Source of the DNA: a virus
Lineage: Duplodnaviria > Caudoviricetes
IMG/VR virus record: IMGVR_UViG_3300032007_000001
Strand: one strand, 5' to 3'
DNA: 64,000 nt
Shown here: positions 1 to 64,000 of the stretch, piece after piece
Numbering within the stretch: position 1 is the stretch's first letter
How the letters are laid out: every line of letters begins with the position of its first letter
Position numbers and translations under genes: made by a program
The notes under the pieces: generated by a model
The model's database searches: none
What the model was told of the DNA's origin: nothing
The model's input: only the letters and a program-made list of their open reading frames with translations

Positions 1-403
1 TTTCTTTGCCAGTCTTTTTTGTGCCATCTTCATTTTTTGCTTTTATTCCACCAAGAACTTTTGATTTTAATGTCATAACAGCATAATATGTAATTGGCAA
101 TTTTTCTTTTTTGGCAATCAATTGCATTACACCATGGAACATACTTAGTTTTTGAATTACTAATTTATTGGCTCCAACAAATGGTGCTTCTGCAGAAATC
201 CCATTTGGATGATACGTTTCAATAATCTGTTTTAATTTATTTTCAAAAAATACAAGTGTTTCTCCTATATCCATCCCATTTCTTTCTATTGTACCGTAAT
301 CTATCATTTTATATTTGTTTTCGCTAATATATTTTATTACACTCCAACCAGTTGATTGCGTTGAAATGTCCAATCCCAAAATAATAAAATTTTCAAATAA
401 CAA
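1..403 (-). CDS. ruvC: RuvC-like Holliday junction resolvase (partial, runs off window)
   Basis: Not in ORF track; manual translation from TTG at 403 (GGAGAG RBS): MLFENFIILGLDISTQSTGWSVI...YHPNGISAEAPFVG...KLSMFHGV; ILGLD..TGW and internal acidic motif typical of RuvC. Confidence 0.75.
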   Translation of the reverse strand, partial: MLFENFIILGLDISTQSTGWSVIKYISENKYKMIDYGTIERNGMDIGETLVFFENKLKQIIETYHPNGISAEAPFVGANKLVIQKLSMFHGVMQLIAKKEKLPITYYAVMTLKSKVLGGIKAKNEDGTKKTGKE

Positions 404-422
404 TGTAATACTCTCCAATCAT

Positions 423-451
423 AAAAAGAGGTGCGATTTTCACGCACCTCA
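423..451. terminator. Intrinsic terminator hairpin
   Basis: GAGGTGCG-ATTTTCA-CGCACCTC inverted repeat with flanking A run. Confidence 0.6.
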
Positions 452-456
452 TATTT

Positions 457-1365
457 TTAGAACGTTAATTTTACAATTAAAGAATTATCGTCTGTTTTTA
501 TAGAGGATACGAATCTAAAATCGATTGTATGATTATTAATCAATTCGGGGTATGCCTCATCTTTATACATAACTTTATTATCTTCAACTGCTAAAATTTC
601 AACTTTCGGCATCACACAAGCATTTGCGAAACCTTCACCCTGCGGAGTAAATACTTGATTAACATCAAAATCAATTGTAATTGAATATGCTGTTACATCA
701 TCTTCTCCCTCTACAGATTCTGGAGTTCCAATTTCATCAAGCTTAAACGCAATTGTTTGAACAACACCATTTATTGGAACGTTGATTGAATATGTCGTCC
801 CTTCATTTGAAACAGTTACTACAGAATTTGCTAAATAACTTGAATTTTCATTGTGACGCCAAATAAATGGATTTTGAATTTCACCAGTTCCAGGATTTGA
901 TGAACCAGGATTGTTTTCTACAGCTGTTAATCTATTACTAATACTTGTAATTTGTTGATTTGCAGTTGTAAACTTTTCATCAATTTCATCAGCAAAATTA
1001 TGTAAATCAACGTTTCTTGCATAATCTATCATTTGCTGAGATAATCCATTTAATGACGTTGGCAGGAATGCAATTTTTTCTCTATTGCAAATTAATCCAT
1101 CACCATTTAATGGCATAAATTCATGTTGTAAAGCTTCAACAGTTAAAATATCGTTACTTAATTCATCTATATTTGCCACTGTGAATACAGCAACTTCTTC
1201 ATTACCATTTTCATTTTCAACATTCGCAAATACATAATCTCCAATTGAGATGTCATTCATTGAATAATTCATGTATGCGTCTGTGAAACGAATTGTTAAG
1301 TTATATTGATTTGATGAGATATTTTCTATATTTAAGATAGCTATTTTTCCATTAAAAATTTTCAC
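457..1365 (-). CDS. Putative virion structural protein
   Basis: Short coiled coil (ITSISNRLTAVENNPGS) plus Pro/Gly linker; downstream of the fibre-like gene and with a similar C-terminus (VKLTF vs VKITY). Confidence 0.45.
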   Translation of the reverse strand: MKIFNGKIAILNIENISSNQYNLTIRFTDAYMNYSMNDISIGDYVFANVENENGNEEVAVFTVANIDELSNDILTVEALQHEFMPLNGDGLICNREKIAFLPTSLNGLSQQMIDYARNVDLHNFADEIDEKFTTANQQITSISNRLTAVENNPGSSNPGTGEIQNPFIWRHNENSSYLANSVVTVSNEGTTYSINVPINGVVQTIAFKLDEIGTPESVEGEDDVTAYSITIDFDVNQVFTPQGEGFANACVMPKVEILAVEDNKVMYKDEAYPELINNHTIDFRFVSSIKTDDNSLIVKLTF

Positions 1366-1377
1366 TTATCTCACCTC

Positions 1378-3873
1378 TCAATATGTAATTTTTACAACAA
1401 CTGGGGCTTGATTTCCGAAAGAAACTGCACATTCACAATAATGCGGATTATTGTCATCAGGATAGAATACATTCGTTCCTGGTTTTGTAGCTCCTTTCGA
1501 ACCCATCAATTGCATATAGAATACGTTGGCATAATTATAATCTAATGCATCTGTAACAGCTGAAGAAGAATCATAATCAATACTAATTCTATTGTTGCTT
1601 GGAATATCTTCAGCTGCAATGCTAAATCTTACAGACTGAACAAACTTACTCTTTGTAATTACAACATTTGCACCATTCTTTTCAAATGTAAGAGCATCTT
1701 CATCATATGCTAAGAATTTGCAACCGTTGCTTTCAAATTCCTGAAGTTCTTTTGGTTCAGCTGGTTCGCTCGAACCAGAACCTGCTGGCATATCGACATA
1801 TTCAAGTTTATCGTCTGTAGCATTATAAGAAATAACCTTGCCAGCACCAATGTTGCTTTCATCTATTTCTTTCGTACCAAGTAAACCATTGTTTATGTCA
1901 TTTGAATTTGCTTTACTAGATAAAAGTTCGTTAACTTCTGTTTTATTATATACATTTGCAACAAGATTATCAACTTCTGACTTAGTATAAGCATTGTCAG
2001 GAGTTAATAATGTTGGCTTATTAAGAACATTATCCCATGTAACCGAACCAGTGCTTGAACCGGAACCATTTGTCATGCAAATGAAGTTTCCGCCATAATA
2101 CAGATAGGTTGCTTTTCCAGTAACACCATCTGGGTCTCCAGCTGCATCCAATACAACGTAATGACCGCCTTCAACTCTTTCATCTTCTGGAATTGTAATT
2201 AAATCTGTATATGTATCAATTAATATGATATTGCTGCCTTCGCCTTTTACTTCATCAGGAATATATTCTACTGGAATTTTTCCTTCGTTATTTAATGGAG
2301 CATATCCATTAGCTTGGCCTTTCTTTGAAGAATCTTCTGGAGTAAAATCAAGTTTATCTTGTTTATTATCCCAAGCTTCAATTTGCGTATCGCTGACAAA
2401 TTTATGTGCAGTATCTGTAATGATACTTCCAGAAGTATGATTATGGTCAAGTAATGCTTTCGTTGATAATAAACTATCTACTTCTGTTTTTGTATAAACA
2501 TCCGCAGATACTCCACCAGAAATTAAAGCAAGTTTGCTATCAATAGCTTCCTTAGTATAAACTCTATCTTTATCAGCTTTACCATCTAATGCTTCATGAG
2601 TAGCGAGTGCATCAGCTTTATTACTTAACATTGCATCTAATGATATTCTTGTATAAGTACTCGTTACAACATTTTGCAAAAGAGAATCTATTTCTGATTT
2701 CTTATAAAAAGCATTTGGATTAAAAGCCTTAAGACTGTCAATATCCAATTCTGTGATAAGATTATTAACTTCTTCTTTATTGTAGTAAGAAGCTAAGAAT
2801 GTATCTATATCAAGTTTTGAATATGTTTGAGCAGCATTTGCTTTTACACCGAGGAATGAATCAATTTGTGCTCTTGTATATGTATCAAGCATTGTATCGC
2901 TCAAAGAACTCTTTGTTACGAAAATGCTGTTGATATCATCCTTAGAATATGTACTTTCTAAATCTAATTTGTTTTCTAATTTTTCAAGTACTTCTTCTTT
3001 TGTGAAGTAATTATTTAATTCTTCATTATCAACTTTATTATCAATTGATAAATATTTTGGGTCATTTGCAGCCACAGCAATAGCTTCGTCTTCTGTATCT
3101 GTTGTAAGTTTTACTGTGCCATATTCAAGCGTTGATGCATGAGTAATGGCAGATACAATATCACTGGCACCTAATGGCAACCAATTTGAACCATCATTTG
3201 TATATTGCCATTCGTCCAAATCTTCATTATACTTAATACCAACTTTTGGTTGCGAACCTCTGTTTACAAATAATCCGCAATGTTCTACTGGAACACCAGT
3301 ATCGTCAATATTTAATGTAAATGAAGCAGAAACTGTACCATTATAATTTGCTTTTCCATCTACAAGATTTTGAACATCTGATGACGAAAGTTTTTCATCT
3401 AATGCATCTTGTAAACCAGTAATAGCACTTATACTATGGCTGTTTTCTTTGTTACGATTTTGAAGCTGAGCGTGCTGTGAAGGATAACCTCCAACTGCAT
3501 ACATTGGTCTTGCATCATATACCATATCATTGGTAATCATATTGGTAGATGACTTAACATAAACCAATGCTATAGGTAACATGTTTTGCGTAAGAGTTGG
3601 ACATTCTGGATTGTTTGGTGCTGCAATACCGTTAACCAATACAACTCTTCCGGCTGAGTTTAATGCAACTATTACCCATTTTGCTCCAGATTTTGGAGCT
3701 GTAATTTTTGGAGAAACGCCTCCAGCATATTCTACTAACTTTTCATTGTTAATCCAATATGAACCTTCTCTTATTTTTATGGTCATATCTGGAGTATCGT
3801 TAGCAGAAGGCTGGAACATCATGTTTGCATAGTTGCCACGGCGAAAATCATCGCCCTTTGGTGGTCTATTCAC
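1378..3873 (-). CDS. Long tail-fibre-like/structural protein with YTKxExDxLL repeats
   Basis: About ten repeats of YTKxE(V/I)DxLLxxKA, HSISAITGLQDALD and GYAPLNNEGKIP motifs common in phage fibres; likely GTG start at 3873 after GAGGTG RBS (track starts 3918). Confidence 0.65.
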   Translation of the reverse strand: MNRPPKGDDFRRGNYANMMFQPSANDTPDMTIKIREGSYWINNEKLVEYAGGVSPKITAPKSGAKWVIVALNSAGRVVLVNGIAAPNNPECPTLTQNMLPIALVYVKSSTNMITNDMVYDARPMYAVGGYPSQHAQLQNRNKENSHSISAITGLQDALDEKLSSSDVQNLVDGKANYNGTVSASFTLNIDDTGVPVEHCGLFVNRGSQPKVGIKYNEDLDEWQYTNDGSNWLPLGASDIVSAITHASTLEYGTVKLTTDTEDEAIAVAANDPKYLSIDNKVDNEELNNYFTKEEVLEKLENKLDLESTYSKDDINSIFVTKSSLSDTMLDTYTRAQIDSFLGVKANAAQTYSKLDIDTFLASYYNKEEVNNLITELDIDSLKAFNPNAFYKKSEIDSLLQNVVTSTYTRISLDAMLSNKADALATHEALDGKADKDRVYTKEAIDSKLALISGGVSADVYTKTEVDSLLSTKALLDHNHTSGSIITDTAHKFVSDTQIEAWDNKQDKLDFTPEDSSKKGQANGYAPLNNEGKIPVEYIPDEVKGEGSNIILIDTYTDLITIPEDERVEGGHYVVLDAAGDPDGVTGKATYLYYGGNFICMTNGSGSSTGSVTWDNVLNKPTLLTPDNAYTKSEVDNLVANVYNKTEVNELLSSKANSNDINNGLLGTKEIDESNIGAGKVISYNATDDKLEYVDMPAGSGSSEPAEPKELQEFESNGCKFLAYDEDALTFEKNGANVVITKSKFVQSVRFSIAAEDIPSNNRISIDYDSSSAVTDALDYNYANVFYMQLMGSKGATKPGTNVFYPDDNNPHYCECAVSFGNQAPVVVKITY

Positions 3874-3994
3874 GTGAAAGTTCACCTCGTTATAACGATT
3901 TTTATGTTTTGTGCACAAACATTTTTTTCTTTATTACACTTTCAAAAATAGAATATAAAAATAGTCATTGAAAATTTTGTTTGTATGCAAAAAG

Positions 3995-4023
3995 TTTACG
4001 AAACGCAAAAATTTTGATATAAT
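3995..4023 (+). promoter_or_regulatory. Sigma70/SigA-type early promoter
   Basis: TTTACG-N17-TATAAT with TG extended -10. Confidence 0.6.
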
Positions 4024-4047
4024 CAAATATACAACGAGGTGATAAAT

Positions 4048-4761
4048 ATGATTTTCGTAACCGGAGATTTACACGGAAGCAACGATATAGGGAAAATAAA
4101 TCCAAGAAGTAAATTCAGAAGAACATATAAAGATTTAACAAAAAAAGACTATCTTATTATTTGTGGCGATTTTGGAGTTATTTGGAGAGCTGCTCCAGAT
4201 GATGAAGAAAAGAGATTATTAAATTACTTAACAAATGAATGTCCATGGACAACGCTTTTTATTGACGGAAATCACGAAAATTTTGAAAGATTAAAGCAAT
4301 ATAAAGTTAGTACATGGAAAGGCGGAAAAATACAAAAAATAACAGATAGCGTATACCACCTGTTAAGAGGAGAAATATTCAAAATAGAAAACAAAACATT
4401 CTTTACATTTGGCGGAGGAAAATCTTACGACCAAGATATGAGAACACCTTATGTAAGTTGGTGGCCAGATGAAATCCCAAATTACGAAGAATTTAAGAAT
4501 GGATTTGAAAATTTATTAAAACACAAAAAAACAGTTGATTACTTCATAACTCATACATGTTCTAGAGAAGTTATGAATTTATTCATCAAAAAGAAAGTAT
4601 TTTATGATATTTGGGAAGATAGCACATTTACAACAATCGGTTCACTTGCTGATTTTGCAACGATAAAAAAACATTGGTTTTTCGGACATTTTCATAAAGA
4701 CGTTCAATTGGATGAAAAAATAACATGTTTATATAACAAAGTCATAAAATTGGACGATTAA
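4048..4761 (+). CDS. Calcineurin-like metallophosphoesterase
   Basis: GDLHG, GDFG, DGNHEN, THT and GHFH motifs. Confidence 0.85.
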   Translation: MIFVTGDLHGSNDIGKINPRSKFRRTYKDLTKKDYLIICGDFGVIWRAAPDDEEKRLLNYLTNECPWTTLFIDGNHENFERLKQYKVSTWKGGKIQKITDSVYHLLRGEIFKIENKTFFTFGGGKSYDQDMRTPYVSWWPDEIPNYEEFKNGFENLLKHKKTVDYFITHTCSREVMNLFIKKKVFYDIWEDSTFTTIGSLADFATIKKHWFFGHFHKDVQLDEKITCLYNKVIKLDD

Positions 4762-4785
4762 AAAAGAGTGGCATAAACCACTCTT
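4761..4785. terminator. Bidirectional terminator between convergent genes
   Basis: AAGAGTGG-CATAAA-CCACTCTT. Confidence 0.6.
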
Positions 4786-5068
4786 ATATTTTGTCATTTT
4801 TACTGAAAGAAACATCTCCAGTATTTTCATTTATAATCATGATAATTGAACCGAAATCCTGAGTATTTTGAAATAGCCCATTCAAAAACCCAAGCATACC
4901 TAAACTAAATTTATTTTTCTCCTCATGTACATTTGTATATCTATCATTTACTATAGAATCATTACACAATTCTCTGTGCAAACATAATTTTTTTATGCAT
5001 TCGTTATCTTTTCTTGCAAGAGAATTCAAAAAATCTATAGTATCATCAATCGAAACAACTGGCCTCAT
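4784..5068 (-). CDS. Hypothetical protein
   Basis: 94 aa ORF directly downstream of dnaE-C with GGAG RBS. Confidence 0.55.
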   Translation of the reverse strand: MRPVVSIDDTIDFLNSLARKDNECIKKLCLHRELCNDSIVNDRYTNVHEEKNKFSLGMLGFLNGLFQNTQDFGSIIMIINENTGDVSFSKNDKI

Positions 5069-5069
5069 G

Positions 5070-7508
5070 CTATACTCCTTTTACGGATTTTGCGGTAATG
5101 CCTCCAAATCCCTTTTCGCCATCTATTATGATGAGATTTCCAGGCTGCAATAATTCCATATTCCTTACATACATGTTACCCCATACAATCACCCTGATTG
5201 TTTCCAATGGACCCAATAAATACAAACGATAATAATTTTTTCCTTTAGCTGTTTTCCTCGTTTCAATATTTTTAATAATTCCGCCAGTTTCTACCATTTC
5301 ACCATCTTTATATTCATCTAACATATGAATTCCAGGATGTTCCATCGGATGACGAATAAAAGATACTTCAAATTTTGTCATTTCTTCTATATATGCTTTA
5401 TTTTTATTGAATCTTACATTTTTCATTGTTTCTTTTGCTTTATCAAATGCATATGTAAATTTATCTATTTCTTCTACTTTTACATTATCTTTTTTGAATA
5501 TGCCTTTAGGCTTACATCTCGTTGCTTCTACTTCTTCAATTGTCTTTCCAAACCTTTCAAGCATGTTTTCTGGAACAACAACAAAACCCTTTTTAGCTTT
5601 TTCTTCTATTAAATCTCCTTCATCAAACTCGTCCAATAATGGTTGACATACTGTGGACAAATCAACTAAATAATTAGGAATTGATTTCTTTTCATTGCTT
5701 TCTCTATATGCATTCAGCCATATCATAATTTGTTTGCGATTCATATACACAAGACATTTATCATCTTTATCAATTACATTAAAAAATTCTCTATCATCTT
5801 CGTTTATTTGACTTGCATTTACTTCCAATGGCACATTATCAAATGCACCAATTTCCATACATACTTCTACGTTCTTTTTATTATGTCCTTGTGCACCTGT
5901 TTTCTCATAAAATTCTTGAATCGTATTAAATGGCTGAGCTGACATTATATCATTGCATCCGGCTTCGCCCAATCCCTTTATGCATTTCAATCCCATTCTT
6001 ATTTCATTCGTTTCAACGTTTTCAATTTCTGCATTGAATTTTGAAATTGAAATATCTGGAGGATTGATTTGCATACCAAAAGCTCTTGCTTCTTGCATAC
6101 ATGTTCCATAATGTTCCATTGGTTCATTATTAAAAAGAACAGTAAAAAATACTAATGGATAATTTGCTTTTACCCATGCACACCAAAAACTAATATACGA
6201 ATAACACATACTGTGACTCTTGTTAAAGAGATAAGCAGAATTATCAATAATAGATTTTGCTATAAATTCACATGCTTCTTTAGGTATTCCTCGTTTTGTA
6301 CCTGATTCAACTGCTTCTTTTTGGAATTGTTCTACCAATGGCTTGTTTTTAGGTTTATCAGGCTTTTCCAAAGCTCTTCTAAATATATCTGCTTCACCAA
6401 AGTCAATGCCTAATAATTCTGCTATTAGACCCATAACCTGTTCTTGATAAACTATACCTCCCATTGTTGGAGCTAATATTTTATCAAATGATGGCCATAT
6501 TTTTCTTAATTTACTTGGGTCTTTTTTAGCTGCGCAATATTCATCCAATCCAGAAGTACCTGGACGAATAAAAGCATTGACAGCTGAAAGTTCTTCCATA
6601 TTTCTTGGCTTAATTTTTTGTATAACTGGTTTTGCAGCTATTCCATCCATCTGGAAAACACCGCGAAGATATTTAGCATCACATATTAAATCCCAAGTCT
6701 TTTCATCATTTATTGGAATTGACATTGTGTGATATTCTTTATTGTAATACTTATTTATCAATTCTAATTCATCATATATGATATCCATTGTCCGTAAACG
6801 AAGAATATCATATTTCATTCCGCCAATTTGTTCAATTTCGTCTTTGCAATAAGCAGATTTATACCATGTATTTCCCGATTTTGTTTCTGCTGCTGGAACT
6901 ACTGGTGTTAAATCTGTTATTTCAAATTCTTCTGGTGCAATAATAATTCCAGCTGGATGTTGGCTAACTGATTTCGGAAGATTTAAGAATAATTTCATGT
7001 AATCTTTAATATGATATTGCTCATATTTTTTGAAAAAATCTACAATTTCAGGTATATCTTTTATATCATCAAATTTTTTAGCATCAGCATCTATTTTTTT
7101 AGCGGCTTTATCAACTTCATCTAATGGAATATCAAAAACTCTAGCTATATCTCTTATTGCAGCTCTTGGCTTCATATATTGAAACGTGGAGATATTGCAA
7201 CAATGATTTTGTCCAAACGTTTTATTTATGTAGTCATATATTTCATCACTTCGTTGATAAGAACTATCATTATCAATATCTGGCACGTGGCCTTTACGCT
7301 TTGGATTTAAGAAACGTTCAAAAATCAAATCATATTCCATTGGGTCAACTTGTGTAATATCCAATGCATAATTCAAAAGAGCTCCAGCACCGGAATTATG
7401 TACCACAAGCCCATCTATATTATATGAATGTACATTTTCAACTTCTAAATCATAAATTTTTCCTTTATACTGAAATGTTTCTTTTTTTGTCAGCCTTTTA
7501 TATTTCAT
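5070..7508 (-). CDS. dnaE: DNA polymerase III alpha, C-terminal part, with N-terminal split-intein IntC
   Basis: SGAGALLNYALDITQVDP, FERFLNP, PDIDND catalytic motif, HPAG, FNKSHS, C-terminal OB fold; first 38 aa are an intein C-fragment ending HN. Confidence 0.93.
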   Translation of the reverse strand: MKYKRLTKKETFQYKGKIYDLEVENVHSYNIDGLVVHNSGAGALLNYALDITQVDPMEYDLIFERFLNPKRKGHVPDIDNDSSYQRSDEIYDYINKTFGQNHCCNISTFQYMKPRAAIRDIARVFDIPLDEVDKAAKKIDADAKKFDDIKDIPEIVDFFKKYEQYHIKDYMKLFLNLPKSVSQHPAGIIIAPEEFEITDLTPVVPAAETKSGNTWYKSAYCKDEIEQIGGMKYDILRLRTMDIIYDELELINKYYNKEYHTMSIPINDEKTWDLICDAKYLRGVFQMDGIAAKPVIQKIKPRNMEELSAVNAFIRPGTSGLDEYCAAKKDPSKLRKIWPSFDKILAPTMGGIVYQEQVMGLIAELLGIDFGEADIFRRALEKPDKPKNKPLVEQFQKEAVESGTKRGIPKEACEFIAKSIIDNSAYLFNKSHSMCYSYISFWCAWVKANYPLVFFTVLFNNEPMEHYGTCMQEARAFGMQINPPDISISKFNAEIENVETNEIRMGLKCIKGLGEAGCNDIMSAQPFNTIQEFYEKTGAQGHNKKNVEVCMEIGAFDNVPLEVNASQINEDDREFFNVIDKDDKCLVYMNRKQIMIWLNAYRESNEKKSIPNYLVDLSTVCQPLLDEFDEGDLIEEKAKKGFVVVPENMLERFGKTIEEVEATRCKPKGIFKKDNVKVEEIDKFTYAFDKAKETMKNVRFNKNKAYIEEMTKFEVSFIRHPMEHPGIHMLDEYKDGEMVETGGIIKNIETRKTAKGKNYYRLYLLGPLETIRVIVWGNMYVRNMELLQPGNLIIIDGEKGFGGITAKSVKGV
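7395..7508 (-). mobile_element. Split intein C-fragment (IntC, 38 aa)
   Basis: MKYKRLTKKETFQYKGKIYDLEVENVHSYNIDGLVVHN|S: block F (YDLEV) and block G (HN, +1 Ser). Confidence 0.92.
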
Positions 7509-7511
7509 AAT

Positions 7512-7652
7512 TTATTCCTTTTCTTTACTTTCATAAAGTGATTTAAGTTCAAGTAACCATTTTTTTAATTGTAAATGCTCGTCTATACATTCTTTACAAG
7601 TCATTGTTTTAACTTTATCATCTATATGTGCAATGGCTTCTTCTAAAGACAT
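7512..7652 (-). CDS. Small hypothetical phage protein (46 aa)
   Basis: Not in track; MSLEEAIAHIDDKVKTMTCKECIDEHLQLKKWLLELK..., AAAGGAG RBS, abuts dnaE-C. Confidence 0.6.
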   Translation of the reverse strand: MSLEEAIAHIDDKVKTMTCKECIDEHLQLKKWLLELKSLYESKEKE

Positions 7653-7748
7653 ACTAACAACTCCTTTCGTTATATGTTATTTTATAAAATTAAAGAATAA
7701 AAATTTTTCTAAAATAAAATCGAATAACATATTCTGGAGGAAATAAGG

Positions 7749-8690
7749 TTGAAAGAAAAATCAAAATTAAATAAAACAATAGATATATCAATAGAAGAAG
7801 GCAAGCAATATCTCGAACGTTGTATAAAAATAGAACATCAAGTAACCATAAATGATATTCTTAACAAAACAATAATAGGCAATACATTTGATGTATTAAA
7901 AAATCTGCCAAGCAATTTCGTCGATTTACTTATTGTAGACCCTCCATATAATATAAACAAAGATTTTCATGGACAAAAATTCAAAAAAGAATCTGATGAA
8001 AGTTATGAAGAATATACAGAAACTTGGATTAATACTGTAGAACATACATTAAAAGATAATGCTTCCATATATGTATGTTGTGATTGGAAATCAACATCAT
8101 CAATTTATAGAGCTTTGAAAAAACATTTTATTGTTCAGAATCGTATCACGTGGCAAAGAGAAAAAGGCCGTGGAGCTTTAATGAATTGGAAAAATGGCAT
8201 GGAGGATATTTGGTTTGCTACGAAATCTAAAAATTATACATTCAATGTAAACGATGTAAAAATAAGAAGAAAAGTAATGGCTACATATAAAGTAGATGGA
8301 AAACCCAAAGACTGGGAAGAGACCGAGGACGGAAATTTTAGAAATACATATCCATCTAATTTTTGGGACGATATTTCTATACCATATTGGTCAATGCCAG
8401 AAAACACAGCTCATCCAACTCAAAAACCAGAAAAACTTCTAGCAAAACTTATTCTTGCTAGTTCAAATAAAGATGATATTATCCTTGACCCATTTGTTGG
8501 TTCTGGTTCAACATCTGTAACTGCTAAGAAATTGGGAAGATATTATGTAGGAATAGAAATGAATCAACAATATTGTGTATGGGCTGAAAAGCGTATAGAA
8601 ATGGCAGACAAAGATATTGGAATTCAAGGATATGTCGATAATATATTTTGGGAAAGAAATACAACACCAGTACAGAAGAAAAAAGAATAG
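7749..8690 (+). CDS. DNA methyltransferase (N6-A/N4-C, beta class)
   Basis: DPPY catalytic motif precedes HPTQKP and DPFVGSGS SAM-binding motif. Confidence 0.9.
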   Translation: MKEKSKLNKTIDISIEEGKQYLERCIKIEHQVTINDILNKTIIGNTFDVLKNLPSNFVDLLIVDPPYNINKDFHGQKFKKESDESYEEYTETWINTVEHTLKDNASIYVCCDWKSTSSIYRALKKHFIVQNRITWQREKGRGALMNWKNGMEDIWFATKSKNYTFNVNDVKIRRKVMATYKVDGKPKDWEETEDGNFRNTYPSNFWDDISIPYWSMPENTAHPTQKPEKLLAKLILASSNKDDIILDPFVGSGSTSVTAKKLGRYYVGIEMNQQYCVWAEKRIEMADKDIGIQGYVDNIFWERNTTPVQKKKE

Positions 8691-8776
8691 AACAAATTTG
8701 TCTATAATAAACATGTTATTTTGCACTATTTTCTTTTAGTGTAAAAAATTTAATTTTATAAAAGAGGTCTTAAAAA

Positions 8777-9016
8777 ATGAAAAAGGAAACTATTGCCGCT
8801 ATTCTTGGATTTTTTGTTTGGGGATTGTTTTACGTTGAAAGAAGCAAGAAGATTTTCATGGCAATCGCCGGATTGTGCGTAGCAAGTTATGTATTAGTCA
8901 ACTTTGTTTCGCCAACCGCTGGTCTTATTGTAAATATTGCTGGTGCTTATCTTGGGCATAAGTGGATGAAGGAAAAGCTTGATGCTGAAGGCGAAACTAC
9001 AATGATCGAAGAGTAA
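8777..9016 (+). CDS. Small membrane protein
   Basis: 79 aa, two to three hydrophobic segments, RBS and downstream terminator. Confidence 0.6.
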   Translation: MKKETIAAILGFFVWGLFYVERSKKIFMAIAGLCVASYVLVNFVSPTAGLIVNIAGAYLGHKWMKEKLDAEGETTMIEE

Positions 9017-9022
9017 AAAATT

Positions 9023-9053
9023 AAAAGACGGTCTAAATTGACCGTCTTTTTTT
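9023..9053 (+). terminator. Intrinsic terminator
   Basis: AAAAGACGGTC-TAAATT-GACCGTCTTTTTT. Confidence 0.75.
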
Positions 9054-9100
9054 ATGTCACAAAATCAATCTATGTCTTATATTCCCTTAAAAAATTATAA

Positions 9101-9135
9101 AAACTATTTACATTTCTTCAAATTTGTTATATAAT
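9101..9135 (+). promoter_or_regulatory. Early promoter
   Basis: AAACTA-TTTACA-N17-TATAAT. Confidence 0.7.
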
Positions 9136-9162
9136 ATTGATAAATCAAAGGAGGTAGGCTAT

Positions 9163-9498
9163 ATGAATTATCTTGTATTCAAATTATCCATGCCTCATTG
9201 TGGGTCATGGAATAACAAATGGTCGTTGGAAAATGAAAATTTTACAATTGCAAAACGTTTTCGAAAATGTGATTTTGAAAAACTTCCCAATATAGTCGGA
9301 AAATATCATGAATATCGTTGGGATGATGGTTGGACAGCTGTTGTTAACGTACAACATCTTACAAATAGCAAAGATGTAAAACAACTAACCAAAAATTCAA
9401 AAGGCTTTTGTGGTTATGATTGGATGATTGACTCTTTACTAAAATTTGGAAAAATTATGCCAGAACAAGAACAAAAAAAGTATATGAAAGGAGAATAA
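9163..9498 (+). CDS. Conserved hypothetical phage protein
   Basis: LSMPHCGSWNNKWS and SKGFCGYDWMIDS motifs; ATG after GGAGGT RBS. Confidence 0.6.
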   Translation: MNYLVFKLSMPHCGSWNNKWSLENENFTIAKRFRKCDFEKLPNIVGKYHEYRWDDGWTAVVNVQHLTNSKDVKQLTKNSKGFCGYDWMIDSLLKFGKIMPEQEQKKYMKGE

Positions 9499-9500
9499 TT

Positions 9501-9866
9501 ATGAACTTCATACATGTAACCGAAAAAGATAAAAGTGTTTTGAAGGATTTGTACGACGATTCGGCGCTTACGATTGAAGGATTGGACTATGAAGATGAGT
9601 CAATGCAAGATTTTGTTGACATCGTTGACGGATGTGTTGGATTAAAAACAAACAACATTTACGTTATTTCTGGCAAAGTTATGAATAAAGTCTATCGTCT
9701 TACTGGAGACAATCGTTATCCCGATGATTTGCACATCGTTTCTATCAAACTTTCTGATATGAAAAACCCCAGTGAAATTATCATGAAGCGATTTGAATTC
9801 GGTGGAAGATGGTTTGACGACATTGTAGATAACAACAAACGCAGAGAAAAAGAAAAACATGGATAA
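9501..9866 (+). CDS. Hypothetical protein
   Basis: 121 aa, RBS, ends GGRWFDDIVDNN. Confidence 0.6.
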   Translation: MNFIHVTEKDKSVLKDLYDDSALTIEGLDYEDESMQDFVDIVDGCVGLKTNNIYVISGKVMNKVYRLTGDNRYPDDLHIVSIKLSDMKNPSEIIMKRFEFGGRWFDDIVDNNKRREKEKHG

Positions 9867-9869
9867 ATT

Positions 9870-9898
9870 AAAAGGCCAACAGTATGTTGGCCTTTTTA
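9870..9898. terminator. Bidirectional terminator
   Basis: AAAAGGCCAACA-GTA-TGTTGGCCTTTT. Confidence 0.75.
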
Positions 9899-9899
9899 A

Positions 9900-10235
9900 T
9901 TATTTTGCAACCATTTCCCATGATTTTTCAAATTCTTCTCTTAATTCATCGATGCAATCCTCACAATCGTTTTCAAACAAAGAAATCATTCTTTCGTAAG
10001 AATGGCTTTCAGCTTCCATTGATTTTATAATAGATTTCATTTTTTTACGAATATCATCTATATCGCTTTCGTCTGTTGCTGTTTCAAATTTATTGAATAA
10101 ATCATTAACATCTTTTTCAAAATCTTCTGCATCTTTTTTTGAAAGTTCAAGGAATTTTTGCATTAAAGACTTAAATTTATCAAATTTGCTAGCAGCCAAT
10201 TTATCCATTTCTGCTTGTTTTTTTAAGTGTTTCAT
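9900..10235 (-). CDS. Small acidic coiled-coil protein with MKHLKKQA leader
   Basis: First 8 residues identical to those of 46136..46456. Confidence 0.65.
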   Translation of the reverse strand: MKHLKKQAEMDKLAASKFDKFKSLMQKFLELSKKDAEDFEKDVNDLFNKFETATDESDIDDIRKKMKSIIKSMEAESHSYERMISLFENDCEDCIDELREEFEKSWEMVAK

Positions 10236-10342
10236 ATCTATGCTCCTGTTAAAAAATTTTTTTTACAATCTATTTCTAAAATATTTTGAATGGTTTATTA
10301 AATATTTTAATTAAGAGAAATTTTTTTATAGGAGTAAAAACT

Positions 10343-10987
10343 ATGTTTGTAAAAAGATATATAGAAGCTTCCAAAAAAGAAGCTAGCCAAATTAAAAATA
10401 TTATAAAAAGAAGAATGTTCTTAGCTTTCCGCATGAAGATAGCTGGAATAGTAGAAGACTTAAAGACATTTGACAAATTTCAAAAATATTTCGTCACTAA
10501 AGAAGAAGCAGAACAAAAAGTAAAAGAACTAAAAGAAAAAGGTTCTGAAAACGAACAAGACTTCAAAGATGCTGAAACCTGGTATGAAATCAATAATAAT
10601 ATACAAGAAGTATACGTTTACAGCACAGATGGAGATGAAATATCTCTTGGAAAATGTTGTATGGTAGAATTCAATCAAGGTAATGTATTATCAGGTATGA
10701 AAAAATACGTTGTTTTGGCTGGAATATACAGAGTGGACGAAAAAGGCAAAAAAGAAACACCAATGATAGCATATAAAGACTATATTGATTTAAGAATTGA
10801 AGATGCTATAGAAAAATTAGCAAGTGAAGGAATGTTCGGTTACGGAAAAACGTATAAATGCATGAGAACATATAAAGCTAATTTTAATCAAATATCCGGT
10901 TATGCAAAGAAAGTATTGGAACATGACCAAAAATTGAAACAGCAAAAAGAGCGTCAAGAACAAGAAAATGAAAAAAATGTTGCGTGA
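10343..10987 (+). CDS. Hypothetical protein, module A copy 1
   Basis: Paralog of 11623..12237 (MFVKRYIEASKKEA...RMFLA.R.KIA); ATG after AGGAG RBS. Confidence 0.7.
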   Translation: MFVKRYIEASKKEASQIKNIIKRRMFLAFRMKIAGIVEDLKTFDKFQKYFVTKEEAEQKVKELKEKGSENEQDFKDAETWYEINNNIQEVYVYSTDGDEISLGKCCMVEFNQGNVLSGMKKYVVLAGIYRVDEKGKKETPMIAYKDYIDLRIEDAIEKLASEGMFGYGKTYKCMRTYKANFNQISGYAKKVLEHDQKLKQQKERQEQENEKNVA

Positions 10988-11010
10988 CGTAAAAAAATGC
11001 ATAAAAACCA

Positions 11011-11039
11011 TTTACACGACGCACGAAATATGGTATAAT
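11011..11039 (+). promoter_or_regulatory. Early promoter
   Basis: TTTACA-N17-TATAAT with TG extension. Confidence 0.7.
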
Positions 11040-11065
11040 CAACCTCAAGGAAGAGGTGAATAACA

Positions 11066-11554
11066 ATGAAAAAAATCCAAAAACAACTGACAAGGCTAAT
11101 TGGATTTATAAACTATTTCATAAGGAGAGATAGCGAAAATTTCATTGCTATTCAGTTCGACAGAGATAAAGACGTTGGAAATATTGGCGAATATTTTCTC
11201 AACATAATCTCTGGAAACATCGATATTTTTTTTGAGAAAAAAAGACTTGAACCAGAAGAGATTGATTATACGATTAAGATTGTTTGTGAAAAAGCAGATG
11301 AAGATGATATTATTATCGATTCGTCCAAGCTTTTCAATAAAAGAGAAGCAACGATTACTTTCAAAGTAAGAAATATAAAAAGAATTGAAATTTTGCTTGC
11401 TTATAAACTACGAGACTGGGCATATCAATTTGCAAAATGGAGAGAAAATCGTCCAGCAAAATTAGTAATGTGCATACCACCAGAGCAAGACGACAAAAAT
11501 TATAGAGAACATATGAATGAATACATTAAAAATAAAATAGAAAGAAACATCTAA
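11066..11554 (+). CDS. Hypothetical protein, module B copy 1
   Basis: Paralog of 12294..12773 (MC.PPEQDD..YREHMNEYIKNKIE). Confidence 0.7.
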   Translation: MKKIQKQLTRLIGFINYFIRRDSENFIAIQFDRDKDVGNIGEYFLNIISGNIDIFFEKKRLEPEEIDYTIKIVCEKADEDDIIIDSSKLFNKREATITFKVRNIKRIEILLAYKLRDWAYQFAKWRENRPAKLVMCIPPEQDDKNYREHMNEYIKNKIERNI

Positions 11555-11578
11555 AAGTGGTTTTAAGAACCACTTTTT
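11553..11578 (+). terminator. Intrinsic terminator
   Basis: AAAAGTGGTT-TTAAG-AACCACTTTT. Confidence 0.65.
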
Positions 11579-11622
11579 ATTTTTATTTTTTTAATGAAAA
11601 TAATTTGTAGGAGCAAAGAATC

Positions 11623-12237
11623 ATGTTTATAAAAAGATATATAGAAGCTAGCAAAAAAGAAGCTGAAGGAATTAAAAATATTATCAAAAAAAGAATGTTT
11701 CTAGCTTATAGATTAAAAATAGCAGACATTATGAATGATTTAAAAACATTTGATAAATTTAAGAAATATTTCGTTGAAAAAAATGAGGCTGATGAAAAAC
11801 TAAAAGAATTGCAAGAACAACAAAAAAATGATGAAAATGTAAGAATAGATAGCAAAGATATAGATTGGTACGAGCCAATGAACAAAATAAGAGAATTTTA
11901 CGTTTATAGTTTAGATAAAGATGAAGTAAATATCGGAAAATGTTATTTATTGGATTTTATGAGAAGAGGATACGATGATTTTGTAACGCTTGGCGGCTTA
12001 TATAAAACAGATAGTTCAGGTAAAGAAATTGGAAGTATAATAGGATATAAAATCATGGAAAAACAAGATATTAATGGAAGTATACCAATAATTCAAAATG
12101 AAGGTATAAAAGGATATGGTAAAACATATTATCCAATGAATAACATAACAGCTACATTTTCACAAATTCAAAACTTTGCAAAAACAAAATTGAAAAAGAT
12201 ATTGGAAGAAAAACAAAATCAGCAACAAAGTGCATAA
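11623..12237 (+). CDS. Hypothetical protein, module A copy 2
   Basis: Paralog of 10343..10987. Confidence 0.7.
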   Translation: MFIKRYIEASKKEAEGIKNIIKKRMFLAYRLKIADIMNDLKTFDKFKKYFVEKNEADEKLKELQEQQKNDENVRIDSKDIDWYEPMNKIREFYVYSLDKDEVNIGKCYLLDFMRRGYDDFVTLGGLYKTDSSGKEIGSIIGYKIMEKQDINGSIPIIQNEGIKGYGKTYYPMNNITATFSQIQNFAKTKLKKILEEKQNQQQSA

Positions 12238-12242
12238 AACTA

Positions 12243-12271
12243 TTTACATTTCGATGATTTTATGATATAAT
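12243..12271 (+). promoter_or_regulatory. Early promoter
   Basis: AAACTA-TTTACA-N17-TATAAT. Confidence 0.7.
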
Positions 12272-12293
12272 CTCAACAAAAGAGGTGATAATC

Positions 12294-12773
12294 ATGAAAT
12301 CATTAGAAGAAAAAATGCAAGAAATTATCAATTTTATTGACATTTTCTTTCATAGAAAAAATGGAAATTGGATAGCTGTAGATTATATTCCAGAAGAGGA
12401 TATAAATGATGTAGCTTGGCTTTACGTTGTTGCTTTAATGGGAAATAATATTTGTTCCGAATCAAGATGTTATAAAAAAAGGATTTATGATTATCATATC
12501 AATTTTAAATGTAAAAAAGCAGAAGAAAATGATATTATTTTAAATAAAGACAGATTGTTTAGCGAAAAATCAGCAGATATTATTTTTATGATAAAAGACT
12601 CTGATGTATTCAAGGATTTATATGTCAATATATTCAATCCATGGTTTAAGAAATATTATATCACGCAAGGGCCAATTGAAATGATTATGTGTGTTCCTCC
12701 AGAACAAGACGATCCAGATTACAGAGAACACATGAACGAATATATTAAAAACAAAATAGAAGGAAAAATTTAA
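12294..12773 (+). CDS. Hypothetical protein, module B copy 2
   Basis: Paralog of 11066..11554. Confidence 0.7.
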   Translation: MKSLEEKMQEIINFIDIFFHRKNGNWIAVDYIPEEDINDVAWLYVVALMGNNICSESRCYKKRIYDYHINFKCKKAEENDIILNKDRLFSEKSADIIFMIKDSDVFKDLYVNIFNPWFKKYYITQGPIEMIMCVPPEQDDPDYREHMNEYIKNKIEGKI

Positions 12774-12777
12774 GAAC

Positions 12778-12810
12778 AAAAGCAGTGGTACAATGGTCCA
12801 CTGCTTTTTT
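12778..12810 (+). terminator. Intrinsic terminator
   Basis: AAAGCAGTGG...CCACTGCTTTTT. Confidence 0.65.
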
Positions 12811-12898
12811 ATTGTATTTAACAAAATATAAAAGTTTTTCATTTTCTATAATTAATTAGGAAGATATGAATGAAAATTATAGAAGGTGAAAAACTTTT

Positions 12899-13279
12899 AT
12901 GTCTATAAACCTAAATGATATATTGACATACGGTGGCGCTAAATTTCAAGTCGTAAAAGCAGCTACATCAAAAGATATAAATACATTAAACAATAAAATA
13001 AACGAACTTTCAACAATTTTTAGAAAAAACTCCACAGCATATGCTGTTGGGTCTATTGTTTTTTCTGCTTCGCTTCCTTCTGGTTTCGTATTAGAATGTA
13101 CGACTGCTGGAACAACAGCATCAACCGAACCAACAATTAATAATGTTACTGAAGGAAATACAATATCTGACGGAACAGTTACATGGACATATAGATGTTT
13201 ACTTATGGCGAAAACAGCATTAGCAATTAACGGGAATGTTCTTGTTTTTAGTAATGGTACAAGAATTTGGGTAGAGTGA
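12899..13279 (+). CDS. Tail fibre anchor/adaptor-like protein
   Basis: Shares the N-terminal module (INxNDxIxYGxAKF, RKNSTxYxVG, LECTxAGTT, DGTVxWTY) with 15142 and 20067. Confidence 0.6.
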   Translation: MSINLNDILTYGGAKFQVVKAATSKDINTLNNKINELSTIFRKNSTAYAVGSIVFSASLPSGFVLECTTAGTTASTEPTINNVTEGNTISDGTVTWTYRCLLMAKTALAINGNVLVFSNGTRIWVE

Positions 13280-13285
13280 TATATC

Positions 13286-14050
13286 ATGGCAATACTAGTC
13301 AAACAACTTCATGTATTAAATCAAAATTCAGAACAAGAAGATTTTGAAATTGCAACCACAGCTGAGGAAACTGGAAATACAGAAAATTTTATGACTTGTA
13401 TGGTTGACGGTGAAACGGTATATGCTGGGCTTGATACAGATACTACAGTTTCTAGTTTCCTAGTTCAAAAAGCTGGAATAAATTATGCAGTCAAACATAC
13501 TGGAACTCCTCCATATGTTCCTGGAAGCGAATCTTATACTGTAGCAGGAACCTATACATTTACTGCGCCTTATACTGCTGATTATACAATAGAAATAGCC
13601 GGTGGCGGTGGTGGTGGAGGAGGAACGTGTACTTGGACTGGTCAAAGCTTAAAATCTGGAAGCAGTTCAGCTTATGGAGGAACTGGTGGAAATGGAGCAT
13701 TAGAAACGATAGTTGCTTCTTTGATTGCTGAAGAAACGTATTCTGTTGTTGTCGGCGCTGGTGGGTCAAGTGGGTCTAATTATTCTTGGAACGAACGTAT
13801 TACGAAGGTTGGACAATACTCCGCATCTGCTGGTTCTGGACAACAAGGAGGTACATCTTCTTTTGATAACACAACGGCTATTGGCGGTTTGGGTGGTGGC
13901 GGCGGAGGATTAACAATTCTTGCTGTCCAACTGCAATATTACGGTAGAGCAGCAACTACTGGTTCAAATGGAACTTCTTACGGCAATGGTGGTCAAGGAG
14001 GAGCTGGAGCCACAAATGGCAGTCCAGGCTGGGTAACAATAACATGGTGA
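13286..14050 (+). CDS. Glycine-rich tail fibre protein
   Basis: GTYTFTAP, AGGGGGGG, VVVGAGG, GWVTITW glycine-rich domain. Confidence 0.65.
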   Translation: MAILVKQLHVLNQNSEQEDFEIATTAEETGNTENFMTCMVDGETVYAGLDTDTTVSSFLVQKAGINYAVKHTGTPPYVPGSESYTVAGTYTFTAPYTADYTIEIAGGGGGGGGTCTWTGQSLKSGSSSAYGGTGGNGALETIVASLIAEETYSVVVGAGGSSGSNYSWNERITKVGQYSASAGSGQQGGTSSFDNTTAIGGLGGGGGGLTILAVQLQYYGRAATTGSNGTSYGNGGQGGAGATNGSPGWVTITW

Positions 14051-14067
14051 GAAAGGAAAAATAAATA

Positions 14068-14457
14068 ATGAATAAATTTGCACAATTACTATATGGCAAG
14101 GTTGTTTATATTTATGAAACGACACTTGAAAAAAAAGATTTACCAAGAATATTCAAACCATCTGCTTATTGGGTAGATGTAACCGGACAAGATGTTGAAA
14201 TGGGCGATATTGCATCTTTTGACAAAAATCTTGGTATTATTTTTACAAAACCAGAACAAGATGAAATGACTGAACTGGAAAAAAATAAATATCAGCTTAC
14301 AGAACAATATGAAACAGATAAAGATATAATCATAAAATATTATATTGATGCTATTCTACATGATGATACAAAAACCATGGAAGAATTAAAACGAGAAATG
14401 GCAAAGCTTGATGAACAATTTGACAATGATTATAATACATTAAAGAGCAATGAATAA
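14068..14457 (+). CDS. Tail fibre assembly/chaperone-like protein
   Basis: Follows a fibre gene; C-terminal helix resembles that of 21824..22168. Confidence 0.5.
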   Translation: MNKFAQLLYGKVVYIYETTLEKKDLPRIFKPSAYWVDVTGQDVEMGDIASFDKNLGIIFTKPEQDEMTELEKNKYQLTEQYETDKDIIIKYYIDAILHDDTKTMEELKREMAKLDEQFDNDYNTLKSNE

Positions 14458-14527
14458 AAAGTAACAAATTTGTAATACCTTCTTTTATATTTTGTTTTTA
14501 GAACAAATCAAAAAGAAGGTGATAATT

Positions 14528-15079
14528 ATGATGTCTGATAATTCTACAACTGAAGATATTGTTGGGAAAGATAAAACCGAAGTAATAAAAGAAAGCACAA
14601 AAGAAAAGAAAAATAAAAAAATCAACAAATTTCGCGCATGCGTAAAATATCTTGATTTAATTATGTCGCTTTTCAAAAAATATATGTTAGAACTTTTGTG
14701 TATGTCATTTTTTATTATATTCGATTTATGGGTATTTGGTTATCTTATGAATGGATTATATGGCTACAAATTTGATTTGACTTCAAGCGTTCAAGCGATT
14801 GGAGCAATTAGTTCTGCTGGTATTTTAACGGCCATTAAATATACTATTGATAGTACTAAAAACACAGTGCTTGGTGAGTCTCCAGAGAAACGTGTGAGGG
14901 AATCAATCAATCGGTTTATCAATGGAGACAAATTTGTTGACGAACATACATCAACGGAATGCGAAGATGTTAAAAGAACAAATGCTTTACAAGAAAGCAA
15001 TACTACGAAAACTAGAAGAACATCAATAAATAATCCATTAATCAATAATCCAGATGAACAATATAAAGATGGTAAATAA
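14528..15079 (+). CDS. Putative holin-like membrane protein
   Basis: Two hydrophobic segments with WVFGYLMNGLYGYKFDL...KYTIDSTKN. Confidence 0.45.
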   Translation: MMSDNSTTEDIVGKDKTEVIKESTKEKKNKKINKFRACVKYLDLIMSLFKKYMLELLCMSFFIIFDLWVFGYLMNGLYGYKFDLTSSVQAIGAISSAGILTAIKYTIDSTKNTVLGESPEKRVRESINRFINGDKFVDEHTSTECEDVKRTNALQESNTTKTRRTSINNPLINNPDEQYKDGK

Positions 15080-15084
15080 AATAC

Positions 15085-15109
15085 AAAAGACCATTAATTT
15101 GGTCTTTTT
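15085..15109 (+). terminator. Intrinsic terminator
   Basis: AAAAGACCA-TTAATT-TGGTCTTTT. Confidence 0.6.
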
Positions 15110-15141
15110 ATTTTGAATAAAATAAAAAGAGGTGTTAATCA

Positions 15142-17097
15142 ATGACAATGAACATAAATGACACAATCAATTATGGGAATGCAAAATTTAAGATAGTAAA
15201 AAATGCAACGAGCAATGATATTGATTTAATTAACAATAAAATTAATTCAATTGACAAAAATAGAAAAAACTCTACTACATATAGTGTCGGCGACGTTGTA
15301 TTTTGTTCATCTCTTCCATCTAGTCTTGTATTAGAATGTACTATAGCTGGTACAACATCATCAACAGAACCTTCTTTTTCAGGAGCCGAAGAAAATAATA
15401 CTATAACTGATGGTACTGTAATATGGACATATCGTGGTCTTCTTTCTGGTTCTGGTGGAAATCTTAATATAGTAGAACTTTCTCAATCTGAATATAACCA
15501 ACTTTCTCAATCAGAGAAAAAAGATACATCAAAGATTTACCTTATCACAGATGCAAATCCTTCTGATACTAATCAAACAAATGGAGTTCCTTTAGGAGCC
15601 ATAGTTCCTTATGTGGCAGAAACACAGAATCCACCAGCTGGATTCTTATTCTGTGATGGTTCAGCTGTAAGTCGTTTAATTTACTCAGACTTGTTCGGGG
15701 CTATCGGCATAACATACGGGACTGGTGACGGTTCAACAACATTTAACTTACCAGATTTGACTGGCGGCGAATTCCTTGAAGGTTCTGATACAGCAGGCAC
15801 TAGCCATGAGGCGGGATTGCCTAATATTGAGGGCAGTTTTCTCCCTGGTTCTGATGTTGACGCTGGGTTCGGCCTCAATTCAATAAGCAATGGAGCATTC
15901 TCTTATAATCAGTTAAGTGGTACTGGAAACTTTCTTACTAATGGTGGGGGAGGTCAGATTCGAGGGTCTTTAGACTTCGATGCTTCTGACAGTAACGCAA
16001 TCTATGGTAACTCCGATACCGTCCAGCCCAAATCCCTAACAGTTCGTTACCTTATAAAATATCTACCAAATGTAATCGACTCTGAAATATCAGCAGCTGA
16101 TGCAGCTTCTCAGGCAAAAGCGGCGGCCCAAGCAGCTGAAGCTTATGCAGGTTCAGCAGGAATACCTATTGGAACTTTATTTCCATTTGCAGCTAATACA
16201 CAGGACCCGCCGACAGGATATCTGTTCTGCGACGGTTCGGCGGTTTCACGCACGATGTACCCCGACCTGTTCAGTGTGCTTGGCACAACTTGGGGCGATG
16301 GTGACGGCAGTACGACGTTCAATCTGCCACGTTCAGAAGACCTCGTTTTGCAGGGCGCGTCATCGACGAATCCTGTGGGAACGTATAAGGAGGCGGGGTT
16401 GCCTAATATTACGGGAAGCACTGTGGCTCATGCTGATTCTGCGTCTTCTAAACCAGCACCCACTGGAGCTTTTTATACAGGTGGCACCGCTACTGTTTCA
16501 ACTTATGGTTCAGATGCTTCTCGTGGGAAACAAATGTTTGATGCTTCTCGTTGTTCTGCAATCTACGGGGCGTCCGATACCGTCCAGCCTCCTGCCGCTT
16601 GCGTGAAATTCATCATCAAAGCCTACGACGGTGTAACGCCGGGGAGTGCGGGGATTGATTTGTCGCAGTATGCTTCCGAGCTTGGCAACAAGGCTTCCCG
16701 TGGATTGGACAATCTGACCGACGCAGGAGAAGACCATTTTCTTGGTGACGATAATTTCTGCATTATCTATCCAAATGGTGGGACTGCGGCGAATCCTGCG
16801 AATATCGCAGTAAATAACATTTACTTGGAAACGAATCCGTTTCCGAACTATCACATAGCGACGATTTTGCAGATTTTTTACAATAGTAAATGGTTTGAAA
16901 CGGGGTGGGTGTATTCTTCCTCCAACGGCAGTTCTTACGGCACAAGGGTTGAGGAATGCAACGGACAAATCCGCATTGTAACGGGAAATCAGTCTTTAAC
17001 ACGTGGGCGTTCAAACAATGGAACGGATGATGATTTAGGAAGTTCGTCTGCTCCCTGCCGCGTAAAAGTTTGGAAAATTGGCAAAATCCAATCATAA
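15142..17097 (+). CDS. Tail fibre protein, two tail-collar domains
   Basis: Two copies of PxGxIxP..GFLxCDGSAVSR..YxDLF..IG.TYG.GDGSTTFNLP; C-terminal PCRVKVWKIGK domain. Confidence 0.85.
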   Translation: MTMNINDTINYGNAKFKIVKNATSNDIDLINNKINSIDKNRKNSTTYSVGDVVFCSSLPSSLVLECTIAGTTSSTEPSFSGAEENNTITDGTVIWTYRGLLSGSGGNLNIVELSQSEYNQLSQSEKKDTSKIYLITDANPSDTNQTNGVPLGAIVPYVAETQNPPAGFLFCDGSAVSRLIYSDLFGAIGITYGTGDGSTTFNLPDLTGGEFLEGSDTAGTSHEAGLPNIEGSFLPGSDVDAGFGLNSISNGAFSYNQLSGTGNFLTNGGGGQIRGSLDFDASDSNAIYGNSDTVQPKSLTVRYLIKYLPNVIDSEISAADAASQAKAAAQAAEAYAGSAGIPIGTLFPFAANTQDPPTGYLFCDGSAVSRTMYPDLFSVLGTTWGDGDGSTTFNLPRSEDLVLQGASSTNPVGTYKEAGLPNITGSTVAHADSASSKPAPTGAFYTGGTATVSTYGSDASRGKQMFDASRCSAIYGASDTVQPPAACVKFIIKAYDGVTPGSAGIDLSQYASELGNKASRGLDNLTDAGEDHFLGDDNFCIIYPNGGTAANPANIAVNNIYLETNPFPNYHIATILQIFYNSKWFETGWVYSSSNGSSYGTRVEECNGQIRIVTGNQSLTRGRSNNGTDDDLGSSSAPCRVKVWKIGKIQS

Positions 17098-17130
17098 GAA
17101 ATAAATATATCAATAAGGAGGTATCCAATA

Positions 17131-19011
17131 ATGCCTAAGTTAATGTATAACGACAATGAAATAGGCGGTATTGGTAGCAACTCAGATTCTTTACCAGTTG
17201 GTTCTATTATACCTTTTGGTTCTCTTACATCTATCCCAAAAGGTTTTTTATCTTGTGACGGAACAGCTGTATCAAGAGAAACTTATAACGAATTATTTGA
17301 TATTATAGGTACTCAATACGGAGAAGGAAATGGGACTACTACATTCAATTTACCTGATTTAGTAGATGCTGCTATCATGAATGGGGACTATGATAAGACA
17401 GAATTTATTACAGCTGGAAGCGACACATTTACCGCTCCTAAGACTGGCTACTACAAAATCACCGTAAAAGGTGCTGGTGGCGGCGGATGGGGAGGCAAGT
17501 CTGAAAGTGGAGGATTTTATTACGGAGGACTTGGAGGAGCAGAGGGTGGAACAACAATAGCTTATGAATACATGACTTTGGGTGACATTGCTGTTATAAT
17601 CATCGGTGCTGGAGGAACAGGAGGACCAGCAGGAGCAGGAAGTGCTCCAAGTGCCGGAGAAGATAGTTCCGTTACTGTTAATCATAATACATATACTGGC
17701 GGTGGTGGTTCTATTAACGCTAGAGGCTTTACTTACGGTGGTAGTGGAACGGTCCCGGGAGAATCTGGGCCAGCTGGTCAACGCGCCTATAACTTATATG
17801 CATATGGTGGTTGTGGCGGTGGTAACGGTGGCGGGGCTGGTTCTTATGACACAGTAGCGAATGATGGAATAAATGGCGGCGGTGGCGGCGGAGGTGGAGC
17901 TTCTGGAAGTTCTTATACTTTCGCAGGAGGCAAAGGCGGCGACGGCTTCGCCACTTTCGAATACATCGGAACTGTCTCAAACTACGTCATCAAAGCTTAT
18001 CTCTCCTCAATCTCAATCGGAGACACACTCGTCACTCTCACACAAGCCCAATACGATGCCTTATCCACTAACGAAAAGAACGATGCACGCAAGTTGTATG
18101 TGATAACGGATTCTGGAGATGCTGCTAATATAGCAGACAACATGCCAGTAGGACTTATCTTACCTTATGCTGCTAATGCTGATAATCCAATAGGATTTCT
18201 TACTTGCGACGGTTCAGCGGTGAGTAGAACGATGTACCCAGACCTCTTCGCTTTAATCGGCACAACGTATGGCGAGGGTGATGGGGAAACTACATTTAAT
18301 TTGCCAGACTTAGGGTTTATTGATGGAGAAGAAGCCGCTATCTATGGGGACGGGTATGCGCTCGGTTTGGAATCTAATTTACCGTCTAAAGCTGGACTTA
18401 ACCTGAATTATGGTAGCAATACCTATTTGTATTGGAATCAAAACTCGTCTGATTTAGCTGAAGGAAGAATGGGTCTGGCTGTAAAGAATTCTACTGATTC
18501 TCCATCAGGCTCTCATATTTATACCGACCTTACTTCTGCGGTTTCCAATAAAGCCCGTTATATCATCAAAGCCTTCAACGGAGCTACAAAGAATAGCGCT
18601 CTTGTTGATATGACGCAGGTTGGTAATGCTTTGAATAGCAAGTTTGATTTTGGTTCTGACTTTACCATCATTTATCCGAATGGTGGAACAGCAGAAATTC
18701 CGGCTAATGTAACAAAAAATAGCAGGTATGTTATGGACAATCCTTTTCCTGGATATATTGTAAATTGCATAGCTGAAGTTTTGTATAATGGAGAATGGGG
18801 AGACCCAAAGTTTGCATCTGATACAAACAATGAACGCGGTGTGATAGCTACGCAATTTAATGATAATACGATAGTGGTTCAAACGGCGCAAATATATGTA
18901 TTCACTCAATCAGGAAATTCCGGTAATCCCTTTGGATTTTCTGGGTCAGCTCAAACAACACTTCCATGTAGAGTCAAAGTCTGGAAAATCGGCAAAATCC
19001 CAACAACCTAA
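17131..19011 (+). CDS. Tail fibre protein (collar, Gly-rich, collar, C-terminal domain)
   Basis: Two collar motifs, glycine-rich insert, PCRVKVWKIGK end. Confidence 0.85.
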   Translation: MPKLMYNDNEIGGIGSNSDSLPVGSIIPFGSLTSIPKGFLSCDGTAVSRETYNELFDIIGTQYGEGNGTTTFNLPDLVDAAIMNGDYDKTEFITAGSDTFTAPKTGYYKITVKGAGGGGWGGKSESGGFYYGGLGGAEGGTTIAYEYMTLGDIAVIIIGAGGTGGPAGAGSAPSAGEDSSVTVNHNTYTGGGGSINARGFTYGGSGTVPGESGPAGQRAYNLYAYGGCGGGNGGGAGSYDTVANDGINGGGGGGGGASGSSYTFAGGKGGDGFATFEYIGTVSNYVIKAYLSSISIGDTLVTLTQAQYDALSTNEKNDARKLYVITDSGDAANIADNMPVGLILPYAANADNPIGFLTCDGSAVSRTMYPDLFALIGTTYGEGDGETTFNLPDLGFIDGEEAAIYGDGYALGLESNLPSKAGLNLNYGSNTYLYWNQNSSDLAEGRMGLAVKNSTDSPSGSHIYTDLTSAVSNKARYIIKAFNGATKNSALVDMTQVGNALNSKFDFGSDFTIIYPNGGTAEIPANVTKNSRYVMDNPFPGYIVNCIAEVLYNGEWGDPKFASDTNNERGVIATQFNDNTIVVQTAQIYVFTQSGNSGNPFGFSGSAQTTLPCRVKVWKIGKIPTT

Positions 19012-19034
19012 TATAAAAGGAGGTCAAAACAGTC

Positions 19035-20045
19035 ATGTCTAAAATAATATATAAATCAGAAATGGTTGGTGGACAAGCTATTGGAATCCCAATAGGGTCT
19101 ATCATACCTTTTTCATCAAGCTCAACTCTCCCCAATGGCTTCCTTGCTTGTGAGGGACAGGCTATCTCAAGAACCATGTATAAAGATTTATTCCAAGTCA
19201 TCGGGACTATTTATGGTGAAGGTGATGGAAACACTACTTTTAATATTCCTAATCTTTCAAGTGGTGAGTTCCTTGAGGGTTCTACTGTTGCTGGTGTGAG
19301 TAAGAGCGCAGGGTTACCGAATATTGAAGGTAGCGCACGCAATAGTGGCTTTGGTGTTATCGGAAATGCAAATGGAGATTCAACAGGGGCTTTTACAGCA
19401 GGACCTTCACCATTGCTTTCTTATCCAAGCGGTGGTAGCGGTAATCTATATTCGTTGACTCTTGACGCTTCTCGTTCTTCCGAAATCTATGGCGCGTCAG
19501 ACACTGTCCAACCTAAATCTGTAACGGTTCATTACATAATCAAAGCCTTCGATGACATAACTCCTAATAGTGCTTTATTAGACGTGACTCAGTATGCTTC
19601 TGATCTCGCTAACAGAGCTTCAAGGTCATTAGATAGCCTAACTCCAGAAGGTGAAGACCACTTCCTCGAACAGGACTTTACCATCATCTATCCGAACGGT
19701 GGGAGCGAGGGAAACCCTGCAAATGTAACAACTAATAGCCGATACGTTGAAACAAATCCTTTCCCTGGATATGCTATCGCATGTGTGCTTGAGGTCAAAT
19801 ATAACAACGAATGGGGACGTCCAGGTAGCCTTATTTCTGAATGGGGTAATGGTTCACAGAGAAACTTTTATCGTGGTGTGGACGCTATCCAGTTAAATGA
19901 CAATAATATTATCATACAAACCGCAACTGATAGTATTATGTCTCCTGCGAATCATGGGCTTGCCCCCTTTAATAATTCTGACCATGTTACTACATTACCT
20001 TGTCGCGTTAAGGTATGGAAAATCGGGAAAGTTGTAAGGACATGA
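19035..20045 (+). CDS. Tail fibre protein, single collar domain
   Basis: Collar motif plus IIYPNGG...PCRVKVWKIGK domain. Confidence 0.85.
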   Translation: MSKIIYKSEMVGGQAIGIPIGSIIPFSSSSTLPNGFLACEGQAISRTMYKDLFQVIGTIYGEGDGNTTFNIPNLSSGEFLEGSTVAGVSKSAGLPNIEGSARNSGFGVIGNANGDSTGAFTAGPSPLLSYPSGGSGNLYSLTLDASRSSEIYGASDTVQPKSVTVHYIIKAFDDITPNSALLDVTQYASDLANRASRSLDSLTPEGEDHFLEQDFTIIYPNGGSEGNPANVTTNSRYVETNPFPGYAIACVLEVKYNNEWGRPGSLISEWGNGSQRNFYRGVDAIQLNDNNIIIQTATDSIMSPANHGLAPFNNSDHVTTLPCRVKVWKIGKVVRT

Positions 20046-20066
20046 AAATATATATGGTGATACAAT

Positions 20067-21824
20067 ATGACTATTAGTATAAATGATATAATCAATTATG
20101 GAAATGCAAAATTCAAAGTAGTAAAAACAGCTACAAGTAACGATATAAATTTTGTTGTTGATAGAATCAATGCAATCGACAAAAACAGAAAAAATTCAAC
20201 AGTATATTCATTAGGAGATATTGCTTTCTCGCCAAACCTACCGTCCTCGCTGTTGCTTGAATGCACGACAGCCGGAACGACGGCAGCAACAGAGCCAGAT
20301 TTTTCAGACGCAGCAGAATGTGGTACGGTCAACGACGGAACGGCTGTCTGGACATACAAGAAACTTCTGAGCAGTGGTGGTAGCGCAGGCGGCGACGGTA
20401 TCCCGCTCGCGGCAATCATTCCGTGGGATAGCGACAGCAACGTAATTCCGCCCGGATTCTTGGAGTGTAACGGTCAAGCTGTATCGCGTGCCGATTACGC
20501 TGACCTTTTTGGCGTAATCGGCACGAAGTACGGTAGCGGTGACGGCTTGACCACGTTCAATGTTCCCGATTACACGGACGGCGTATTCCTTGAAGGTTCG
20601 GACACTGCGGGAACGGAACACGCTCCGGGTTTGCCGAATATTGAAGGCGAGTTTGCCAGTGTTTTTTATAACAATTATGTATATGGAACAGGGGCATTTG
20701 TGAAAGGAGAAGTACACGGCAATCTCGGCGGCGGCGGCGTAGACGGATATAAAATGTCATTTGATGCTTCACAGTCTAACGCCATCTATGGCAACAGCGA
20801 TACCGTCCAGCCGAAATCCTCGACCACGCGATACCTCATAAAATTCATTCCGTCTGTCCCCGAATCCGAGGCAAGCGCGGCGGCATCTGCATCTGTGGCA
20901 CAGGCGGCGGCACAGGCGGCTGAATCCTACGCTGGGAGCGCTGGTATTCCTGTGAGCACTATGTTCCCGTATGCGGCAAACTCTGTCGACCCGCCAATGG
21001 GTTATCTGTTCTGCGATGGTAGCGCTGTTAGCCGTACCATGTACCCTGATTTGTTTGATGCCATTGGAACGACATACGGCACAGGCGACGGCTCTACGAC
21101 GTTTAATCTCCCGACAGCAAACGACGCGAGATATCTAGTCGGTTCGAATGTAGCTGGTACGATGCTGGCGGCAGGCGTGCCGAATATCGATGGGAATTTG
21201 GCAATCGACGCAAATATGCTTCACCCAACAAATAGTCTATGTGGTGCTTTTTATTCCGAAAGTACGCCTTCACAGGGAACGTGGTCTGCACCAACATCTT
21301 ACAGCGGAAATAGTTATTCTGTAAAATTTGACGCCTCTCAATCCAACGCCATTTACGGCAACAGCGACACTGTAACGCCGAAGTCTTTGTCTACGCGCTA
21401 TATCATCAAGGCGTATGACGGCGTAACTCCAGGTAGTGCTGGCATTGACTTGACGCATTATGCGTCTGCACTGAACTGCAAAGCAGACCGAGATTTGAGT
21501 AATCTTAGTAATGCTGGTAAGGCAAAAATTTCTTCTGATAATTTTCTTCCGGCGTATAATTCAATAATATCCATTACACAACAACAAATACTTGATGGAT
21601 ATACTGCACCTACGAATGGGTTTGTTATTTTATCCTTTTCATTATACGACAATGCTATATTAACTATTGATAACATACCTATTGGCATTGGATATACATA
21701 CAATGGACAAGAAGTTGACCCATCCACTTTTTTAATTTCCGAAGGAGAAGTTATTAAAGCGTCCGCAATATCTCTGTTTAGGTCTGCAAATTTTGTTCCT
21801 ATGAAAAGCGAGGTAAGTGTCTGA
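20067..21824 (+). CDS. Tail fibre protein, two collar domains, different C-terminal domain
   Basis: Colinear paralog of 15142..17097 up to GIDLxxYASxL; then YTAPTNGFV-type tip. Confidence 0.85.
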   Translation: MTISINDIINYGNAKFKVVKTATSNDINFVVDRINAIDKNRKNSTVYSLGDIAFSPNLPSSLLLECTTAGTTAATEPDFSDAAECGTVNDGTAVWTYKKLLSSGGSAGGDGIPLAAIIPWDSDSNVIPPGFLECNGQAVSRADYADLFGVIGTKYGSGDGLTTFNVPDYTDGVFLEGSDTAGTEHAPGLPNIEGEFASVFYNNYVYGTGAFVKGEVHGNLGGGGVDGYKMSFDASQSNAIYGNSDTVQPKSSTTRYLIKFIPSVPESEASAAASASVAQAAAQAAESYAGSAGIPVSTMFPYAANSVDPPMGYLFCDGSAVSRTMYPDLFDAIGTTYGTGDGSTTFNLPTANDARYLVGSNVAGTMLAAGVPNIDGNLAIDANMLHPTNSLCGAFYSESTPSQGTWSAPTSYSGNSYSVKFDASQSNAIYGNSDTVTPKSLSTRYIIKAYDGVTPGSAGIDLTHYASALNCKADRDLSNLSNAGKAKISSDNFLPAYNSIISITQQQILDGYTAPTNGFVILSFSLYDNAILTIDNIPIGIGYTYNGQEVDPSTFLISEGEVIKASAISLFRSANFVPMKSEVSV

Positions 21825-22168
21825 TGTATGCAAAAATAATAAATGAAACAACAAAAGAGTGCCAAGTCGGCATTGGAACTAATACTGCGTTTTATAAGTC
21901 GCTTGGTATGCGAGACATAGAAGTGGAACGTGGGATAGATGGCGCATGGTATGTAAAAGGATACGCGCTGCAGAAGTTACCAACAGACGAACTTCTTGCT
22001 AAACTTGACACAGAGTACACGCGGCAGAAAACCATGCTCATAGAACAATTTACAGACGATACACTTCACAATGACTCTGAAGCAATAGAAGCAGATAAAG
22101 CCTCAATGGCAGAACTCGATGCTTGGTATGATACTGAATATCAAAAACTTCAAGAAAATGAGAAGTAA
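21824..22168 (+). CDS. Tail fibre assembly-like protein
   Basis: Start overlaps fibre stop (TGATG); MYAKIINETTKEC.VGIGTN...DGAWYVKGYA. Confidence 0.55.
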   Translation: MYAKIINETTKECQVGIGTNTAFYKSLGMRDIEVERGIDGAWYVKGYALQKLPTDELLAKLDTEYTRQKTMLIEQFTDDTLHNDSEAIEADKASMAELDAWYDTEYQKLQENEK

Positions 22169-22170
22169 CC

Positions 22171-22305
22171 ATGTCTATTGTAAAGAAGTGTTGTATTTTT
22201 TGTCGAAAAGAACTTCGTGAAAACAGTACATGCCAGAATCCCGAATGTGTTCGTTATATTCCAGACGAGAATAAAGAAACATCTTCAGATAAAGAAGAAA
22301 AATAA
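22171..22305 (+). CDS. Small Cys-rich (zinc-ribbon-like) protein, 44 aa
   Basis: Not in track; MSIVKKCCIFCRKELRENSTCQNPECVRY... Confidence 0.5.
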   Translation: MSIVKKCCIFCRKELRENSTCQNPECVRYIPDENKETSSDKEEK

Positions 22306-22402
22306 TAAATAGAATAATATTTACAAAATAAAAATTTTCAACTTAAAAAATCATCTTCTTATATTTTATATATGAAATAAAAATTAAAGAAGGTGATATA
22401 CT

Positions 22403-23011
22403 GTGATATGGTTTCCTTATGCTATTCTTAATTTTATCGTTATGGTTTTTTGTTATTTAACGAATTGGTTTGTGTGTTTATTTGCAGATGAATGTGGTGA
22501 ATTACCTCATATCTTTAGAATGTGGCAAACATGGGATGATTCAACAGATTGCGGATTCTTGGTCAAAACAGTTGTACCAAAATTCTTAAGATATGATTTC
22601 GATAGACACTATGAAGAATATGAAAGTACAACACCAGATTTAGAAAAAGTTGGCAGAAAACGTTGGTTTGTAAGACTTAAAGACCCAAATTTCACAACAA
22701 AAGAAAAAATACAAAGATATTTCTGCAGAGTATGGTGGTTAACTAGAAATTGCAGTTATGGATTTGCATTTTGGTGTTTTGGTTTTATTGTCGAACCACA
22801 AAATATGGTATGGATAAAATATACTGATGACTATCGTTTGGGATATGATAAATCGAGAAACATTTTAATTCGTCCATGGGTATTGAAAAGCAATAGAAGA
22901 ATCAATAAATATATGATATGGGAAGTTTTCCTTGGTTGGAAAATTTCAAATGAACATGATACTCCAATGCAATGCATGATAGCAACAAGACCAACAATTA
23001 GATTTGAATAA
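22403..23011 (+). CDS. Phage membrane-associated hypothetical protein
   Basis: Hydrophobic N-terminus, ELP..WQTWD and WWLTRNCSYGF motifs. Confidence 0.6.
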   Translation: MIWFPYAILNFIVMVFCYLTNWFVCLFADECGELPHIFRMWQTWDDSTDCGFLVKTVVPKFLRYDFDRHYEEYESTTPDLEKVGRKRWFVRLKDPNFTTKEKIQRYFCRVWWLTRNCSYGFAFWCFGFIVEPQNMVWIKYTDDYRLGYDKSRNILIRPWVLKSNRRINKYMIWEVFLGWKISNEHDTPMQCMIATRPTIRFE

Positions 23012-23014
23012 ACG

Positions 23015-23044
23015 AAAGAGTGGAGAGATTTCTCCACTCTTTTA
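23015..23044. terminator. Bidirectional terminator
   Basis: AAAGAGTGGAGA-GATT-TCTCCACTCTTT. Confidence 0.7.
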
Positions 23045-23302
23045 TAAAAAATTAAATTTCTCTATTCTACAACGTAATTACCTTAAATCACATGTTCCCC
23101 AATTTCCTCCAGCATTATCACTAGAAGAATCAGTTGCGCCATAATCACTATAAGTATTATGGTTTCCATACCAAAGTGGGCCTTCCCACACTTTTTTATG
23201 TTTTTCTTTTTCTTTTTTCTTTAAGCGTTTTATTACTTTTTTAGATTCCAAATTATCACATCCTTAGTTCATTATGGAATCACAAACAATAAAATTGCAA
23301 TA

Positions 23303-23818
23303 TTATTTAATTAAATCAATCTTAAAATTATCTGGCCATAATTTAATATAATATGAAATGCGAGTTTCGCAAGGTTCTTCATGTGTATATGAACGTTCTT
23401 CTTCTTCATCATATTCTTCTACTTCATATGTATCTCTTTCAATATCATATGTAAATTCATGCTGTTCCAAACCTTCACCAAAACCGTCACTGCATTGACC
23501 TTCAATCCAATCTTTAAGTTTTTCAATTTCTTGGTCATTTAAGATGCGATTTGTTGTTACTGTGGAAATCAATTTACCATTTTCCAATTTCATCGAAATA
23601 CCAGTAGCAAAATCAAAATCATCTCTAATAACTTCATTTAAGTATTCAACATCTTCACTTTGCATAAATGCGTTCAATTCATCTTCATCAAACTTAGAAT
23701 AATCTTCTTCGTATGCATCTTCTTCACCAGTTTCTTGGCAATAAGATTCAACATTCATAACATAATTACTTTCAAAAGTATAAACATTGTTTTCTGCTTT
23801 TTTAATAAGATGTTTCAT
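23303..23818 (-). CDS. Acidic hypothetical protein with MKHLIKKA leader
   Basis: WIEGQCSDGFGEGLEQ motif; leader identical to that of 46453..46686. Confidence 0.65.
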   Translation of the reverse strand: MKHLIKKAENNVYTFESNYVMNVESYCQETGEEDAYEEDYSKFDEDELNAFMQSEDVEYLNEVIRDDFDFATGISMKLENGKLISTVTTNRILNDQEIEKLKDWIEGQCSDGFGEGLEQHEFTYDIERDTYEVEEYDEEEERSYTHEEPCETRISYYIKLWPDNFKIDLIK

Positions 23819-23860
23819 TGAAAAAATCCTCCATTATAACTTAAAAATAAATTATATCAC

Positions 23861-24682
23861 TCAATAATGTATATTGCTTGATTTATTGTTATCTTTATAT
23901 TGAAATACTGGTCTAAAAGACGATAAATAATCGAATTTTACAGTTGTTGATTGTTGATGTTTAGCATGATTAGATGAAGAACTAGCTGTCCAATTATAAG
24001 TTAATGTGTATGTATCTTTTAATTTCGCAATTGTTTCTTTTTTAGTACAGTTTGTTAAAAAAGATTTTTGCTGATATTCATAATACTTAAATTCCATGTT
24101 TGTAATGTTCTTTACCCAAAAATCTCCAATTATGTTAATTCCTAATAATAGCTGTTTGGCTGGATATGAATATGTGCATATATTACTGTTAATATTATCT
24201 TGTAAACAATTTGCAATAACATTAATAGTATATTCATATGATGTTGTATTTTCTTTAGAAACATTCCCATTACAAAGACTATTTCCGTATTCCGGATATT
24301 TAGCAATGATACTATTTTTATTTTTCATAATATTCCATCCAGCCGATGTCATTGGATTTACAACATTATCGTTTCCTCTTCTATACATACCAAAAGCACA
24401 GTAAATTGAATGTGATGGCGTAATAGCAAAATTCCAAACAGCATCGTTGTATTTTGTTATTGACCCGTTTAATGTACTATTTATTAAATATTTTTCTAAT
24501 TCATCTTTAGATAAAATTCTAACGTTTATTTGATTTACTGAAAAAGTGTCTTCGTCACTATCAGCTTCTAAAAGTGTATCTAAGGCGTTTTGTATATTTG
24601 GATTAGATGTGTTATATCCATTAGAAGATAAGATATCTAAGATTTGTGTTTTAACTTCATTAATTGTAGAAATAGGAATCAC
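23861..24682 (-). CDS. Tandem array paralog 5 (RILS/FRPVF family)
   Basis: VRILSKDELEKYLINSTLNGSI ... SFRPVFQYKDNNKSSNIHY. Confidence 0.7.
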   Translation of the reverse strand: MIPISTINEVKTQILDILSSNGYNTSNPNIQNALDTLLEADSDEDTFSVNQINVRILSKDELEKYLINSTLNGSITKYNDAVWNFAITPSHSIYCAFGMYRRGNDNVVNPMTSAGWNIMKNKNSIIAKYPEYGNSLCNGNVSKENTTSYEYTINVIANCLQDNINSNICTYSYPAKQLLLGINIIGDFWVKNITNMEFKYYEYQQKSFLTNCTKKETIAKLKDTYTLTYNWTASSSSNHAKHQQSTTVKFDYLSSFRPVFQYKDNNKSSNIHY

Positions 24683-24692
24683 CTACTTAAAT

Positions 24693-25358
24693 TTAATAAT
24701 ATATATTTGTAGACTTTTTATTATCTGCGAAATTAAAAACTGGTCTAAATGAAAGATTTATGTTAGCTGTAACGATAGTATAGTAATCTCCCCATTTTCC
24801 TCGCGCATATACTTGTGCCGCTTCTGCATTTACATTCAATGTTTTGTCTGCGTATTGAGTTACAGACTTTGTAGCAATATTACCTGATGATAAATAAGAC
24901 CCTTGACTTGCACTACTATAACATTTCAGAAGTATGTTTCTTATTATTGAATATTTGAATTGTTTATTTTGGTTATGAGATGATAATTCTCCATACATTT
25001 CAATTGTATATCTAGCATAATGAAGATAAGTAGACTGGTCAACATAATTAATAGCGTATGTGATTGATGTGTCTTGACTATATCCTGGATTTGATTGTCA
25101 AGCACCGCATGCACTATATGTATTTGGTTTATCATCATAATGTCACACATTAATATTTGTAGCACTAATACTTCCGTCTAATGTACTATTTTTTATAAAT
25201 TTGTCATATTCTAAATTAGACAAGGTTCTAACGCTAATAGAACTTTTTTTAATGGCAATATCATTTTTTTGCAAATCGGTCAATTGGTTTTTTAACGATG
25301 AATTTAAGTCAGAATTAATAGGCCGAGTATATAATTCATCTGAAATATAATGTGACAT
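24693..25358 (-). pseudogene. Tandem array paralog 4, single frame interrupted by two in-frame TGA codons
   Basis: Track ORFs 25143..25358 and 24693..24998 are in the same frame; the only stops between are TGA at 25143-25145 and 25098-25100; NINV*HY aligns with NINVWHY of paralog 3. Confidence 0.75.
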
Positions 25359-25370
25359 ATTGACCTTTCA

Positions 25371-26093
25371 TTATGAAAAAATATTAGTAGACTTATTGTT
25401 ATCCACATATAAAAATGCTGGTCTAAAAGAATTATGGATATTATAAGTGTGAGTTATTGTCCATTGGTTATGACCATTATTATATACATTGGTTGGTCCA
25501 TATTGATTAGAAAACGTTGCGATTGATTTACTTATATTTTGCAATTTAGAAAAAGTATGAAAAAAAGTATATGTGCTATAGTCGTAATAGCCGTAAGAAC
25601 CCTGATATGTAAATACAAAATCCGTAACCTGTTCTATTGGAAAATATGCTATACCCGTGTTAGATGTATTATTTGAAAGAATTTCACTATATATGGTAGT
25701 TGATGGAATTGTCATTTTTATACCATTTCCAGTTGTATCTCTCAATACAGAACTAACAGGATAATGTAATTTTGATGCTATACTTGCATTACAATCATTC
25801 CAATGATTCTGACTTGCATAAGCATAATGTAAGCCTCCAGCAAGCCCTTGGTAATGCCACACATTTATATTTTTCTTTGTTACAGAACCATTAAGCGTGC
25901 TATTTACTATATATTTATCATATTCGCTTAAAGATAAAATTCTAACAAAAATTGAATTATAATTAAGACTTATTTCATCACTGGTTTGAGAATTTACGAT
26001 TAAATCTCTGGATTGTTGAAATTCTTCAAGTGTATTCGCATTTATCAGTTGATTATATAATTCATTTGAAATAACATAAGACATACATTTCAC
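25371..26093 (-). CDS. Tandem array paralog 3
   Basis: VRILSLSEYDKYIVNSTLNGSV ... SFRPAFLYVDNNKSTNIFS. Confidence 0.7.
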   Translation of the reverse strand: MKCMSYVISNELYNQLINANTLEEFQQSRDLIVNSQTSDEISLNYNSIFVRILSLSEYDKYIVNSTLNGSVTKKNINVWHYQGLAGGLHYAYASQNHWNDCNASIASKLHYPVSSVLRDTTGNGIKMTIPSTTIYSEILSNNTSNTGIAYFPIEQVTDFVFTYQGSYGYYDYSTYTFFHTFSKLQNISKSIATFSNQYGPTNVYNNGHNQWTITHTYNIHNSFRPAFLYVDNNKSTNIFS

Positions 26094-26911
26094 CTAAAAA
26101 TATTATCTGATTTATTGTTATCCTTAAAGTTGAAAACCGGACGGAAAGACGGCATATATCTGATATCATAATTATAGTTAAGTGGATAATGTGAATAAGA
26201 ATAATAAGGCTCAATATAAAAATTATATCTTTTAGCTAAAACAGAATTTTCATTTGTTTTATTAGTAAGTATTATAACTTCCTTATCAGTAAGTTTATAA
26301 TAAAATCCACTTAAATTTAACTTTGTATTCTCATCTGCTCCTCCGACGCCATATACAAATTCAAAATCATAAGTATTGTCTCCACCTACACTATTTTGCA
26401 ACAATGTATTATTTTGTAATAAACTTGTGTAAATTATAATATCAGAAATTACATTATAATCAGATATATAACCATACCTTCCATAATCAACCTGATAACG
26501 TGTTCCCCCTATTTCTGGATTACATACGAGAACCTGTTGATTTACATGCGATAATGCTATTTTAGAGTCAAAGGGGAATTTTACAATATAATTGTTGTTA
26601 TTACACACTCCGCCTTGTTGTTTTGCATTTGACTTGCGTGAAAGTTGGAAAAAAGCATAAAAAACACCCTTAATTTTACCAGTATACTGATAATGAAAAA
26701 CTTCGTTGTTACCAGCTAGAATAGAGCCGTTTAATGTGCTATTAAATATATATTTTTCATATTCTTCTTTAGATAATATTCTTATAAGAATTTTATTGTT
26801 TAAATTCTTATTATCTACATTAGAATTATTATTTAATATATCTAATGCTTCTTTAGATATTAAAGAAGCAAGATTATTATATTGTTCATCTGTTAAATTA
26901 ATTGTTTTCAT
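26090..26911 (-). CDS. Tandem array paralog 2
   Basis: IRILSKEEYEKYIFNSTLNGSI ... SFRPVFNFKDNNKSDNIFR. Confidence 0.7.
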   Translation of the reverse strand: MKTINLTDEQYNNLASLISKEALDILNNNSNVDNKNLNNKILIRILSKEEYEKYIFNSTLNGSILAGNNEVFHYQYTGKIKGVFYAFFQLSRKSNAKQQGGVCNNNNYIVKFPFDSKIALSHVNQQVLVCNPEIGGTRYQVDYGRYGYISDYNVISDIIIYTSLLQNNTLLQNSVGGDNTYDFEFVYGVGGADENTKLNLSGFYYKLTDKEVIILTNKTNENSVLAKRYNFYIEPYYSYSHYPLNYNYDIRYMPSFRPVFNFKDNNKSDNIFR

Positions 26912-26922
26912 ATTATATCAAC

Positions 26923-27596
26923 TCAATAGCAAATATTTTGAGATTTATTATTATCTTGATAAGTAAAAACTGGACGGAAACCCAATATAATATCATATGT
27001 ATAATAAGGGTCCATATTTAACCCAGTGTATTTTGGTGTTCGTTGATTTAAGTTTTTTATAAAATTTTTATTGGCTTGAAACGAAGTTTCAATATTAACA
27101 CTGTGATATTTGTCTTTACCGTAATAAGTTGGGAAAAAATATCTATAACTGATTTTTTTGTTTTTCTTGATATACAATTATTATTTTCATTATTTTCACT
27201 TAATTCATATATAAATACTAAGTGACCAAAAGCTCCTTTTATATCACTTGTACGTATTCTATAAATATTAGGATTATTATATAATTTACTATTGTGTGCA
27301 TCCTTGTCACCAGTATAGTACCATACAAGTGCTGACGCACCATCTCTATCACAAAAATGAAATACGCTATCGCTTCGTTTGTTTATTGCGCCATTACAAG
27401 TGTTATTCATTAAATATCTATCATATTCACTATTAGATAAAATCCTAATTGCGAATATATTATTATTTAATTTTTCATTATTGTTCTCTTTAAAAGAAGC
27501 AATAAATAAAGTTTTACTTTCTTCATTAGAAAATGAAGAAAGTAATTGGTTATATGTTTCGTTTGAAATGTTTGCCGTATACGACACAATCATCAC
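26923..27596 (-). pseudogene. Tandem array paralog 1, frameshifted
   Basis: N-terminal motif (IRILSNSEYDRY) in ORF 27057..27596; C-terminal motif (GFRPVFTYQDNNKSQNICY) in the -1 frame ORF 26923..27177; A7 and T6 runs lie in the overlap. Confidence 0.7.
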
Positions 27597-27718
27597 CAGA
27601 AAATATTAGTTAATTTATTGTTATAAACTACATCTACTACAAATGGATGTACCACAACACCCTCTATCCCATAGCTATAAGCTAAGCATTTAGAACTACT
27701 TTTTTGTAGAATTTTCAT

Positions 27719-28006
27719 TTAATTACCATATTCATATAAATATCTTTTCATAATTTCAAACCTAACGGTTTCTATTTCTTTTTCCAATTTAAAAATATAT
27801 CTATTATACTCAGAATAATTGTTCAAAATAAATAATGAAAAAAATTCTTTTTTATTTTTCAAATTAAAAATAGAATCTAAAACAGAAATGCCTTCTTTTG
27901 ATAAAAAAGATGATTCCATCGTAATGACGAAACCATCTGCATCAAACGATATTAAAATTTTAATACCAAAACTTTTCTTATTAAATCTTTTTATAAAAGC
28001 ACTCAT
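27719..28006 (-). CDS. Hypothetical protein
   Basis: 95 aa, ATGA overlap with upstream gene. Confidence 0.5.
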   Translation of the reverse strand: MSAFIKRFNKKSFGIKILISFDADGFVITMESSFLSKEGISVLDSIFNLKNKKEFFSLFILNNYSEYNRYIFKLEKEIETVRFEIMKRYLYEYGN

Positions 28007-28776
28007 ATAAACTTCGCCATCTTAGCACATACATCGTATATATATGCATTTTCTTCATCGTAAAGATAATACATAGACCTTACATAATTGAAAAATTCCA
28101 ATATGTTAAGCAAATAATGACATTGCCTATTTGCTTCTCCGAAATACTCAAGATTTATCCTATATGTATTATGTACACCGTCTCTTCCATTCATATATTT
28201 TGTGTCCATTGTATCGCAATCGTTCATGTGATTATATGCTTCTCTTAAATTGACAAACATATAATGCCCATGACAATGGTCAAAAGCACTAAAGAATGGC
28301 GTATCACTAAAAATAAGCAAAAACGGATTTTCACACGTACTTAAATAATGATTTATTTCTCTATCATTGAATGCTGCTTCTCTAACAGCCGTTTTTCCAT
28401 TTTTCAATTGAAATTGACGAATTGCTGTAGGACCAAGCATTTTTACGTCAACACCAACTCTAAACCTTGAAGAAAAATCTATAGCACTATAATCAACGTT
28501 TGGGTGGTTCTTTGTAAACGTATATACATTTACATCACCATTGTACTTAAATACACTTCCGAAAAAATAATTTTTCGAAAAAGATATTTCTCCAATTCTT
28601 CCTTCTATTAAAGCTTTACATTTCCGGTCAGCTTGTTCTGGTCTTAAATTATTGACATAATTATAGATACCAGTTGTATGGTCCTTAAAAATTGGAGAAT
28701 TATTTATTAACGTCTGCATATATTCAGAACAATATTTTTGCAGCAATTCTTTTTGTAACCAATGCATTTTCATCAC
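28003..28776 (-). CDS. Hypothetical protein, possible PD-(D/E)XK nuclease
   Basis: EGRIGE ... VDY ... VDVK pattern. Confidence 0.3.
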   Translation of the reverse strand: MMKMHWLQKELLQKYCSEYMQTLINNSPIFKDHTTGIYNYVNNLRPEQADRKCKALIEGRIGEISFSKNYFFGSVFKYNGDVNVYTFTKNHPNVDYSAIDFSSRFRVGVDVKMLGPTAIRQFQLKNGKTAVREAAFNDREINHYLSTCENPFLLIFSDTPFFSAFDHCHGHYMFVNLREAYNHMNDCDTMDTKYMNGRDGVHNTYRINLEYFGEANRQCHYLLNILEFFNYVRSMYYLYDEENAYIYDVCAKMAKFI

Positions 28777-28815
28777 CCATTTTATATTTTACCATAAAAA
28801 TGCTTTTTTGGTTTA

Positions 28816-29256
28816 TTATTTTGAAAAATTTTTTATAATTTTTGATGCTAATTTTCCATCAAACATGCCAGCATAATTTTCTTTTAATTTATTCATTACC
28901 AATCCAATTATTTTCTTATCGTTAATATCAAAGTCTTTTATATAATTTTGAATAACCTCTGTCAGTTCTTCTTCAGTTAACTGCTTTGGAATATACTTTT
29001 GAAGCAATTTAATTTTATCTTCATATTCTAAGACTCTAGATGGGTCTTTTTTCTTTAGTAAATCAATGACTTCTTCTGATTTAGACTGAAAATTCTTCAT
29101 TATCTTAATAGCTTCTTCGTCTGTTGTTTGACGATTGCCATTGTTTTTACCAAACATCACAACATCAGAATATATCGTTGAAAGAAATGTCACCACGTCT
29201 TTTCTTTTGGCCTTTCTAGCCTCGTCCAAATCTTTCTTAATAGTATCTACTATCAC
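28816..29256 (-). CDS. GatB/YqeY domain protein
   Basis: ARKAK, YIPKQLTEEEL, IGLVMNKLKE..G..DGK. Confidence 0.85.
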   Translation of the reverse strand: MIVDTIKKDLDEARKAKRKDVVTFLSTIYSDVVMFGKNNGNRQTTDEEAIKIMKNFQSKSEEVIDLLKKKDPSRVLEYEDKIKLLQKYIPKQLTEEELTEVIQNYIKDFDINDKKIIGLVMNKLKENYAGMFDGKLASKIIKNFSK

Positions 29257-29672
29257 TTGTATATCTCCTCTCTAATCTTTTCCAAATCACCATGTATAAT
29301 GATAGGAGAAAAACCGTGTATCTCATCATATAATATTCCTGGTGGGATATCATTATAGAGATAAATCTTCTTCTTTTTCATAAATGCTTCATATATTTCT
29401 ATGAACGTTGAACCGCCAATATAATTTTTTTGATTCTTAGTGGAAAAATTCAATACTAATACAGCATCAACTTCTCTAATTCTTGCTCTTGACAAATAAA
29501 ACATTGATTTTTTAAATAACTGATGCGTATCATTTTCCCAACTTTTATCTTCAGCAGTTGGATTATCATAATTATTAGGAAGAAGAACAGTATGCCCAGA
29601 TTGAATCAATTGTCTTTGTATATCTGGTATTACGTTATAAAATCTTTTGCTGCATATAATCCAAATTTTCAT
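29253..29672 (-). CDS. Nucleoside 2-deoxyribosyltransferase-like fold protein
   Basis: KIWIICS, DAVLVLN, YIGGSTFIEIYEA, KKIYLYN. Confidence 0.5.
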   Translation of the reverse strand: MKIWIICSKRFYNVIPDIQRQLIQSGHTVLLPNNYDNPTAEDKSWENDTHQLFKKSMFYLSRARIREVDAVLVLNFSTKNQKNYIGGSTFIEIYEAFMKKKKIYLYNDIPPGILYDEIHGFSPIIIHGDLEKIREEIYK

Positions 29673-29676
29673 AATA

Positions 29677-30042
29677 TCATTCCTTTACAAATTCTTTACA
29701 CTGGAAACCATTTTCGTTTAGCCATTCCGCTACTATATGTCTATGACAAAAATCAATTGGTTTTTCATAACACAATAATGCTATATCTTGATTATTTGAC
29801 ATTTTCATTAAATCGTCAATTACATTTTTGATAATCAATGGCTTTAATCTCTCTTCTTTGAAACGTTTAGTATATAAATCATTGTTTCCAGTTTCTTTCC
29901 ATTGTTTGAAAATATCCCATGATGGAGCTAATTTTTTATATTCTAACCCGTTATAAAAATCAGGAGATTTGCCGCATATTGCTATTGTTACAATATTTTT
30001 TGGTAAATGTCTCATATATCCAAAATAAGATGTATAAATCAT
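29677..30042 (-). CDS. DUF488-like protein
   Basis: IYTSYF, LAPSW, LLCYEKP..FCHRHIVAEWL. Confidence 0.7.
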   Translation of the reverse strand: MIYTSYFGYMRHLPKNIVTIAICGKSPDFYNGLEYKKLAPSWDIFKQWKETGNNDLYTKRFKEERLKPLIIKNVIDDLMKMSNNQDIALLCYEKPIDFCHRHIVAEWLNENGFQCKEFVKE

Positions 30043-30184
30043 CTATAAACCTCCATTTTATTTATGTGATTTTTCATTTTTAGTGAAAATATAACAATTA
30101 TTGAAATAAAATCCTAATGCAATAGCAACCATAAAAAATACAAAACAAATAGCTGCAGCTTGCGCATTCATTGCAATCACTCCA

Positions 30185-30487
30185 TTATTCTACTTCACAA
30201 ACAACATCATTAATTTCCAATTTATCTGCTTCTATCCACTGCGGAATTCTTACGTTGTTATCAAAATCATAACTTTTGATTGCTAAAATTTTATGGTCTT
30301 TCGTAATGCCATTTATTTTTTTATCTTCAAATTCAAAACTTAATAATTCTTCGTCAACATCATATACAAATTTATTGATTACTTCATGCAAACAATTATC
30401 ACTAGCATAAACATAATCACCAATCTTTATATCTTTTAATTTATTTTTTCCATCTAAAGTTCTAACAATATTATTACCACATATACA
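30185..30487 (-). mobile_element. Split intein N-fragment (IntN, 100 aa)
   Basis: Block A CICGNNIVRTLDG, IKIGDYV, block B ITKDHKIL, WIEADKLEIND, then stop. Confidence 0.92.
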
Positions 30488-31687
30488 CCCACGACCTGGG
30501 CCGTTAGCCATTTTTGCTTTGTATCTTATGAACGAAATGATAGAATCATACAATATAAAATACGTTTCAAATCCCATATCTTGTATAACTTTCATTTCAT
30601 GCATTGCGCGCATTCTATCTTTTTTAGATTGGCAATTTTTTCTTGTTAGACCATTCAAAAAAAGATATGTAAGATATTTTGTTTTTTCCAAATCTTTTTC
30701 ATTAATTGATTTAGATAATTCTTTCCAATCATTAAAAGCGTCATCATCTTTTGGTATCTTAACGCTTGGTAAATAATGTTTATCTGAAGAAAATTCAGTC
30801 ATACATTGTTTGGCTATATTTTCTGTATTTTCTACAGCTTCTAATATAGCTTTTTGGTCCAATTTTTCATGACCGTCTCTCTTAAATGCTTCCAATACTT
30901 CTTCTTTGGACATTATATAATAAGTATTGCCACCATAAGTCCAACGTTCTGGATTTGACATTTTGTCTTTACTTTGCATGCATAAAAGAACATCATGTGC
31001 TTCTTTATTTTCTTTTACAAGATAATGTGCGTCTGTTGTTGCTACCAATGGAATCCCCATTTCTTTTGAAAGAGAAATCAAAACTTCATTAACTTTCGCT
31101 TGGTCTTCCATTGCAGTTGGCTGTATCTCTAAATAAAAATTCTCATGAAATAATTTATTATAATAAGCTATCCATTTTTTAGCAGATTCTATATCATCTT
31201 TTTTTATACATTGTGGTATGCGACCAGCAACACATGCAGAAGTTGCAATTAAATTATCAGTTCCAACTTCTTCTAAACATTTATCATCAATTCTTGGCTT
31301 ATAGTAAAAACCTTTTGTAGCACCAAGCGAAGCCAATTTTGAAATTTTCTTATAACCCTCCATATTTTTGGAAAGTATAATCATATGTTCATTTCTATAA
31401 CTTCTATAATGTTCTATATCTTTATTCAACATATCATCAGTGACATAAAATTCCTCACCGACAATAGGCATAACGTTGTTTTTCGTTGCTTCGTTATAAT
31501 GAAACATAACAGCATATAGATTGCCATGGTCTGTTATGCAGCTATACGCTTGATGATTTTCGTTATATTGATTATTAAAATCTTCTGTCAATTTCTTATT
31601 TGTTTTTACCAAGTCTTCAACTCTCAAACACGAATCCAATAGAGAATATTGAGAATGAACATGTAAATTCACAAACATATTTGGCAT
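30185..31687 (-). CDS. dnaE: DNA polymerase III alpha, N-terminal part (PHP domain), ending in split-intein IntN
   Basis: LHVHSQYSLLD, TDHGN, GFYYKPRID, SACVAG, TTDAHY, ends GPGRG|CICG..; ATG at 31687 after GAGGTG RBS. Confidence 0.93.
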   Translation of the reverse strand: MPNMFVNLHVHSQYSLLDSCLRVEDLVKTNKKLTEDFNNQYNENHQAYSCITDHGNLYAVMFHYNEATKNNVMPIVGEEFYVTDDMLNKDIEHYRSYRNEHMIILSKNMEGYKKISKLASLGATKGFYYKPRIDDKCLEEVGTDNLIATSACVAGRIPQCIKKDDIESAKKWIAYYNKLFHENFYLEIQPTAMEDQAKVNEVLISLSKEMGIPLVATTDAHYLVKENKEAHDVLLCMQSKDKMSNPERWTYGGNTYYIMSKEEVLEAFKRDGHEKLDQKAILEAVENTENIAKQCMTEFSSDKHYLPSVKIPKDDDAFNDWKELSKSINEKDLEKTKYLTYLFLNGLTRKNCQSKKDRMRAMHEMKVIQDMGFETYFILYDSIISFIRYKAKMANGPGRGCICGNNIVRTLDGKNKLKDIKIGDYVYASDNCLHEVINKFVYDVDEELLSFEFEDKKINGITKDHKILAIKSYDFDNNVRIPQWIEADKLEINDVVCEVE

Positions 31688-31734
31688 AAAAACACCTCTG
31701 GATATATTATATAAAATAAAATGGTGATTTTGGA

Positions 31735-32121
31735 ATGATAGATAAAACAAATCATAGCGTTTTTTTAACAAATAAAGATGTTATATTTTATAGTGAATAC
31801 GAATGTAACAACTGCGAAATAAAATACTATAATAATGACTTTGTTACATTCGTTTTCAATGGAATATTTAGATTAAAAGTTATAATAGCTTTTAATTTTA
31901 TAGAACCAAGTATAAATTATAGCCAAAATTCTCCACCTATCATGGAATCTTTCAATAATATTGAAAATTTTAAGTTGTTTTTATCTGAACATATATCTAT
32001 CATTAAACTTCCAAAAAAATTTTTGCAAACATTTTTTGACGATGATGCCAAAAAAATAGAAAAAATATTAAAAATGCCAGAAATAAAAAATGAAACAATA
32101 TTATTGAAATACGGCTTATAA
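31735..32121 (+). CDS. Hypothetical protein
   Basis: 128 aa ORF divergent from dnaE-N. Confidence 0.45.
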   Translation: MIDKTNHSVFLTNKDVIFYSEYECNNCEIKYYNNDFVTFVFNGIFRLKVIIAFNFIEPSINYSQNSPPIMESFNNIENFKLFLSEHISIIKLPKKFLQTFFDDDAKKIEKILKMPEIKNETILLKYGL

Positions 32122-32132
32122 AAAGAGATGAT

Positions 32133-32420
32133 TTATTCATCTCTTTTTATTTTCCCTATTGATTCGTGAAGATATATGTCAAATACATATCCATTTTCAT
32201 CAACAATAAAAAATCTTCCATCTGTTGTATAGATTTTATAATTTAATTGCTGCAATTTGTTTGACTTTATTCCTTCTTCTATTTTATTGATTCTTTGTTC
32301 ATTGTCTCTTTTTACATTGTTATTCATATGCGAAATCACAAAATATAAAAAGCAAAACATAATTACAAATGCTGAAATCAATAAAAAACTATCAGAATAT
32401 TTTCGAAAAAAACTTTTCAT
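32133..32420 (-). CDS. Small membrane-anchored protein
   Basis: N-terminal hydrophobic segment. Confidence 0.5.
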   Translation of the reverse strand: MKSFFRKYSDSFLLISAFVIMFCFLYFVISHMNNNVKRDNEQRINKIEEGIKSNKLQQLNYKIYTTDGRFFIVDENGYVFDIYLHESIGKIKRDE

Positions 32421-32429
32421 AATTTTTCC

Positions 32430-32771
32430 TCAATCATCTTCATTACGCCCAATATATTTGACATATGCAAATTCATCAGAAATATACATCGCTAAATTCA
32501 ATAAATCTTCTTCTTCATATCCAAATTCTTTTTTATAAATGTCGTAACCGTCATTAACATATTCTTTAACTCTAAATTTTGATGATTCTGACATATCTAT
32601 ATGTTCAAATTCGTTTGTAATATTGATTGACGGTCTTCCTTCATTAAAATTTTCATGGTTTAATATTTTTTCCATTATTTTTGCTACAGAAGGATTAACC
32701 TTATCGTTGTGGATAGCAAATATATAAGATGAACTGCTTGAATTTGTAACAAAATCGGTTCTAAATTTCAT
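32430..32771 (-). CDS. Hypothetical protein with MKxRTDFVTNSSSSS motif
   Basis: Recurrent N-terminal motif of uncharacterised phage/Firmicutes proteins. Confidence 0.6.
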   Translation of the reverse strand: MKFRTDFVTNSSSSSYIFAIHNDKVNPSVAKIMEKILNHENFNEGRPSINITNEFEHIDMSESSKFRVKEYVNDGYDIYKKEFGYEEEDLLNLAMYISDEFAYVKYIGRNEDD

Positions 32772-32872
32772 AATTTATCACCTTTACTCAAAAAAATCGT
32801 AATATTTCAACACAATGTATATCATTAAAATATACCAAAATATACCTGCTACTAGAAGCAGTACAATAATCA

Positions 32873-33118
32873 TTATATGTAACGCTCCATTTTTTTGTAT
32901 TCTAAAAATTTTTTATTTGTATTACTATTTTCTTTCAACATATTTCTTATTTCTTCTCTTACTATGCGTCTTATTTCATGTTCTACCAATTGTGGAAAAT
33001 GAAATTTTTGTTCTTCAACTTGGTCTAAGCCATCAGAATTCTCTATTACAGAATCCTTCATGGCTTCTTCTATTTCTTTCGCTATTTCTGCTAAATCATA
33101 CCAAGTTTTAGAATCCAT
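32873..33118 (-). CDS. Hypothetical protein
   Basis: 81 aa, directly follows the TS homologue. Confidence 0.5.
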   Translation of the reverse strand: MDSKTWYDLAEIAKEIEEAMKDSVIENSDGLDQVEEQKFHFPQLVEHEIRRIVREEIRNMLKENSNTNKKFLEYKKMERYI

Positions 33119-33119
33119 T

Positions 33120-34106
33120 TTACTTCTTCAATTCTTTGTACCTATCTAACACATACTTAAATTCATTATTAATGAATGGATGGAATAATTCAAGGAAATC
33201 ATTTCTGTTTCCATTTTTCCTATAATTATACATTGCCAAAAATGCAGCATTACTCTGCCAATATTTGTCTTTAATGTTTTCTATCATTTCAAAAATATGT
33301 TTTAAGTTAATTTCGTTTGTAAGTTTTCGCGTTGTTTGTTCAACATTCAAGAATGTCTGTACATCATCATTATTAAAAGAATTATTGAATGGAATATATT
33401 CATCATAAATATCTTTATGTTCTTCATTTACAATATCCTTGCACCAATCCATTTGTTCTATATATAAATGCAAAGAATCAACAACATGTGTATATATACC
33501 AACTTCAATTCCCAAACGATTCGCCATAATTTTTTGCAATACTGTAAAATTAAAAACATCATATGGATAGCCAAACATAATATCATTGCTGCGCATCAGT
33601 ACTAAAAGATTAAGCTTATCATTTCTAATTGAAAATCTCATTAAATTCGTACAAGGTTTGTCTTTCGTTTCTTTGAAATCTTTATTTGGGTCAAACAATA
33701 CAATTGTACCTTGACGAGAATTCTTATCATTTTTCAGAAGTTCGATTACATTTTCAAATTGATTGACTTCATGTTCACTATATCTAAAAATACGTTGCCC
33801 ATATGCACCATTCAATGTCATTCCATCATCGCTGAAATTCATCCAGTTTTTATTATAATGCGCTATATGATGTGCATCATTGCTTCCTTGCAAAATCCAA
33901 GCTAATTCTCCAAGCATAAAACCATAATTAAGTTTCCTGGCTGGACTCAAGATTACATTTTTAAGAGGTTCTTTAATGGTTATACTAGCCGGAGTTATTT
34001 CGAGTGTTTCTATGCCTCGTGGTGCAATTTTCTTACCATTATTTATTAGTTCATTAATCAAATAACTGTAAGAAGAAGGTATTGTATCAAATTCAAATGT
34101 TTTCAT
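33120..34106 (-). CDS. Thymidylate synthase homologue, probable dCMP hydroxymethylase
   Basis: GELAWIL, GAYGQR, SRQ, PC catalytic Cys, MRSNDIMFGYPYD with Asp where ThyA has the dUMP-specifying Asn, SLHLY. Confidence 0.75.
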   Translation of the reverse strand: MKTFEFDTIPSSYSYLINELINNGKKIAPRGIETLEITPASITIKEPLKNVILSPARKLNYGFMLGELAWILQGSNDAHHIAHYNKNWMNFSDDGMTLNGAYGQRIFRYSEHEVNQFENVIELLKNDKNSRQGTIVLFDPNKDFKETKDKPCTNLMRFSIRNDKLNLLVLMRSNDIMFGYPYDVFNFTVLQKIMANRLGIEVGIYTHVVDSLHLYIEQMDWCKDIVNEEHKDIYDEYIPFNNSFNNDDVQTFLNVEQTTRKLTNEINLKHIFEMIENIKDKYWQSNAAFLAMYNYRKNGNRNDFLELFHPFINNEFKYVLDRYKELKK

Positions 34107-34182
34107 AAAAATACTCCTAACAACAAAAAGAAAAATGGAAGAAAAATATCTTCCATTTATTCTATGAAATCAAAAACATTTC

Positions 34183-34965
34183 TTAAATAGCAAGTATTTT
34201 TGTTGGCATTAATTGGTCATCTACATTTAAGCAATCTTCAAAATGTACAACGTCTCCAAGCCTAAGACTTGAACCATAACATCCACCAGCGCCATCATAT
34301 ACGGCTATATATTCATTATTCCCATAAATAATTAATTGTCCTTCTTTTAATTCCAAAAGATTATTTGGGAAATCCCTTCTAGTACTTAACAAATTTGTAA
34401 CTAAATCATTTATCCTACTTGTTCCTTTTAATACTTCTTGCCTAATCAACAAACTATACGTAGAAGCTATTGACATGGCAACTTCCATATATGTTGTCCT
34501 TGGATTTACATTTGGTACAATATTTTTAGCTTTTGTTTTAAGATATCCTTTATATACCAATGATTGGAATGTATTTTTTGATGTATTCAAAAGTTCCCAA
34601 ATGCCCCACGTATTGTTTTCGATATCGCCAGTTCTAACATATATTTTGCCAATTTTACTAGTATCTACAATATCATCAACAACATTCATAATTTGGAATG
34701 ACATATTCCCACAAGCAAAATGAAAAAGAGTTCCTCTTGTACAAAACATTTCTGATATATTTTGGCTTGGAATAATAGAGTACATCATTATCCCATTGAG
34801 TGGCCAAAGTCCAGGACCGTCTTCTTCTGTTGTTATATCAACTGGAAAAACGCTTTCATTTACGAATAAATTATAAATATAATCAACTTTTTCTTTCGTT
34901 GATTCTCTCATTTCATTTAAGTCATTATATAACTTCTTTAATGAAAGTTCTTTTTGTGCTGCCAC
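34183..34965 (-). CDS. Hypothetical protein, possibly structural
   Basis: IYVRTG..WGIWE motif seen in fibre knob-like domains. Confidence 0.4.
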   Translation of the reverse strand: MAAQKELSLKKLYNDLNEMRESTKEKVDYIYNLFVNESVFPVDITTEEDGPGLWPLNGIMMYSIIPSQNISEMFCTRGTLFHFACGNMSFQIMNVVDDIVDTSKIGKIYVRTGDIENNTWGIWELLNTSKNTFQSLVYKGYLKTKAKNIVPNVNPRTTYMEVAMSIASTYSLLIRQEVLKGTSRINDLVTNLLSTRRDFPNNLLELKEGQLIIYGNNEYIAVYDGAGGCYGSSLRLGDVVHFEDCLNVDDQLMPTKILAI

Positions 34966-34966
34966 A

Positions 34967-35923
34967 TCAGCACCTCCTATTTCTTATGCAATTATTGAAT
35001 TCAATAAATTCTTCAAAATCATCTGGATTCAAAGTATCAACTTGTATATTTGTAATTAATGAATTTGTAAGTTCATCATCTATACCACTGCTATATTCTC
35101 CACAGTATACCAATCTTTTTATACCTGAAGAAATAATCATTTTTGTGCAATTAGTACAAGGTTTGCATGTTACATATAATGTAGCATCTTTAATATTAAT
35201 ACCATTCATAGCTGCTTTTGAAATTGCATTTGCTTCAGCATGCTGAGAACGGCAATTGTGCACAATCAATCCAATTCTATCGTTCATATCTATTGCAAAA
35301 TTATTTGTTTCTGGAACTTCTAAATCGTATACCGGAAAAACGCCATTTAATTTTTCAACAGCTATGACTTTATTATGAATCAACGTAAATTCATCATTAA
35401 ATGCAAACATCCTACAAACATCATTTGGTTTTAAGTTAATAGCCTGTTTATATGATAAATCTTGCATCATAATTCTATGGTCACTTGTGCATTTGATTGC
35501 TTTTCTATTTTCAAAAACAATCTTTACTATATCATCTCTTTGACCAGTCAAATGAGGATTCGTTGCTTGTGCTGGAACAACATTACCAGTAAGTTCATCA
35601 ACAGAATATAGCCAAACATCTTCATTTGTTTTTGCAAGTTCTTCCATTGATTTTAATTGTCCATCTAACAATCTTACATAATTATCTCCAGTCAAACAAA
35701 GTTCTTGTCTTTCACCTGAAGGAATATGCAATTTCTCTCTTATACATAATTCGTGATTATCAATACAATGTTCCATGCCAGGCAACGCACCATTATAGCC
35801 AGCACTTAATTGGATTTTATCTCTAGCTATAACGCTACCGACTTGTCTCCTAAAGCACGTTGAACGTGAAGCATACATAAAAGCAATCTTCATAAAAAAA
35901 TGGTCAATATCTTCTCTAATCAC
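34967..35923 (-). CDS. dCMP deaminase interrupted by a mini-intein
   Basis: RSTCFRRQVGSVI, GYNG, HAEANAI, PCTNC zinc motifs; intein insert before CRSQHAE. Confidence 0.9.
   Translation of the reverse strand: MIREDIDHFFMKIAFMYASRSTCFRRQVGSVIARDKIQLSAGYNGALPGMEHCIDNHELCIREKLHIPSGERQELCLTGDNYVRLLDGQLKSMEELAKTNEDVWLYSVDELTGNVVPAQATNPHLTGQRDDIVKIVFENRKAIKCTSDHRIMMQDLSYKQAINLKPNDVCRMFAFNDEFTLIHNKVIAVEKLNGVFPVYDLEVPETNNFAIDMNDRIGLIVHNCRSQHAEANAISKAAMNGINIKDATLYVTCKPCTNCTKMIISSGIKRLVYCGEYSSGIDDELTNSLITNIQVDTLNPDDFEEFIEFNNCIRNRRC
35255..35698 (-). mobile_element. Contiguous mini-intein (148 aa, no endonuclease)
   Basis: CLTGDNYVRLLDG ... CTSDHRIM ... VYDLEV ... IVHN|C. Confidence 0.9.
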
Positions 35924-36627
35924 AAAACCACTACCTTTTCCGGTTTAATGATATCAATCTGTTTTTGTACGTCTCTATCAATAGTAATCCAAGCATTATC
36001 ATAGTGTAAACTTGGACAAACAATACGAGTAGAGTCATCTTCATCATTTACAATATACATTGTAGTTGCATTAACATTACCGCGTGGTACTTTTTCCCAA
36101 TCTTTCGTCAATGCTTGCATAACACTGTATTTATCTATTGCTGCCAAAGTTCTTTCCAATGTTTGTTGGTTATTAAATTTTGACGTATTAATTCTGACAT
36201 AAGGCAAATGTTGAATATGCATAAATTTTTCAAAATTCTCTTTTTCTATACCAAGATGTTCTGGTCTCATAAAATCTTCACCACGACGAGCAATACGTCT
36301 TCTAACATCGCTTGGCGCAGCATGAACATAAATAAAAAATGGAATATAATCCAATCCATACATTTTATTTTCTAATTCTAACAAATATTCTGCTGTATAT
36401 CCACGATAAATCGGCGCATAAATCCATTCACCTTCGTGAAATCTATCCAATAGATAATCGCTATTTTTATCCATATTATCCAAAAAACTAAAATATTGGT
36501 TCCTTCCGTCTTCCATATCTTTTGGATTTGAAAAATGTTGAGTTTTTAATCCTTCAAAATAATCTATTAATTTGTGACATAACGAAGTTTTTCCTGCACA
36601 ATTTACTCCAGATACAATCAAGAACAT
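35920..36627 (-). CDS. dNMP (thymidylate-like) kinase
   Basis: P-loop GVNCAGKT, DRFHEGEWIYAPIYRG, RIARRGED. Confidence 0.8.
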   Translation of the reverse strand: MFLIVSGVNCAGKTSLCHKLIDYFEGLKTQHFSNPKDMEDGRNQYFSFLDNMDKNSDYLLDRFHEGEWIYAPIYRGYTAEYLLELENKMYGLDYIPFFIYVHAAPSDVRRRIARRGEDFMRPEHLGIEKENFEKFMHIQHLPYVRINTSKFNNQQTLERTLAAIDKYSVMQALTKDWEKVPRGNVNATTMYIVNDEDDSTRIVCPSLHYDNAWITIDRDVQKQIDIIKPEKVVVL

Positions 36628-36696
36628 ATAACCACACTCCTTATGGTTATATTCTATAAAAAGAAAAAGAGTAGATTTTTCTACTCTTTTTATATA

Positions 36697-37944
36697 TCAA
36701 TCTGCCAATTGTACAATTCTATACGCGCACATATTGTCTGTTGGTACAGAATACATACTTAAAACGTTAAAATGTCCAGAATCATCATACGCAGAAATAC
36801 CAGCCTCATAATCATCAAGCAAACATATTTTGTTTTCGCAATAATGACTCGACGAATTATCCAAAACATCATTTCCTATAAATATATCACTCATGTCATA
36901 ATTATTTGTTGAATTAAATAAAAAACTCATTACATGACTACCATATTTATACGGTATGGATGTATCAATAATTTCGTTCGAACCATCATTTTTTAATATT
37001 TTATATGTTTGTCTATCACATTCAAATCCATATAACCAACACCGCGATGTATAACGAAGATTGTCTGGTTTGTGTCCAAAAATATCGTATATATTGTGAT
37101 ATTTTGTAGCGAAACCATCATCTTCCATATATTGCTCGTATTCTTCGTATTCTTCATTTTCAATTAACATTTGTAATTCTTCTTCTGTTTTTTCTTCAAT
37201 ACGAATGTCACTCCATAAATTATAGGCACCATATTCAACAAGTAACAATCGTTGTAATAAAGAATGGTCATAAATTGAATACATATTATAACCAGAATTT
37301 CCGTTGCTATTTAATGATAAACATGCATTATACGCATCTTGATAAGAAGTTGTATCTATATCGGACAATCTTATTGACCCTGGTAAATTATTTGTTTTTG
37401 ACGAAAGAAATTTTGCTATTCTTAATTTATGCGGTTGCCCATCGTTTCCGATAAATGCTGGGTGTACATGAAACCCATCTGCATAACCGTCTGCTATCCA
37501 ATAACATACTTTTCCAGCATATGTTCCACTCTGTATAGTCTCTGTCTTTACATATGTAATAGGTATTTCTACAAAATCTCCTACTGATGTTGTTACATTT
37601 CTCATATTGGAATATGTACCATGAGAATATACTTCATTTAAGTTAGCAAACGTTTCTTTATCATATCTAATTCTATCAACAGATTGTGTACTAGTCAATA
37701 CAGCTCCAAGAATATGTTGTGCCTGTGGAACCACAATCGGTACTGTATATTTGGGGACAAAATAATATTTTCCCATTGATTTAACATAAATACCAAGATT
37801 ATTATTATTAACATTATTTACTTGCGTAGCAGCCAAAGGAGATATTACGCCATTATTTCCTTGCCACAATACTCTTGGATATTCATTGTTTTCTGCTATC
37901 CTTACTTCTATTCCTTCTATTGTAGTTGTTGACACTATCATCAC
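36697..37944 (-). CDS. Putative virion/receptor-binding protein
   Basis: GFHVHPAFIG motif common in phage fibre domains; N-terminus shared with 38010..38585. Confidence 0.5.
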   Translation of the reverse strand: MMIVSTTTIEGIEVRIAENNEYPRVLWQGNNGVISPLAATQVNNVNNNNLGIYVKSMGKYYFVPKYTVPIVVPQAQHILGAVLTSTQSVDRIRYDKETFANLNEVYSHGTYSNMRNVTTSVGDFVEIPITYVKTETIQSGTYAGKVCYWIADGYADGFHVHPAFIGNDGQPHKLRIAKFLSSKTNNLPGSIRLSDIDTTSYQDAYNACLSLNSNGNSGYNMYSIYDHSLLQRLLLVEYGAYNLWSDIRIEEKTEEELQMLIENEEYEEYEQYMEDDGFATKYHNIYDIFGHKPDNLRYTSRCWLYGFECDRQTYKILKNDGSNEIIDTSIPYKYGSHVMSFLFNSTNNYDMSDIFIGNDVLDNSSSHYCENKICLLDDYEAGISAYDDSGHFNVLSMYSVPTDNMCAYRIVQLAD

Positions 37945-38009
37945 TTCTCTATTATATTTATATAAATTAAATATAAAAGAACTAATCGTTTGATTAGTTC
38001 TTTTATTTC

Positions 38010-38585
38010 TTAAAAAGCTTCTGCTTTATATACCAATTTATAGATTTTCTTTCCGTAAGAACCACTGCTGAAACTCAATGAATGAATTCCTGATTCAACA
38101 ACATAATCAACATAACCATCTGGATTTTGAGCATTAGTTTGTTCAGTTTCTGAACTCATACTATTTGGAACAGCTACACCGTCTGGCGAATATTCCAAAT
38201 TGCCCTCAATACCAAGATATCTGACTTCTAAATGACGATTTACATTATCCATATTTTCGCCATAGTAATCAGCTAATGTTGGAGCAATATGTTCACTAAA
38301 TCCTTCTATATCATCTAACAATACTTCAGATTCAACTGTATCTAAAGTAAATGTAATTTCCCAATCTTCTTGTGGTGTAACAACTGGTATTAGCTCACCA
38401 TTTATATAAAAATACTTATTATCAGCTTTCAAATAAAGTCCTAATTGTTGATTATTTACCTGCTGCACCTGTTGTGCAGCAACAGCAAATTCCCCTTCGT
38501 TATCTTGGAATATAGCTCTTGGATACGTTGTAGTATCGTCGTTAGCTAATACCGTGACATTAAAACCGTGAAGTTCTTTAATCAT
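38010..38585 (-). CDS. Paralog of the N-terminus of 36697..37944
   Basis: YPR..Q..G..AA.QV..VNN..LG.Y.K...KY shared module. Confidence 0.55.
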   Translation of the reverse strand: MIKELHGFNVTVLANDDTTTYPRAIFQDNEGEFAVAAQQVQQVNNQQLGLYLKADNKYFYINGELIPVVTPQEDWEITFTLDTVESEVLLDDIEGFSEHIAPTLADYYGENMDNVNRHLEVRYLGIEGNLEYSPDGVAVPNSMSSETEQTNAQNPDGYVDYVVESGIHSLSFSSGSYGKKIYKLVYKAEAF

Positions 38586-38658
38586 GTTATTTCACCACTG
38601 TTTATAAAATTTTAATTATTACCTTCTTTCCTTTTTGGCTTTCGTATTTGTTATAAAA

Positions 38659-39057
38659 TTATTTATCCTCTAAAAGGTCTGGTCGCCTTGTAGATTCGCT
38701 ACTTGATGTATCTTTATAAGAATAATCAATAGAATCACTATCTATTTCTTCATTCATTTTATCCAAATCTTCTTTGGAATGCAATGTATCATCCTTTATA
38801 ATCTTATCAAGATGTCCTTCTAGTAAAACTCTATCATTTGTAGCATTTTGTTTTATATTATTTTCATACAAGAAATACTGTAATATACTCTGGTCCCAAT
38901 TTGAAAAATGGTCTCTCATCCAAGTACGAAATAATTTGCCTATTTTATCCGTTTCAATTGGGTCATCTTCGTGTATATCTAAAACATATTTCATTGTTAG
39001 TATTATACTTTTTCTTTTTCTTCTTGGTTTTCCAAGACGTTTCATTTTTTCTTCCAT
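38659..39057 (-). CDS. Hypothetical protein with basic N-terminus
   Basis: MEEKMKRLGKPRRKRK. Confidence 0.5.
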   Translation of the reverse strand: MEEKMKRLGKPRRKRKSIILTMKYVLDIHEDDPIETDKIGKLFRTWMRDHFSNWDQSILQYFLYENNIKQNATNDRVLLEGHLDKIIKDDTLHSKEDLDKMNEEIDSDSIDYSYKDTSSSESTRRPDLLEDK

Positions 39058-39074
39058 ATTAAAAACCTTCTATC

Positions 39075-39560
39075 TTATCTAAAATCATCATCATTAATTA
39101 GAATGCAATCATTATATTGATAGATTTTTTCATAATCTGAATCCAAACTTTTTGTGTAATCAATTAAACTTTCAAAATCACTTAATGGGGCATCTTCCAT
39201 TTTCTTATAATATTCTTCTATTGGCATATCATCTGTTATATGATATTTCTTTCTTAATTCATCCCATTTTAATGGCATAATTCCATAATCATCAAATAAC
39301 ACTAATGCATAATTCCAATCATTATAAGAATCTATCTCTTTAATTTGACCGAAATTCAATATATCATGAATATACATTTTAACAGCTTGCATTGGATTGT
39401 TTGTCTTATAAACATTAAATCCATTAAATACATCGCCATTTCTATAATTTTCTAAATTAAATCCATAATTAACGACATCATCATAATCGTCACCATCTGC
39501 TGGAGTTAATCCTAATACTTTTTCAGCAAAATCTTCATTATCTAATTTTTCAAATGCCAT
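39075..39560 (-). CDS. Acidic hypothetical protein
   Basis: 161 aa ORF with RBS. Confidence 0.5.
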   Translation of the reverse strand: MAFEKLDNEDFAEKVLGLTPADGDDYDDVVNYGFNLENYRNGDVFNGFNVYKTNNPMQAVKMYIHDILNFGQIKEIDSYNDWNYALVLFDDYGIMPLKWDELRKKYHITDDMPIEEYYKKMEDAPLSDFESLIDYTKSLDSDYEKIYQYNDCILINDDDFR

Positions 39561-39602
39561 TTTATATCATTCCTTGTCATACATTTCTCTATAACATAAT
39601 AA

Positions 39603-40148
39603 TTAGAGGTAGGAAAATAAATAATTGTAAATTTTTGCATATGTTTCATTAGAATAATGAATGCCATCTATAGTATCAAATCCATCATTTTTCAAAAAAT
39701 TGTTACTATTTAGAATCATGATGTTGCTTAAAACGTTTTCTTTTACATATATATTAAATGCATCTATTTCACTATTTTTTATTGAATATCCGTATGCTTT
39801 TTCTTTTAATTCTTCAACTGGATTGACTGTCATAAAAATAACTCTTTCGAATCCATTCTTAAATAAATCGTTTATAGCTTCTACGTGTTTTTGCTTGGCT
39901 AAATCATTAACTCCAAGATTATAAATGATTATAGTATCATCTCTTGATAATTGCATTATGTCACTTCTATTTTCCCAATAAAAATTATACCCTACACCAA
40001 TTTCGCAATAATAAATATTTTCATCGTCACCAAGTGCTTCTCTCATTGCAACGAATCTACTATCACCAATAAAGCAATAACTTTCGGCATTGCAATAACT
40101 TACAATTGACATTAAATACAACAAAACAAAAACAATTTTTTTAATCAT
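39603..40148 (-). CDS. Secreted SGNH/GDSL-type hydrolase
   Basis: Signal peptide, FIGDSR, LGVNDL, DGIHY blocks. Confidence 0.7.
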   Translation of the reverse strand: MIKKIVFVLLYLMSIVSYCNAESYCFIGDSRFVAMREALGDDENIYYCEIGVGYNFYWENRSDIMQLSRDDTIIIYNLGVNDLAKQKHVEAINDLFKNGFERVIFMTVNPVEELKEKAYGYSIKNSEIDAFNIYVKENVLSNIMILNSNNFLKNDGFDTIDGIHYSNETYAKIYNYLFSYL

Positions 40149-40223
40149 TATAAAGCCTCACTTATTTTTTAATTTATTGTATCAAAAACAAAAAAATGCA
40201 TTATCGTTTTTAAAAAATTAAAA

Positions 40224-40258
40224 AAACTATTTACATTTCTATTTATTTTTGATATAAT
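40224..40258 (+). promoter_or_regulatory. Early promoter
   Basis: AAACTA-TTTACA-N17-TATAAT. Confidence 0.7.
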
Positions 40259-40282
40259 GTAAAAAATAGGAGAATTATCAAT

Positions 40283-40603
40283 ATGAAATCAACAAAATTT
40301 GTAGAAAAAGATTTTACATTAAAAATTATGTATTGCTACAATAAAAATATAAAAGACGATTTTTGTATGTGGGAAGCTTATTCAAACACAGATACAAAAA
40401 GCAAAGCTGCTGGTGGAATGTCTTTATATATATTTGATGCATTCAACATTCAAAAAATAAAATTAGAAGTTAGAAGAGCGATATTGTTTTGTAATGAAAC
40501 AAACAATTTTGAAATATATTTATTGAACCAACATTTTGACAAAGTATTTGAAAATGTCAAAAATTTTTTGACGAATAAAGCTTTAGAAAGAATAGGGTTA
40601 TAA
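40283..40603 (+). CDS. Hypothetical early protein
   Basis: Has its own promoter, AGGAG RBS and terminator. Confidence 0.6.
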   Translation: MKSTKFVEKDFTLKIMYCYNKNIKDDFCMWEAYSNTDTKSKAAGGMSLYIFDAFNIQKIKLEVRRAILFCNETNNFEIYLLNQHFDKVFENVKNFLTNKALERIGL

Positions 40604-40607
40604 AAAT

Positions 40608-40639
40608 AAAAAGAGAGGAATAAATCCTCTCTTTTTTTT
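40608..40639. terminator. Bidirectional terminator
   Basis: AAAAAGAGAGGA-ATAAA-TCCTCTCTTTTT. Confidence 0.7.
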
Positions 40640-40641
40640 AT

Positions 40642-42060
40642 TTATGCTTTTTTCTTTCTTTTTGACTTTTTGAATTCTTTAATGTCTATTTCCTTATTGC
40701 CTTCGATAATACCGAATATATTCTTTTCGTACATTTCTCTTACACCGAAAACAACAATATTCTTATCTTTATATTCATTGTATAATTTGAGATATTCGTC
40801 AACAAATTCATCATCAATCAAATGTTTAATAATATCTTCATCTGTTTTGAATTTGTTTTTGTCATGTCCTAAATCAAGAATTTCTTGCAACATCTCCGGA
40901 ACAACTTCATCAGCTGAAAATTCCATGTTAATGACTTTATAGCCATTTTTAATCATTTCTTTTTGTTTTTCTACGTCTTTGCTTAATTCAACGATTTCTT
41001 TTGCTGTCTTTTCCAAATCATTCTTATCATTAACCAACATAAATGGATGTTTTAAGTTATAGTCATAATACGTTTCACCAGTTGTTCTGATAAGATGATT
41101 GTGTTTTGCCCAATCAATATCAAATACAGGAATTGCGCCGGCATTGCAATATTCCATCATTGCACATTCCCAACGGTCAGAATACTCAGATTCCTTAAGA
41201 TGGAAACCAGAAAAAGCAAACATAGAATTTGATAATTCCTTCATAGCATCGGCATGAACATATTCTTTATATACCTCTGCACAACCTTTTTCATTTGGCT
41301 GAGGACCCTTATTTGGGTCTGTCATGTCAATACAGTATGGATTATCATAAATATCATCTTTTGCTCCACGAGATTTTTCCATTCCCATTACTTTTACTTG
41401 AAAATCTGGGTCAAACTTCTTAATATATGGAGCCATATTCAAAAGTCTAGATGGGTCTTTTGTTGTTGTCCAACGACCACAGAACATAATCTTCTTGTCT
41501 GTGTGAGGATTCTCATTCCTAAATTGCTTCATTTCTTCAAAGTCAACGCAATGAGTCATGCGCAATACTCTATGTTCTGCTTTTTTACTTGGGAACATAC
41601 CCTCCATAGACCTATTAAACCAAGTATTGGGACCGTAACCATAGATAATATCCATATTATTCATAATGCCAACCAAATATGGAATCTTATCAATAAATGT
41701 TTTATGGAGTTCATACGTAAATCCAACTTTAATAGGCTTCGTTACGCCCTTAACAATCTTTTCATAAAAGTTTCTTGCATAAGAATGACTAAATTTAGCA
41801 TAAGGATAACTCCAAAACATGACAACATCTTTTTCGTTCAACTGTTTTTGAATGTCATCTAAGTCCTTTTCTTTATATCCAACATAATCAAATTTTTGAG
41901 AATTGTGACGAGACATTTTTTTGCCAACATGAGCAAAAATTTGCAAATCTATCCCATTACGTTGACACCACGTCCAAATTTCTACAGCGCATCTTGTACA
42001 TCCAACGCCATCAATAGCTCTACCAAGTACTATAGCAAATTTTGCATTCTTATAATCCAT
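40642..42060 (-). CDS. GT-B glycosyltransferase resembling T4 DNA alpha-glucosyltransferase
   Basis: GRAIDGVGCTR..E..W..RNG, GRWTTTKD, GMEKS and EYCNAGAIPVF match, in order, recalled T4 Agt motifs ARGLEGCGVTK, GRTTTWKG, GLERS and ELGACGTIPVF. Confidence 0.72.
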   Translation of the reverse strand: MDYKNAKFAIVLGRAIDGVGCTRCAVEIWTWCQRNGIDLQIFAHVGKKMSRHNSQKFDYVGYKEKDLDDIQKQLNEKDVVMFWSYPYAKFSHSYARNFYEKIVKGVTKPIKVGFTYELHKTFIDKIPYLVGIMNNMDIIYGYGPNTWFNRSMEGMFPSKKAEHRVLRMTHCVDFEEMKQFRNENPHTDKKIMFCGRWTTTKDPSRLLNMAPYIKKFDPDFQVKVMGMEKSRGAKDDIYDNPYCIDMTDPNKGPQPNEKGCAEVYKEYVHADAMKELSNSMFAFSGFHLKESEYSDRWECAMMEYCNAGAIPVFDIDWAKHNHLIRTTGETYYDYNLKHPFMLVNDKNDLEKTAKEIVELSKDVEKQKEMIKNGYKVINMEFSADEVVPEMLQEILDLGHDKNKFKTDEDIIKHLIDDEFVDEYLKLYNEYKDKNIVVFGVREMYEKNIFGIIEGNKEIDIKEFKKSKRKKKA

Positions 42061-42123
42061 AATTTTCTCCTCTCTTAAATTAAAGATTTATTTATCATAA
42101 TCATTAAAAATGATTTTGTTTTT

Positions 42124-43104
42124 TCAATACCCATTTGGATGTTTGCTATGCCAACGCCAAGCTGTTTCTATAATATGTTCTATATTTGTATATTTGGGAT
42201 TCCATTTCAAAATATTTTTTGCTTTTTCATTAGAAGCAACCAACTCTGGCGGGTCTCCAGGACGGCGTTCTGACATTTTTATTTTTATTTCTTTGCATGT
42301 TACTTTTTGAGCAGCTAAAATAATTTCTTTTACAGAAAAACCATTCCCATTTCCAAGATTGAAAACGTTACTTTCATTTCCGTTTCTTAAATAATCCAAT
42401 GCCAAAATATGTGCATCAGCTAAATCCATGACATGAATATAATCTCTTATACAAGTTCCATCTTTTGTATTATAGTCATTTCCAAAAATATTTACATATT
42501 TCCTTTGACCGAGAGGAACTTGCAATACCAACGGAATCAAGTGCGTTTCATATTTATGGTCTTCACCAATGGACCCATCTTCAATTGCTCCAGCAGCATT
42601 AAAATATCTAAGCGAAACGTATTTGATATGATGTATTTCATCTACCCATCTCATCATTTTTTCCATTATAAGTTTTGATTCGCCATAAGGATTTATTGGA
42701 TTCGTTTCGTTTTTTTCAAAAATTGGAAGTGTTTTTGGTTCTCCGTATGTTGCACATGTTGAAGAAAATACTATTTTATCTGTTCCATGTTTTACCATTG
42801 CTTCCAACAAAACCTGCATTCCATATACATTGTTATTGAAATACTTCAACGGGTTTTTCATGCTTTCAACAACCAATGCGTCAGCAGCAAAATGTACAAC
42901 AGAATTTATCTTATTTTCAGTAAAAACCTTATCAAGAATTTCTTTATTACGAATATCTCCTTGATAGAATTTTACATTTTTAATTGCTTCTGTATGTCCA
43001 GTAGATAAATTGTCTATTACAATTACATCTGTATCTCTTTCCAATAATTGATGTACTGTATGAGAGCCAATATATCCCGCTCCTCCGCAAACCAAAACAG
43101 ACAT
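42124..43104 (-). CDS. galE: UDP-sugar 4-epimerase (GalE/Uxe family)
   Basis: GGAGYIGSH, YGESK, RYFNAAGA, HLIP, RDYIHV. Confidence 0.88.
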   Translation of the reverse strand: MSVLVCGGAGYIGSHTVHQLLERDTDVIVIDNLSTGHTEAIKNVKFYQGDIRNKEILDKVFTENKINSVVHFAADALVVESMKNPLKYFNNNVYGMQVLLEAMVKHGTDKIVFSSTCATYGEPKTLPIFEKNETNPINPYGESKLIMEKMMRWVDEIHHIKYVSLRYFNAAGAIEDGSIGEDHKYETHLIPLVLQVPLGQRKYVNIFGNDYNTKDGTCIRDYIHVMDLADAHILALDYLRNGNESNVFNLGNGNGFSVKEIILAAQKVTCKEIKIKMSERRPGDPPELVASNEKAKNILKWNPKYTNIEHIIETAWRWHSKHPNGY

Positions 43105-43105
43105 A

Positions 43106-44053
43106 TTACTTACCAACTTTCTTAGCAAAATATTCTATCGTTTTTATAAGACCATCATGAGAAGAAATTTTTGGTTCCCAATTCAATTTCTTTTTAGCTA
43201 AAGAAATATCTGGACAACGTTGCATTGGGTCATCCTTTGGAGATTCACAATAAACGATTTCAGATTTTGAATTTGTAAGTTCTTTAATCCACTCTGCAAG
43301 TTCTTTTACTTCATATTCTTCTTGATTACCAATATTGACTGGACCAATAAATCCATCTTCTGAATTCATCATTCTTACTATGGCTTCAATCAAATCATCT
43401 ACATAACAAATACTTCTTGTTTGATGTCCATCGCCATAAATTGTTATTGGTTTTCCAGTCAAACATTGTGTAATAAAATTTGAAATTACTCTGCCATCAT
43501 TAACATCCATATATGGACCGTATGTATTGAAAATACGAACAATTTTTACATTTGTGCCATACATTCTATTATAATTGAATATTAATGATTCTCCAACTCT
43601 TTTGCCTTCATCATAACAAGAACGTAAGCCATTGCAATTGACATTTCCCCAATAACTTTCTGGTTGTATTTTAATTCTTGGGTCTGGGTCTCCATATACT
43701 TCACTTGTACTTGTTTGTAAAAATTTAGCATTATATTTTTTTGCTAAATCAAGCATATTCATTACACCAAGAAAACATGTTTTCAAAGTAAAAACATGGT
43801 CTTTTTGATAATGAGGCGGGCTTGCCGGACATGCTAAATTATAAATTTCATCAACTTCAATATCAATAGGTTCTATGATATCATGTTGAATAAATTCAAA
43901 ACGATTATTATTCAATAAATCTTTTATATTTTCTTTTGTTCCTGTATATAGATTATCTAAACATATGATGTAATCGTCTGTTTCTCTTAATAATTTTCTG
44001 CAAAGATTTGTACCAAGAAATCCAGCACCGCCAGTTACAAGAATTCTTTTCAT
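43106..44053 (-). CDS. uxs: UDP-glucuronate decarboxylase (UDP-xylose synthase)
   Basis: GGAGFLG, LACPASPPHYQ, TSEVYGDP, RSCYDEGKR, RIFNTYGP, DGRVISNF. Confidence 0.88.
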   Translation of the reverse strand: MKRILVTGGAGFLGTNLCRKLLRETDDYIICLDNLYTGTKENIKDLLNNNRFEFIQHDIIEPIDIEVDEIYNLACPASPPHYQKDHVFTLKTCFLGVMNMLDLAKKYNAKFLQTSTSEVYGDPDPRIKIQPESYWGNVNCNGLRSCYDEGKRVGESLIFNYNRMYGTNVKIVRIFNTYGPYMDVNDGRVISNFITQCLTGKPITIYGDGHQTRSICYVDDLIEAIVRMMNSEDGFIGPVNIGNQEEYEVKELAEWIKELTNSKSEIVYCESPKDDPMQRCPDISLAKKKLNWEPKISSHDGLIKTIEYFAKKVGK

Positions 44054-44055
44054 GA

Positions 44056-45345
44056 TTAAGCTCCAATCTGATAGTATGTAAATCCGTTTTCTTGCATTTC
44101 TTTTTTATTATAAAGATTTCTTCCATCAAAAATAATTGGATTATTTAATAAATGTTTCATTTTCTCTTTATCTGATTTGATAAAATCGTTCCATTCTGTA
44201 AGAATGATTAAAGCATCACAACATTGTAACGCGCTATACATATCGTATGTATAAATTACGTTATCCAAATAAAAGTCAGCTGTTTTCATTGCCTGCGGGT
44301 CATAAGCAAAAATTTCTGCACCACGTTTTTGAAGTTCGTTTATAACGACAATAGACGGAGCTTCTCGCATATCATCTGTTTCTGGCTTAAATGCCAATCC
44401 CCAAACAGCAAAACGAATACCTTTCAAATCATTACCAAAATGTTTCAATACTTTCTTTACAATCAACATTTTTTGATCTTTATTTACCTCTTCAACAGCT
44501 TTTAAGATTCTTGAATTATATTTAATGTCTTTACTTGTTTTAATTAATGCTTGTACATCTTTAGGGAAGCAACTTCCACCATATCCGCAACCAGGATTTA
44601 TAAATTTGAATCCAATCCTCGAATCCATTCCCATTCCTTTACGAACATAATTTATATCTGCACCAACTCGTTCACAAATATTAGAAATTTCGTTAATAAA
44701 CGAAATCTTGGTTGCCAACATTGCGTTTGATGCATATTTTGTAAGTTCTGCACTTCTAATATCCATCAATACGAATTTTTCGTCCGGTACAAAATCATAT
44801 AATTTTCTCATAAGTTCAGATGAACTATCACATCCAACCACAACTCTATCTGGATTTAAGAAATCATCAATTGCAGAACCTTCTTTTAAGAATTCCGGAT
44901 TTGAAACAACATGAAAAGGAATTTCAACGTTTCTAGCAAAAAGTTCTCTTTTTATAATGCTCTTTACTTTATCAGCCGTTCCAACTGGAACGGTTGATTT
45001 ATCTACTACAGTAATTTCTTTTTCAATATTTTGTCCTATTTCTTTTGCAACGCCAAGAACATATTGCAAATCCGCACTTCCATCTTCGCCCATCGGAGTG
45101 CCAACAGCAATAAATGCAATATCACAATTTTTGATTTCTTTTATATTGGTTGAAAAAGAAATATGTTCTTTATTTTGTTCAATTAATTCTTTTAATCCTG
45201 GTTCATAAATTGGAATCTCACCATTTTGCAATTTCTTAATTTTTTCTTCTACAACGTCTATACATATAACGTTATTTCCTTTTGAAGCAAAACATACACC
45301 AGTAACAAGACCAACATATCCAGTTCCAATAATAGCTATTTTCAT
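44056..45345 (-). CDS. ugd: UDP-glucose 6-dehydrogenase
   Basis: GTGYVG, KSTVPVGT, NPEFLKEG, GYGGSCFPKD, FKPETDDMRE; start at MKIAII. Confidence 0.92.
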   Translation of the reverse strand: MKIAIIGTGYVGLVTGVCFASKGNNVICIDVVEEKIKKLQNGEIPIYEPGLKELIEQNKEHISFSTNIKEIKNCDIAFIAVGTPMGEDGSADLQYVLGVAKEIGQNIEKEITVVDKSTVPVGTADKVKSIIKRELFARNVEIPFHVVSNPEFLKEGSAIDDFLNPDRVVVGCDSSSELMRKLYDFVPDEKFVLMDIRSAELTKYASNAMLATKISFINEISNICERVGADINYVRKGMGMDSRIGFKFINPGCGYGGSCFPKDVQALIKTSKDIKYNSRILKAVEEVNKDQKMLIVKKVLKHFGNDLKGIRFAVWGLAFKPETDDMREAPSIVVINELQKRGAEIFAYDPQAMKTADFYLDNVIYTYDMYSALQCCDALIILTEWNDFIKSDKEKMKHLLNNPIIFDGRNLYNKKEMQENGFTYYQIGA

Positions 45346-45541
45346 TAAATCATCTCTCCAATTTTTGTTTGTATAGCTTTTCTCAATTATTCTATTTGTT
45401 TTGAAACACAATCTGATTTTTGTTTTTTGATTTTCATTAAAAGAATAAATAAATTTTTGTAAAATATCGCTATTCATATAAAATTTCTTGTATTAATTTT
45501 TCTATTTTTTTATAGAGCATATAAACTGGCGGTGTATAAAT

Positions 45542-45817
45542 TTGAAGAGATTAATTAAAGCAAACAATCAAAATAGTTTTGATGAAAACATTGACGAAAT
45601 GTCATCAAAATTATATAAACTAAAAGAAACGTACGAAGATATATCGTACGTACATGAAAGATATAAACAATATATAAAAAGTGAAATGAATAACAAAGAA
45701 GAACAATTAATTACATTAAGAAACAATATGAAACAAATGCTAAAAAGTAATGAAAAATATATTTCCGAATATGAAAATATCATTAAAAATTTTATAAATG
45801 ACTTGGAGGAAAAATAA
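45542..45817 (+). CDS. Small protein with MKRLIKA leader
   Basis: Leader family, helical body. Confidence 0.6.
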   Translation: MKRLIKANNQNSFDENIDEMSSKLYKLKETYEDISYVHERYKQYIKSEMNNKEEQLITLRNNMKQMLKSNEKYISEYENIIKNFINDLEEK

Positions 45818-46125
45818 TGAAACGTTTAATTAAAGCTGAATCAATGAATGATGTTAAAGTTAACGAACTTAAACAATCCGTTATACAAATAATTAATAAT
45901 TCTACATTTGATGACTTACAAGAACTTGCTAATACATTACATGAAATTTATCATGAATTTTTAGTTGATAATATGGATGATATGATAGAAGAAGAAAAAC
46001 AAGAACTTAACAAATGGATGATAAAAAAATTAAATGAATCTGCAAAAAAATTAGTATCTGCAGCTGAAAAACTTAGAGATAGCGCAAATAGTTTAGTTGA
46101 TGTTGAATTAAAGAAATCATATTAA
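45817..46125 (+). CDS. Small protein with MKRLIKA leader
   Basis: Leader family; TAATG coupling to upstream gene. Confidence 0.65.
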   Translation: MKRLIKAESMNDVKVNELKQSVIQIINNSTFDDLQELANTLHEIYHEFLVDNMDDMIEEEKQELNKWMIKKLNESAKKLVSAAEKLRDSANSLVDVELKKSY

Positions 46126-46135
46126 GAGGTTAATT

Positions 46136-46456
46136 ATGAAACACTTAAAAAAACAAGCTGGTATTGATTGGATAGACACAACAGAAATGGATAGATGTCT
46201 TGAAAAATTAGAAAGAATTTTAGATAAAGACGAAACATTCAAAAGTTCGTTTAAGGAATCCAATGACAAATTAATAAAAGAAATGTTTGCTATTGAAGAC
46301 AATTATGATAAAATCAAAGAACAAAAAGATAATTTCGATAAAGTCATTCATAATTTCAAAAAATATCTATCTCAATTAAGAACTGCCATTGAAGATTATG
46401 AAGAATCAATAGAAAACATTTTTGAAGATGCTAGAAAACATGGTGAGAATGTATGA
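46136..46456 (+). CDS. Small protein with MKHLKKQA leader
   Basis: Leader family. Confidence 0.65.
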   Translation: MKHLKKQAGIDWIDTTEMDRCLEKLERILDKDETFKSSFKESNDKLIKEMFAIEDNYDKIKEQKDNFDKVIHNFKKYLSQLRTAIEDYEESIENIFEDARKHGENV

Positions 46457-46686
46457 AACATTTAATAAAAAAAGCAGAAGAACAATTTACAGTAACGAAA
46501 GAACAATTGGAAACATTAGATAAATTAGCCGATTGTTTAGAAAAATTGGTAGAATATTGTGAAGATGAAAAAACCGGTGATTGGTTCAATAATGAAATAT
46601 TAGCTGGAAAACTTGGACGATGTTGGGGAATGTCAATAGATGAAATGGCTGCTGAGATAAAAGGTTTTATTGACGAAAACAAATAA
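46453..46686 (+). CDS. Small protein with MKHLIKKA leader, GDWF subfamily
   Basis: C....GDWF..E.L motif shared with 48405 and 48857. Confidence 0.65.
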   Translation: MKHLIKKAEEQFTVTKEQLETLDKLADCLEKLVEYCEDEKTGDWFNNEILAGKLGRCWGMSIDEMAAEIKGFIDENK

Positions 46687-46691
46687 GAGGT

Positions 46692-47510
46692 ATGAAAATG
46701 AATTTAATTAAGAATAGACTTATAAAAATGGCTGGCGACAAACCATTTAGTGTTAAGTACAAAGACCATAGACCTGAAAATGAAAATGTTAGAGAAGAAG
46801 CATTAATTAAATATGACGTTTTATTCAATGTTAATGCAAAATTGGCCGGTGGAGCAACAGCTGATTTCTCACTTCCAGAAATGAAAGATACAGCCATTCA
46901 ATTGAGAAACGTTATGTGTGCTCAAATTAATGAAATGAATGGAGTGTCTTTCCAAGATAATATCGTAGATACTGTAACTGGAGTTATTGTACAAAACATT
47001 TCTGATAATTACTTAAAAATGTTAGAAGGATATGAAGGTAAAAAAACAACTTCTATATTTAAGCGCACAACAGCTAAATTATCTGGTGTAAGAGATGATT
47101 CTATTTTTAATAACCAATTCAAAGTTCATTTTGAAATAGAATTAGCTACTGGTAACATCACAAAAGATATTGCAGAAAATATCAAAAAAGCATATGAAAC
47201 AAGTAAAAATCATTGTTCACAACAAATTTGCAAGAGACTAAGTGATTTATATAGATGGGAAAAGACAAATAGCAGAGGACTTGAAGAAGTAGAAAGCGTC
47301 AGTATTAAATATCAATCTTTCTTAAATTACGATTTCAAGGAATCTATAGAAGAAAAACCTAAAGAAATGTCAGAAGATGAAAAATTTGAAGAAGTTGATA
47401 GACTTATTAAAAATTATTCAATAATGACAAATGCACCATGTCCAAAAACAGTTAAAAAAGAAATATGTTTAGAACATGGTGTTGACCCAGTATGGTTTAA
47501 TGCAGCATAA
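46692..47510 (+). CDS. Hypothetical protein with RLIKMA leader variant
   Basis: MKMNLIKNRLIKMA. Confidence 0.6.
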   Translation: MKMNLIKNRLIKMAGDKPFSVKYKDHRPENENVREEALIKYDVLFNVNAKLAGGATADFSLPEMKDTAIQLRNVMCAQINEMNGVSFQDNIVDTVTGVIVQNISDNYLKMLEGYEGKKTTSIFKRTTAKLSGVRDDSIFNNQFKVHFEIELATGNITKDIAENIKKAYETSKNHCSQQICKRLSDLYRWEKTNSRGLEEVESVSIKYQSFLNYDFKESIEEKPKEMSEDEKFEEVDRLIKNYSIMTNAPCPKTVKKEICLEHGVDPVWFNAA

Positions 47511-47541
47511 CAAAAGGAGAGTTTTTACTCTCCTTTTGTTA
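47508..47541. terminator. Bidirectional terminator joining two convergent leader-protein operons
   Basis: TAACAAAAGGAGAG-TTTTTA-CTCTCCTTTTGTTA. Confidence 0.75.
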
Positions 47542-47550
47542 TTAGATGTT

Positions 47551-48147
47551 TTATTTTTTATTATATAAATCATATTTGATTACATCTAATGAATTATAAA
47601 TTTCGTGAACTGCTTTAATCATTTCCATACGTCTATCGCGACGTTCTGGTGTATCTTGTGGAAGCATTTTTAAGCTTTTCTCAAATTCTTCTGTTTTACT
47701 ATCTAATTCATTAAAAATTTGCATTACTTTCAATAAAGTATCGTCGTTGTTTGCTTTTTTAACAATTTTTTTTCTTTTCTTTATTCTTGCTGTTTGATAA
47801 TTATAATTATCACCAAGATTTTCTGTATAGGCCTGTTCCAATTTATTGATTAATGTTTCACCAAAATGAGATAATGTATATAAAACAACGTCATCTTTTG
47901 TCATTTTATTTGTTTTAGCTATATTATCAACTGTCTGTTCTTCATATAATTCTTCATATGCAACGTTATATGCTTCTGAATTAATTTCTTCAGCTGAATT
48001 ATCAAATGGATTCATTTCTTTTACAAGAGAAGATACCTTGTTATAAAGAGATTCAATACAATTCTTTAAGATTGCCGATATATCATCTCTAAATTTTAAA
48101 AAATTTGCTTTTTTAATTTTTATTTTTCTTTTTCCTAATCTTTTCAT
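47551..48147 (-). CDS. Protein with basic leader and a second internal KKIVKKA motif
   Basis: MKRLGKRKIKIKKA ... RIKKRKKIVKKA; ATG after GAGGT RBS. Confidence 0.6.
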   Translation of the reverse strand: MKRLGKRKIKIKKANFLKFRDDISAILKNCIESLYNKVSSLVKEMNPFDNSAEEINSEAYNVAYEELYEEQTVDNIAKTNKMTKDDVVLYTLSHFGETLINKLEQAYTENLGDNYNYQTARIKKRKKIVKKANNDDTLLKVMQIFNELDSKTEEFEKSLKMLPQDTPERRDRRMEMIKAVHEIYNSLDVIKYDLYNKK

Positions 48148-48160
48148 TGATTTTACCTCA

Positions 48161-48388
48161 TTATGAATCTGCTTTTTTATCAATTTCTTCTAACAAAGAA
48201 TTTTTGATTTTTGTTATTTCATCTAACATATCATCAAGTTTTTTGCAAATAGATTCTCTATCTTCTGAATCAGAATATGCAATCGCTCTAAATTCTCCAA
48301 GAGCACCAGCTATATTTACGTATTCTTTTCTTATTATAGATTTATTTCTATTTGGATTCCAAACAGCTTCTTTTTGTAATCTCTTCAT
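48161..48388 (-). CDS. Small protein with MKRLQKEA leader
   Basis: Leader family; start after GGTG RBS. Confidence 0.6.
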   Translation of the reverse strand: MKRLQKEAVWNPNRNKSIIRKEYVNIAGALGEFRAIAYSDSEDRESICKKLDDMLDEITKIKNSLLEEIDKKADS

Positions 48389-48404
48389 TATAATCACCAT
48401 AAAT

Positions 48405-48650
48405 TTATTCAATTAAATCGTTAATTTGAACAACCATAAGGTCCAAATCTCTTGAAATATCAAGTTGTTTTTCTAAAATTTCATGTTTGAACCAATCGCC
48501 CCAAATCAAATCATCGCATTCTTGTGATACCTTGTCCAAAGCTTTACAAAGACTTTCCAATGCTTTTACTTGACTACTTGACATTCCGTATAATTGGTCT
48601 TTGTTAGGAACAAATTCACCTGGTGTATCAGCAACTTTCAATCGTTTCAT
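48405..48650 (-). CDS. Small protein with MKRLKVA leader, GDWF subfamily
   Basis: ECDDLIWGDWFKHEIL. Confidence 0.6.
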   Translation of the reverse strand: MKRLKVADTPGEFVPNKDQLYGMSSSQVKALESLCKALDKVSQECDDLIWGDWFKHEILEKQLDISRDLDLMVVQINDLIE

Positions 48651-48656
48651 ATCAAA

Positions 48657-48860
48657 TTATGCCTCCAATATATTTTTGGACACTTCTTTTAACGATTTTT
48701 TAATTTCATTAATTTTATCCATATTTTCTTTATCTTCAACAAATTGAGAAATTTGATTAATTGCGTCAATTGCTTTATTATATGATTCTTTTGTAATTCT
48801 TTCTATATCGTCTTGAGTAAAAAAATCTTTTAACCCAGCTTTTTTATTTAAGTGTTTCAT
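48657..48860 (-). CDS. Small protein with MKHLNKKA leader
   Basis: Leader family; GGAGG RBS. Confidence 0.6.
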   Translation of the reverse strand: MKHLNKKAGLKDFFTQDDIERITKESYNKAIDAINQISQFVEDKENMDKINEIKKSLKEVSKNILEA

Positions 48861-49075
48861 GAAATGTTCTCCTCCAAAACTTCGTTTATATCGTTTATAA
48901 TGTTATCCAATGGTCTTGAAATTTTAAGTTTTTTTGTAAGAACTTCATCCTTAAACCAATCACCATTTTTCGTATAACATTCATAATCAACTTCTTGCAA
49001 TACGTTGCGTAAATTAACTAATGTATCAAATTGACTATCGCTCAATTCATAATTATTTGCAATCAAACGTTTCAT
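48857..49075 (-). CDS. Small protein with MKRLIA leader, GDWF subfamily
   Basis: ECYTKNGDWFKDEVL. Confidence 0.6.
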   Translation of the reverse strand: MKRLIANNYELSDSQFDTLVNLRNVLQEVDYECYTKNGDWFKDEVLTKKLKISRPLDNIINDINEVLEENIS

Positions 49076-49086
49076 TATTATTCTCA

Positions 49087-49422
49087 TTATTCTATCCAAC
49101 AACGTATATGTAAATTGTTTGAACGTCGTTGAGCCATAGTATTCATTACATCTTCATTAAAAACAAAAATCTTAGCCATTGCTCTCCAATGGTCATATTC
49201 TTCTTTTATGATTTCATTCTTACAATCTTTTTTCAGATAAAAAGTATCTCCTTCTTGATATCCTGAACCCTCATGCACCTTGACTAAAGGACCATCATCC
49301 AATTTATAATATATTTCATCATTTATAGTTTTTGTTGGCATTCCAGATACTTTTTTATCCTTATGATTCCAAAATACTGTACATTTATTTGTAAGAGTAA
49401 ATGGTAAATGAGACAAAGACAT
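49087..49422 (-). CDS. Hypothetical protein
   Basis: 111 aa, AGGAGG RBS. Confidence 0.55.
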   Translation of the reverse strand: MSLSHLPFTLTNKCTVFWNHKDKKVSGMPTKTINDEIYYKLDDGPLVKVHEGSGYQEGDTFYLKKDCKNEIIKEEYDHWRAMAKIFVFNEDVMNTMAQRRSNNLHIRCWIE

Positions 49423-49480
49423 GCTTCTACCTCCTTATACGCTTTTCTAAAACAAAATAAGGAAATGGAAGCACGTTATC

Positions 49481-49840
49481 TTATAAATCGTCCAATAATG
49501 GAAAAATTCTTCTTATGTGTGGATGAAATTCATATTTTTCGTTTCTTGGCTGTCTCTGTACGTCATGTATTCTTTTTTTACTTTTTTCAGATAATATTGT
49601 TTTGTTCTTTTTGACATCTTCCACAATATCATTTAACAATGGGTCAATTAAATCATTATTTTCAGCATAAGCAATTACATTTACCATCTTGCAAAAAATA
49701 TCAGAAGACAAAATAATTTTCTTATTATCCAATACAATATCGGGCTTATTTTCCAATTCTTTCTTAAATTTTTCTTCTTGTTCTGTAGCAAATTCTTCAA
49801 TTGCTTTTTCAATTTTTACTTTCAAATCCTCTTTTGTCAC
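49481..49840 (-). CDS. Hypothetical protein
   Basis: 119 aa, GTG start after AGGAGG RBS. Confidence 0.55.
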   Translation of the reverse strand: MTKEDLKVKIEKAIEEFATEQEEKFKKELENKPDIVLDNKKIILSSDIFCKMVNVIAYAENNDLIDPLLNDIVEDVKKNKTILSEKSKKRIHDVQRQPRNEKYEFHPHIRRIFPLLDDL

Positions 49841-49929
49841 AAAATCTTCCTCCTTAAAAAATAGAAGAGAATTCTCATCCTCTTCTATTTTAATAAAAAT
49901 ATTGTTCTTTTTAAGTCATATCAAAATAA

Positions 49930-50157
49930 TCATATGTTACATGCTTTCAATTTTTCATATACACCATCACGTTTAAGATAATCAATAATAAAATTTATTG
50001 TTGTTTGTTCTCCTTCCTGAATTTGGTTTTCGTTGAGAAACATTGCATCACCATTAGCCAAACGTTTTTTCCACTTCTCAACTTCTTTTAATCTAAAAAC
50101 AAAATTATGAAGACGTGGTTCTTGAAGTTTTCTAAACATATTGTCACAACCTTTCAT
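49930..50157 (-). CDS. Hypothetical protein
   Basis: 75 aa downstream of pnkp. Confidence 0.45.
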   Translation of the reverse strand: MKGCDNMFRKLQEPRLHNFVFRLKEVEKWKKRLANGDAMFLNENQIQEGEQTTINFIIDYLKRDGVYEKLKACNI

Positions 50158-50162
50158 TTATT

Positions 50163-52757
50163 TCACAATCTCGGGTCAAATGATTCTGCTCGTTTTTCAT
50201 CCATAATGAATTTTGCAAACAAACGTTTCATTGCATTGTTTGATTCACTAATATCATTATAATGAATAGCAAGCATTTTCAATCCACAATGCCATTCTTT
50301 CCAAGACATATCCAATTTTTTCTTTATGGATTTGCGTTCGTATAATTTATTGCTCTTAAATGGATTTTGATAGTCATATCCATAAACAATTGATAAATAA
50401 TTTGGATTACGAACTTTCATATAAGGAACAACATGTTTTACATGTAAATCATTAGGTTTCATGACTATGCCTTCAAATTTCTTTTGTTCAGTATAATATT
50501 TGAATTTCTCAATGCAATCATTAATATCACTTTCTTTTGTCAAATCATATAAATTACATTGGTCTTCATTTAATATATTGAACATCTTTTCATTTGTCAT
50601 ATCAAAAGTCTTATCAAGATAATAACATACTTCTTTATCATCTTTCATGACAATTTTCAAAACAGCAAATGGTTTATAGTCTATTTCACCTTTTGACCCA
50701 TAAATATGAAGTTGTTCATTATATGAATCTGCTAATTCTTGTTTTTTATCTTCATCAATATGTCCATGATATTCATAAATGGTATTGAAAGAAGAATAAT
50801 TGGAATCTCCAATTTTTGCAATCAATTCTTTTTTAGACATAGAATTTTTATCTTCCAAAAAAGTAGACTCTTTCATTTTGTTTAGCAGTTCGTTATAATG
50901 TTTTTCAAAATTGGTTTCTTTTAAGAATTCATTCTCTTTTGAAACATTATCATAAACCAATTTGAAATCATTAATCAAACCTTGACCAAGAGCACTCCAG
51001 GGCATCAATTCTCCGTCTAATATAACTAACCTCACTTTATCAAAAAAGTCATTCTTGTACTGTTTGAGCCTATCTCGCATCTTTTCATAAATTGGTTCAA
51101 GATTTTCAATCTTAATCTTATAACCATTCCTTGAAACACAATAACAATCATCATTGTTTTCAAACAAGTACATATTACAACGAGAACCCATATATTTAGG
51201 CTGCATGCAGACTTTGAAAACATTGTGAGATTTGAAATACTCAATTGCAGATTCAATGCTTTCAAGCTTATCATTCATCTTATCACATGGAGACATTGTA
51301 CCAGAAATAAAATTGACTTTATCATTAAGCATATGATTAAGCCGTGCTTTTTCAGAATCTGTCATATCATCAATATTGACTTCTTCATTCACATCTTCTG
51401 ATTTTCTATAAGGCTTAATGACAAATAATTCGTCTTCTTTATTTTGATGTGAAGCAACTGATTTAATATACAGCTTTCTATCTCTTCCAACTTCTGCAGA
51501 AACGAGTCTCCCACCAATGACGCACGCTCCATCAATCAAAATCCTATTATTGATATGAATGCCAGGAGTAGAAGTTTGTACGTGACCAAAAATATGATAA
51601 ATATTTCCAATATCTCTATCAAACAAATTCATTTGTTCGTCAAATTCTTCCTGCAAAGATTCTCTCATATCTTGTTGCATGAAATATCTTTGACGAGCAC
51701 AAGACCTACTATCAATTTTTCCAAGATACATTGCATTACAAGGAGAATGCGTTGCAATGAATTTATCGTTCATTACAAAAGGCAATGTATTTTCAAATAC
51801 TTTTATAAACTTTTCTTTATACTCATCAGTAATGATATCAAATGTATTGAACCACGGTTCAGAAATATGTTCCAACCCCTGCGTCAATTCCTTGTATAAG
51901 CGATTTTCATGATTGCCAACCGTTATCTTAATTGAATCTGAATTTTGATAACAAAATTCAATCATATCAAAAATTTTTGGACCCTTATCAATATAATCAC
52001 CATTTACAATCAAAAGTTTATTATGCTTATTTTCTACGATTTTATGATTTTCTACTTTAATATCACTTTTGTCAAGCAATTCAACAAACTCATCATAACA
52101 ACCATGAACATCTGAAATAACCAATGCTTCTTGTTCATTATTAACAAAACACTCTTGCAATTTTTCATGCATAGAAAAAGACAATTCTGGAAAAGATTTC
52201 TCAAAATTGTTTTCTTTAATCTGAATGCATTGACGAACAACTTTATTTTTTTTCAAAGAAGACGCCGAAATTTCACGCATTTTTGTAACGTCTTTTTGCA
52301 TCAATCTTGAAAAAGGAACATGTAAATGATACTCTTCAAATTTTTTATAATTGAAAAGCAATGCCACTACATTATAATGATTTTTTTCAGCAATATCAAG
52401 AATTTCTTTTCTGAAATTTTCATTTGTTCCTTTTGTATCAACGATAATAAATTCTGAATTTACAGGGAAAGATGATGCTGCATCTACATGTTTATAAAGC
52501 ATTTCGAATGCCATTTTACTTACTGCCATCATACCATCATGATTACGGCCCAAATCGTTACCAAGCAAAACCCTACGAATATCGTCAGAAGAAATATAGT
52601 TAATTGAAACTTTTTCTCTATTTTTAATTGGAGAGAGTTGTTCCAATTTTGGAATCAAATGATTTTTACAAAAATAAGTCTTTCCACAACCAGAAGGACC
52701 AATCGTCAAAAATATAGTATGAGGAAGAATATCATATGTTACTCTCTCATTATTCAT
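50163..52757 (-). CDS. pnkp: Bacterial-type Pnkp (kinase, phosphatase and RNA ligase/adenylyltransferase)
   Basis: GPSGCGKT P-loop; SDVHGC, GDYIDKG, GNHE phosphoesterase; PKYMGSR ligase motif I, DGELMPWS, EGIVMKP, KVRNPNYL, DPRL end. Confidence 0.88.
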   Translation of the reverse strand: MNNERVTYDILPHTIFLTIGPSGCGKTYFCKNHLIPKLEQLSPIKNREKVSINYISSDDIRRVLLGNDLGRNHDGMMAVSKMAFEMLYKHVDAASSFPVNSEFIIVDTKGTNENFRKEILDIAEKNHYNVVALLFNYKKFEEYHLHVPFSRLMQKDVTKMREISASSLKKNKVVRQCIQIKENNFEKSFPELSFSMHEKLQECFVNNEQEALVISDVHGCYDEFVELLDKSDIKVENHKIVENKHNKLLIVNGDYIDKGPKIFDMIEFCYQNSDSIKITVGNHENRLYKELTQGLEHISEPWFNTFDIITDEYKEKFIKVFENTLPFVMNDKFIATHSPCNAMYLGKIDSRSCARQRYFMQQDMRESLQEEFDEQMNLFDRDIGNIYHIFGHVQTSTPGIHINNRILIDGACVIGGRLVSAEVGRDRKLYIKSVASHQNKEDELFVIKPYRKSEDVNEEVNIDDMTDSEKARLNHMLNDKVNFISGTMSPCDKMNDKLESIESAIEYFKSHNVFKVCMQPKYMGSRCNMYLFENNDDCYCVSRNGYKIKIENLEPIYEKMRDRLKQYKNDFFDKVRLVILDGELMPWSALGQGLINDFKLVYDNVSKENEFLKETNFEKHYNELLNKMKESTFLEDKNSMSKKELIAKIGDSNYSSFNTIYEYHGHIDEDKKQELADSYNEQLHIYGSKGEIDYKPFAVLKIVMKDDKEVCYYLDKTFDMTNEKMFNILNEDQCNLYDLTKESDINDCIEKFKYYTEQKKFEGIVMKPNDLHVKHVVPYMKVRNPNYLSIVYGYDYQNPFKSNKLYERKSIKKKLDMSWKEWHCGLKMLAIHYNDISESNNAMKRLFAKFIMDEKRAESFDPRL

Positions 52758-52759
52758 TT

Positions 52760-53233
52760 TTATTCTCCTTCCTGAATTTTATGCTTTTCTGCAAATGCGT
52801 CAATATATTCTTTCATTTTATTATCTATAAATATTGCGTCTTTAAAAAATTCTGTACAAATATTAACAACATTTTCAGCTTCAGCAATAAACAAATACAT
52901 AAGCGTATGCCATAAAACATCGTTTTGTTTTTGTGTTGATATTCCGTTTTGTTCTCCATACATACATATCATTGAATTTTCATCATGAGAATCAAATTTT
53001 GCAATAATATCTTTTGATTTAAAATCAACAACAATCTGTAGTTGTCCTGGAAAATCAACGACAATCATTAAATCATCAGCTAACTTAGAATCAGAAAAAG
53101 AAAATATTTTTTCTTTCATTATTTCTTTTGCTTCACTAGCAGCCATAAACAATTCTTCTGAATTATACGATTTTTGATTAAATTTATAAAAATCACTCGA
53201 ATGTTTCCCGCCATACGTAATTTCATACACCAT
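52760..53233 (-). CDS. Hypothetical protein between hen1 and pnkp
   Basis: 157 aa, overlaps the hen1 stop, 2 nt from the pnkp start. Confidence 0.55.
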   Translation of the reverse strand: MVYEITYGGKHSSDFYKFNQKSYNSEELFMAASEAKEIMKEKIFSFSDSKLADDLMIVVDFPGQLQIVVDFKSKDIIAKFDSHDENSMICMYGEQNGISTQKQNDVLWHTLMYLFIAEAENVVNICTEFFKDAIFIDNKMKEYIDAFAEKHKIQEGE

Positions 53234-54536
53234 TTTCTGTTCTCTCCTTTATAACAACCAAGAGAGTCGTTGAAATATCATCAACTTCGTCACCAATATT
53301 TTTCAATGAATATTCAAAATTTGTATCTTTCAAAAGATTTTCAAAATAACTTTCTGTTTCTTCTTTATTCATTTCAAATTTATGGTCAGGATGACGCATT
53401 TCATCATCTTTTAAGTGATAGAATTTATTAAAGTCTTTATTTGGCGTTGTAATAAGCAATTTCTTGCAATGTTTATCTTTGAAAAATGTTTTGAATAACC
53501 TATCCATGTATTCTTTTTCATTATGTTCAAAAACTTCAGAAAGAATAACAATATAATCTCTTGTTACACCATGCAAAAAGAAGTCCTCAACACTCTTAAG
53601 GACCACTACATTTTTCAAATTATCTCTTTTAATTCTTCGTTCAACCGATTGTCTTGCTTTTTCATCAATATCAATAGCATAATATGTATTCGGATTTTTT
53701 TCAGCCAAACGAGTATACATGCCTTCGCCACAACCGACATCCACTATTGCTTTATCATGCGTTATTTGACTTGCAATTGTAGAATATCTGCAAAATTGAT
53801 TTTCAAATGGCGAAATATTCAACTTGTGATTTTTGTCTTTATTTATTTCTTCTTTGATTTGATTAAATTCTTCATTCTTACGAATTCCTAAGAATTTTAT
53901 CATATATTTAATGTAATACGGTGCCGAAATAATATTTGCTGCTTTTACCATTTTTTTGACAATATCAATTGTTTTTTCCATTTCAACCGAATCAAATTTT
54001 GCAATAAACCACACAAATAAATAAGTAAAATTAAGCAATTGATGAAATGTTTTGTTTTTTACATTAATTGTAATTGAATAATTATTGTAATATTCTTCTT
54101 CATCAACTGGTTCATGTTTCAATTTATTAAATGTTACATAAAAATCATCAAAATACTCAAGCAAACTCATCACTTTATTAAAACGTTTTACTTCCATGGA
54201 ATTGATATATAAAGTATAATCGCCTGTGTGGTCATATTGTTTTACTTTACCAAGCGCACCAGAAAAAAATGTCTTTAAGATATTTGAAACGATTACTGGA
54301 GAATTATATCTTGTATAATCCAAATATTCAAATTCTTGAGACATTTTTTTAGCAAAACTGATTTCGTCCGCATCATCAAAAAACACTACGTTATATCTAT
54401 TTTCAGATGAATAATACCCAAAGGCATAACCTTTGCGAATTGCTTTCGCAGTCATGCCAGTTAATGGATTTTTTTCAACAATAAATGAAAAATCTTTTTC
54501 ATTTGAAATGATTGAAATTGCTCCCATATATTTCAC
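53223..54536 (-). CDS. hen1: Hen1 RNA 3'-terminal 2'-O-methyltransferase
   Basis: N-terminal ligase-activating-like domain (FSFIVEKNP); VDVGCGEG, SEVFEH, TTPNKDFN, RHPDHKFE. Confidence 0.85.
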   Translation of the reverse strand: MKYMGAISIISNEKDFSFIVEKNPLTGMTAKAIRKGYAFGYYSSENRYNVVFFDDADEISFAKKMSQEFEYLDYTRYNSPVIVSNILKTFFSGALGKVKQYDHTGDYTLYINSMEVKRFNKVMSLLEYFDDFYVTFNKLKHEPVDEEEYYNNYSITINVKNKTFHQLLNFTYLFVWFIAKFDSVEMEKTIDIVKKMVKAANIISAPYYIKYMIKFLGIRKNEEFNQIKEEINKDKNHKLNISPFENQFCRYSTIASQITHDKAIVDVGCGEGMYTRLAEKNPNTYYAIDIDEKARQSVERRIKRDNLKNVVVLKSVEDFFLHGVTRDYIVILSEVFEHNEKEYMDRLFKTFFKDKHCKKLLITTPNKDFNKFYHLKDDEMRHPDHKFEMNKEETESYFENLLKDTNFEYSLKNIGDEVDDISTTLLVVIKERTENGV

Positions 54537-55234
54537 TCACCCTTAAACTTGTTTCGAATTTTATCCCATTGTGCTTTATTTACGGCTGTATTACAATATG
54601 TTTTTCTTACCGATTCAATTGAAACGTCTTCCAACGGTTGCGATTTCTTTTTTTCTTTTTCATCTTTTTCGTGTCGTTGCAAAGAATTATTTACATTTTC
54701 ATCATACCATTTTGCAATAATCGTTTCATCACATGGCGGACAATTTTCTGGATGTCCATCATTTATACTTGGAATAATTTTTACATTCTCTTCCCAAAGG
54801 TTTTTAAGCAAATCTATAGCTTCTTGTCGTTCAAATCCAAAAGGCATTTGTATTTTCTTTATATTGTTTATATCTTCATTTGAATTAATGATTGGAGCAC
54901 CGCCAGATGTCAAAATAACTGCTGCGCCAGTTGTTGTACGAAGCAATCCCCATAAATTATCATTCATTTTACAACGTATGAATACGTAATTTGAATATGG
55001 AGATTTTTCTTTTCTTATTTTTGCTTTTCCGCCTTCTTTTTTTGATTTTACAAAAACATACTTAATCGGCACATAATATTCAGCTATAAGATTTTCAAAT
55101 TCGGTTCCCATTACAGCTTCTTTTACATTTCTTACGTATTGTTCTTCCATATTAAATGTTGTAACAATTGTATACCATTCATAATTATTTGCAAGGTTTT
55201 TCAAATTCATTAAAACTACTTTTTTCGCAGCCAA
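54533..55234 (-). CDS. NusG-family NGN-domain transcription factor without recognisable KOW
   Basis: WYTIVTTFNMEE, PYSNYVFIRC, WGLLRTTTG..ILTSGGAP. Confidence 0.75.
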   Translation of the reverse strand: MAAKKVVLMNLKNLANNYEWYTIVTTFNMEEQYVRNVKEAVMGTEFENLIAEYYVPIKYVFVKSKKEGGKAKIRKEKSPYSNYVFIRCKMNDNLWGLLRTTTGAAVILTSGGAPIINSNEDINNIKKIQMPFGFERQEAIDLLKNLWEENVKIIPSINDGHPENCPPCDETIIAKWYDENVNNSLQRHEKDEKEKKKSQPLEDVSIESVRKTYCNTAVNKAQWDKIRNKFKGE

Positions 55235-55235
55235 T

Positions 55236-55631
55236 TTACTTTACCTCTTTCTCTTCTTTTGTTTCTCCGATTAAGACCTGATAACGTTTGAAGAGCTGGT
55301 TTACACATGCGCGAGATACATTGTATTTTCTTGCTATTGATGCAATCGTATAACCTTTGTCAAGCATTGATTTAATCATATCATATGCCAATTTTTGCGA
55401 CAATGTTGGGATATTACGAGAATTCAAAATTTTAACGGCACCAACCTCTTCAATCGCTGCATCAATCGTACCAAAATATTGACTTAGTTTATTATACTCA
55501 GTCCGATGAAGATTCCTAAATGATGTAATGTTAATAACACCATCATTATCCATACATTCACGCAACATCTTAATTACCTTACTTCGTCCTTCTTCTAACC
55601 TTTTTGTCTTGAGTTCGGTTTTCATTTTCAT
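55236..55631 (-). CDS. Putative DNA-binding HTH protein
   Basis: YFGTIDAAIEEVG repeat-like motif plus TIASIARKYNVSRACVNQL HTH. Confidence 0.6.
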   Translation of the reverse strand: MKMKTELKTKRLEEGRSKVIKMLRECMDNDGVINITSFRNLHRTEYNKLSQYFGTIDAAIEEVGAVKILNSRNIPTLSQKLAYDMIKSMLDKGYTIASIARKYNVSRACVNQLFKRYQVLIGETKEEKEVK

Positions 55632-55658
55632 ATCTCCTTTTTATATATTTATTTTAGA

Positions 55659-55696
55659 TAGCATAAGCCGTGAGTTTTTGCTCACGGATTATGCTA
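55659..55696. other. Long stem-loop upstream of the HTH-nusG-hen1-pnkp cluster
   Basis: TAGCATAA(G)CCGTGAG-TTTTTG-CTCACGG(A)TTATGCTA; no U tract after it on the minus strand. Confidence 0.5.
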
Positions 55697-55713
55697 AACC
55701 TAACATATTTTTT

Positions 55714-57159
55714 TTACACCTTGATTTGGGTATGTCTACCAAACGGCGGGTCATTGCCCTTTGTAGTAAAAATCCAAAGAACAGGCGTACCTTTAGTAAT
55801 GCTTTCTGGCGGATACGGGCACTCGCCATCAGTCATAATAATAATGCCTTTTACATCATTGTACTTTTTGCGATTGGCATTAACATATTTGAATACTGCT
55901 TCAAACGATGTGCCACCGCCGCCAACAGGCATAATCTTAGAAATATCTCCATACACATCATCAAAATTGTATGTTTTCTTCTTCACATCATAATCAAAGA
56001 AGTGAAGAATACCATGCAAACGCTTTTTGAACTGATTGATAGCACCTTGGATTTCACTATAGCAAACAGTAATTTCCTCTGCAGACATCGAACCAGATGT
56101 ATCTACGAAAAAAAGCAAATCCTTTACAGATTCCTGTTTATCGTTAAAATCGGGAAGCATAATACCATCAAAATCATATCGACGGTCTGGAGGAGCAAAC
56201 GAATAATCGTTGATTTCCTCTTCAATAAAATCACGAAGCAACGCTTTCCAATTCTTTTGAGGCTTGGTAAGCTCGTTGATATGAAGTTTGAGAGAACCTG
56301 GGTCAATTCCGCGACGCTTCAAATCTTCAGCTGCCTGCATAAGATTTGAACCCCACTCCATCTGTTTTTCGTTCTTAGTGGATTGGTCGAGTTTGTCAGC
56401 CTTGTCCCACATCTTATGATTGGAAGGTGCTTTATAAGTTTTACCATTTACCTTATACGTACCGCTATCACCATTGCCATTACTGTTGCCGTTATTATTG
56501 TCCTGGTCATCGCCATTACCATTACCAGAACCATTCTGATTATTGCTCTTGTCATTTCCCGAACCATTACCATTCTTATTGTTCTTTTGATTGCTTTTTT
56601 GGTTACTGTTGGAACTTTGACCAGAACCGCCATTAATAAAAGATTTTCCTTGGCTGGAAGAATTTTGCTTCTTTGCATGTTTTTCCAAATATGCATATAC
56701 TTCTTCAGCAGACATATTGGCAAAAGTCTCGTCAAAAAGAACTTCTTTAGGCATTTCCACTTTTTCGTTTTCACGAATTTCGCGTTTATTTGCATTGCGT
56801 TGATATGCACTAATAACTTCGTGAATAGCATTATTCACAACAAAATCGCATGCCATATTCCAAAGTTCTGGTTGGCGATGATTACGACGCCACATATGAG
56901 CCAATGCGACATGAAGAATTTCATGAATAACAACAAAATTAAGCTGAGGAACTGTATGATTTTCCACAAACTTTTCGTGATAAATAATTTCCTCACCATC
57001 AGTAGCCATTGTCGGCATACCCATAGCTTCAAGTTCCTCATTACCAAGCCTTACGTTAAGATGAACAAGCAAACTAGAGAAAAAACCAAAATTCAAAATA
57101 ATATTGGTACGAGAAATGGACATTTTCTCTTTTGCACTAATCTTCTTAGCAGTTGCCAT
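55714..57159 (-). CDS. vWA-domain protein with N-terminal HExxH metallopeptidase-like domain (DUF2201-like)
   Basis: TMATDG, HEILH, WNMACD, N/G/S-rich linker, DTSGSM MIDAS, GGGGTSF, TDGE. Confidence 0.85.
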   Translation of the reverse strand: MATAKKISAKEKMSISRTNIILNFGFFSSLLVHLNVRLGNEELEAMGMPTMATDGEEIIYHEKFVENHTVPQLNFVVIHEILHVALAHMWRRNHRQPELWNMACDFVVNNAIHEVISAYQRNANKREIRENEKVEMPKEVLFDETFANMSAEEVYAYLEKHAKKQNSSSQGKSFINGGSGQSSNSNQKSNQKNNKNGNGSGNDKSNNQNGSGNGNGDDQDNNNGNSNGNGDSGTYKVNGKTYKAPSNHKMWDKADKLDQSTKNEKQMEWGSNLMQAAEDLKRRGIDPGSLKLHINELTKPQKNWKALLRDFIEEEINDYSFAPPDRRYDFDGIMLPDFNDKQESVKDLLFFVDTSGSMSAEEITVCYSEIQGAINQFKKRLHGILHFFDYDVKKKTYNFDDVYGDISKIMPVGGGGTSFEAVFKYVNANRKKYNDVKGIIIMTDGECPYPPESITKGTPVLWIFTTKGNDPPFGRHTQIKV

Positions 57160-57184
57160 GACACTACCTCCTTTATTTATCCAT

Positions 57185-57219
57185 ATTATACCATAATTAT
57201 GACTATTTGTAAATAGTTT
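57185..57219 (-). promoter_or_regulatory. Early promoter
   Basis: Minus strand AAACTA-TTTACA-N17-TATAAT. Confidence 0.7.
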
Positions 57220-57245
57220 TTTTCACTTTTCATACACATCTTATT

Positions 57246-57272
57246 AAAAAAGAGGGGCAATATTTGCCCCTC
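57246..57272 (-). terminator. Intrinsic terminator after the AAA gene
   Basis: Minus strand GAGGGGCAA-ATA-TTGCCCCTC followed by a T run. Confidence 0.7.
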
Positions 57273-57285
57273 AATTTTCTTTGAG

Positions 57286-58506
57286 TTAAATAATGTCTGC
57301 AACTGCCTTGGTGGCAGCTTCAAAAGTCTTAGCCATGCGAATGAAGTTTTTGAAGTCCGGAGTAACACCAGAGTAAATATCAGACATAACCCATGCCTTG
57401 AATTCAGTATTCGGCAAGGAAGAAATGTAAGTACCAACATTCTTTAGGTTATTCATAATCTGAATCTGTGTTGCCTTGGACTTAATATCCTTCACACTCT
57501 GGCTATACTCAGTGACACGAGATGCAATCATTGCACTAAGAGCATGGAGAATATCAAGGCGGTCAGCAAAGGACGGGTCTACTGTCTTTACCTTACCGCT
57601 GACAATATCAGCATAATTCGGCAGGTAGCGATACACCTTAAGATATGTACGGAACTTGAGAGCAATGCCCATGCCAACGCTACCAGCAACACACTTGAAA
57701 AGCGAATTGAGTTTTGCATGAGCAGGAGAATCGTTGACATGCTGCTTTTCGGCTGCATTGACATCTGTAAGCAACTGAGAAAGATTGAATGACTTGCAAT
57801 AACTATCAACCATCTCCCAAGACCGCGGCGTCGCAAAAGCAACGTCATCATTGTCTGAATTGAATTCATTGAGGTCGTCGGGCTGGCTATCAAGGTAACC
57901 AATGATGAGAGGCTCAATACCCTTCTTATATGCCCAAATCTTCCAATCCTCGATATTGCTGATAACTTCATAGTGCGTCATGCGGTTTGCCAAAGGCTTC
58001 GGCATGGTATAAGCCACTGCTTTATCCGTAACACGGTTACCAGCACAAACCACGAAGCAGTTATTGGGAAGCTGGAATTCACCAATACGTTTATCCAAAG
58101 CAATCTGATAAGCTGCAGCCTGGACAGACGGAGGAGCCGCAGAAATCTCATCCAAAAATAGGATATGGATTTTCTTATCGCTCGGGTCCATCTGAAAAAT
58201 CTCAGGCTGGAGCCAACGAGTAACTTCGTTGTCATTGTCATCCTTAGCCTTGGACGGAATACCACGCAAATCGATAGGATTCATCAAAAGCAAAGAAACA
58301 AGATGAACCTCAACCTTCTTACCAGTGGTTTCCTCAAGGACACCGGCCAACTGCTTAATGGCCTGAGACTTACCAACACCAGGCTGTCCCCACAGCATCT
58401 TGGTCGGCTGACGGGAAAAATCTCCCTTGTAAAGTTCGGTGAAAAGATTAATCATTTCACCTGGAGTAACCGTAAAATAGTTTTTGTTCTCTTCGCGCTT
58501 AGCCAT
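57286..58506 (-). CDS. MoxR-like AAA+ ATPase
   Basis: GQPGVGKS Walker A, FLDE Walker B, AGNR, LANRM, TPRSW. Confidence 0.88.
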   Translation of the reverse strand: MAKREENKNYFTVTPGEMINLFTELYKGDFSRQPTKMLWGQPGVGKSQAIKQLAGVLEETTGKKVEVHLVSLLLMNPIDLRGIPSKAKDDNDNEVTRWLQPEIFQMDPSDKKIHILFLDEISAAPPSVQAAAYQIALDKRIGEFQLPNNCFVVCAGNRVTDKAVAYTMPKPLANRMTHYEVISNIEDWKIWAYKKGIEPLIIGYLDSQPDDLNEFNSDNDDVAFATPRSWEMVDSYCKSFNLSQLLTDVNAAEKQHVNDSPAHAKLNSLFKCVAGSVGMGIALKFRTYLKVYRYLPNYADIVSGKVKTVDPSFADRLDILHALSAMIASRVTEYSQSVKDIKSKATQIQIMNNLKNVGTYISSLPNTEFKAWVMSDIYSGVTPDFKNFIRMAKTFEAATKAVADII

Positions 58507-58557
58507 ACTTAGTACACCTTTCCTCTCTTTGATTGTTTTGTTTTATCTTATAGCCGT

Positions 58558-58592
58558 ATTATAACATAAATTGTTTTGTTTGTAAATAGTTT
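58558..58592 (-). promoter_or_regulatory. Early promoter
   Basis: Minus strand AAACTA-TTTACA-N17-TATAAT. Confidence 0.7.
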
Positions 58593-58604
58593 TTTTCAAA
58601 AAAT

Positions 58605-58913
58605 TTAGCAACATTCTTTTTCATACAATTTTTGTGCTTTAATTAATTTGGATAGATTTATTTCAGCCAATGTAAGTTCATATGACGCAGAATCATTATC
58701 TTCCATACCAGAGTATTCAAAATTTTCTTGTGCTAATTTATAGCGCATTTTTGCTTCTTGCAATTCTTCATTTGTAACTTTCTTTGGAGTAACGTGTTCT
58801 ATTGCGTCTCTAACATACTGTTTGGTATGACTTAAAGAATCTCTAAAATTTCTTCCCTCATCACCAATTCCAATATCTTTTGAATTTCTTAAAAAATTAA
58901 GCATCCCCATCAT
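58605..58913 (-). CDS. YaaL/DUF2508-like protein
   Basis: A..RY..AQENFEY....D.ASYEL..AE..LS.LIK pattern. Confidence 0.45.
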   Translation of the reverse strand: MMGMLNFLRNSKDIGIGDEGRNFRDSLSHTKQYVRDAIEHVTPKKVTNEELQEAKMRYKLAQENFEYSGMEDNDSASYELTLAEINLSKLIKAQKLYEKECC

Positions 58914-59101
58914 TCCCTTTCTCTTAAATTTTACAATATGATTATATAAAAAACAAAATAGTTTTGTAAACATTTAATAACAAAAATTCAAAGCTTTTTG
59001 TTATGCAATTCAAAAACACACATTTTGTATTACATATTCTTTTTAAGAAGATACATAAATTAAATATAATATTGATAGAAACAAGAAATGGAGTGAAAAA
59101 A

Positions 59102-59500
59102 ATGATTGAATACATTGTTGATGAAGATAATAAAATAATCAAATGCAGAATGTATGGAGATGAATTTAAGTATTTTCTTATCAAAAAAATAAAGAAAATG
59201 AAAAAAGGATTAAAAAATGATATCATCAATATTGATGAATCAAAATACGAACTTCCTGGTATATATTTTGGAACATCCAAATATCACAAAGAAGAAGAAA
59301 AAGAATTTGATATAGAATATGGAAAGAAAATAGCAAGAAAAAAAGCATACAAAAAATTCTATAAGAATATTATTTCAAAATTAAAGAATATGAGAAGCAA
59401 CATAAATAAATTCAATGAAAATTTATTGCTCATGTATTTCTATTATGAACATATTCATGAAGATATTGAAGAAATGTTAGATAAAACATTAAAAGATTAA
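59102..59500 (+). CDS. Hypothetical phage protein
   Basis: GTSKYH..E.EFDIEYGKKIARKKAY motif; start after GGAG RBS. Confidence 0.55.
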   Translation: MIEYIVDEDNKIIKCRMYGDEFKYFLIKKIKKMKKGLKNDIINIDESKYELPGIYFGTSKYHKEEEKEFDIEYGKKIARKKAYKKFYKNIISKLKNMRSNINKFNENLLLMYFYYEHIHEDIEEMLDKTLKD

Positions 59501-59574
59501 GTATTTTATAAAAGTGAGGATAAACACCTCATTTTTCTTCTTGAGCGATAAATTTTACCGCAGGAGATGAATGC

Positions 59575-59868
59575 ATGGGAATTGCTATAACAGTAACATT
59601 TATGTTACTTATGTGGCTATATTTTAGTTTTTATTATGAAGAATCTCAAATTATACCAGAAATGATGATTTGCGTGGACACAAACATCTTTTATGATATA
59701 GGTAGAGATAAAATAATAATAAAAATTCCTTTTAAGAAAACAATATTTTTGCCAGAAATTTTTAGACGTAATCACAATCCAGTCTATTTGAATAGGAAGA
59801 CATATCAATTTTATGAAGATTATGTAATGGTAAATTATAATAGTAAAGTTTTATTGAAGAAAGGATGA
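59575..59868 (+). CDS. Small membrane-anchored protein
   Basis: Hydrophobic N-terminus, AGGAG RBS. Confidence 0.5.
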   Translation: MGIAITVTFMLLMWLYFSFYYEESQIIPEMMICVDTNIFYDIGRDKIIIKIPFKKTIFLPEIFRRNHNPVYLNRKTYQFYEDYVMVNYNSKVLLKKG

Positions 59869-60476
59869 ACTTCATGGAAATCACTCAAGAAGCTTTTAAA
59901 AAAATGAAAAAAAGATATGTAGACCTCTTAAAGTCTACAAAAAGAGAAAACATTGAAGCCCTTATTGCTTTTTTGGAAAAGAATGATTTTTTTGATGCTC
60001 CGTCATCAATGCACTATCATTCTGCCTTTAAGCATGGGCTTCTTTTACATAGCTTAAACGTTTATGACCAGCTTTGCGAATTATGTAAAATTTATAATAA
60101 AGACGATGAAATCAATGAAGATACAATTATTATATCTTCATTATTACACGATATCTGCAAAACGAGTTTTTATAAAACCGAAATGAGAAACAAAAAAATC
60201 AATGGAGTATGGAAAGAAGTTCAAGCCTATACAATACATGATGTATTTCCTGCTGGCCACGGTGAAAAATCGGTTATGATAGCTCAACAATTTATTAAAT
60301 TATCTATGCAAGAAATTCTTGCAATCAATTGGCACATGGGAGCATTTGATATTCGTTGTGGAGATTATCAAGGAAAAACAGCACTTAGCAATTCAATGGA
60401 AAGATTCAAATTGGTAACGTTGCTTAATATGGCTGACGTTGCTGCTACTTACCTTATGGAAGAAAGGGAAGATTAA
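59865..60476 (+). CDS. HD-domain hydrolase
   Basis: APSSMHYH, GLLLHSLNV, LLHDICK, GHGEKS, WHMG, AD. Confidence 0.85.
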   Translation: MNFMEITQEAFKKMKKRYVDLLKSTKRENIEALIAFLEKNDFFDAPSSMHYHSAFKHGLLLHSLNVYDQLCELCKIYNKDDEINEDTIIISSLLHDICKTSFYKTEMRNKKINGVWKEVQAYTIHDVFPAGHGEKSVMIAQQFIKLSMQEILAINWHMGAFDIRCGDYQGKTALSNSMERFKLVTLLNMADVAATYLMEERED

Positions 60477-60477
60477 A

Positions 60478-60933
60478 ATGATTGAATTCTCCGGAAAATA
60501 TGCAATGCTTTCAAATTTTTACGATAATCAAATTACATATAACAAAATAACGTATAAAAATAATGAGGCTGCATTCCAAGCTCAAAAAACAGATTCAGAT
60601 AAAATAAGGAAACAATTTTCTCGCATGTTTCCGTCTGAAGCTGTAAGAAAAGGAAAAACATTACAATTAAGAACTGATTGGAATGACGAATTAGCTGAAA
60701 AAATCATGTATGAAATCAATAAAATAAAATTTTCTCAAGAACCATTTAAGACATTATTATTAGAAACCAAAGATGAAGTATTAGAAAATAGAAATGGTCA
60801 TGGCGATATCGTATGGGGTATTTGCGATGGCAAAGGCGAAAATAAGTTAGGAAAAATATTAATGAAAATAAGGACTGAACTACGAGATGCAGGAAAACAA
60901 TCAGACCCAGGAGAAAAAGAAGAAAACCAATAA
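60478..60933 (+). CDS. NADAR family protein
   Basis: LSNFY, EAAFQAQK, R.DW, KFSQ, LL.T, WG...G.GENKLGKILMKIR. Confidence 0.88.
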   Translation: MIEFSGKYAMLSNFYDNQITYNKITYKNNEAAFQAQKTDSDKIRKQFSRMFPSEAVRKGKTLQLRTDWNDELAEKIMYEINKIKFSQEPFKTLLLETKDEVLENRNGHGDIVWGICDGKGENKLGKILMKIRTELRDAGKQSDPGEKEENQ

Positions 60934-61582
60934 TAATTGGACTTTGATTTACAAACTATATGAAGAATTAAATCCTAAACAAAAACAAAATTTTCTTAAA
61001 AGGTTTGGATTGTTTGAGGCAAATTTTCTTAATTTAGACCTCGAAGCTAAAATCAAAAATATCAATAAAGAAATTAGATACAACATCAATGATTCTGAAA
61101 CAAAAAAGATTTTATTTAGTTTGGAACATTTCGTAAATAATAGCAAAAAGGTTGTATTGTTAAGAGGAGAATCATTAAAAGATAGAATCATTGGACAATG
61201 CGATGGATTATATGATATTGTTGATTCGGTTGATGATGAACATTTATTAATATTAGTACAAAGCGATACAAATCCTGAAAAAGAATTAGAATATCTAAAA
61301 GAAAGAAAAGAACAAGGATTTTGTCAAGCAGACCTTATAACATTAGATTATCACTTAGTAAAACAACTTATTCCTAAATTATTAGAAATTTATAGAACTG
61401 TATCAAAACATATACCTAATAATATGTCATTCAACGAATGGGATAACATATTAAAACAAATTGCTTGGTTTTGTAATGAATACGTTACATTATTCAAAAA
61501 CGATGATGGCAGCGATGAATATAAAAATAAATTAAAGGAAGCAAGAAAACATTTTATAGACCATTTTATGGATTTATGGTAA
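60887..61582 (+). CDS. Hypothetical protein
   Basis: 231 aa ORF followed by a terminator. Confidence 0.55.
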   Translation: MQENNQTQEKKKKTNNNWTLIYKLYEELNPKQKQNFLKRFGLFEANFLNLDLEAKIKNINKEIRYNINDSETKKILFSLEHFVNNSKKVVLLRGESLKDRIIGQCDGLYDIVDSVDDEHLLILVQSDTNPEKELEYLKERKEQGFCQADLITLDYHLVKQLIPKLLEIYRTVSKHIPNNMSFNEWDNILKQIAWFCNEYVTLFKNDDGSDEYKNKLKEARKHFIDHFMDLW

Positions 61583-61639
61583 AAATTCTTTGAATAACAA
61601 AAAGGTTGGATTTTCCAATCTTTTTTTTGTTTTTATATA

Positions 61640-61668
61640 TTTACACTTATGAAATTCTATTGTATAAT
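61640..61668 (+). promoter_or_regulatory. Early promoter
   Basis: TTTACA-N17-TATAAT. Confidence 0.65.
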
Positions 61669-61730
61669 TCATACAGTGGTACAAAAGATAAAACAATAAA
61701 ATTAAATTTGTGGAAAGAAGGTAAACATTT

Positions 61731-62969
61731 ATGCCAACTAAACTTCGGGGGAAAAATAGGTACTATCATATGTTGGATTTACCAGGAAGCATGCCTAGTA
61801 CTGGACTCATCCAATATCATAGAGAAATGGCTCAACGCATGTTGAAAAGAACGTTGAAACCAGACGAATGCGTTGTAAGAAAAGATGGCGACAGGAGTAA
61901 TGACAGGATGGAAAACCTTATGGTATTCGCAAGCAAGGGTGGAGCACGTCGTTATTACTCAAAACATAGCCAAGAATTTCTTTTTAGAAGAGAAGATGGA
62001 GTATATGACTATGATTGGGAAGCAATAAACCAGCAAAAACAAAAGACATCTGAAAATTATAAAAACAAAATGAATAAACTCAAAGAGCGAAACGAAAAGA
62101 TTAATGTCTTTATTAAAGACAATCCAAATTGCACGTTGGAAGATATCGCAAATAATTTTTTCAATGGAAAAATCGCTACAGCGAGAAATCATCTTTACAC
62201 GCATGATATTAAATTGACAAACATCAATTATAGCAACTCCAATAAAGGTGTTGAAAAAATTCGTTCGATGACTCGTGAAGAGCTTATTCTGTATTTGAGT
62301 ACTCATCATGTTTCTGGTAAAGAATTAGCAGAAAAATTGGGAACAAACTATTACTCAATTGCAAATGCTCTTTCTGAACGTGGTATATCAACTATTGGAA
62401 AACATAAAAAATTCAAACATCTTACTCGCCAAGCTATTATTGATGCTATGGCATCAAAACCTTCAAAACAAAAACTTGCTCGTATGCTTGGTGTATTTGA
62501 AGAAAACCTTGAGGTTGAGTTATGGAAACTTGGCATTAAACATGGATATAAAATGGTGTTCGTAAAAGGCCATTATGAAATGCCAAAAGAAGAAGATTAC
62601 GAAAGCAATGAAATTGAGCAACAAAAGAGTGAAATGACAATAGCTGAACACGAACAGCCTATTGAAGACGTTGTTTCTGAAGTTCAAGATATTAATAAGG
62701 AAAACAAATTTACTCTTGACGATGCTTATAGTATTGGACTTACGTTCAATGATATTAAGTTCCTTACGCAAAAAAGCACAAAAGACCTCATTGACAGTAA
62801 AAATATTGATATTAGTATGGACAATATCAATACATTCATTGAAATGCGTAAGATATTGACAAGAGAAAATATCATTGCATTGTACAAAGCTGGTCATTCT
62901 ACGAATGACATTGCTGCAATTTATGGATATAATGGGATGTATGTACGCCATATCGCAGATACAATTTGA
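61731..62969 (+). CDS. Degenerate HNH-endonuclease-like protein with multiple HTH-like repeats
   Basis: YHREMA..LKRTLKPDECVVRKDGDRSNDRMENL (HNH-like, His lost); TLEDIA, ELAEKLGT, KLARMLGV, STNDIAAIYG HTH-like segments. Confidence 0.6.
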   Translation: MPTKLRGKNRYYHMLDLPGSMPSTGLIQYHREMAQRMLKRTLKPDECVVRKDGDRSNDRMENLMVFASKGGARRYYSKHSQEFLFRREDGVYDYDWEAINQQKQKTSENYKNKMNKLKERNEKINVFIKDNPNCTLEDIANNFFNGKIATARNHLYTHDIKLTNINYSNSNKGVEKIRSMTREELILYLSTHHVSGKELAEKLGTNYYSIANALSERGISTIGKHKKFKHLTRQAIIDAMASKPSKQKLARMLGVFEENLEVELWKLGIKHGYKMVFVKGHYEMPKEEDYESNEIEQQKSEMTIAEHEQPIEDVVSEVQDINKENKFTLDDAYSIGLTFNDIKFLTQKSTKDLIDSKNIDISMDNINTFIEMRKILTRENIIALYKAGHSTNDIAAIYGYNGMYVRHIADTI

Positions 62970-62982
62970 AATTTTTTGAAAA

Positions 62983-63017
62983 AAACTATTTACTTTTTCT
63001 GTTGAATATGGTATAAT
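62983..63017 (+). promoter_or_regulatory. Early promoter
   Basis: AAACTA-TTTACT-N17-TATAAT. Confidence 0.7.
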
Positions 63018-63067
63018 ACACTCAGTCAAAGATAAAACAACTTTACAGGCAAAGGAGAAAAGAGATT

Positions 63068-63928
63068 ATGCTGAACAGACTTGCACGTTTTAAGATTCCC
63101 GTTTGGACTCGTTATGAGGTTTTGAAGCCTAAGGGAAATTCCTATAAGAAACCTGAACTCGTTGAGGTTGGTCGAAAAGATGTCATCAGTCGTATGTATA
63201 CTCGTGGCGACAATGATTATGTAGAGCGTTTGATTATCGGCCATGATGATTTGTTCATCACTTTTGAAGACCAGAAGAACGGCAATTATGTCTGGACCAT
63301 CGACCCCAACTACATGTTCAAGCAGCGTTGTAAGATGAGCGATTTTGCAACGAGTGATGCTTGCAAGGAATTTGAGGAAAAGCATAAGATGGCTATGGCA
63401 TTTGAGAAAATGTCAAAGGAACAGGAAGCGAGTCTTGCTGATGAACCGCTTCAGCAGACAAACAATCTGCGACTCACGGTAAGCAAGGGCGATATCACAT
63501 ATGATTGCCCGACTCATATGCAGTATATTTCCATTGACCAACATTGCTACTATGCGGTGCTTGATGAAAACAACGAAATCAAACTCGTTGACATCGAGTA
63601 TGACCAGCTTCCCTATTACAATAACACCAATTCCTATGCAACGTATATCAACATTCCCAAGGAGCGTATGTATATCGTTGTAAACGATGCAGATTACCAC
63701 GAAACTGAAGAACAGAATTGGTGTGTGCTTTTCCTTGACGGTAAAGAAGTTGCTCCTGATATGGATAAGGTTATCACCAAGGAAGACCTCGTAAAACGCA
63801 TGAATACTACAATCAGAGACAACATTGCAAAACAGGAGATTACTCCTGACCAGTTCCTCAACCTGAACGATGAAGATGTAGAATTTTACATCGACATTAA
63901 GGAGACTGAATCCCCTGTAGAGGAATAA
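63068..63928 (+). CDS. Hypothetical early protein
   Basis: Own promoter, AAAGGAG RBS, GC-richer codon usage like the AAA gene. Confidence 0.65.
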   Translation: MLNRLARFKIPVWTRYEVLKPKGNSYKKPELVEVGRKDVISRMYTRGDNDYVERLIIGHDDLFITFEDQKNGNYVWTIDPNYMFKQRCKMSDFATSDACKEFEEKHKMAMAFEKMSKEQEASLADEPLQQTNNLRLTVSKGDITYDCPTHMQYISIDQHCYYAVLDENNEIKLVDIEYDQLPYYNNTNSYATYINIPKERMYIVVNDADYHETEEQNWCVLFLDGKEVAPDMDKVITKEDLVKRMNTTIRDNIAKQEITPDQFLNLNDEDVEFYIDIKETESPVEE

Positions 63929-64000
63929 TGGTAAACCAACTTACGTAGAGGAAGGAGACGCAATTTCCCCCAAAATTGCGCCTCCTGTTTTTCCCCTAAA

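Follow-up and report, generated by a model that had tools for sequence, protein, structure and literature searches.

The locus described here raises the question of why a phage should encode enzymes leading to a UDP-pentose next to a relative of the T4 DNA alpha-glucosyltransferase (AGT), and what its DNA then carries. The window, i.e. the whole 64,000-nucleotide stretch that was analysed, belongs to a phage with a 504-kb genome from the cattle gut. Our answer is that the phage DNA probably carries xylosyl- or L-arabinopyranosyl-5-hydroxymethylcytosine (hmC), a likely, if unproven, reading of the encoded genes; a literature search found no description of such DNA arising from a pathway of this kind. 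The observations on which the argument is built are gene identities, a protein fold, signature residues, operon layout and co-inheritance.

The sugar genes form a compact unit with a glycosyltransferase (GT) gene:

45629..45651, minus strand: terminator-like hairpin 5' of the sugar operon, ending the preceding transcription unit (8-bp stem, 4 GC pairs, T-run)
44056..45345, minus strand: Ugd, UDP-glucose 6-dehydrogenase, 429 aa, UDP-Glc to UDP-GlcA (Pfam N-terminal, central and C-terminal domains)
43106..44053, minus strand: Uxs, UDP-glucuronate decarboxylase, 315 aa, UDP-GlcA to UDP-xylose (human UXS1 match)
42124..43104, minus strand: GalE-family UDP-sugar 4-epimerase, 326 aa (TIGR01179, 2c20)
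40642..42060, minus strand: AGT-like (GT72, GT-B fold) DNA glycosyltransferase, 472 aa (PDB phmmer, PHROG, AF2/Foldseek)
40608..40636, minus strand: strong terminator-like hairpin with a 12-bp stem, 6 bases past the GT stop codon, closing the ugd-uxs-galE-GT unit

The identities of the sugar-cassette and GT genes, and of the kinase, deaminase and TS-homologue genes listed further below, are secure. Ugd starts at the ATG at 45345 with the ribosome-binding site GGAGAG in front, contains the Cys motif GGSCFPKD and scores 460 bits against the NDP-sugar dehydrogenase model TIGR03026 (cut-off 190); against the TuaD model it reaches 520 bits, which is under the cut-off of 700. Uxs matches human UXS1 (4gll/2b69) over the full length with an E of 4e-101, the next class following at 9e-36, and has intact catalytic motifs STSEVYG (STSE) and YDEGK. 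GalE scores 457 bits against the UDP-glucose 4-epimerase equivalog model TIGR01179 (cut-off 262), matches Bacillus anthracis GalE (2c20) at E 3e-125 and contains the YGESK motif. The first-pass annotation had described a minus-strand ugd-uxs-galE-GT operon at 40642-45345, and all the genes it named are found at or near the positions given there. For galE the start is probably ATG 43104, one base beyond the Uxs stop, and not TTG 43128. The gaps among ugd, uxs and galE are at most 2 nt, and 63 nt and a ribosome-binding site precede the GT gene. Between the hairpins that flank the unit, only one further terminator-like site was seen, a weak 5-bp stem in uxs.

Ugd would oxidise host UDP-Glc to UDP-GlcA, which Uxs would decarboxylate to UDP-alpha-D-xylose, and the most economical role for the epimerase would be the conversion of UDP-Xyl to UDP-beta-L-arabinopyranose. 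We therefore propose that GalE may act as a UDP-xylose 4-epimerase, the alternative being interconversion of UDP-Gal and UDP-Glc; its sequence is of the ordinary Bacillus type, with no feature pointing to UDP-xylose. Uxs consumes UDP-GlcA irreversibly. Since Uxs destroys this intermediate, and Ugd and Uxs would serve no purpose with UDP-Glc or UDP-Gal as donor, only UDP-Xyl and UDP-L-Ara would need all the genes. The same reasoning bears on the possibility that the donor is UDP-galactose, or else UDP-glucuronate (or UDP-galacturonate) with a negatively charged uronosyl-hmC as product, Uxs only regulating the pool. Such donors would fit with Ugd heading the operon and with the ability, in principle, of GalE-family enzymes to epimerise several UDP-sugars, but a Uxs in the same operon would be counter-productive for a uronate, galactose does not require Ugd and Uxs, and all three genes are intact in the lineages read. 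We regard these donors as quite improbable, also in view of the GT residues considered below.

That the GT might group with protein or LPS glycosyltransferases rather than with AGT had been put forward as a test, and it sides with T4 AGT. In the PDB, T4 AGT is its only significant match by phmmer (E 3e-9), PHROG 2888 is matched at E 5e-70, and with the AF2 model (pLDDT 96.1) Foldseek ranks 1-9 are all T4 AGT (TM 0.81-0.89, E 6e-24 to 3e-21), the next fold, at E 7e-12, being 9 to 12 orders of magnitude weaker. The four motifs quoted in the first-pass annotation (GRAIDGVGCTR, GRWTTTKD, GMEKS and GAIPVF) are present and align with their T4 AGT equivalents, and a C-terminal extension of ~70 aa is missing in T4 AGT. 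We propose that this enzyme transfers a pentose onto 5-hmC in DNA. At the sugar-associated positions, Tyr116 stands where phage-G-like relatives, GR1 and T4 keep His (T4 His114), in a register taken from family alignments, the pairwise HMMER alignment putting Tyr116 one residue off, and Cys299, beside a conserved Glu, replaces a Tyr kept in the same set (T4 Tyr307). His114 of T4 AGT contacts glucose (PMC6024577). Both changes are confined to the clade of GTs linked to the sugar cassette; Cys at the Tyr307 column occurs in no other of the 112 family members, while Tyr at the His114 column is not diagnostic by itself, because the residue there varies in the AGT family at large (His in 62 of 112 members, elsewhere also Asn, Leu, Val and Phe). 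A bulkier Tyr in place of His would suit a smaller sugar and not a larger or charged one, which argues against a uronate or galactose donor; Lys to Glu, Lys to Gln and comparable substitutions among the cassette-linked GTs, which could be read in favour of such donors, show that a change took place and not its direction.

A further possibility is that the DNA carries ordinary glucosyl- or galactosyl-hmC, made from host UDP-Glc or GalE-derived UDP-Gal, and that ugd-uxs(-galE) is an auxiliary metabolic cassette adjacent to the GT gene by accident, where it might drain the host UDP-glucose pool, change the wall teichoic/teichuronic acid receptors and so exclude other phages, or provide sugars with which host enzymes would glycosylate virion or host surface molecules. 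The same gene set was found again in several independent metagenomic contigs, and the arrangement is therefore not due to chance. In all relatives the GT gene is contiguous with those for the kinase, the deaminase and the thymidylate synthase (TS) homologue, and the ugd-uxs-galE cassette lies immediately 5' of it in three of three contexts (the window, P0002 and P0003; P0001, a 97 % identical 2.2-kb contig, is assumed to bear it). The GTs of these four form one clade of rumen phages with a support of 100/100, within which divergence has gone in step (62-75 % identity for the cassette genes, 70-72 % for the GT). In the sister clade the cassette is missing upstream of the GT gene in both P0004 and P0005, and no Uxs was found in the whole genomes of the 416-kb relative among these two and of Bacillus phage G. 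Co-occurrence in related phages was seen for one clade, which inherits cassette and GT together and in which the changes at the sugar positions coincide with the cassette. As cassette gain, His to Tyr and Tyr to Cys share a single branch, they represent one evolutionary event, not replicated co-variation.

An auxiliary role for the cassette is favoured by the sister-clade GTs, which at 59-64 % identity to the cassette-linked GT function without any cassette, by the agreement of GalE with the UDP-glucose 4-epimerase model, by the likeness of Ugd above all to the teichuronic-acid enzyme TuaD, by the presence of Uxs in unrelated phages that have no AGT-like gene, and by phages and giant viruses that hold Uxs or Ugd for other purposes. 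However, the tight operon with the GT between terminator-like hairpins, the order ugd-uxs-galE-GT conserved over 30 % protein divergence in 3 contexts and several metagenomes, and the restriction of the glucose-position changes to the cassette clade are difficult to reconcile with accidental adjacency. No second glycosyltransferase was found in the 504-kb genome either, the search covering the T4 beta-GT family and three common GT families: profile searches gave neither GT2 nor a further member of GT1 or Glyco_trans_1_4, and no NTP_transferase was seen. Moreover, sugar-nucleotide genes for donor synthesis lie directly 5' of other AGT-like genes, namely HAD and NTP_transf in phage G and P0008, NTP_transferase in P0010 and CTP_transf_like in P0011. 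Overall, an auxiliary cassette appears rather unlikely, and we prefer a GT supplied with UDP-pentose by its own operon.

The base to be decorated with pentose would be provided by genes downstream of the GT:

38659..39057, minus strand: 132-aa protein that follows the GT in relatives (conserved across phages)
35920..36627, minus strand: dNMP (thymidylate-kinase-like) kinase (phrog_761, E 6e-20)
34967..35923, minus strand: dCMP deaminase split by an intein (dCMP_cyt_deam_1 and Intein_splicing)
34183..34965, minus strand: conserved 260-aa protein between deaminase and TS homologue, always in that place in the clade
33120..34106, minus strand: TS homologue, predicted dCMP 5-hydroxymethylase (Cys152, Asp149, Asp175, Asp183)

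The kinase, deaminase and TS homologue noted in the first-pass annotation were all found, and the deaminase additionally carries an intein, its dCMP_cyt_deam_1 match (E 3e-22) falling in two stretches beside Intein_splicing; the intein is missing in the L013 relative. The kinase has weak Pfam matches to AAA_18 and Thymidylate_kin. For the 260-aa protein the matches are weak, local and NlpC/P60-like (E 0.09-0.6) and the AF2 model is poor (pLDDT 64.5). The 132-aa protein is 81-86 % identical across phages, the neighbouring genes being 47-75 % identical, and gave no family match and no Atlas match.

The TS homologue carries the RSNDIMFGYPYD motif, matches MilA (5jnh, E 8e-37), ThyA (1e-17) and T4 gp42 (3e-12) in the PDB, and is nearer to MilA and SPO1 gp29 than to gp42. 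In the alignment it has in common with T4 gp42 the catalytic Cys, Asp at L143, Asp169 and Asp at N177, the latter three columns (L143, D169, N177) being signature criteria for TS homologues (PMC13326640). The Asp in place of ThyA Asn177, pointed out earlier, aligns with that of T4 gp42, MilA and VPE25, whereas the SPO1 and SP-10 dUMP hydroxymethylases keep Asn. A canonical ThyA (283 bits; Leu, Asp and Asn at the three columns) is encoded elsewhere in the genome. Because it has the gp42 signature, the TS homologue is predicted to make 5-hydroxymethyl-dCMP and not the 5-hydroxy-dCMP of RB69; of the two bases first suggested, hmdC or hydroxy-dC, the D169 criterion (PMC13326640) thus favours the former. 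A different acceptor would result if the enzyme made 5-hydroxy-dCMP (RB69/RL38JI type) or 5-methyl-dCMP, or used CMP like MilA, the sugar then being attached differently, or not to DNA. Its best PDB match, MilA, is indeed a CMP hydroxymethylase, and the RL38JI 5-hydroxy-dCMP synthase likewise has MilA as best PDB match (PMC13326640). Nevertheless, all tested 5-hydroxy-dCMP synthases have Asn where Asp169 is kept here (PMC13326640), Asp at the Leu143 position speaks against a methyl product, and every relative links the TS homologue with a dNMP kinase, a dCMP deaminase and a homologue of DNA glycosyltransferases, which makes an acceptor other than 5-hmC very improbable.

The combination of hmC genes with a UDP-pentose pathway in the GT operon suggests that the DNA is probably pentose-decorated, and from it we infer the substrates of each enzyme and the final chemistry: a T-even-type module that would replace cytosine with a glycosylated base, plus its own sugar supply. 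The TS homologue would convert dCMP to 5-hydroxymethyl-dCMP, the adjacent kinase would form the diphosphate (as T4 gp1 does) and host NDK would give hm-dCTP. The module has no clear dCTPase linked to it, and dCTP might be cleared by a dUTPase_2-family protein encoded ~130 kb away; the dCMP deaminase, as a dUMP source, and the canonical ThyA would keep up the dTTP supply. After replication the AGT-like GT-B enzyme would glycosylate hmC in duplex DNA with UDP-pentose from the three co-transcribed genes, and not with host UDP-glucose. With a retaining enzyme, as AGT is, either alpha-D-xylopyranosyl-hmC or beta-L-arabinopyranosyl-hmC would be formed. If true, the modification would be expected to protect the phage DNA against restriction enzymes, CRISPR nucleases and defences that target glucosyl-hmC. 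The first-pass interpretation as a whole is supported, neither of the two refuting outcomes examined in silico, a GT outside the AGT group and a dTMP-forming TS homologue, being indicated.

The T4 system consists of the dCMP hydroxymethylase gp42, the kinase gp1, the deaminase cd, td, gp56 and AGT. The present module is similar to the T-even glucosyl-hmC system in its TS homologue, which shares all four signature residues, its dNMP kinase, dCMP deaminase and separate ThyA (canonical ThyA and TS homologue paralleling td and gp42), and in a GT-B transferase for which T4 AGT is the nearest structure solved. It differs in that the GT is only ~20 % identical to AGT, lacks the His residues that contact glucose and continues into an additional C-terminal domain, in that the TS homologue is closer to MilA/SPO1 gp29 and no T4-type dCTPase is linked, and in that host UDP-glucose is used in T4, whereas a phage-encoded UDP-pentose pathway is co-transcribed with the GT here.

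The closest isolated relative is Bacillus phage G, with identities of 49 % for the TS homologue, 39 % and 34-36 % for the GT and 37.5 % for the kinase (gp315). Its genome is also ~500 kb and its module is syntenic (gp319 TS homologue, gp317 deaminase, gp315 kinase, gp306 and gp313 AGT-like, gp309 nucleotidyltransferase, gp310 HAD), but it has two AGT paralogues, which retain His and Tyr at both sugar-associated positions, and the HAD and nucleotidyltransferase cassette instead of ugd-uxs-galE in a genome without Uxs.

In RB69 and DLP3, as proposed here, a pentose is placed on a C5-functionalised cytosine, the base is made as a mononucleotide by a TS homologue and the sugar is activated by phage enzymes. 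In those phages 5-hydroxycytosine is the base (D169N synthase) and the sugar is D-arabinofuranose (Lee et al., NAR 2026, PMC13326640; Thomas et al. 2018, PMC6024577), derived from ribulose-5-phosphate via arabinose-5-phosphate isomerase and added by non-AGT-family transferases in chains of up to three sugars (PMC13326640; PMC6024577). In the present phage, by contrast, Asp169 is retained, the sugar route runs through Ugd-Uxs-GalE (pyranose UDP-Xyl/UDP-L-Ara) and only one AGT-like transferase is encoded. The RB69-type modification, for which the first-pass annotation gave a different sugar route, is now known to be D-arabinofuranosyl-5-hydroxycytosine and not arabinosyl-hmC (PMC13326640), and pentosylated cytosines as a class are therefore already described. 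The deoxypentosyl-cytosine of Shewanella phage Thanatos is likewise a pentose-type sugar on cytosine; its pyrophosphorylase makes UDP-xylose in vitro from xylose-1-phosphate, which is a stand-in substrate, the natural sugar being a deoxypentose (PMC12838424). Thanatos differs in its D169N-type TS homologue, and Ugd and Uxs play no part there. The Ugd-Uxs-Uxe route, which Thomas et al. hypothesised for RB69 and which was not found there (PMC6024577), is established for UDP-L-arabinose in Sinorhizobium meliloti according to the citations of Gu et al. 2011 in PMC6024577 and PMC8196924. As far as these citing accounts go, the order and families of the enzymes in S. meliloti and plants are the same as here, Uxe being a GalE-family 4-epimerase, but the cellular route feeds polysaccharides and glycoconjugates, whereas in the present case a phage encodes it, coupled to a homologue of DNA glycosyltransferases.

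The four closely packed minus-strand genes described in the first-pass annotation, which had proposed pentosylated hydroxymethylcytosine in the phage DNA, are present in the 504,279-bp genome, a single virus record that is complete according to CheckV and of which the window comprises bases 257438-321437. They are arranged as follows.

44056-45345, minus strand: Ugd, start ATG at 45345 behind a GGAGAG site
43106-44053, minus strand: Uxs, UDP-glucuronate decarboxylase
42124-43104, minus strand: GalE, the probable true start being the ATG one base past the Uxs stop
40642-42060, minus strand: glycosyltransferase (GT), 472 aa, with a 63-nt spacer and a strong ribosome-binding site before its start

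The operon is bracketed by two hairpins, one with a 12-bp stem and a T-run, six bases 3' of the GT stop codon, and the other immediately upstream of ugd. Inside it there is one weak 5-bp site, within uxs. Sigma-70-type promoter matches in the window numbered 96 against 102 expected by chance, and no promoter is claimed. In a bovine-gut metatranscriptome library from a different study, contigs without errors match portions of GT and of the thymidylate synthase (TS) homologue, as well as portions of the ugd-uxs and uxs-galE junctions; since these may stem from contaminating DNA, they are not counted as proof of transcription or co-transcription, and no meaning attaches to the portions lacking contigs. 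The public sequencing runs that contain the stretch are bovine-gut metagenomes, the GC content of the phage is about 29 %, and its nearest isolated relative is Bacillus phage G (497 kb). Megablast with the operon as query gave no match among 50,697 phage records.

The only significant PDB sequence match of GT is the T4 DNA alpha-glucosyltransferase, AGT (E 3e-9), and GT also matches PHROG 2888 'alpha-glucosyltransferase' (E 5e-70) and, by tblastn, the T4-like AGTs (1e-7 to 5e-10). PF11440 is recorded for close relatives of GT and was not recovered for GT itself in a Pfam scan at E 0.01 or below. Related clusters number only 130 among the 1.84 billion cluster representatives searched, and an AlphaFold2 model of GT built on 112 of these has a pLDDT of 96.1 and a pTM of 0.94. 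A Foldseek search with this model gives the first nine ranks to T4 AGT entries (E 6e-24 to 3e-21, TM 0.81-0.89), followed by the GT4 enzyme PimB' as the next fold (7e-12). Because these nine entries lead the search, GT does not group with LPS or protein transferases, and the kinship to AGT put forward in the first-pass annotation holds. Judged by sequence match and predicted fold, GT is an AGT-family enzyme (CAZy GT72, GT-B fold), which has an extra domain at residues 400-472 that is absent from T4 AGT. In T4 AGT, Gly15, Arg204 and Glu311 are UDP-binding and Glu306 is conserved (PMC6024577); GT possesses the UDP-binding residues and the conserved glutamate, and across the 112 family members its Gly20, Arg196, Lys201, Glu298 and Glu303 show little or no variation. 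The T4 beta-glucosyltransferase family had no match in the 504-kb genome, a result that carries no weight since the search had no positive control.

Catalytic motifs are intact in all three sugar-nucleotide enzymes. Uxs resembles human UXS1 (4gll) over its full length (E 4e-101, residues 2-312; next class 9e-36) and has the SDR motifs GGAGFLG, STSEVYG and YDEGK. Ugd shows the three Pfam domains of an NDP-sugar dehydrogenase and the catalytic cysteine motif GGSCFPKD, and scores above the TIGR03026 cut-off and below that of the TuaD equivalog (520 bits, cut-off 700). GalE exceeds the equivalog cut-off of TIGR01179 (457 versus 262 bits), matches Bacillus anthracis GalE at 3e-125 and has the YxxxK motif (YGESK). 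We know of no sequence signature for UDP-xylose 4-epimerase (Uxe) activity, and it is gene order and pathway economy that suggest GalE as a UDP-Xyl/UDP-L-Ara epimerase. In the metagenomic contig L015, the cassette ugd (5447-6729) is annotated in two parts (139 and 249 aa), against one intact gene (427 aa) in the near-identical L016; either the assembly is faulty here or the gene was recently inactivated.

On the base side, the TS homologue (33120-34106) has the CMP hydroxymethylase MilA as its top match (8e-37), followed by ThyA (1e-17) and T4 gp42 (3e-12). Its nearest phage protein is gp319 of phage G (49 %), and next come proven dUMP hydroxymethylases and a VPE25 homologue adjoining a beta-glucosyltransferase. 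Its Cys152, at the position of ThyA Cys146, lies in a PCTN motif and is invariant in both alignments. A 2026 paper (PMC13326640) reports that N177D in TS homologues marks a dCMP substrate, that an acidic residue replacing Leu143, which allows water access, is diagnostic of a non-methyl product, and that D169N marks the 5-hydroxy-dCMP synthases of RB69 (gp48), DLP3 (gp80), Thanatos and RL38JI (gp216). The aspartate at the Asn177 column, to which the first-pass annotation had drawn attention as dCMP-specific, is seen in the alignments (Asp183). T4 gp42, MilA, VPE25 and phage G gp319 share it; SPO1 gp29, SP-10 and the canonical ThyA of the genome have Asn there. At the Leu143 position the homologue has Asp149, where the genome's own ThyA has Leu, and it keeps Asp169 (as Asp175, in an RSND motif). 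Since the residue pattern is that of T4 gp42 and Asp169 is retained, a 5-hydroxymethyl and not a 5-hydroxy product is predicted, that is, 5-hydroxymethyl-dCMP, with 5-hydroxymethylcytosine (hmC) as the putative base. Of the two bases that had been left side by side earlier, hmdC is thus favoured by Asp149, Asp175 and Asp183, and hydroxy-dC is disfavoured by the retained Asp169.

A canonical ThyA (283 bits) is encoded about 10 kb before the window, so that ThyA and the TS homologue form a pair that mirrors T4 td and gp42. A thymine-replacing phage would have little use for a canonical ThyA. A kinase and an intein-split dCMP deaminase complete the T4-like gene set. The intein of the deaminase gene (34967-35923, minus strand) is present in the related contigs L016 and L020 and missing in L013. 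A search of the genome for a T4-style dCTPase found neither MazG nor a trimeric dUTPase. A dUTPase_2-family protein (PF08761, 36 bits) at 429.7-430.5 kb of the genome weakly matches T4 gp56 (E 1e-3) and, being unlinked to the module, is only a candidate dCTPase.

Close homologues of GT were found in IMG/VR and ENA metagenomes. In every context examined, GT is contiguous with a 132-aa protein, the kinase, the deaminase, a 260-aa protein and the TS homologue. Lineage-specific insertions account for the window's gap of 4-7 kb, so GT is part of the base-modification module. The open reading frames at 36697-37944, 38010-38585, 39075-39560 and 39603-40148 (all minus strand) separate GT from the nucleotide genes in the window phage only, and relatives have DUF7487 proteins at varying spots in the same region, which together suggests mobile insertions.

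Two conserved proteins accompany the module. The 132-aa protein (38659-39057, minus strand), located in relatives downstream of GT either directly or past a few small genes, is 81-86 % identical across phages whose flanking genes are at 47-75 %; it had neither a family nor an Atlas match, and is a strongly constrained partner of the module. In all close relatives the gene for the 260-aa protein (34183-34965, minus strand) separates those of the deaminase and the TS homologue, and Cys75, His82, Cys229, His241 and Cys245 of the protein are invariant. It gave no Pfam, PHROG or NCBIfam match, and its Atlas matches were all below 0.9. Its AlphaFold2 model is poor (pLDDT 64.5), and Foldseek returned nothing at E 0.001 or below, only weak and short NlpC/P60-like local pieces.

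The ugd-uxs-galE cassette lies immediately upstream of GT in the window and in the contigs of the homologues P0002 and P0003, from several samples. In the homologues P0004 and P0005 there is no cassette upstream, and GT is preceded by the same sigma-like gene; Uxs is missing from the whole genomes of a 416-kb relative and phage G. In a maximum-likelihood tree the four cassette-associated GTs form a single clade (support 100/100), sister to the cassette-free clade; of the four, P0001 (97 % identical, on a 2.2-kb contig) is counted as cassette-linked by identity, the context being seen for the other three. The divergence is matched, with 62-75 % identity for the cassette proteins versus 70-72 % for GT, and the cassette proteins have stayed intact.

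Other AGT-like genes also have sugar-nucleotide genes directly upstream, namely HAD and nucleotidyltransferase genes in phage G and the homologue P0008, an NTP_transferase gene in P0010 and a cytidylyltransferase-like gene in P0011. Near such genes lie TS homologues, dCMP deaminases, dUTPases or further transferases. The slot of the cassette is thus the place where this family keeps its donor-synthesis genes. Searches of the 504-kb genome found no GT2, no second GT1 or Glyco_trans_1_4 member and no NTP_transferase, which leaves the AGT-like GT as the only visible consumer of the cassette's product, and host UDP-glucose is the only visible sugar input. LR756500.1, an uncultured 462-kb phage, was considered as an independent example and rejected, since its Uxs gene is located among genes for replication and the phage lacks an AGT-like gene. 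A candidate locus for multi-sugar DNA hypermodification lies at 6394-16237 of L027 (JGI 3300042691 contig, 202 kb), where a distant AGT-like gene forms part of a larger cluster that also encodes two more glycosyltransferases, an NTP_transferase, a TS homologue, an Exo_endo_phos protein and two C5 DNA methylases.

The glucose-contacting residues of T4 AGT include His114, according to PMC6024577, which cites the AGT structure paper. T4 His114, His116 and His140 align with Tyr116, Leu118 and Tyr142 of GT, none of the histidines being kept. His114 is retained in all non-cassette phage-G-like members, in Geobacillus phage GR1 and in T4, and is lost in the cassette-linked clade, although its column is variable across the 112-member family. 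At twelve columns the five cassette-free phage-G-like members all agree and all four cassette-linked proteins differ from them, and two of these columns are conserved as far as GR1 and T4: T4 His114, replaced by Tyr116, and T4 Tyr307, beside the conserved Glu306, replaced by Cys299. The latter column is Tyr in 83 of the 112 members and Cys solely in the cassette clade. One pairwise alignment moves the register by one residue, while both family alignments agree. In the model, Tyr116 follows the N-domain strand 110-114 and Cys299 starts the C-domain helix 299-307, which we take to be the usual cleft-facing donor-sugar positions of GT-B enzymes. The model thus suggests that GT is altered where the donor sugar would sit, and a bulkier residue at a glucose contact fits a donor without C6. 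As the pocket changes and the gain of the cassette fall on one branch, they count as a single evolutionary event. The homologue P0122 also has Tyr at the His114 column; it is on a 5-kb contig beside a C5 methylase and FolD, a gene context that says nothing about its sugar.

Which sugar is transferred can be considered from the pathway. Uxs would destroy UDP-GlcA, and for a glucose or galactose donor Ugd and Uxs would be pointless; UDP-Xyl and its 4-epimer UDP-L-Ara are the only donors for which the whole operon would be sensible. Should GalE be required, L-arabinopyranose would be the economical choice, since the same three-step route, Ugd-Uxs-Uxe, is established in Sinorhizobium meliloti and plants (cited in PMC6024577 and PMC8196924). 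Were GalE merely recycling UDP-Gal to UDP-Glc, xylose would be left as the sugar. Overall, a module of hmC and an AGT-like enzyme is very likely, and a pentose donor for GT is likely. To the fuller proposal we give an even chance: that the DNA of this clade of huge rumen phages has, in place of cytosine, alpha-D-xylopyranosyl- or beta-L-arabinopyranosyl-5-hydroxymethylcytosine, with the pentose coming from a complete Ugd-Uxs-Uxe pathway of the phage and attached by an AGT-family enzyme that His-to-Tyr and Tyr-to-Cys changes in the sugar pocket have retuned from hexose to pentose, and that AGT-like genes are, more widely, members of exchangeable 'donor cassette plus transferase' units, through which the DNA glycans of related phages become diverse.

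The window also contains tail-fibre, DNA polymerase III, intein and RNA-repair genes, and its Rfam and tRNA scans were both empty. Four tandem genes with phage tail Collar domains (15142-21824, plus strand; 651, 626, 336 and 585 aa) have 42-47 % GC against about 29 % elsewhere, and may be recently acquired or diversifying receptor-binding fibres. DNA polymerase III alpha is apparently encoded by two separate minus-strand genes, one for the PHP domain (30185-31771) and one for the polymerase core (NTPase, finger, HhH; 5070-7508), with about 23 kb between them. A Pnkp/Hen1-type RNA repair pair (50163-54536, minus strand), consisting of an 864-aa Metallophos and PNKP ligase protein and a 437-aa Hen1 N-domain and methyltransferase protein, flanks a 157-aa open reading frame (52760-53233); it is unusual phage cargo and may counter host anticodon nucleases. 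At 55714-58506 (minus strand) a DUF2201 metallopeptidase/VWA-like protein adjoins an AAA ATPase, a pairing that resembles known two-gene modules.

Glycosylated cytosines are a classic phage counter to restriction enzymes and CRISPR nucleases, and hosts have responded with enzymes that recognise individual hmC sugars, so each new sugar is a new move in this arms race. A new DNA sugar could also find use in labelling hmC or in preparing nuclease-resistant DNA. The two sister clades, one having the cassette and one lacking it, amount to a natural experiment on how a DNA glycosyltransferase changes its donor specificity, with two candidate residues. Our data suggest that phage G and its relatives carry a family of differing DNA glycans; phage G gp306 itself is still uncharacterised (PMC6024577). 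The literature searched describes no phage Ugd-Uxs-epimerase pathway tied to DNA modification and no UDP-glucuronate-derived pentopyranose on hmC. A Uxs/Uxe route was hypothesised for RB69 by Thomas et al., who found no such genes there (PMC6024577). The T-even phages make glucosyl-hmC with host UDP-Glc, and TET-linked phage transferases attach hexose, HexNAc or heptose (bioRxiv 10.1101/2023.12.21.572611). The known pentose cases are arabinofuranose on 5-hydroxycytosine, as mono- to tri-D-arabinofuranosyl-5-hydroxycytosine made from ribulose-5-phosphate in RB69 and DLP3 (PMC13326640), and a deoxypentose in Thanatos DNA (PMC12838424). Beside these, pentosyl-hmC would be new chemistry within a known phage strategy.
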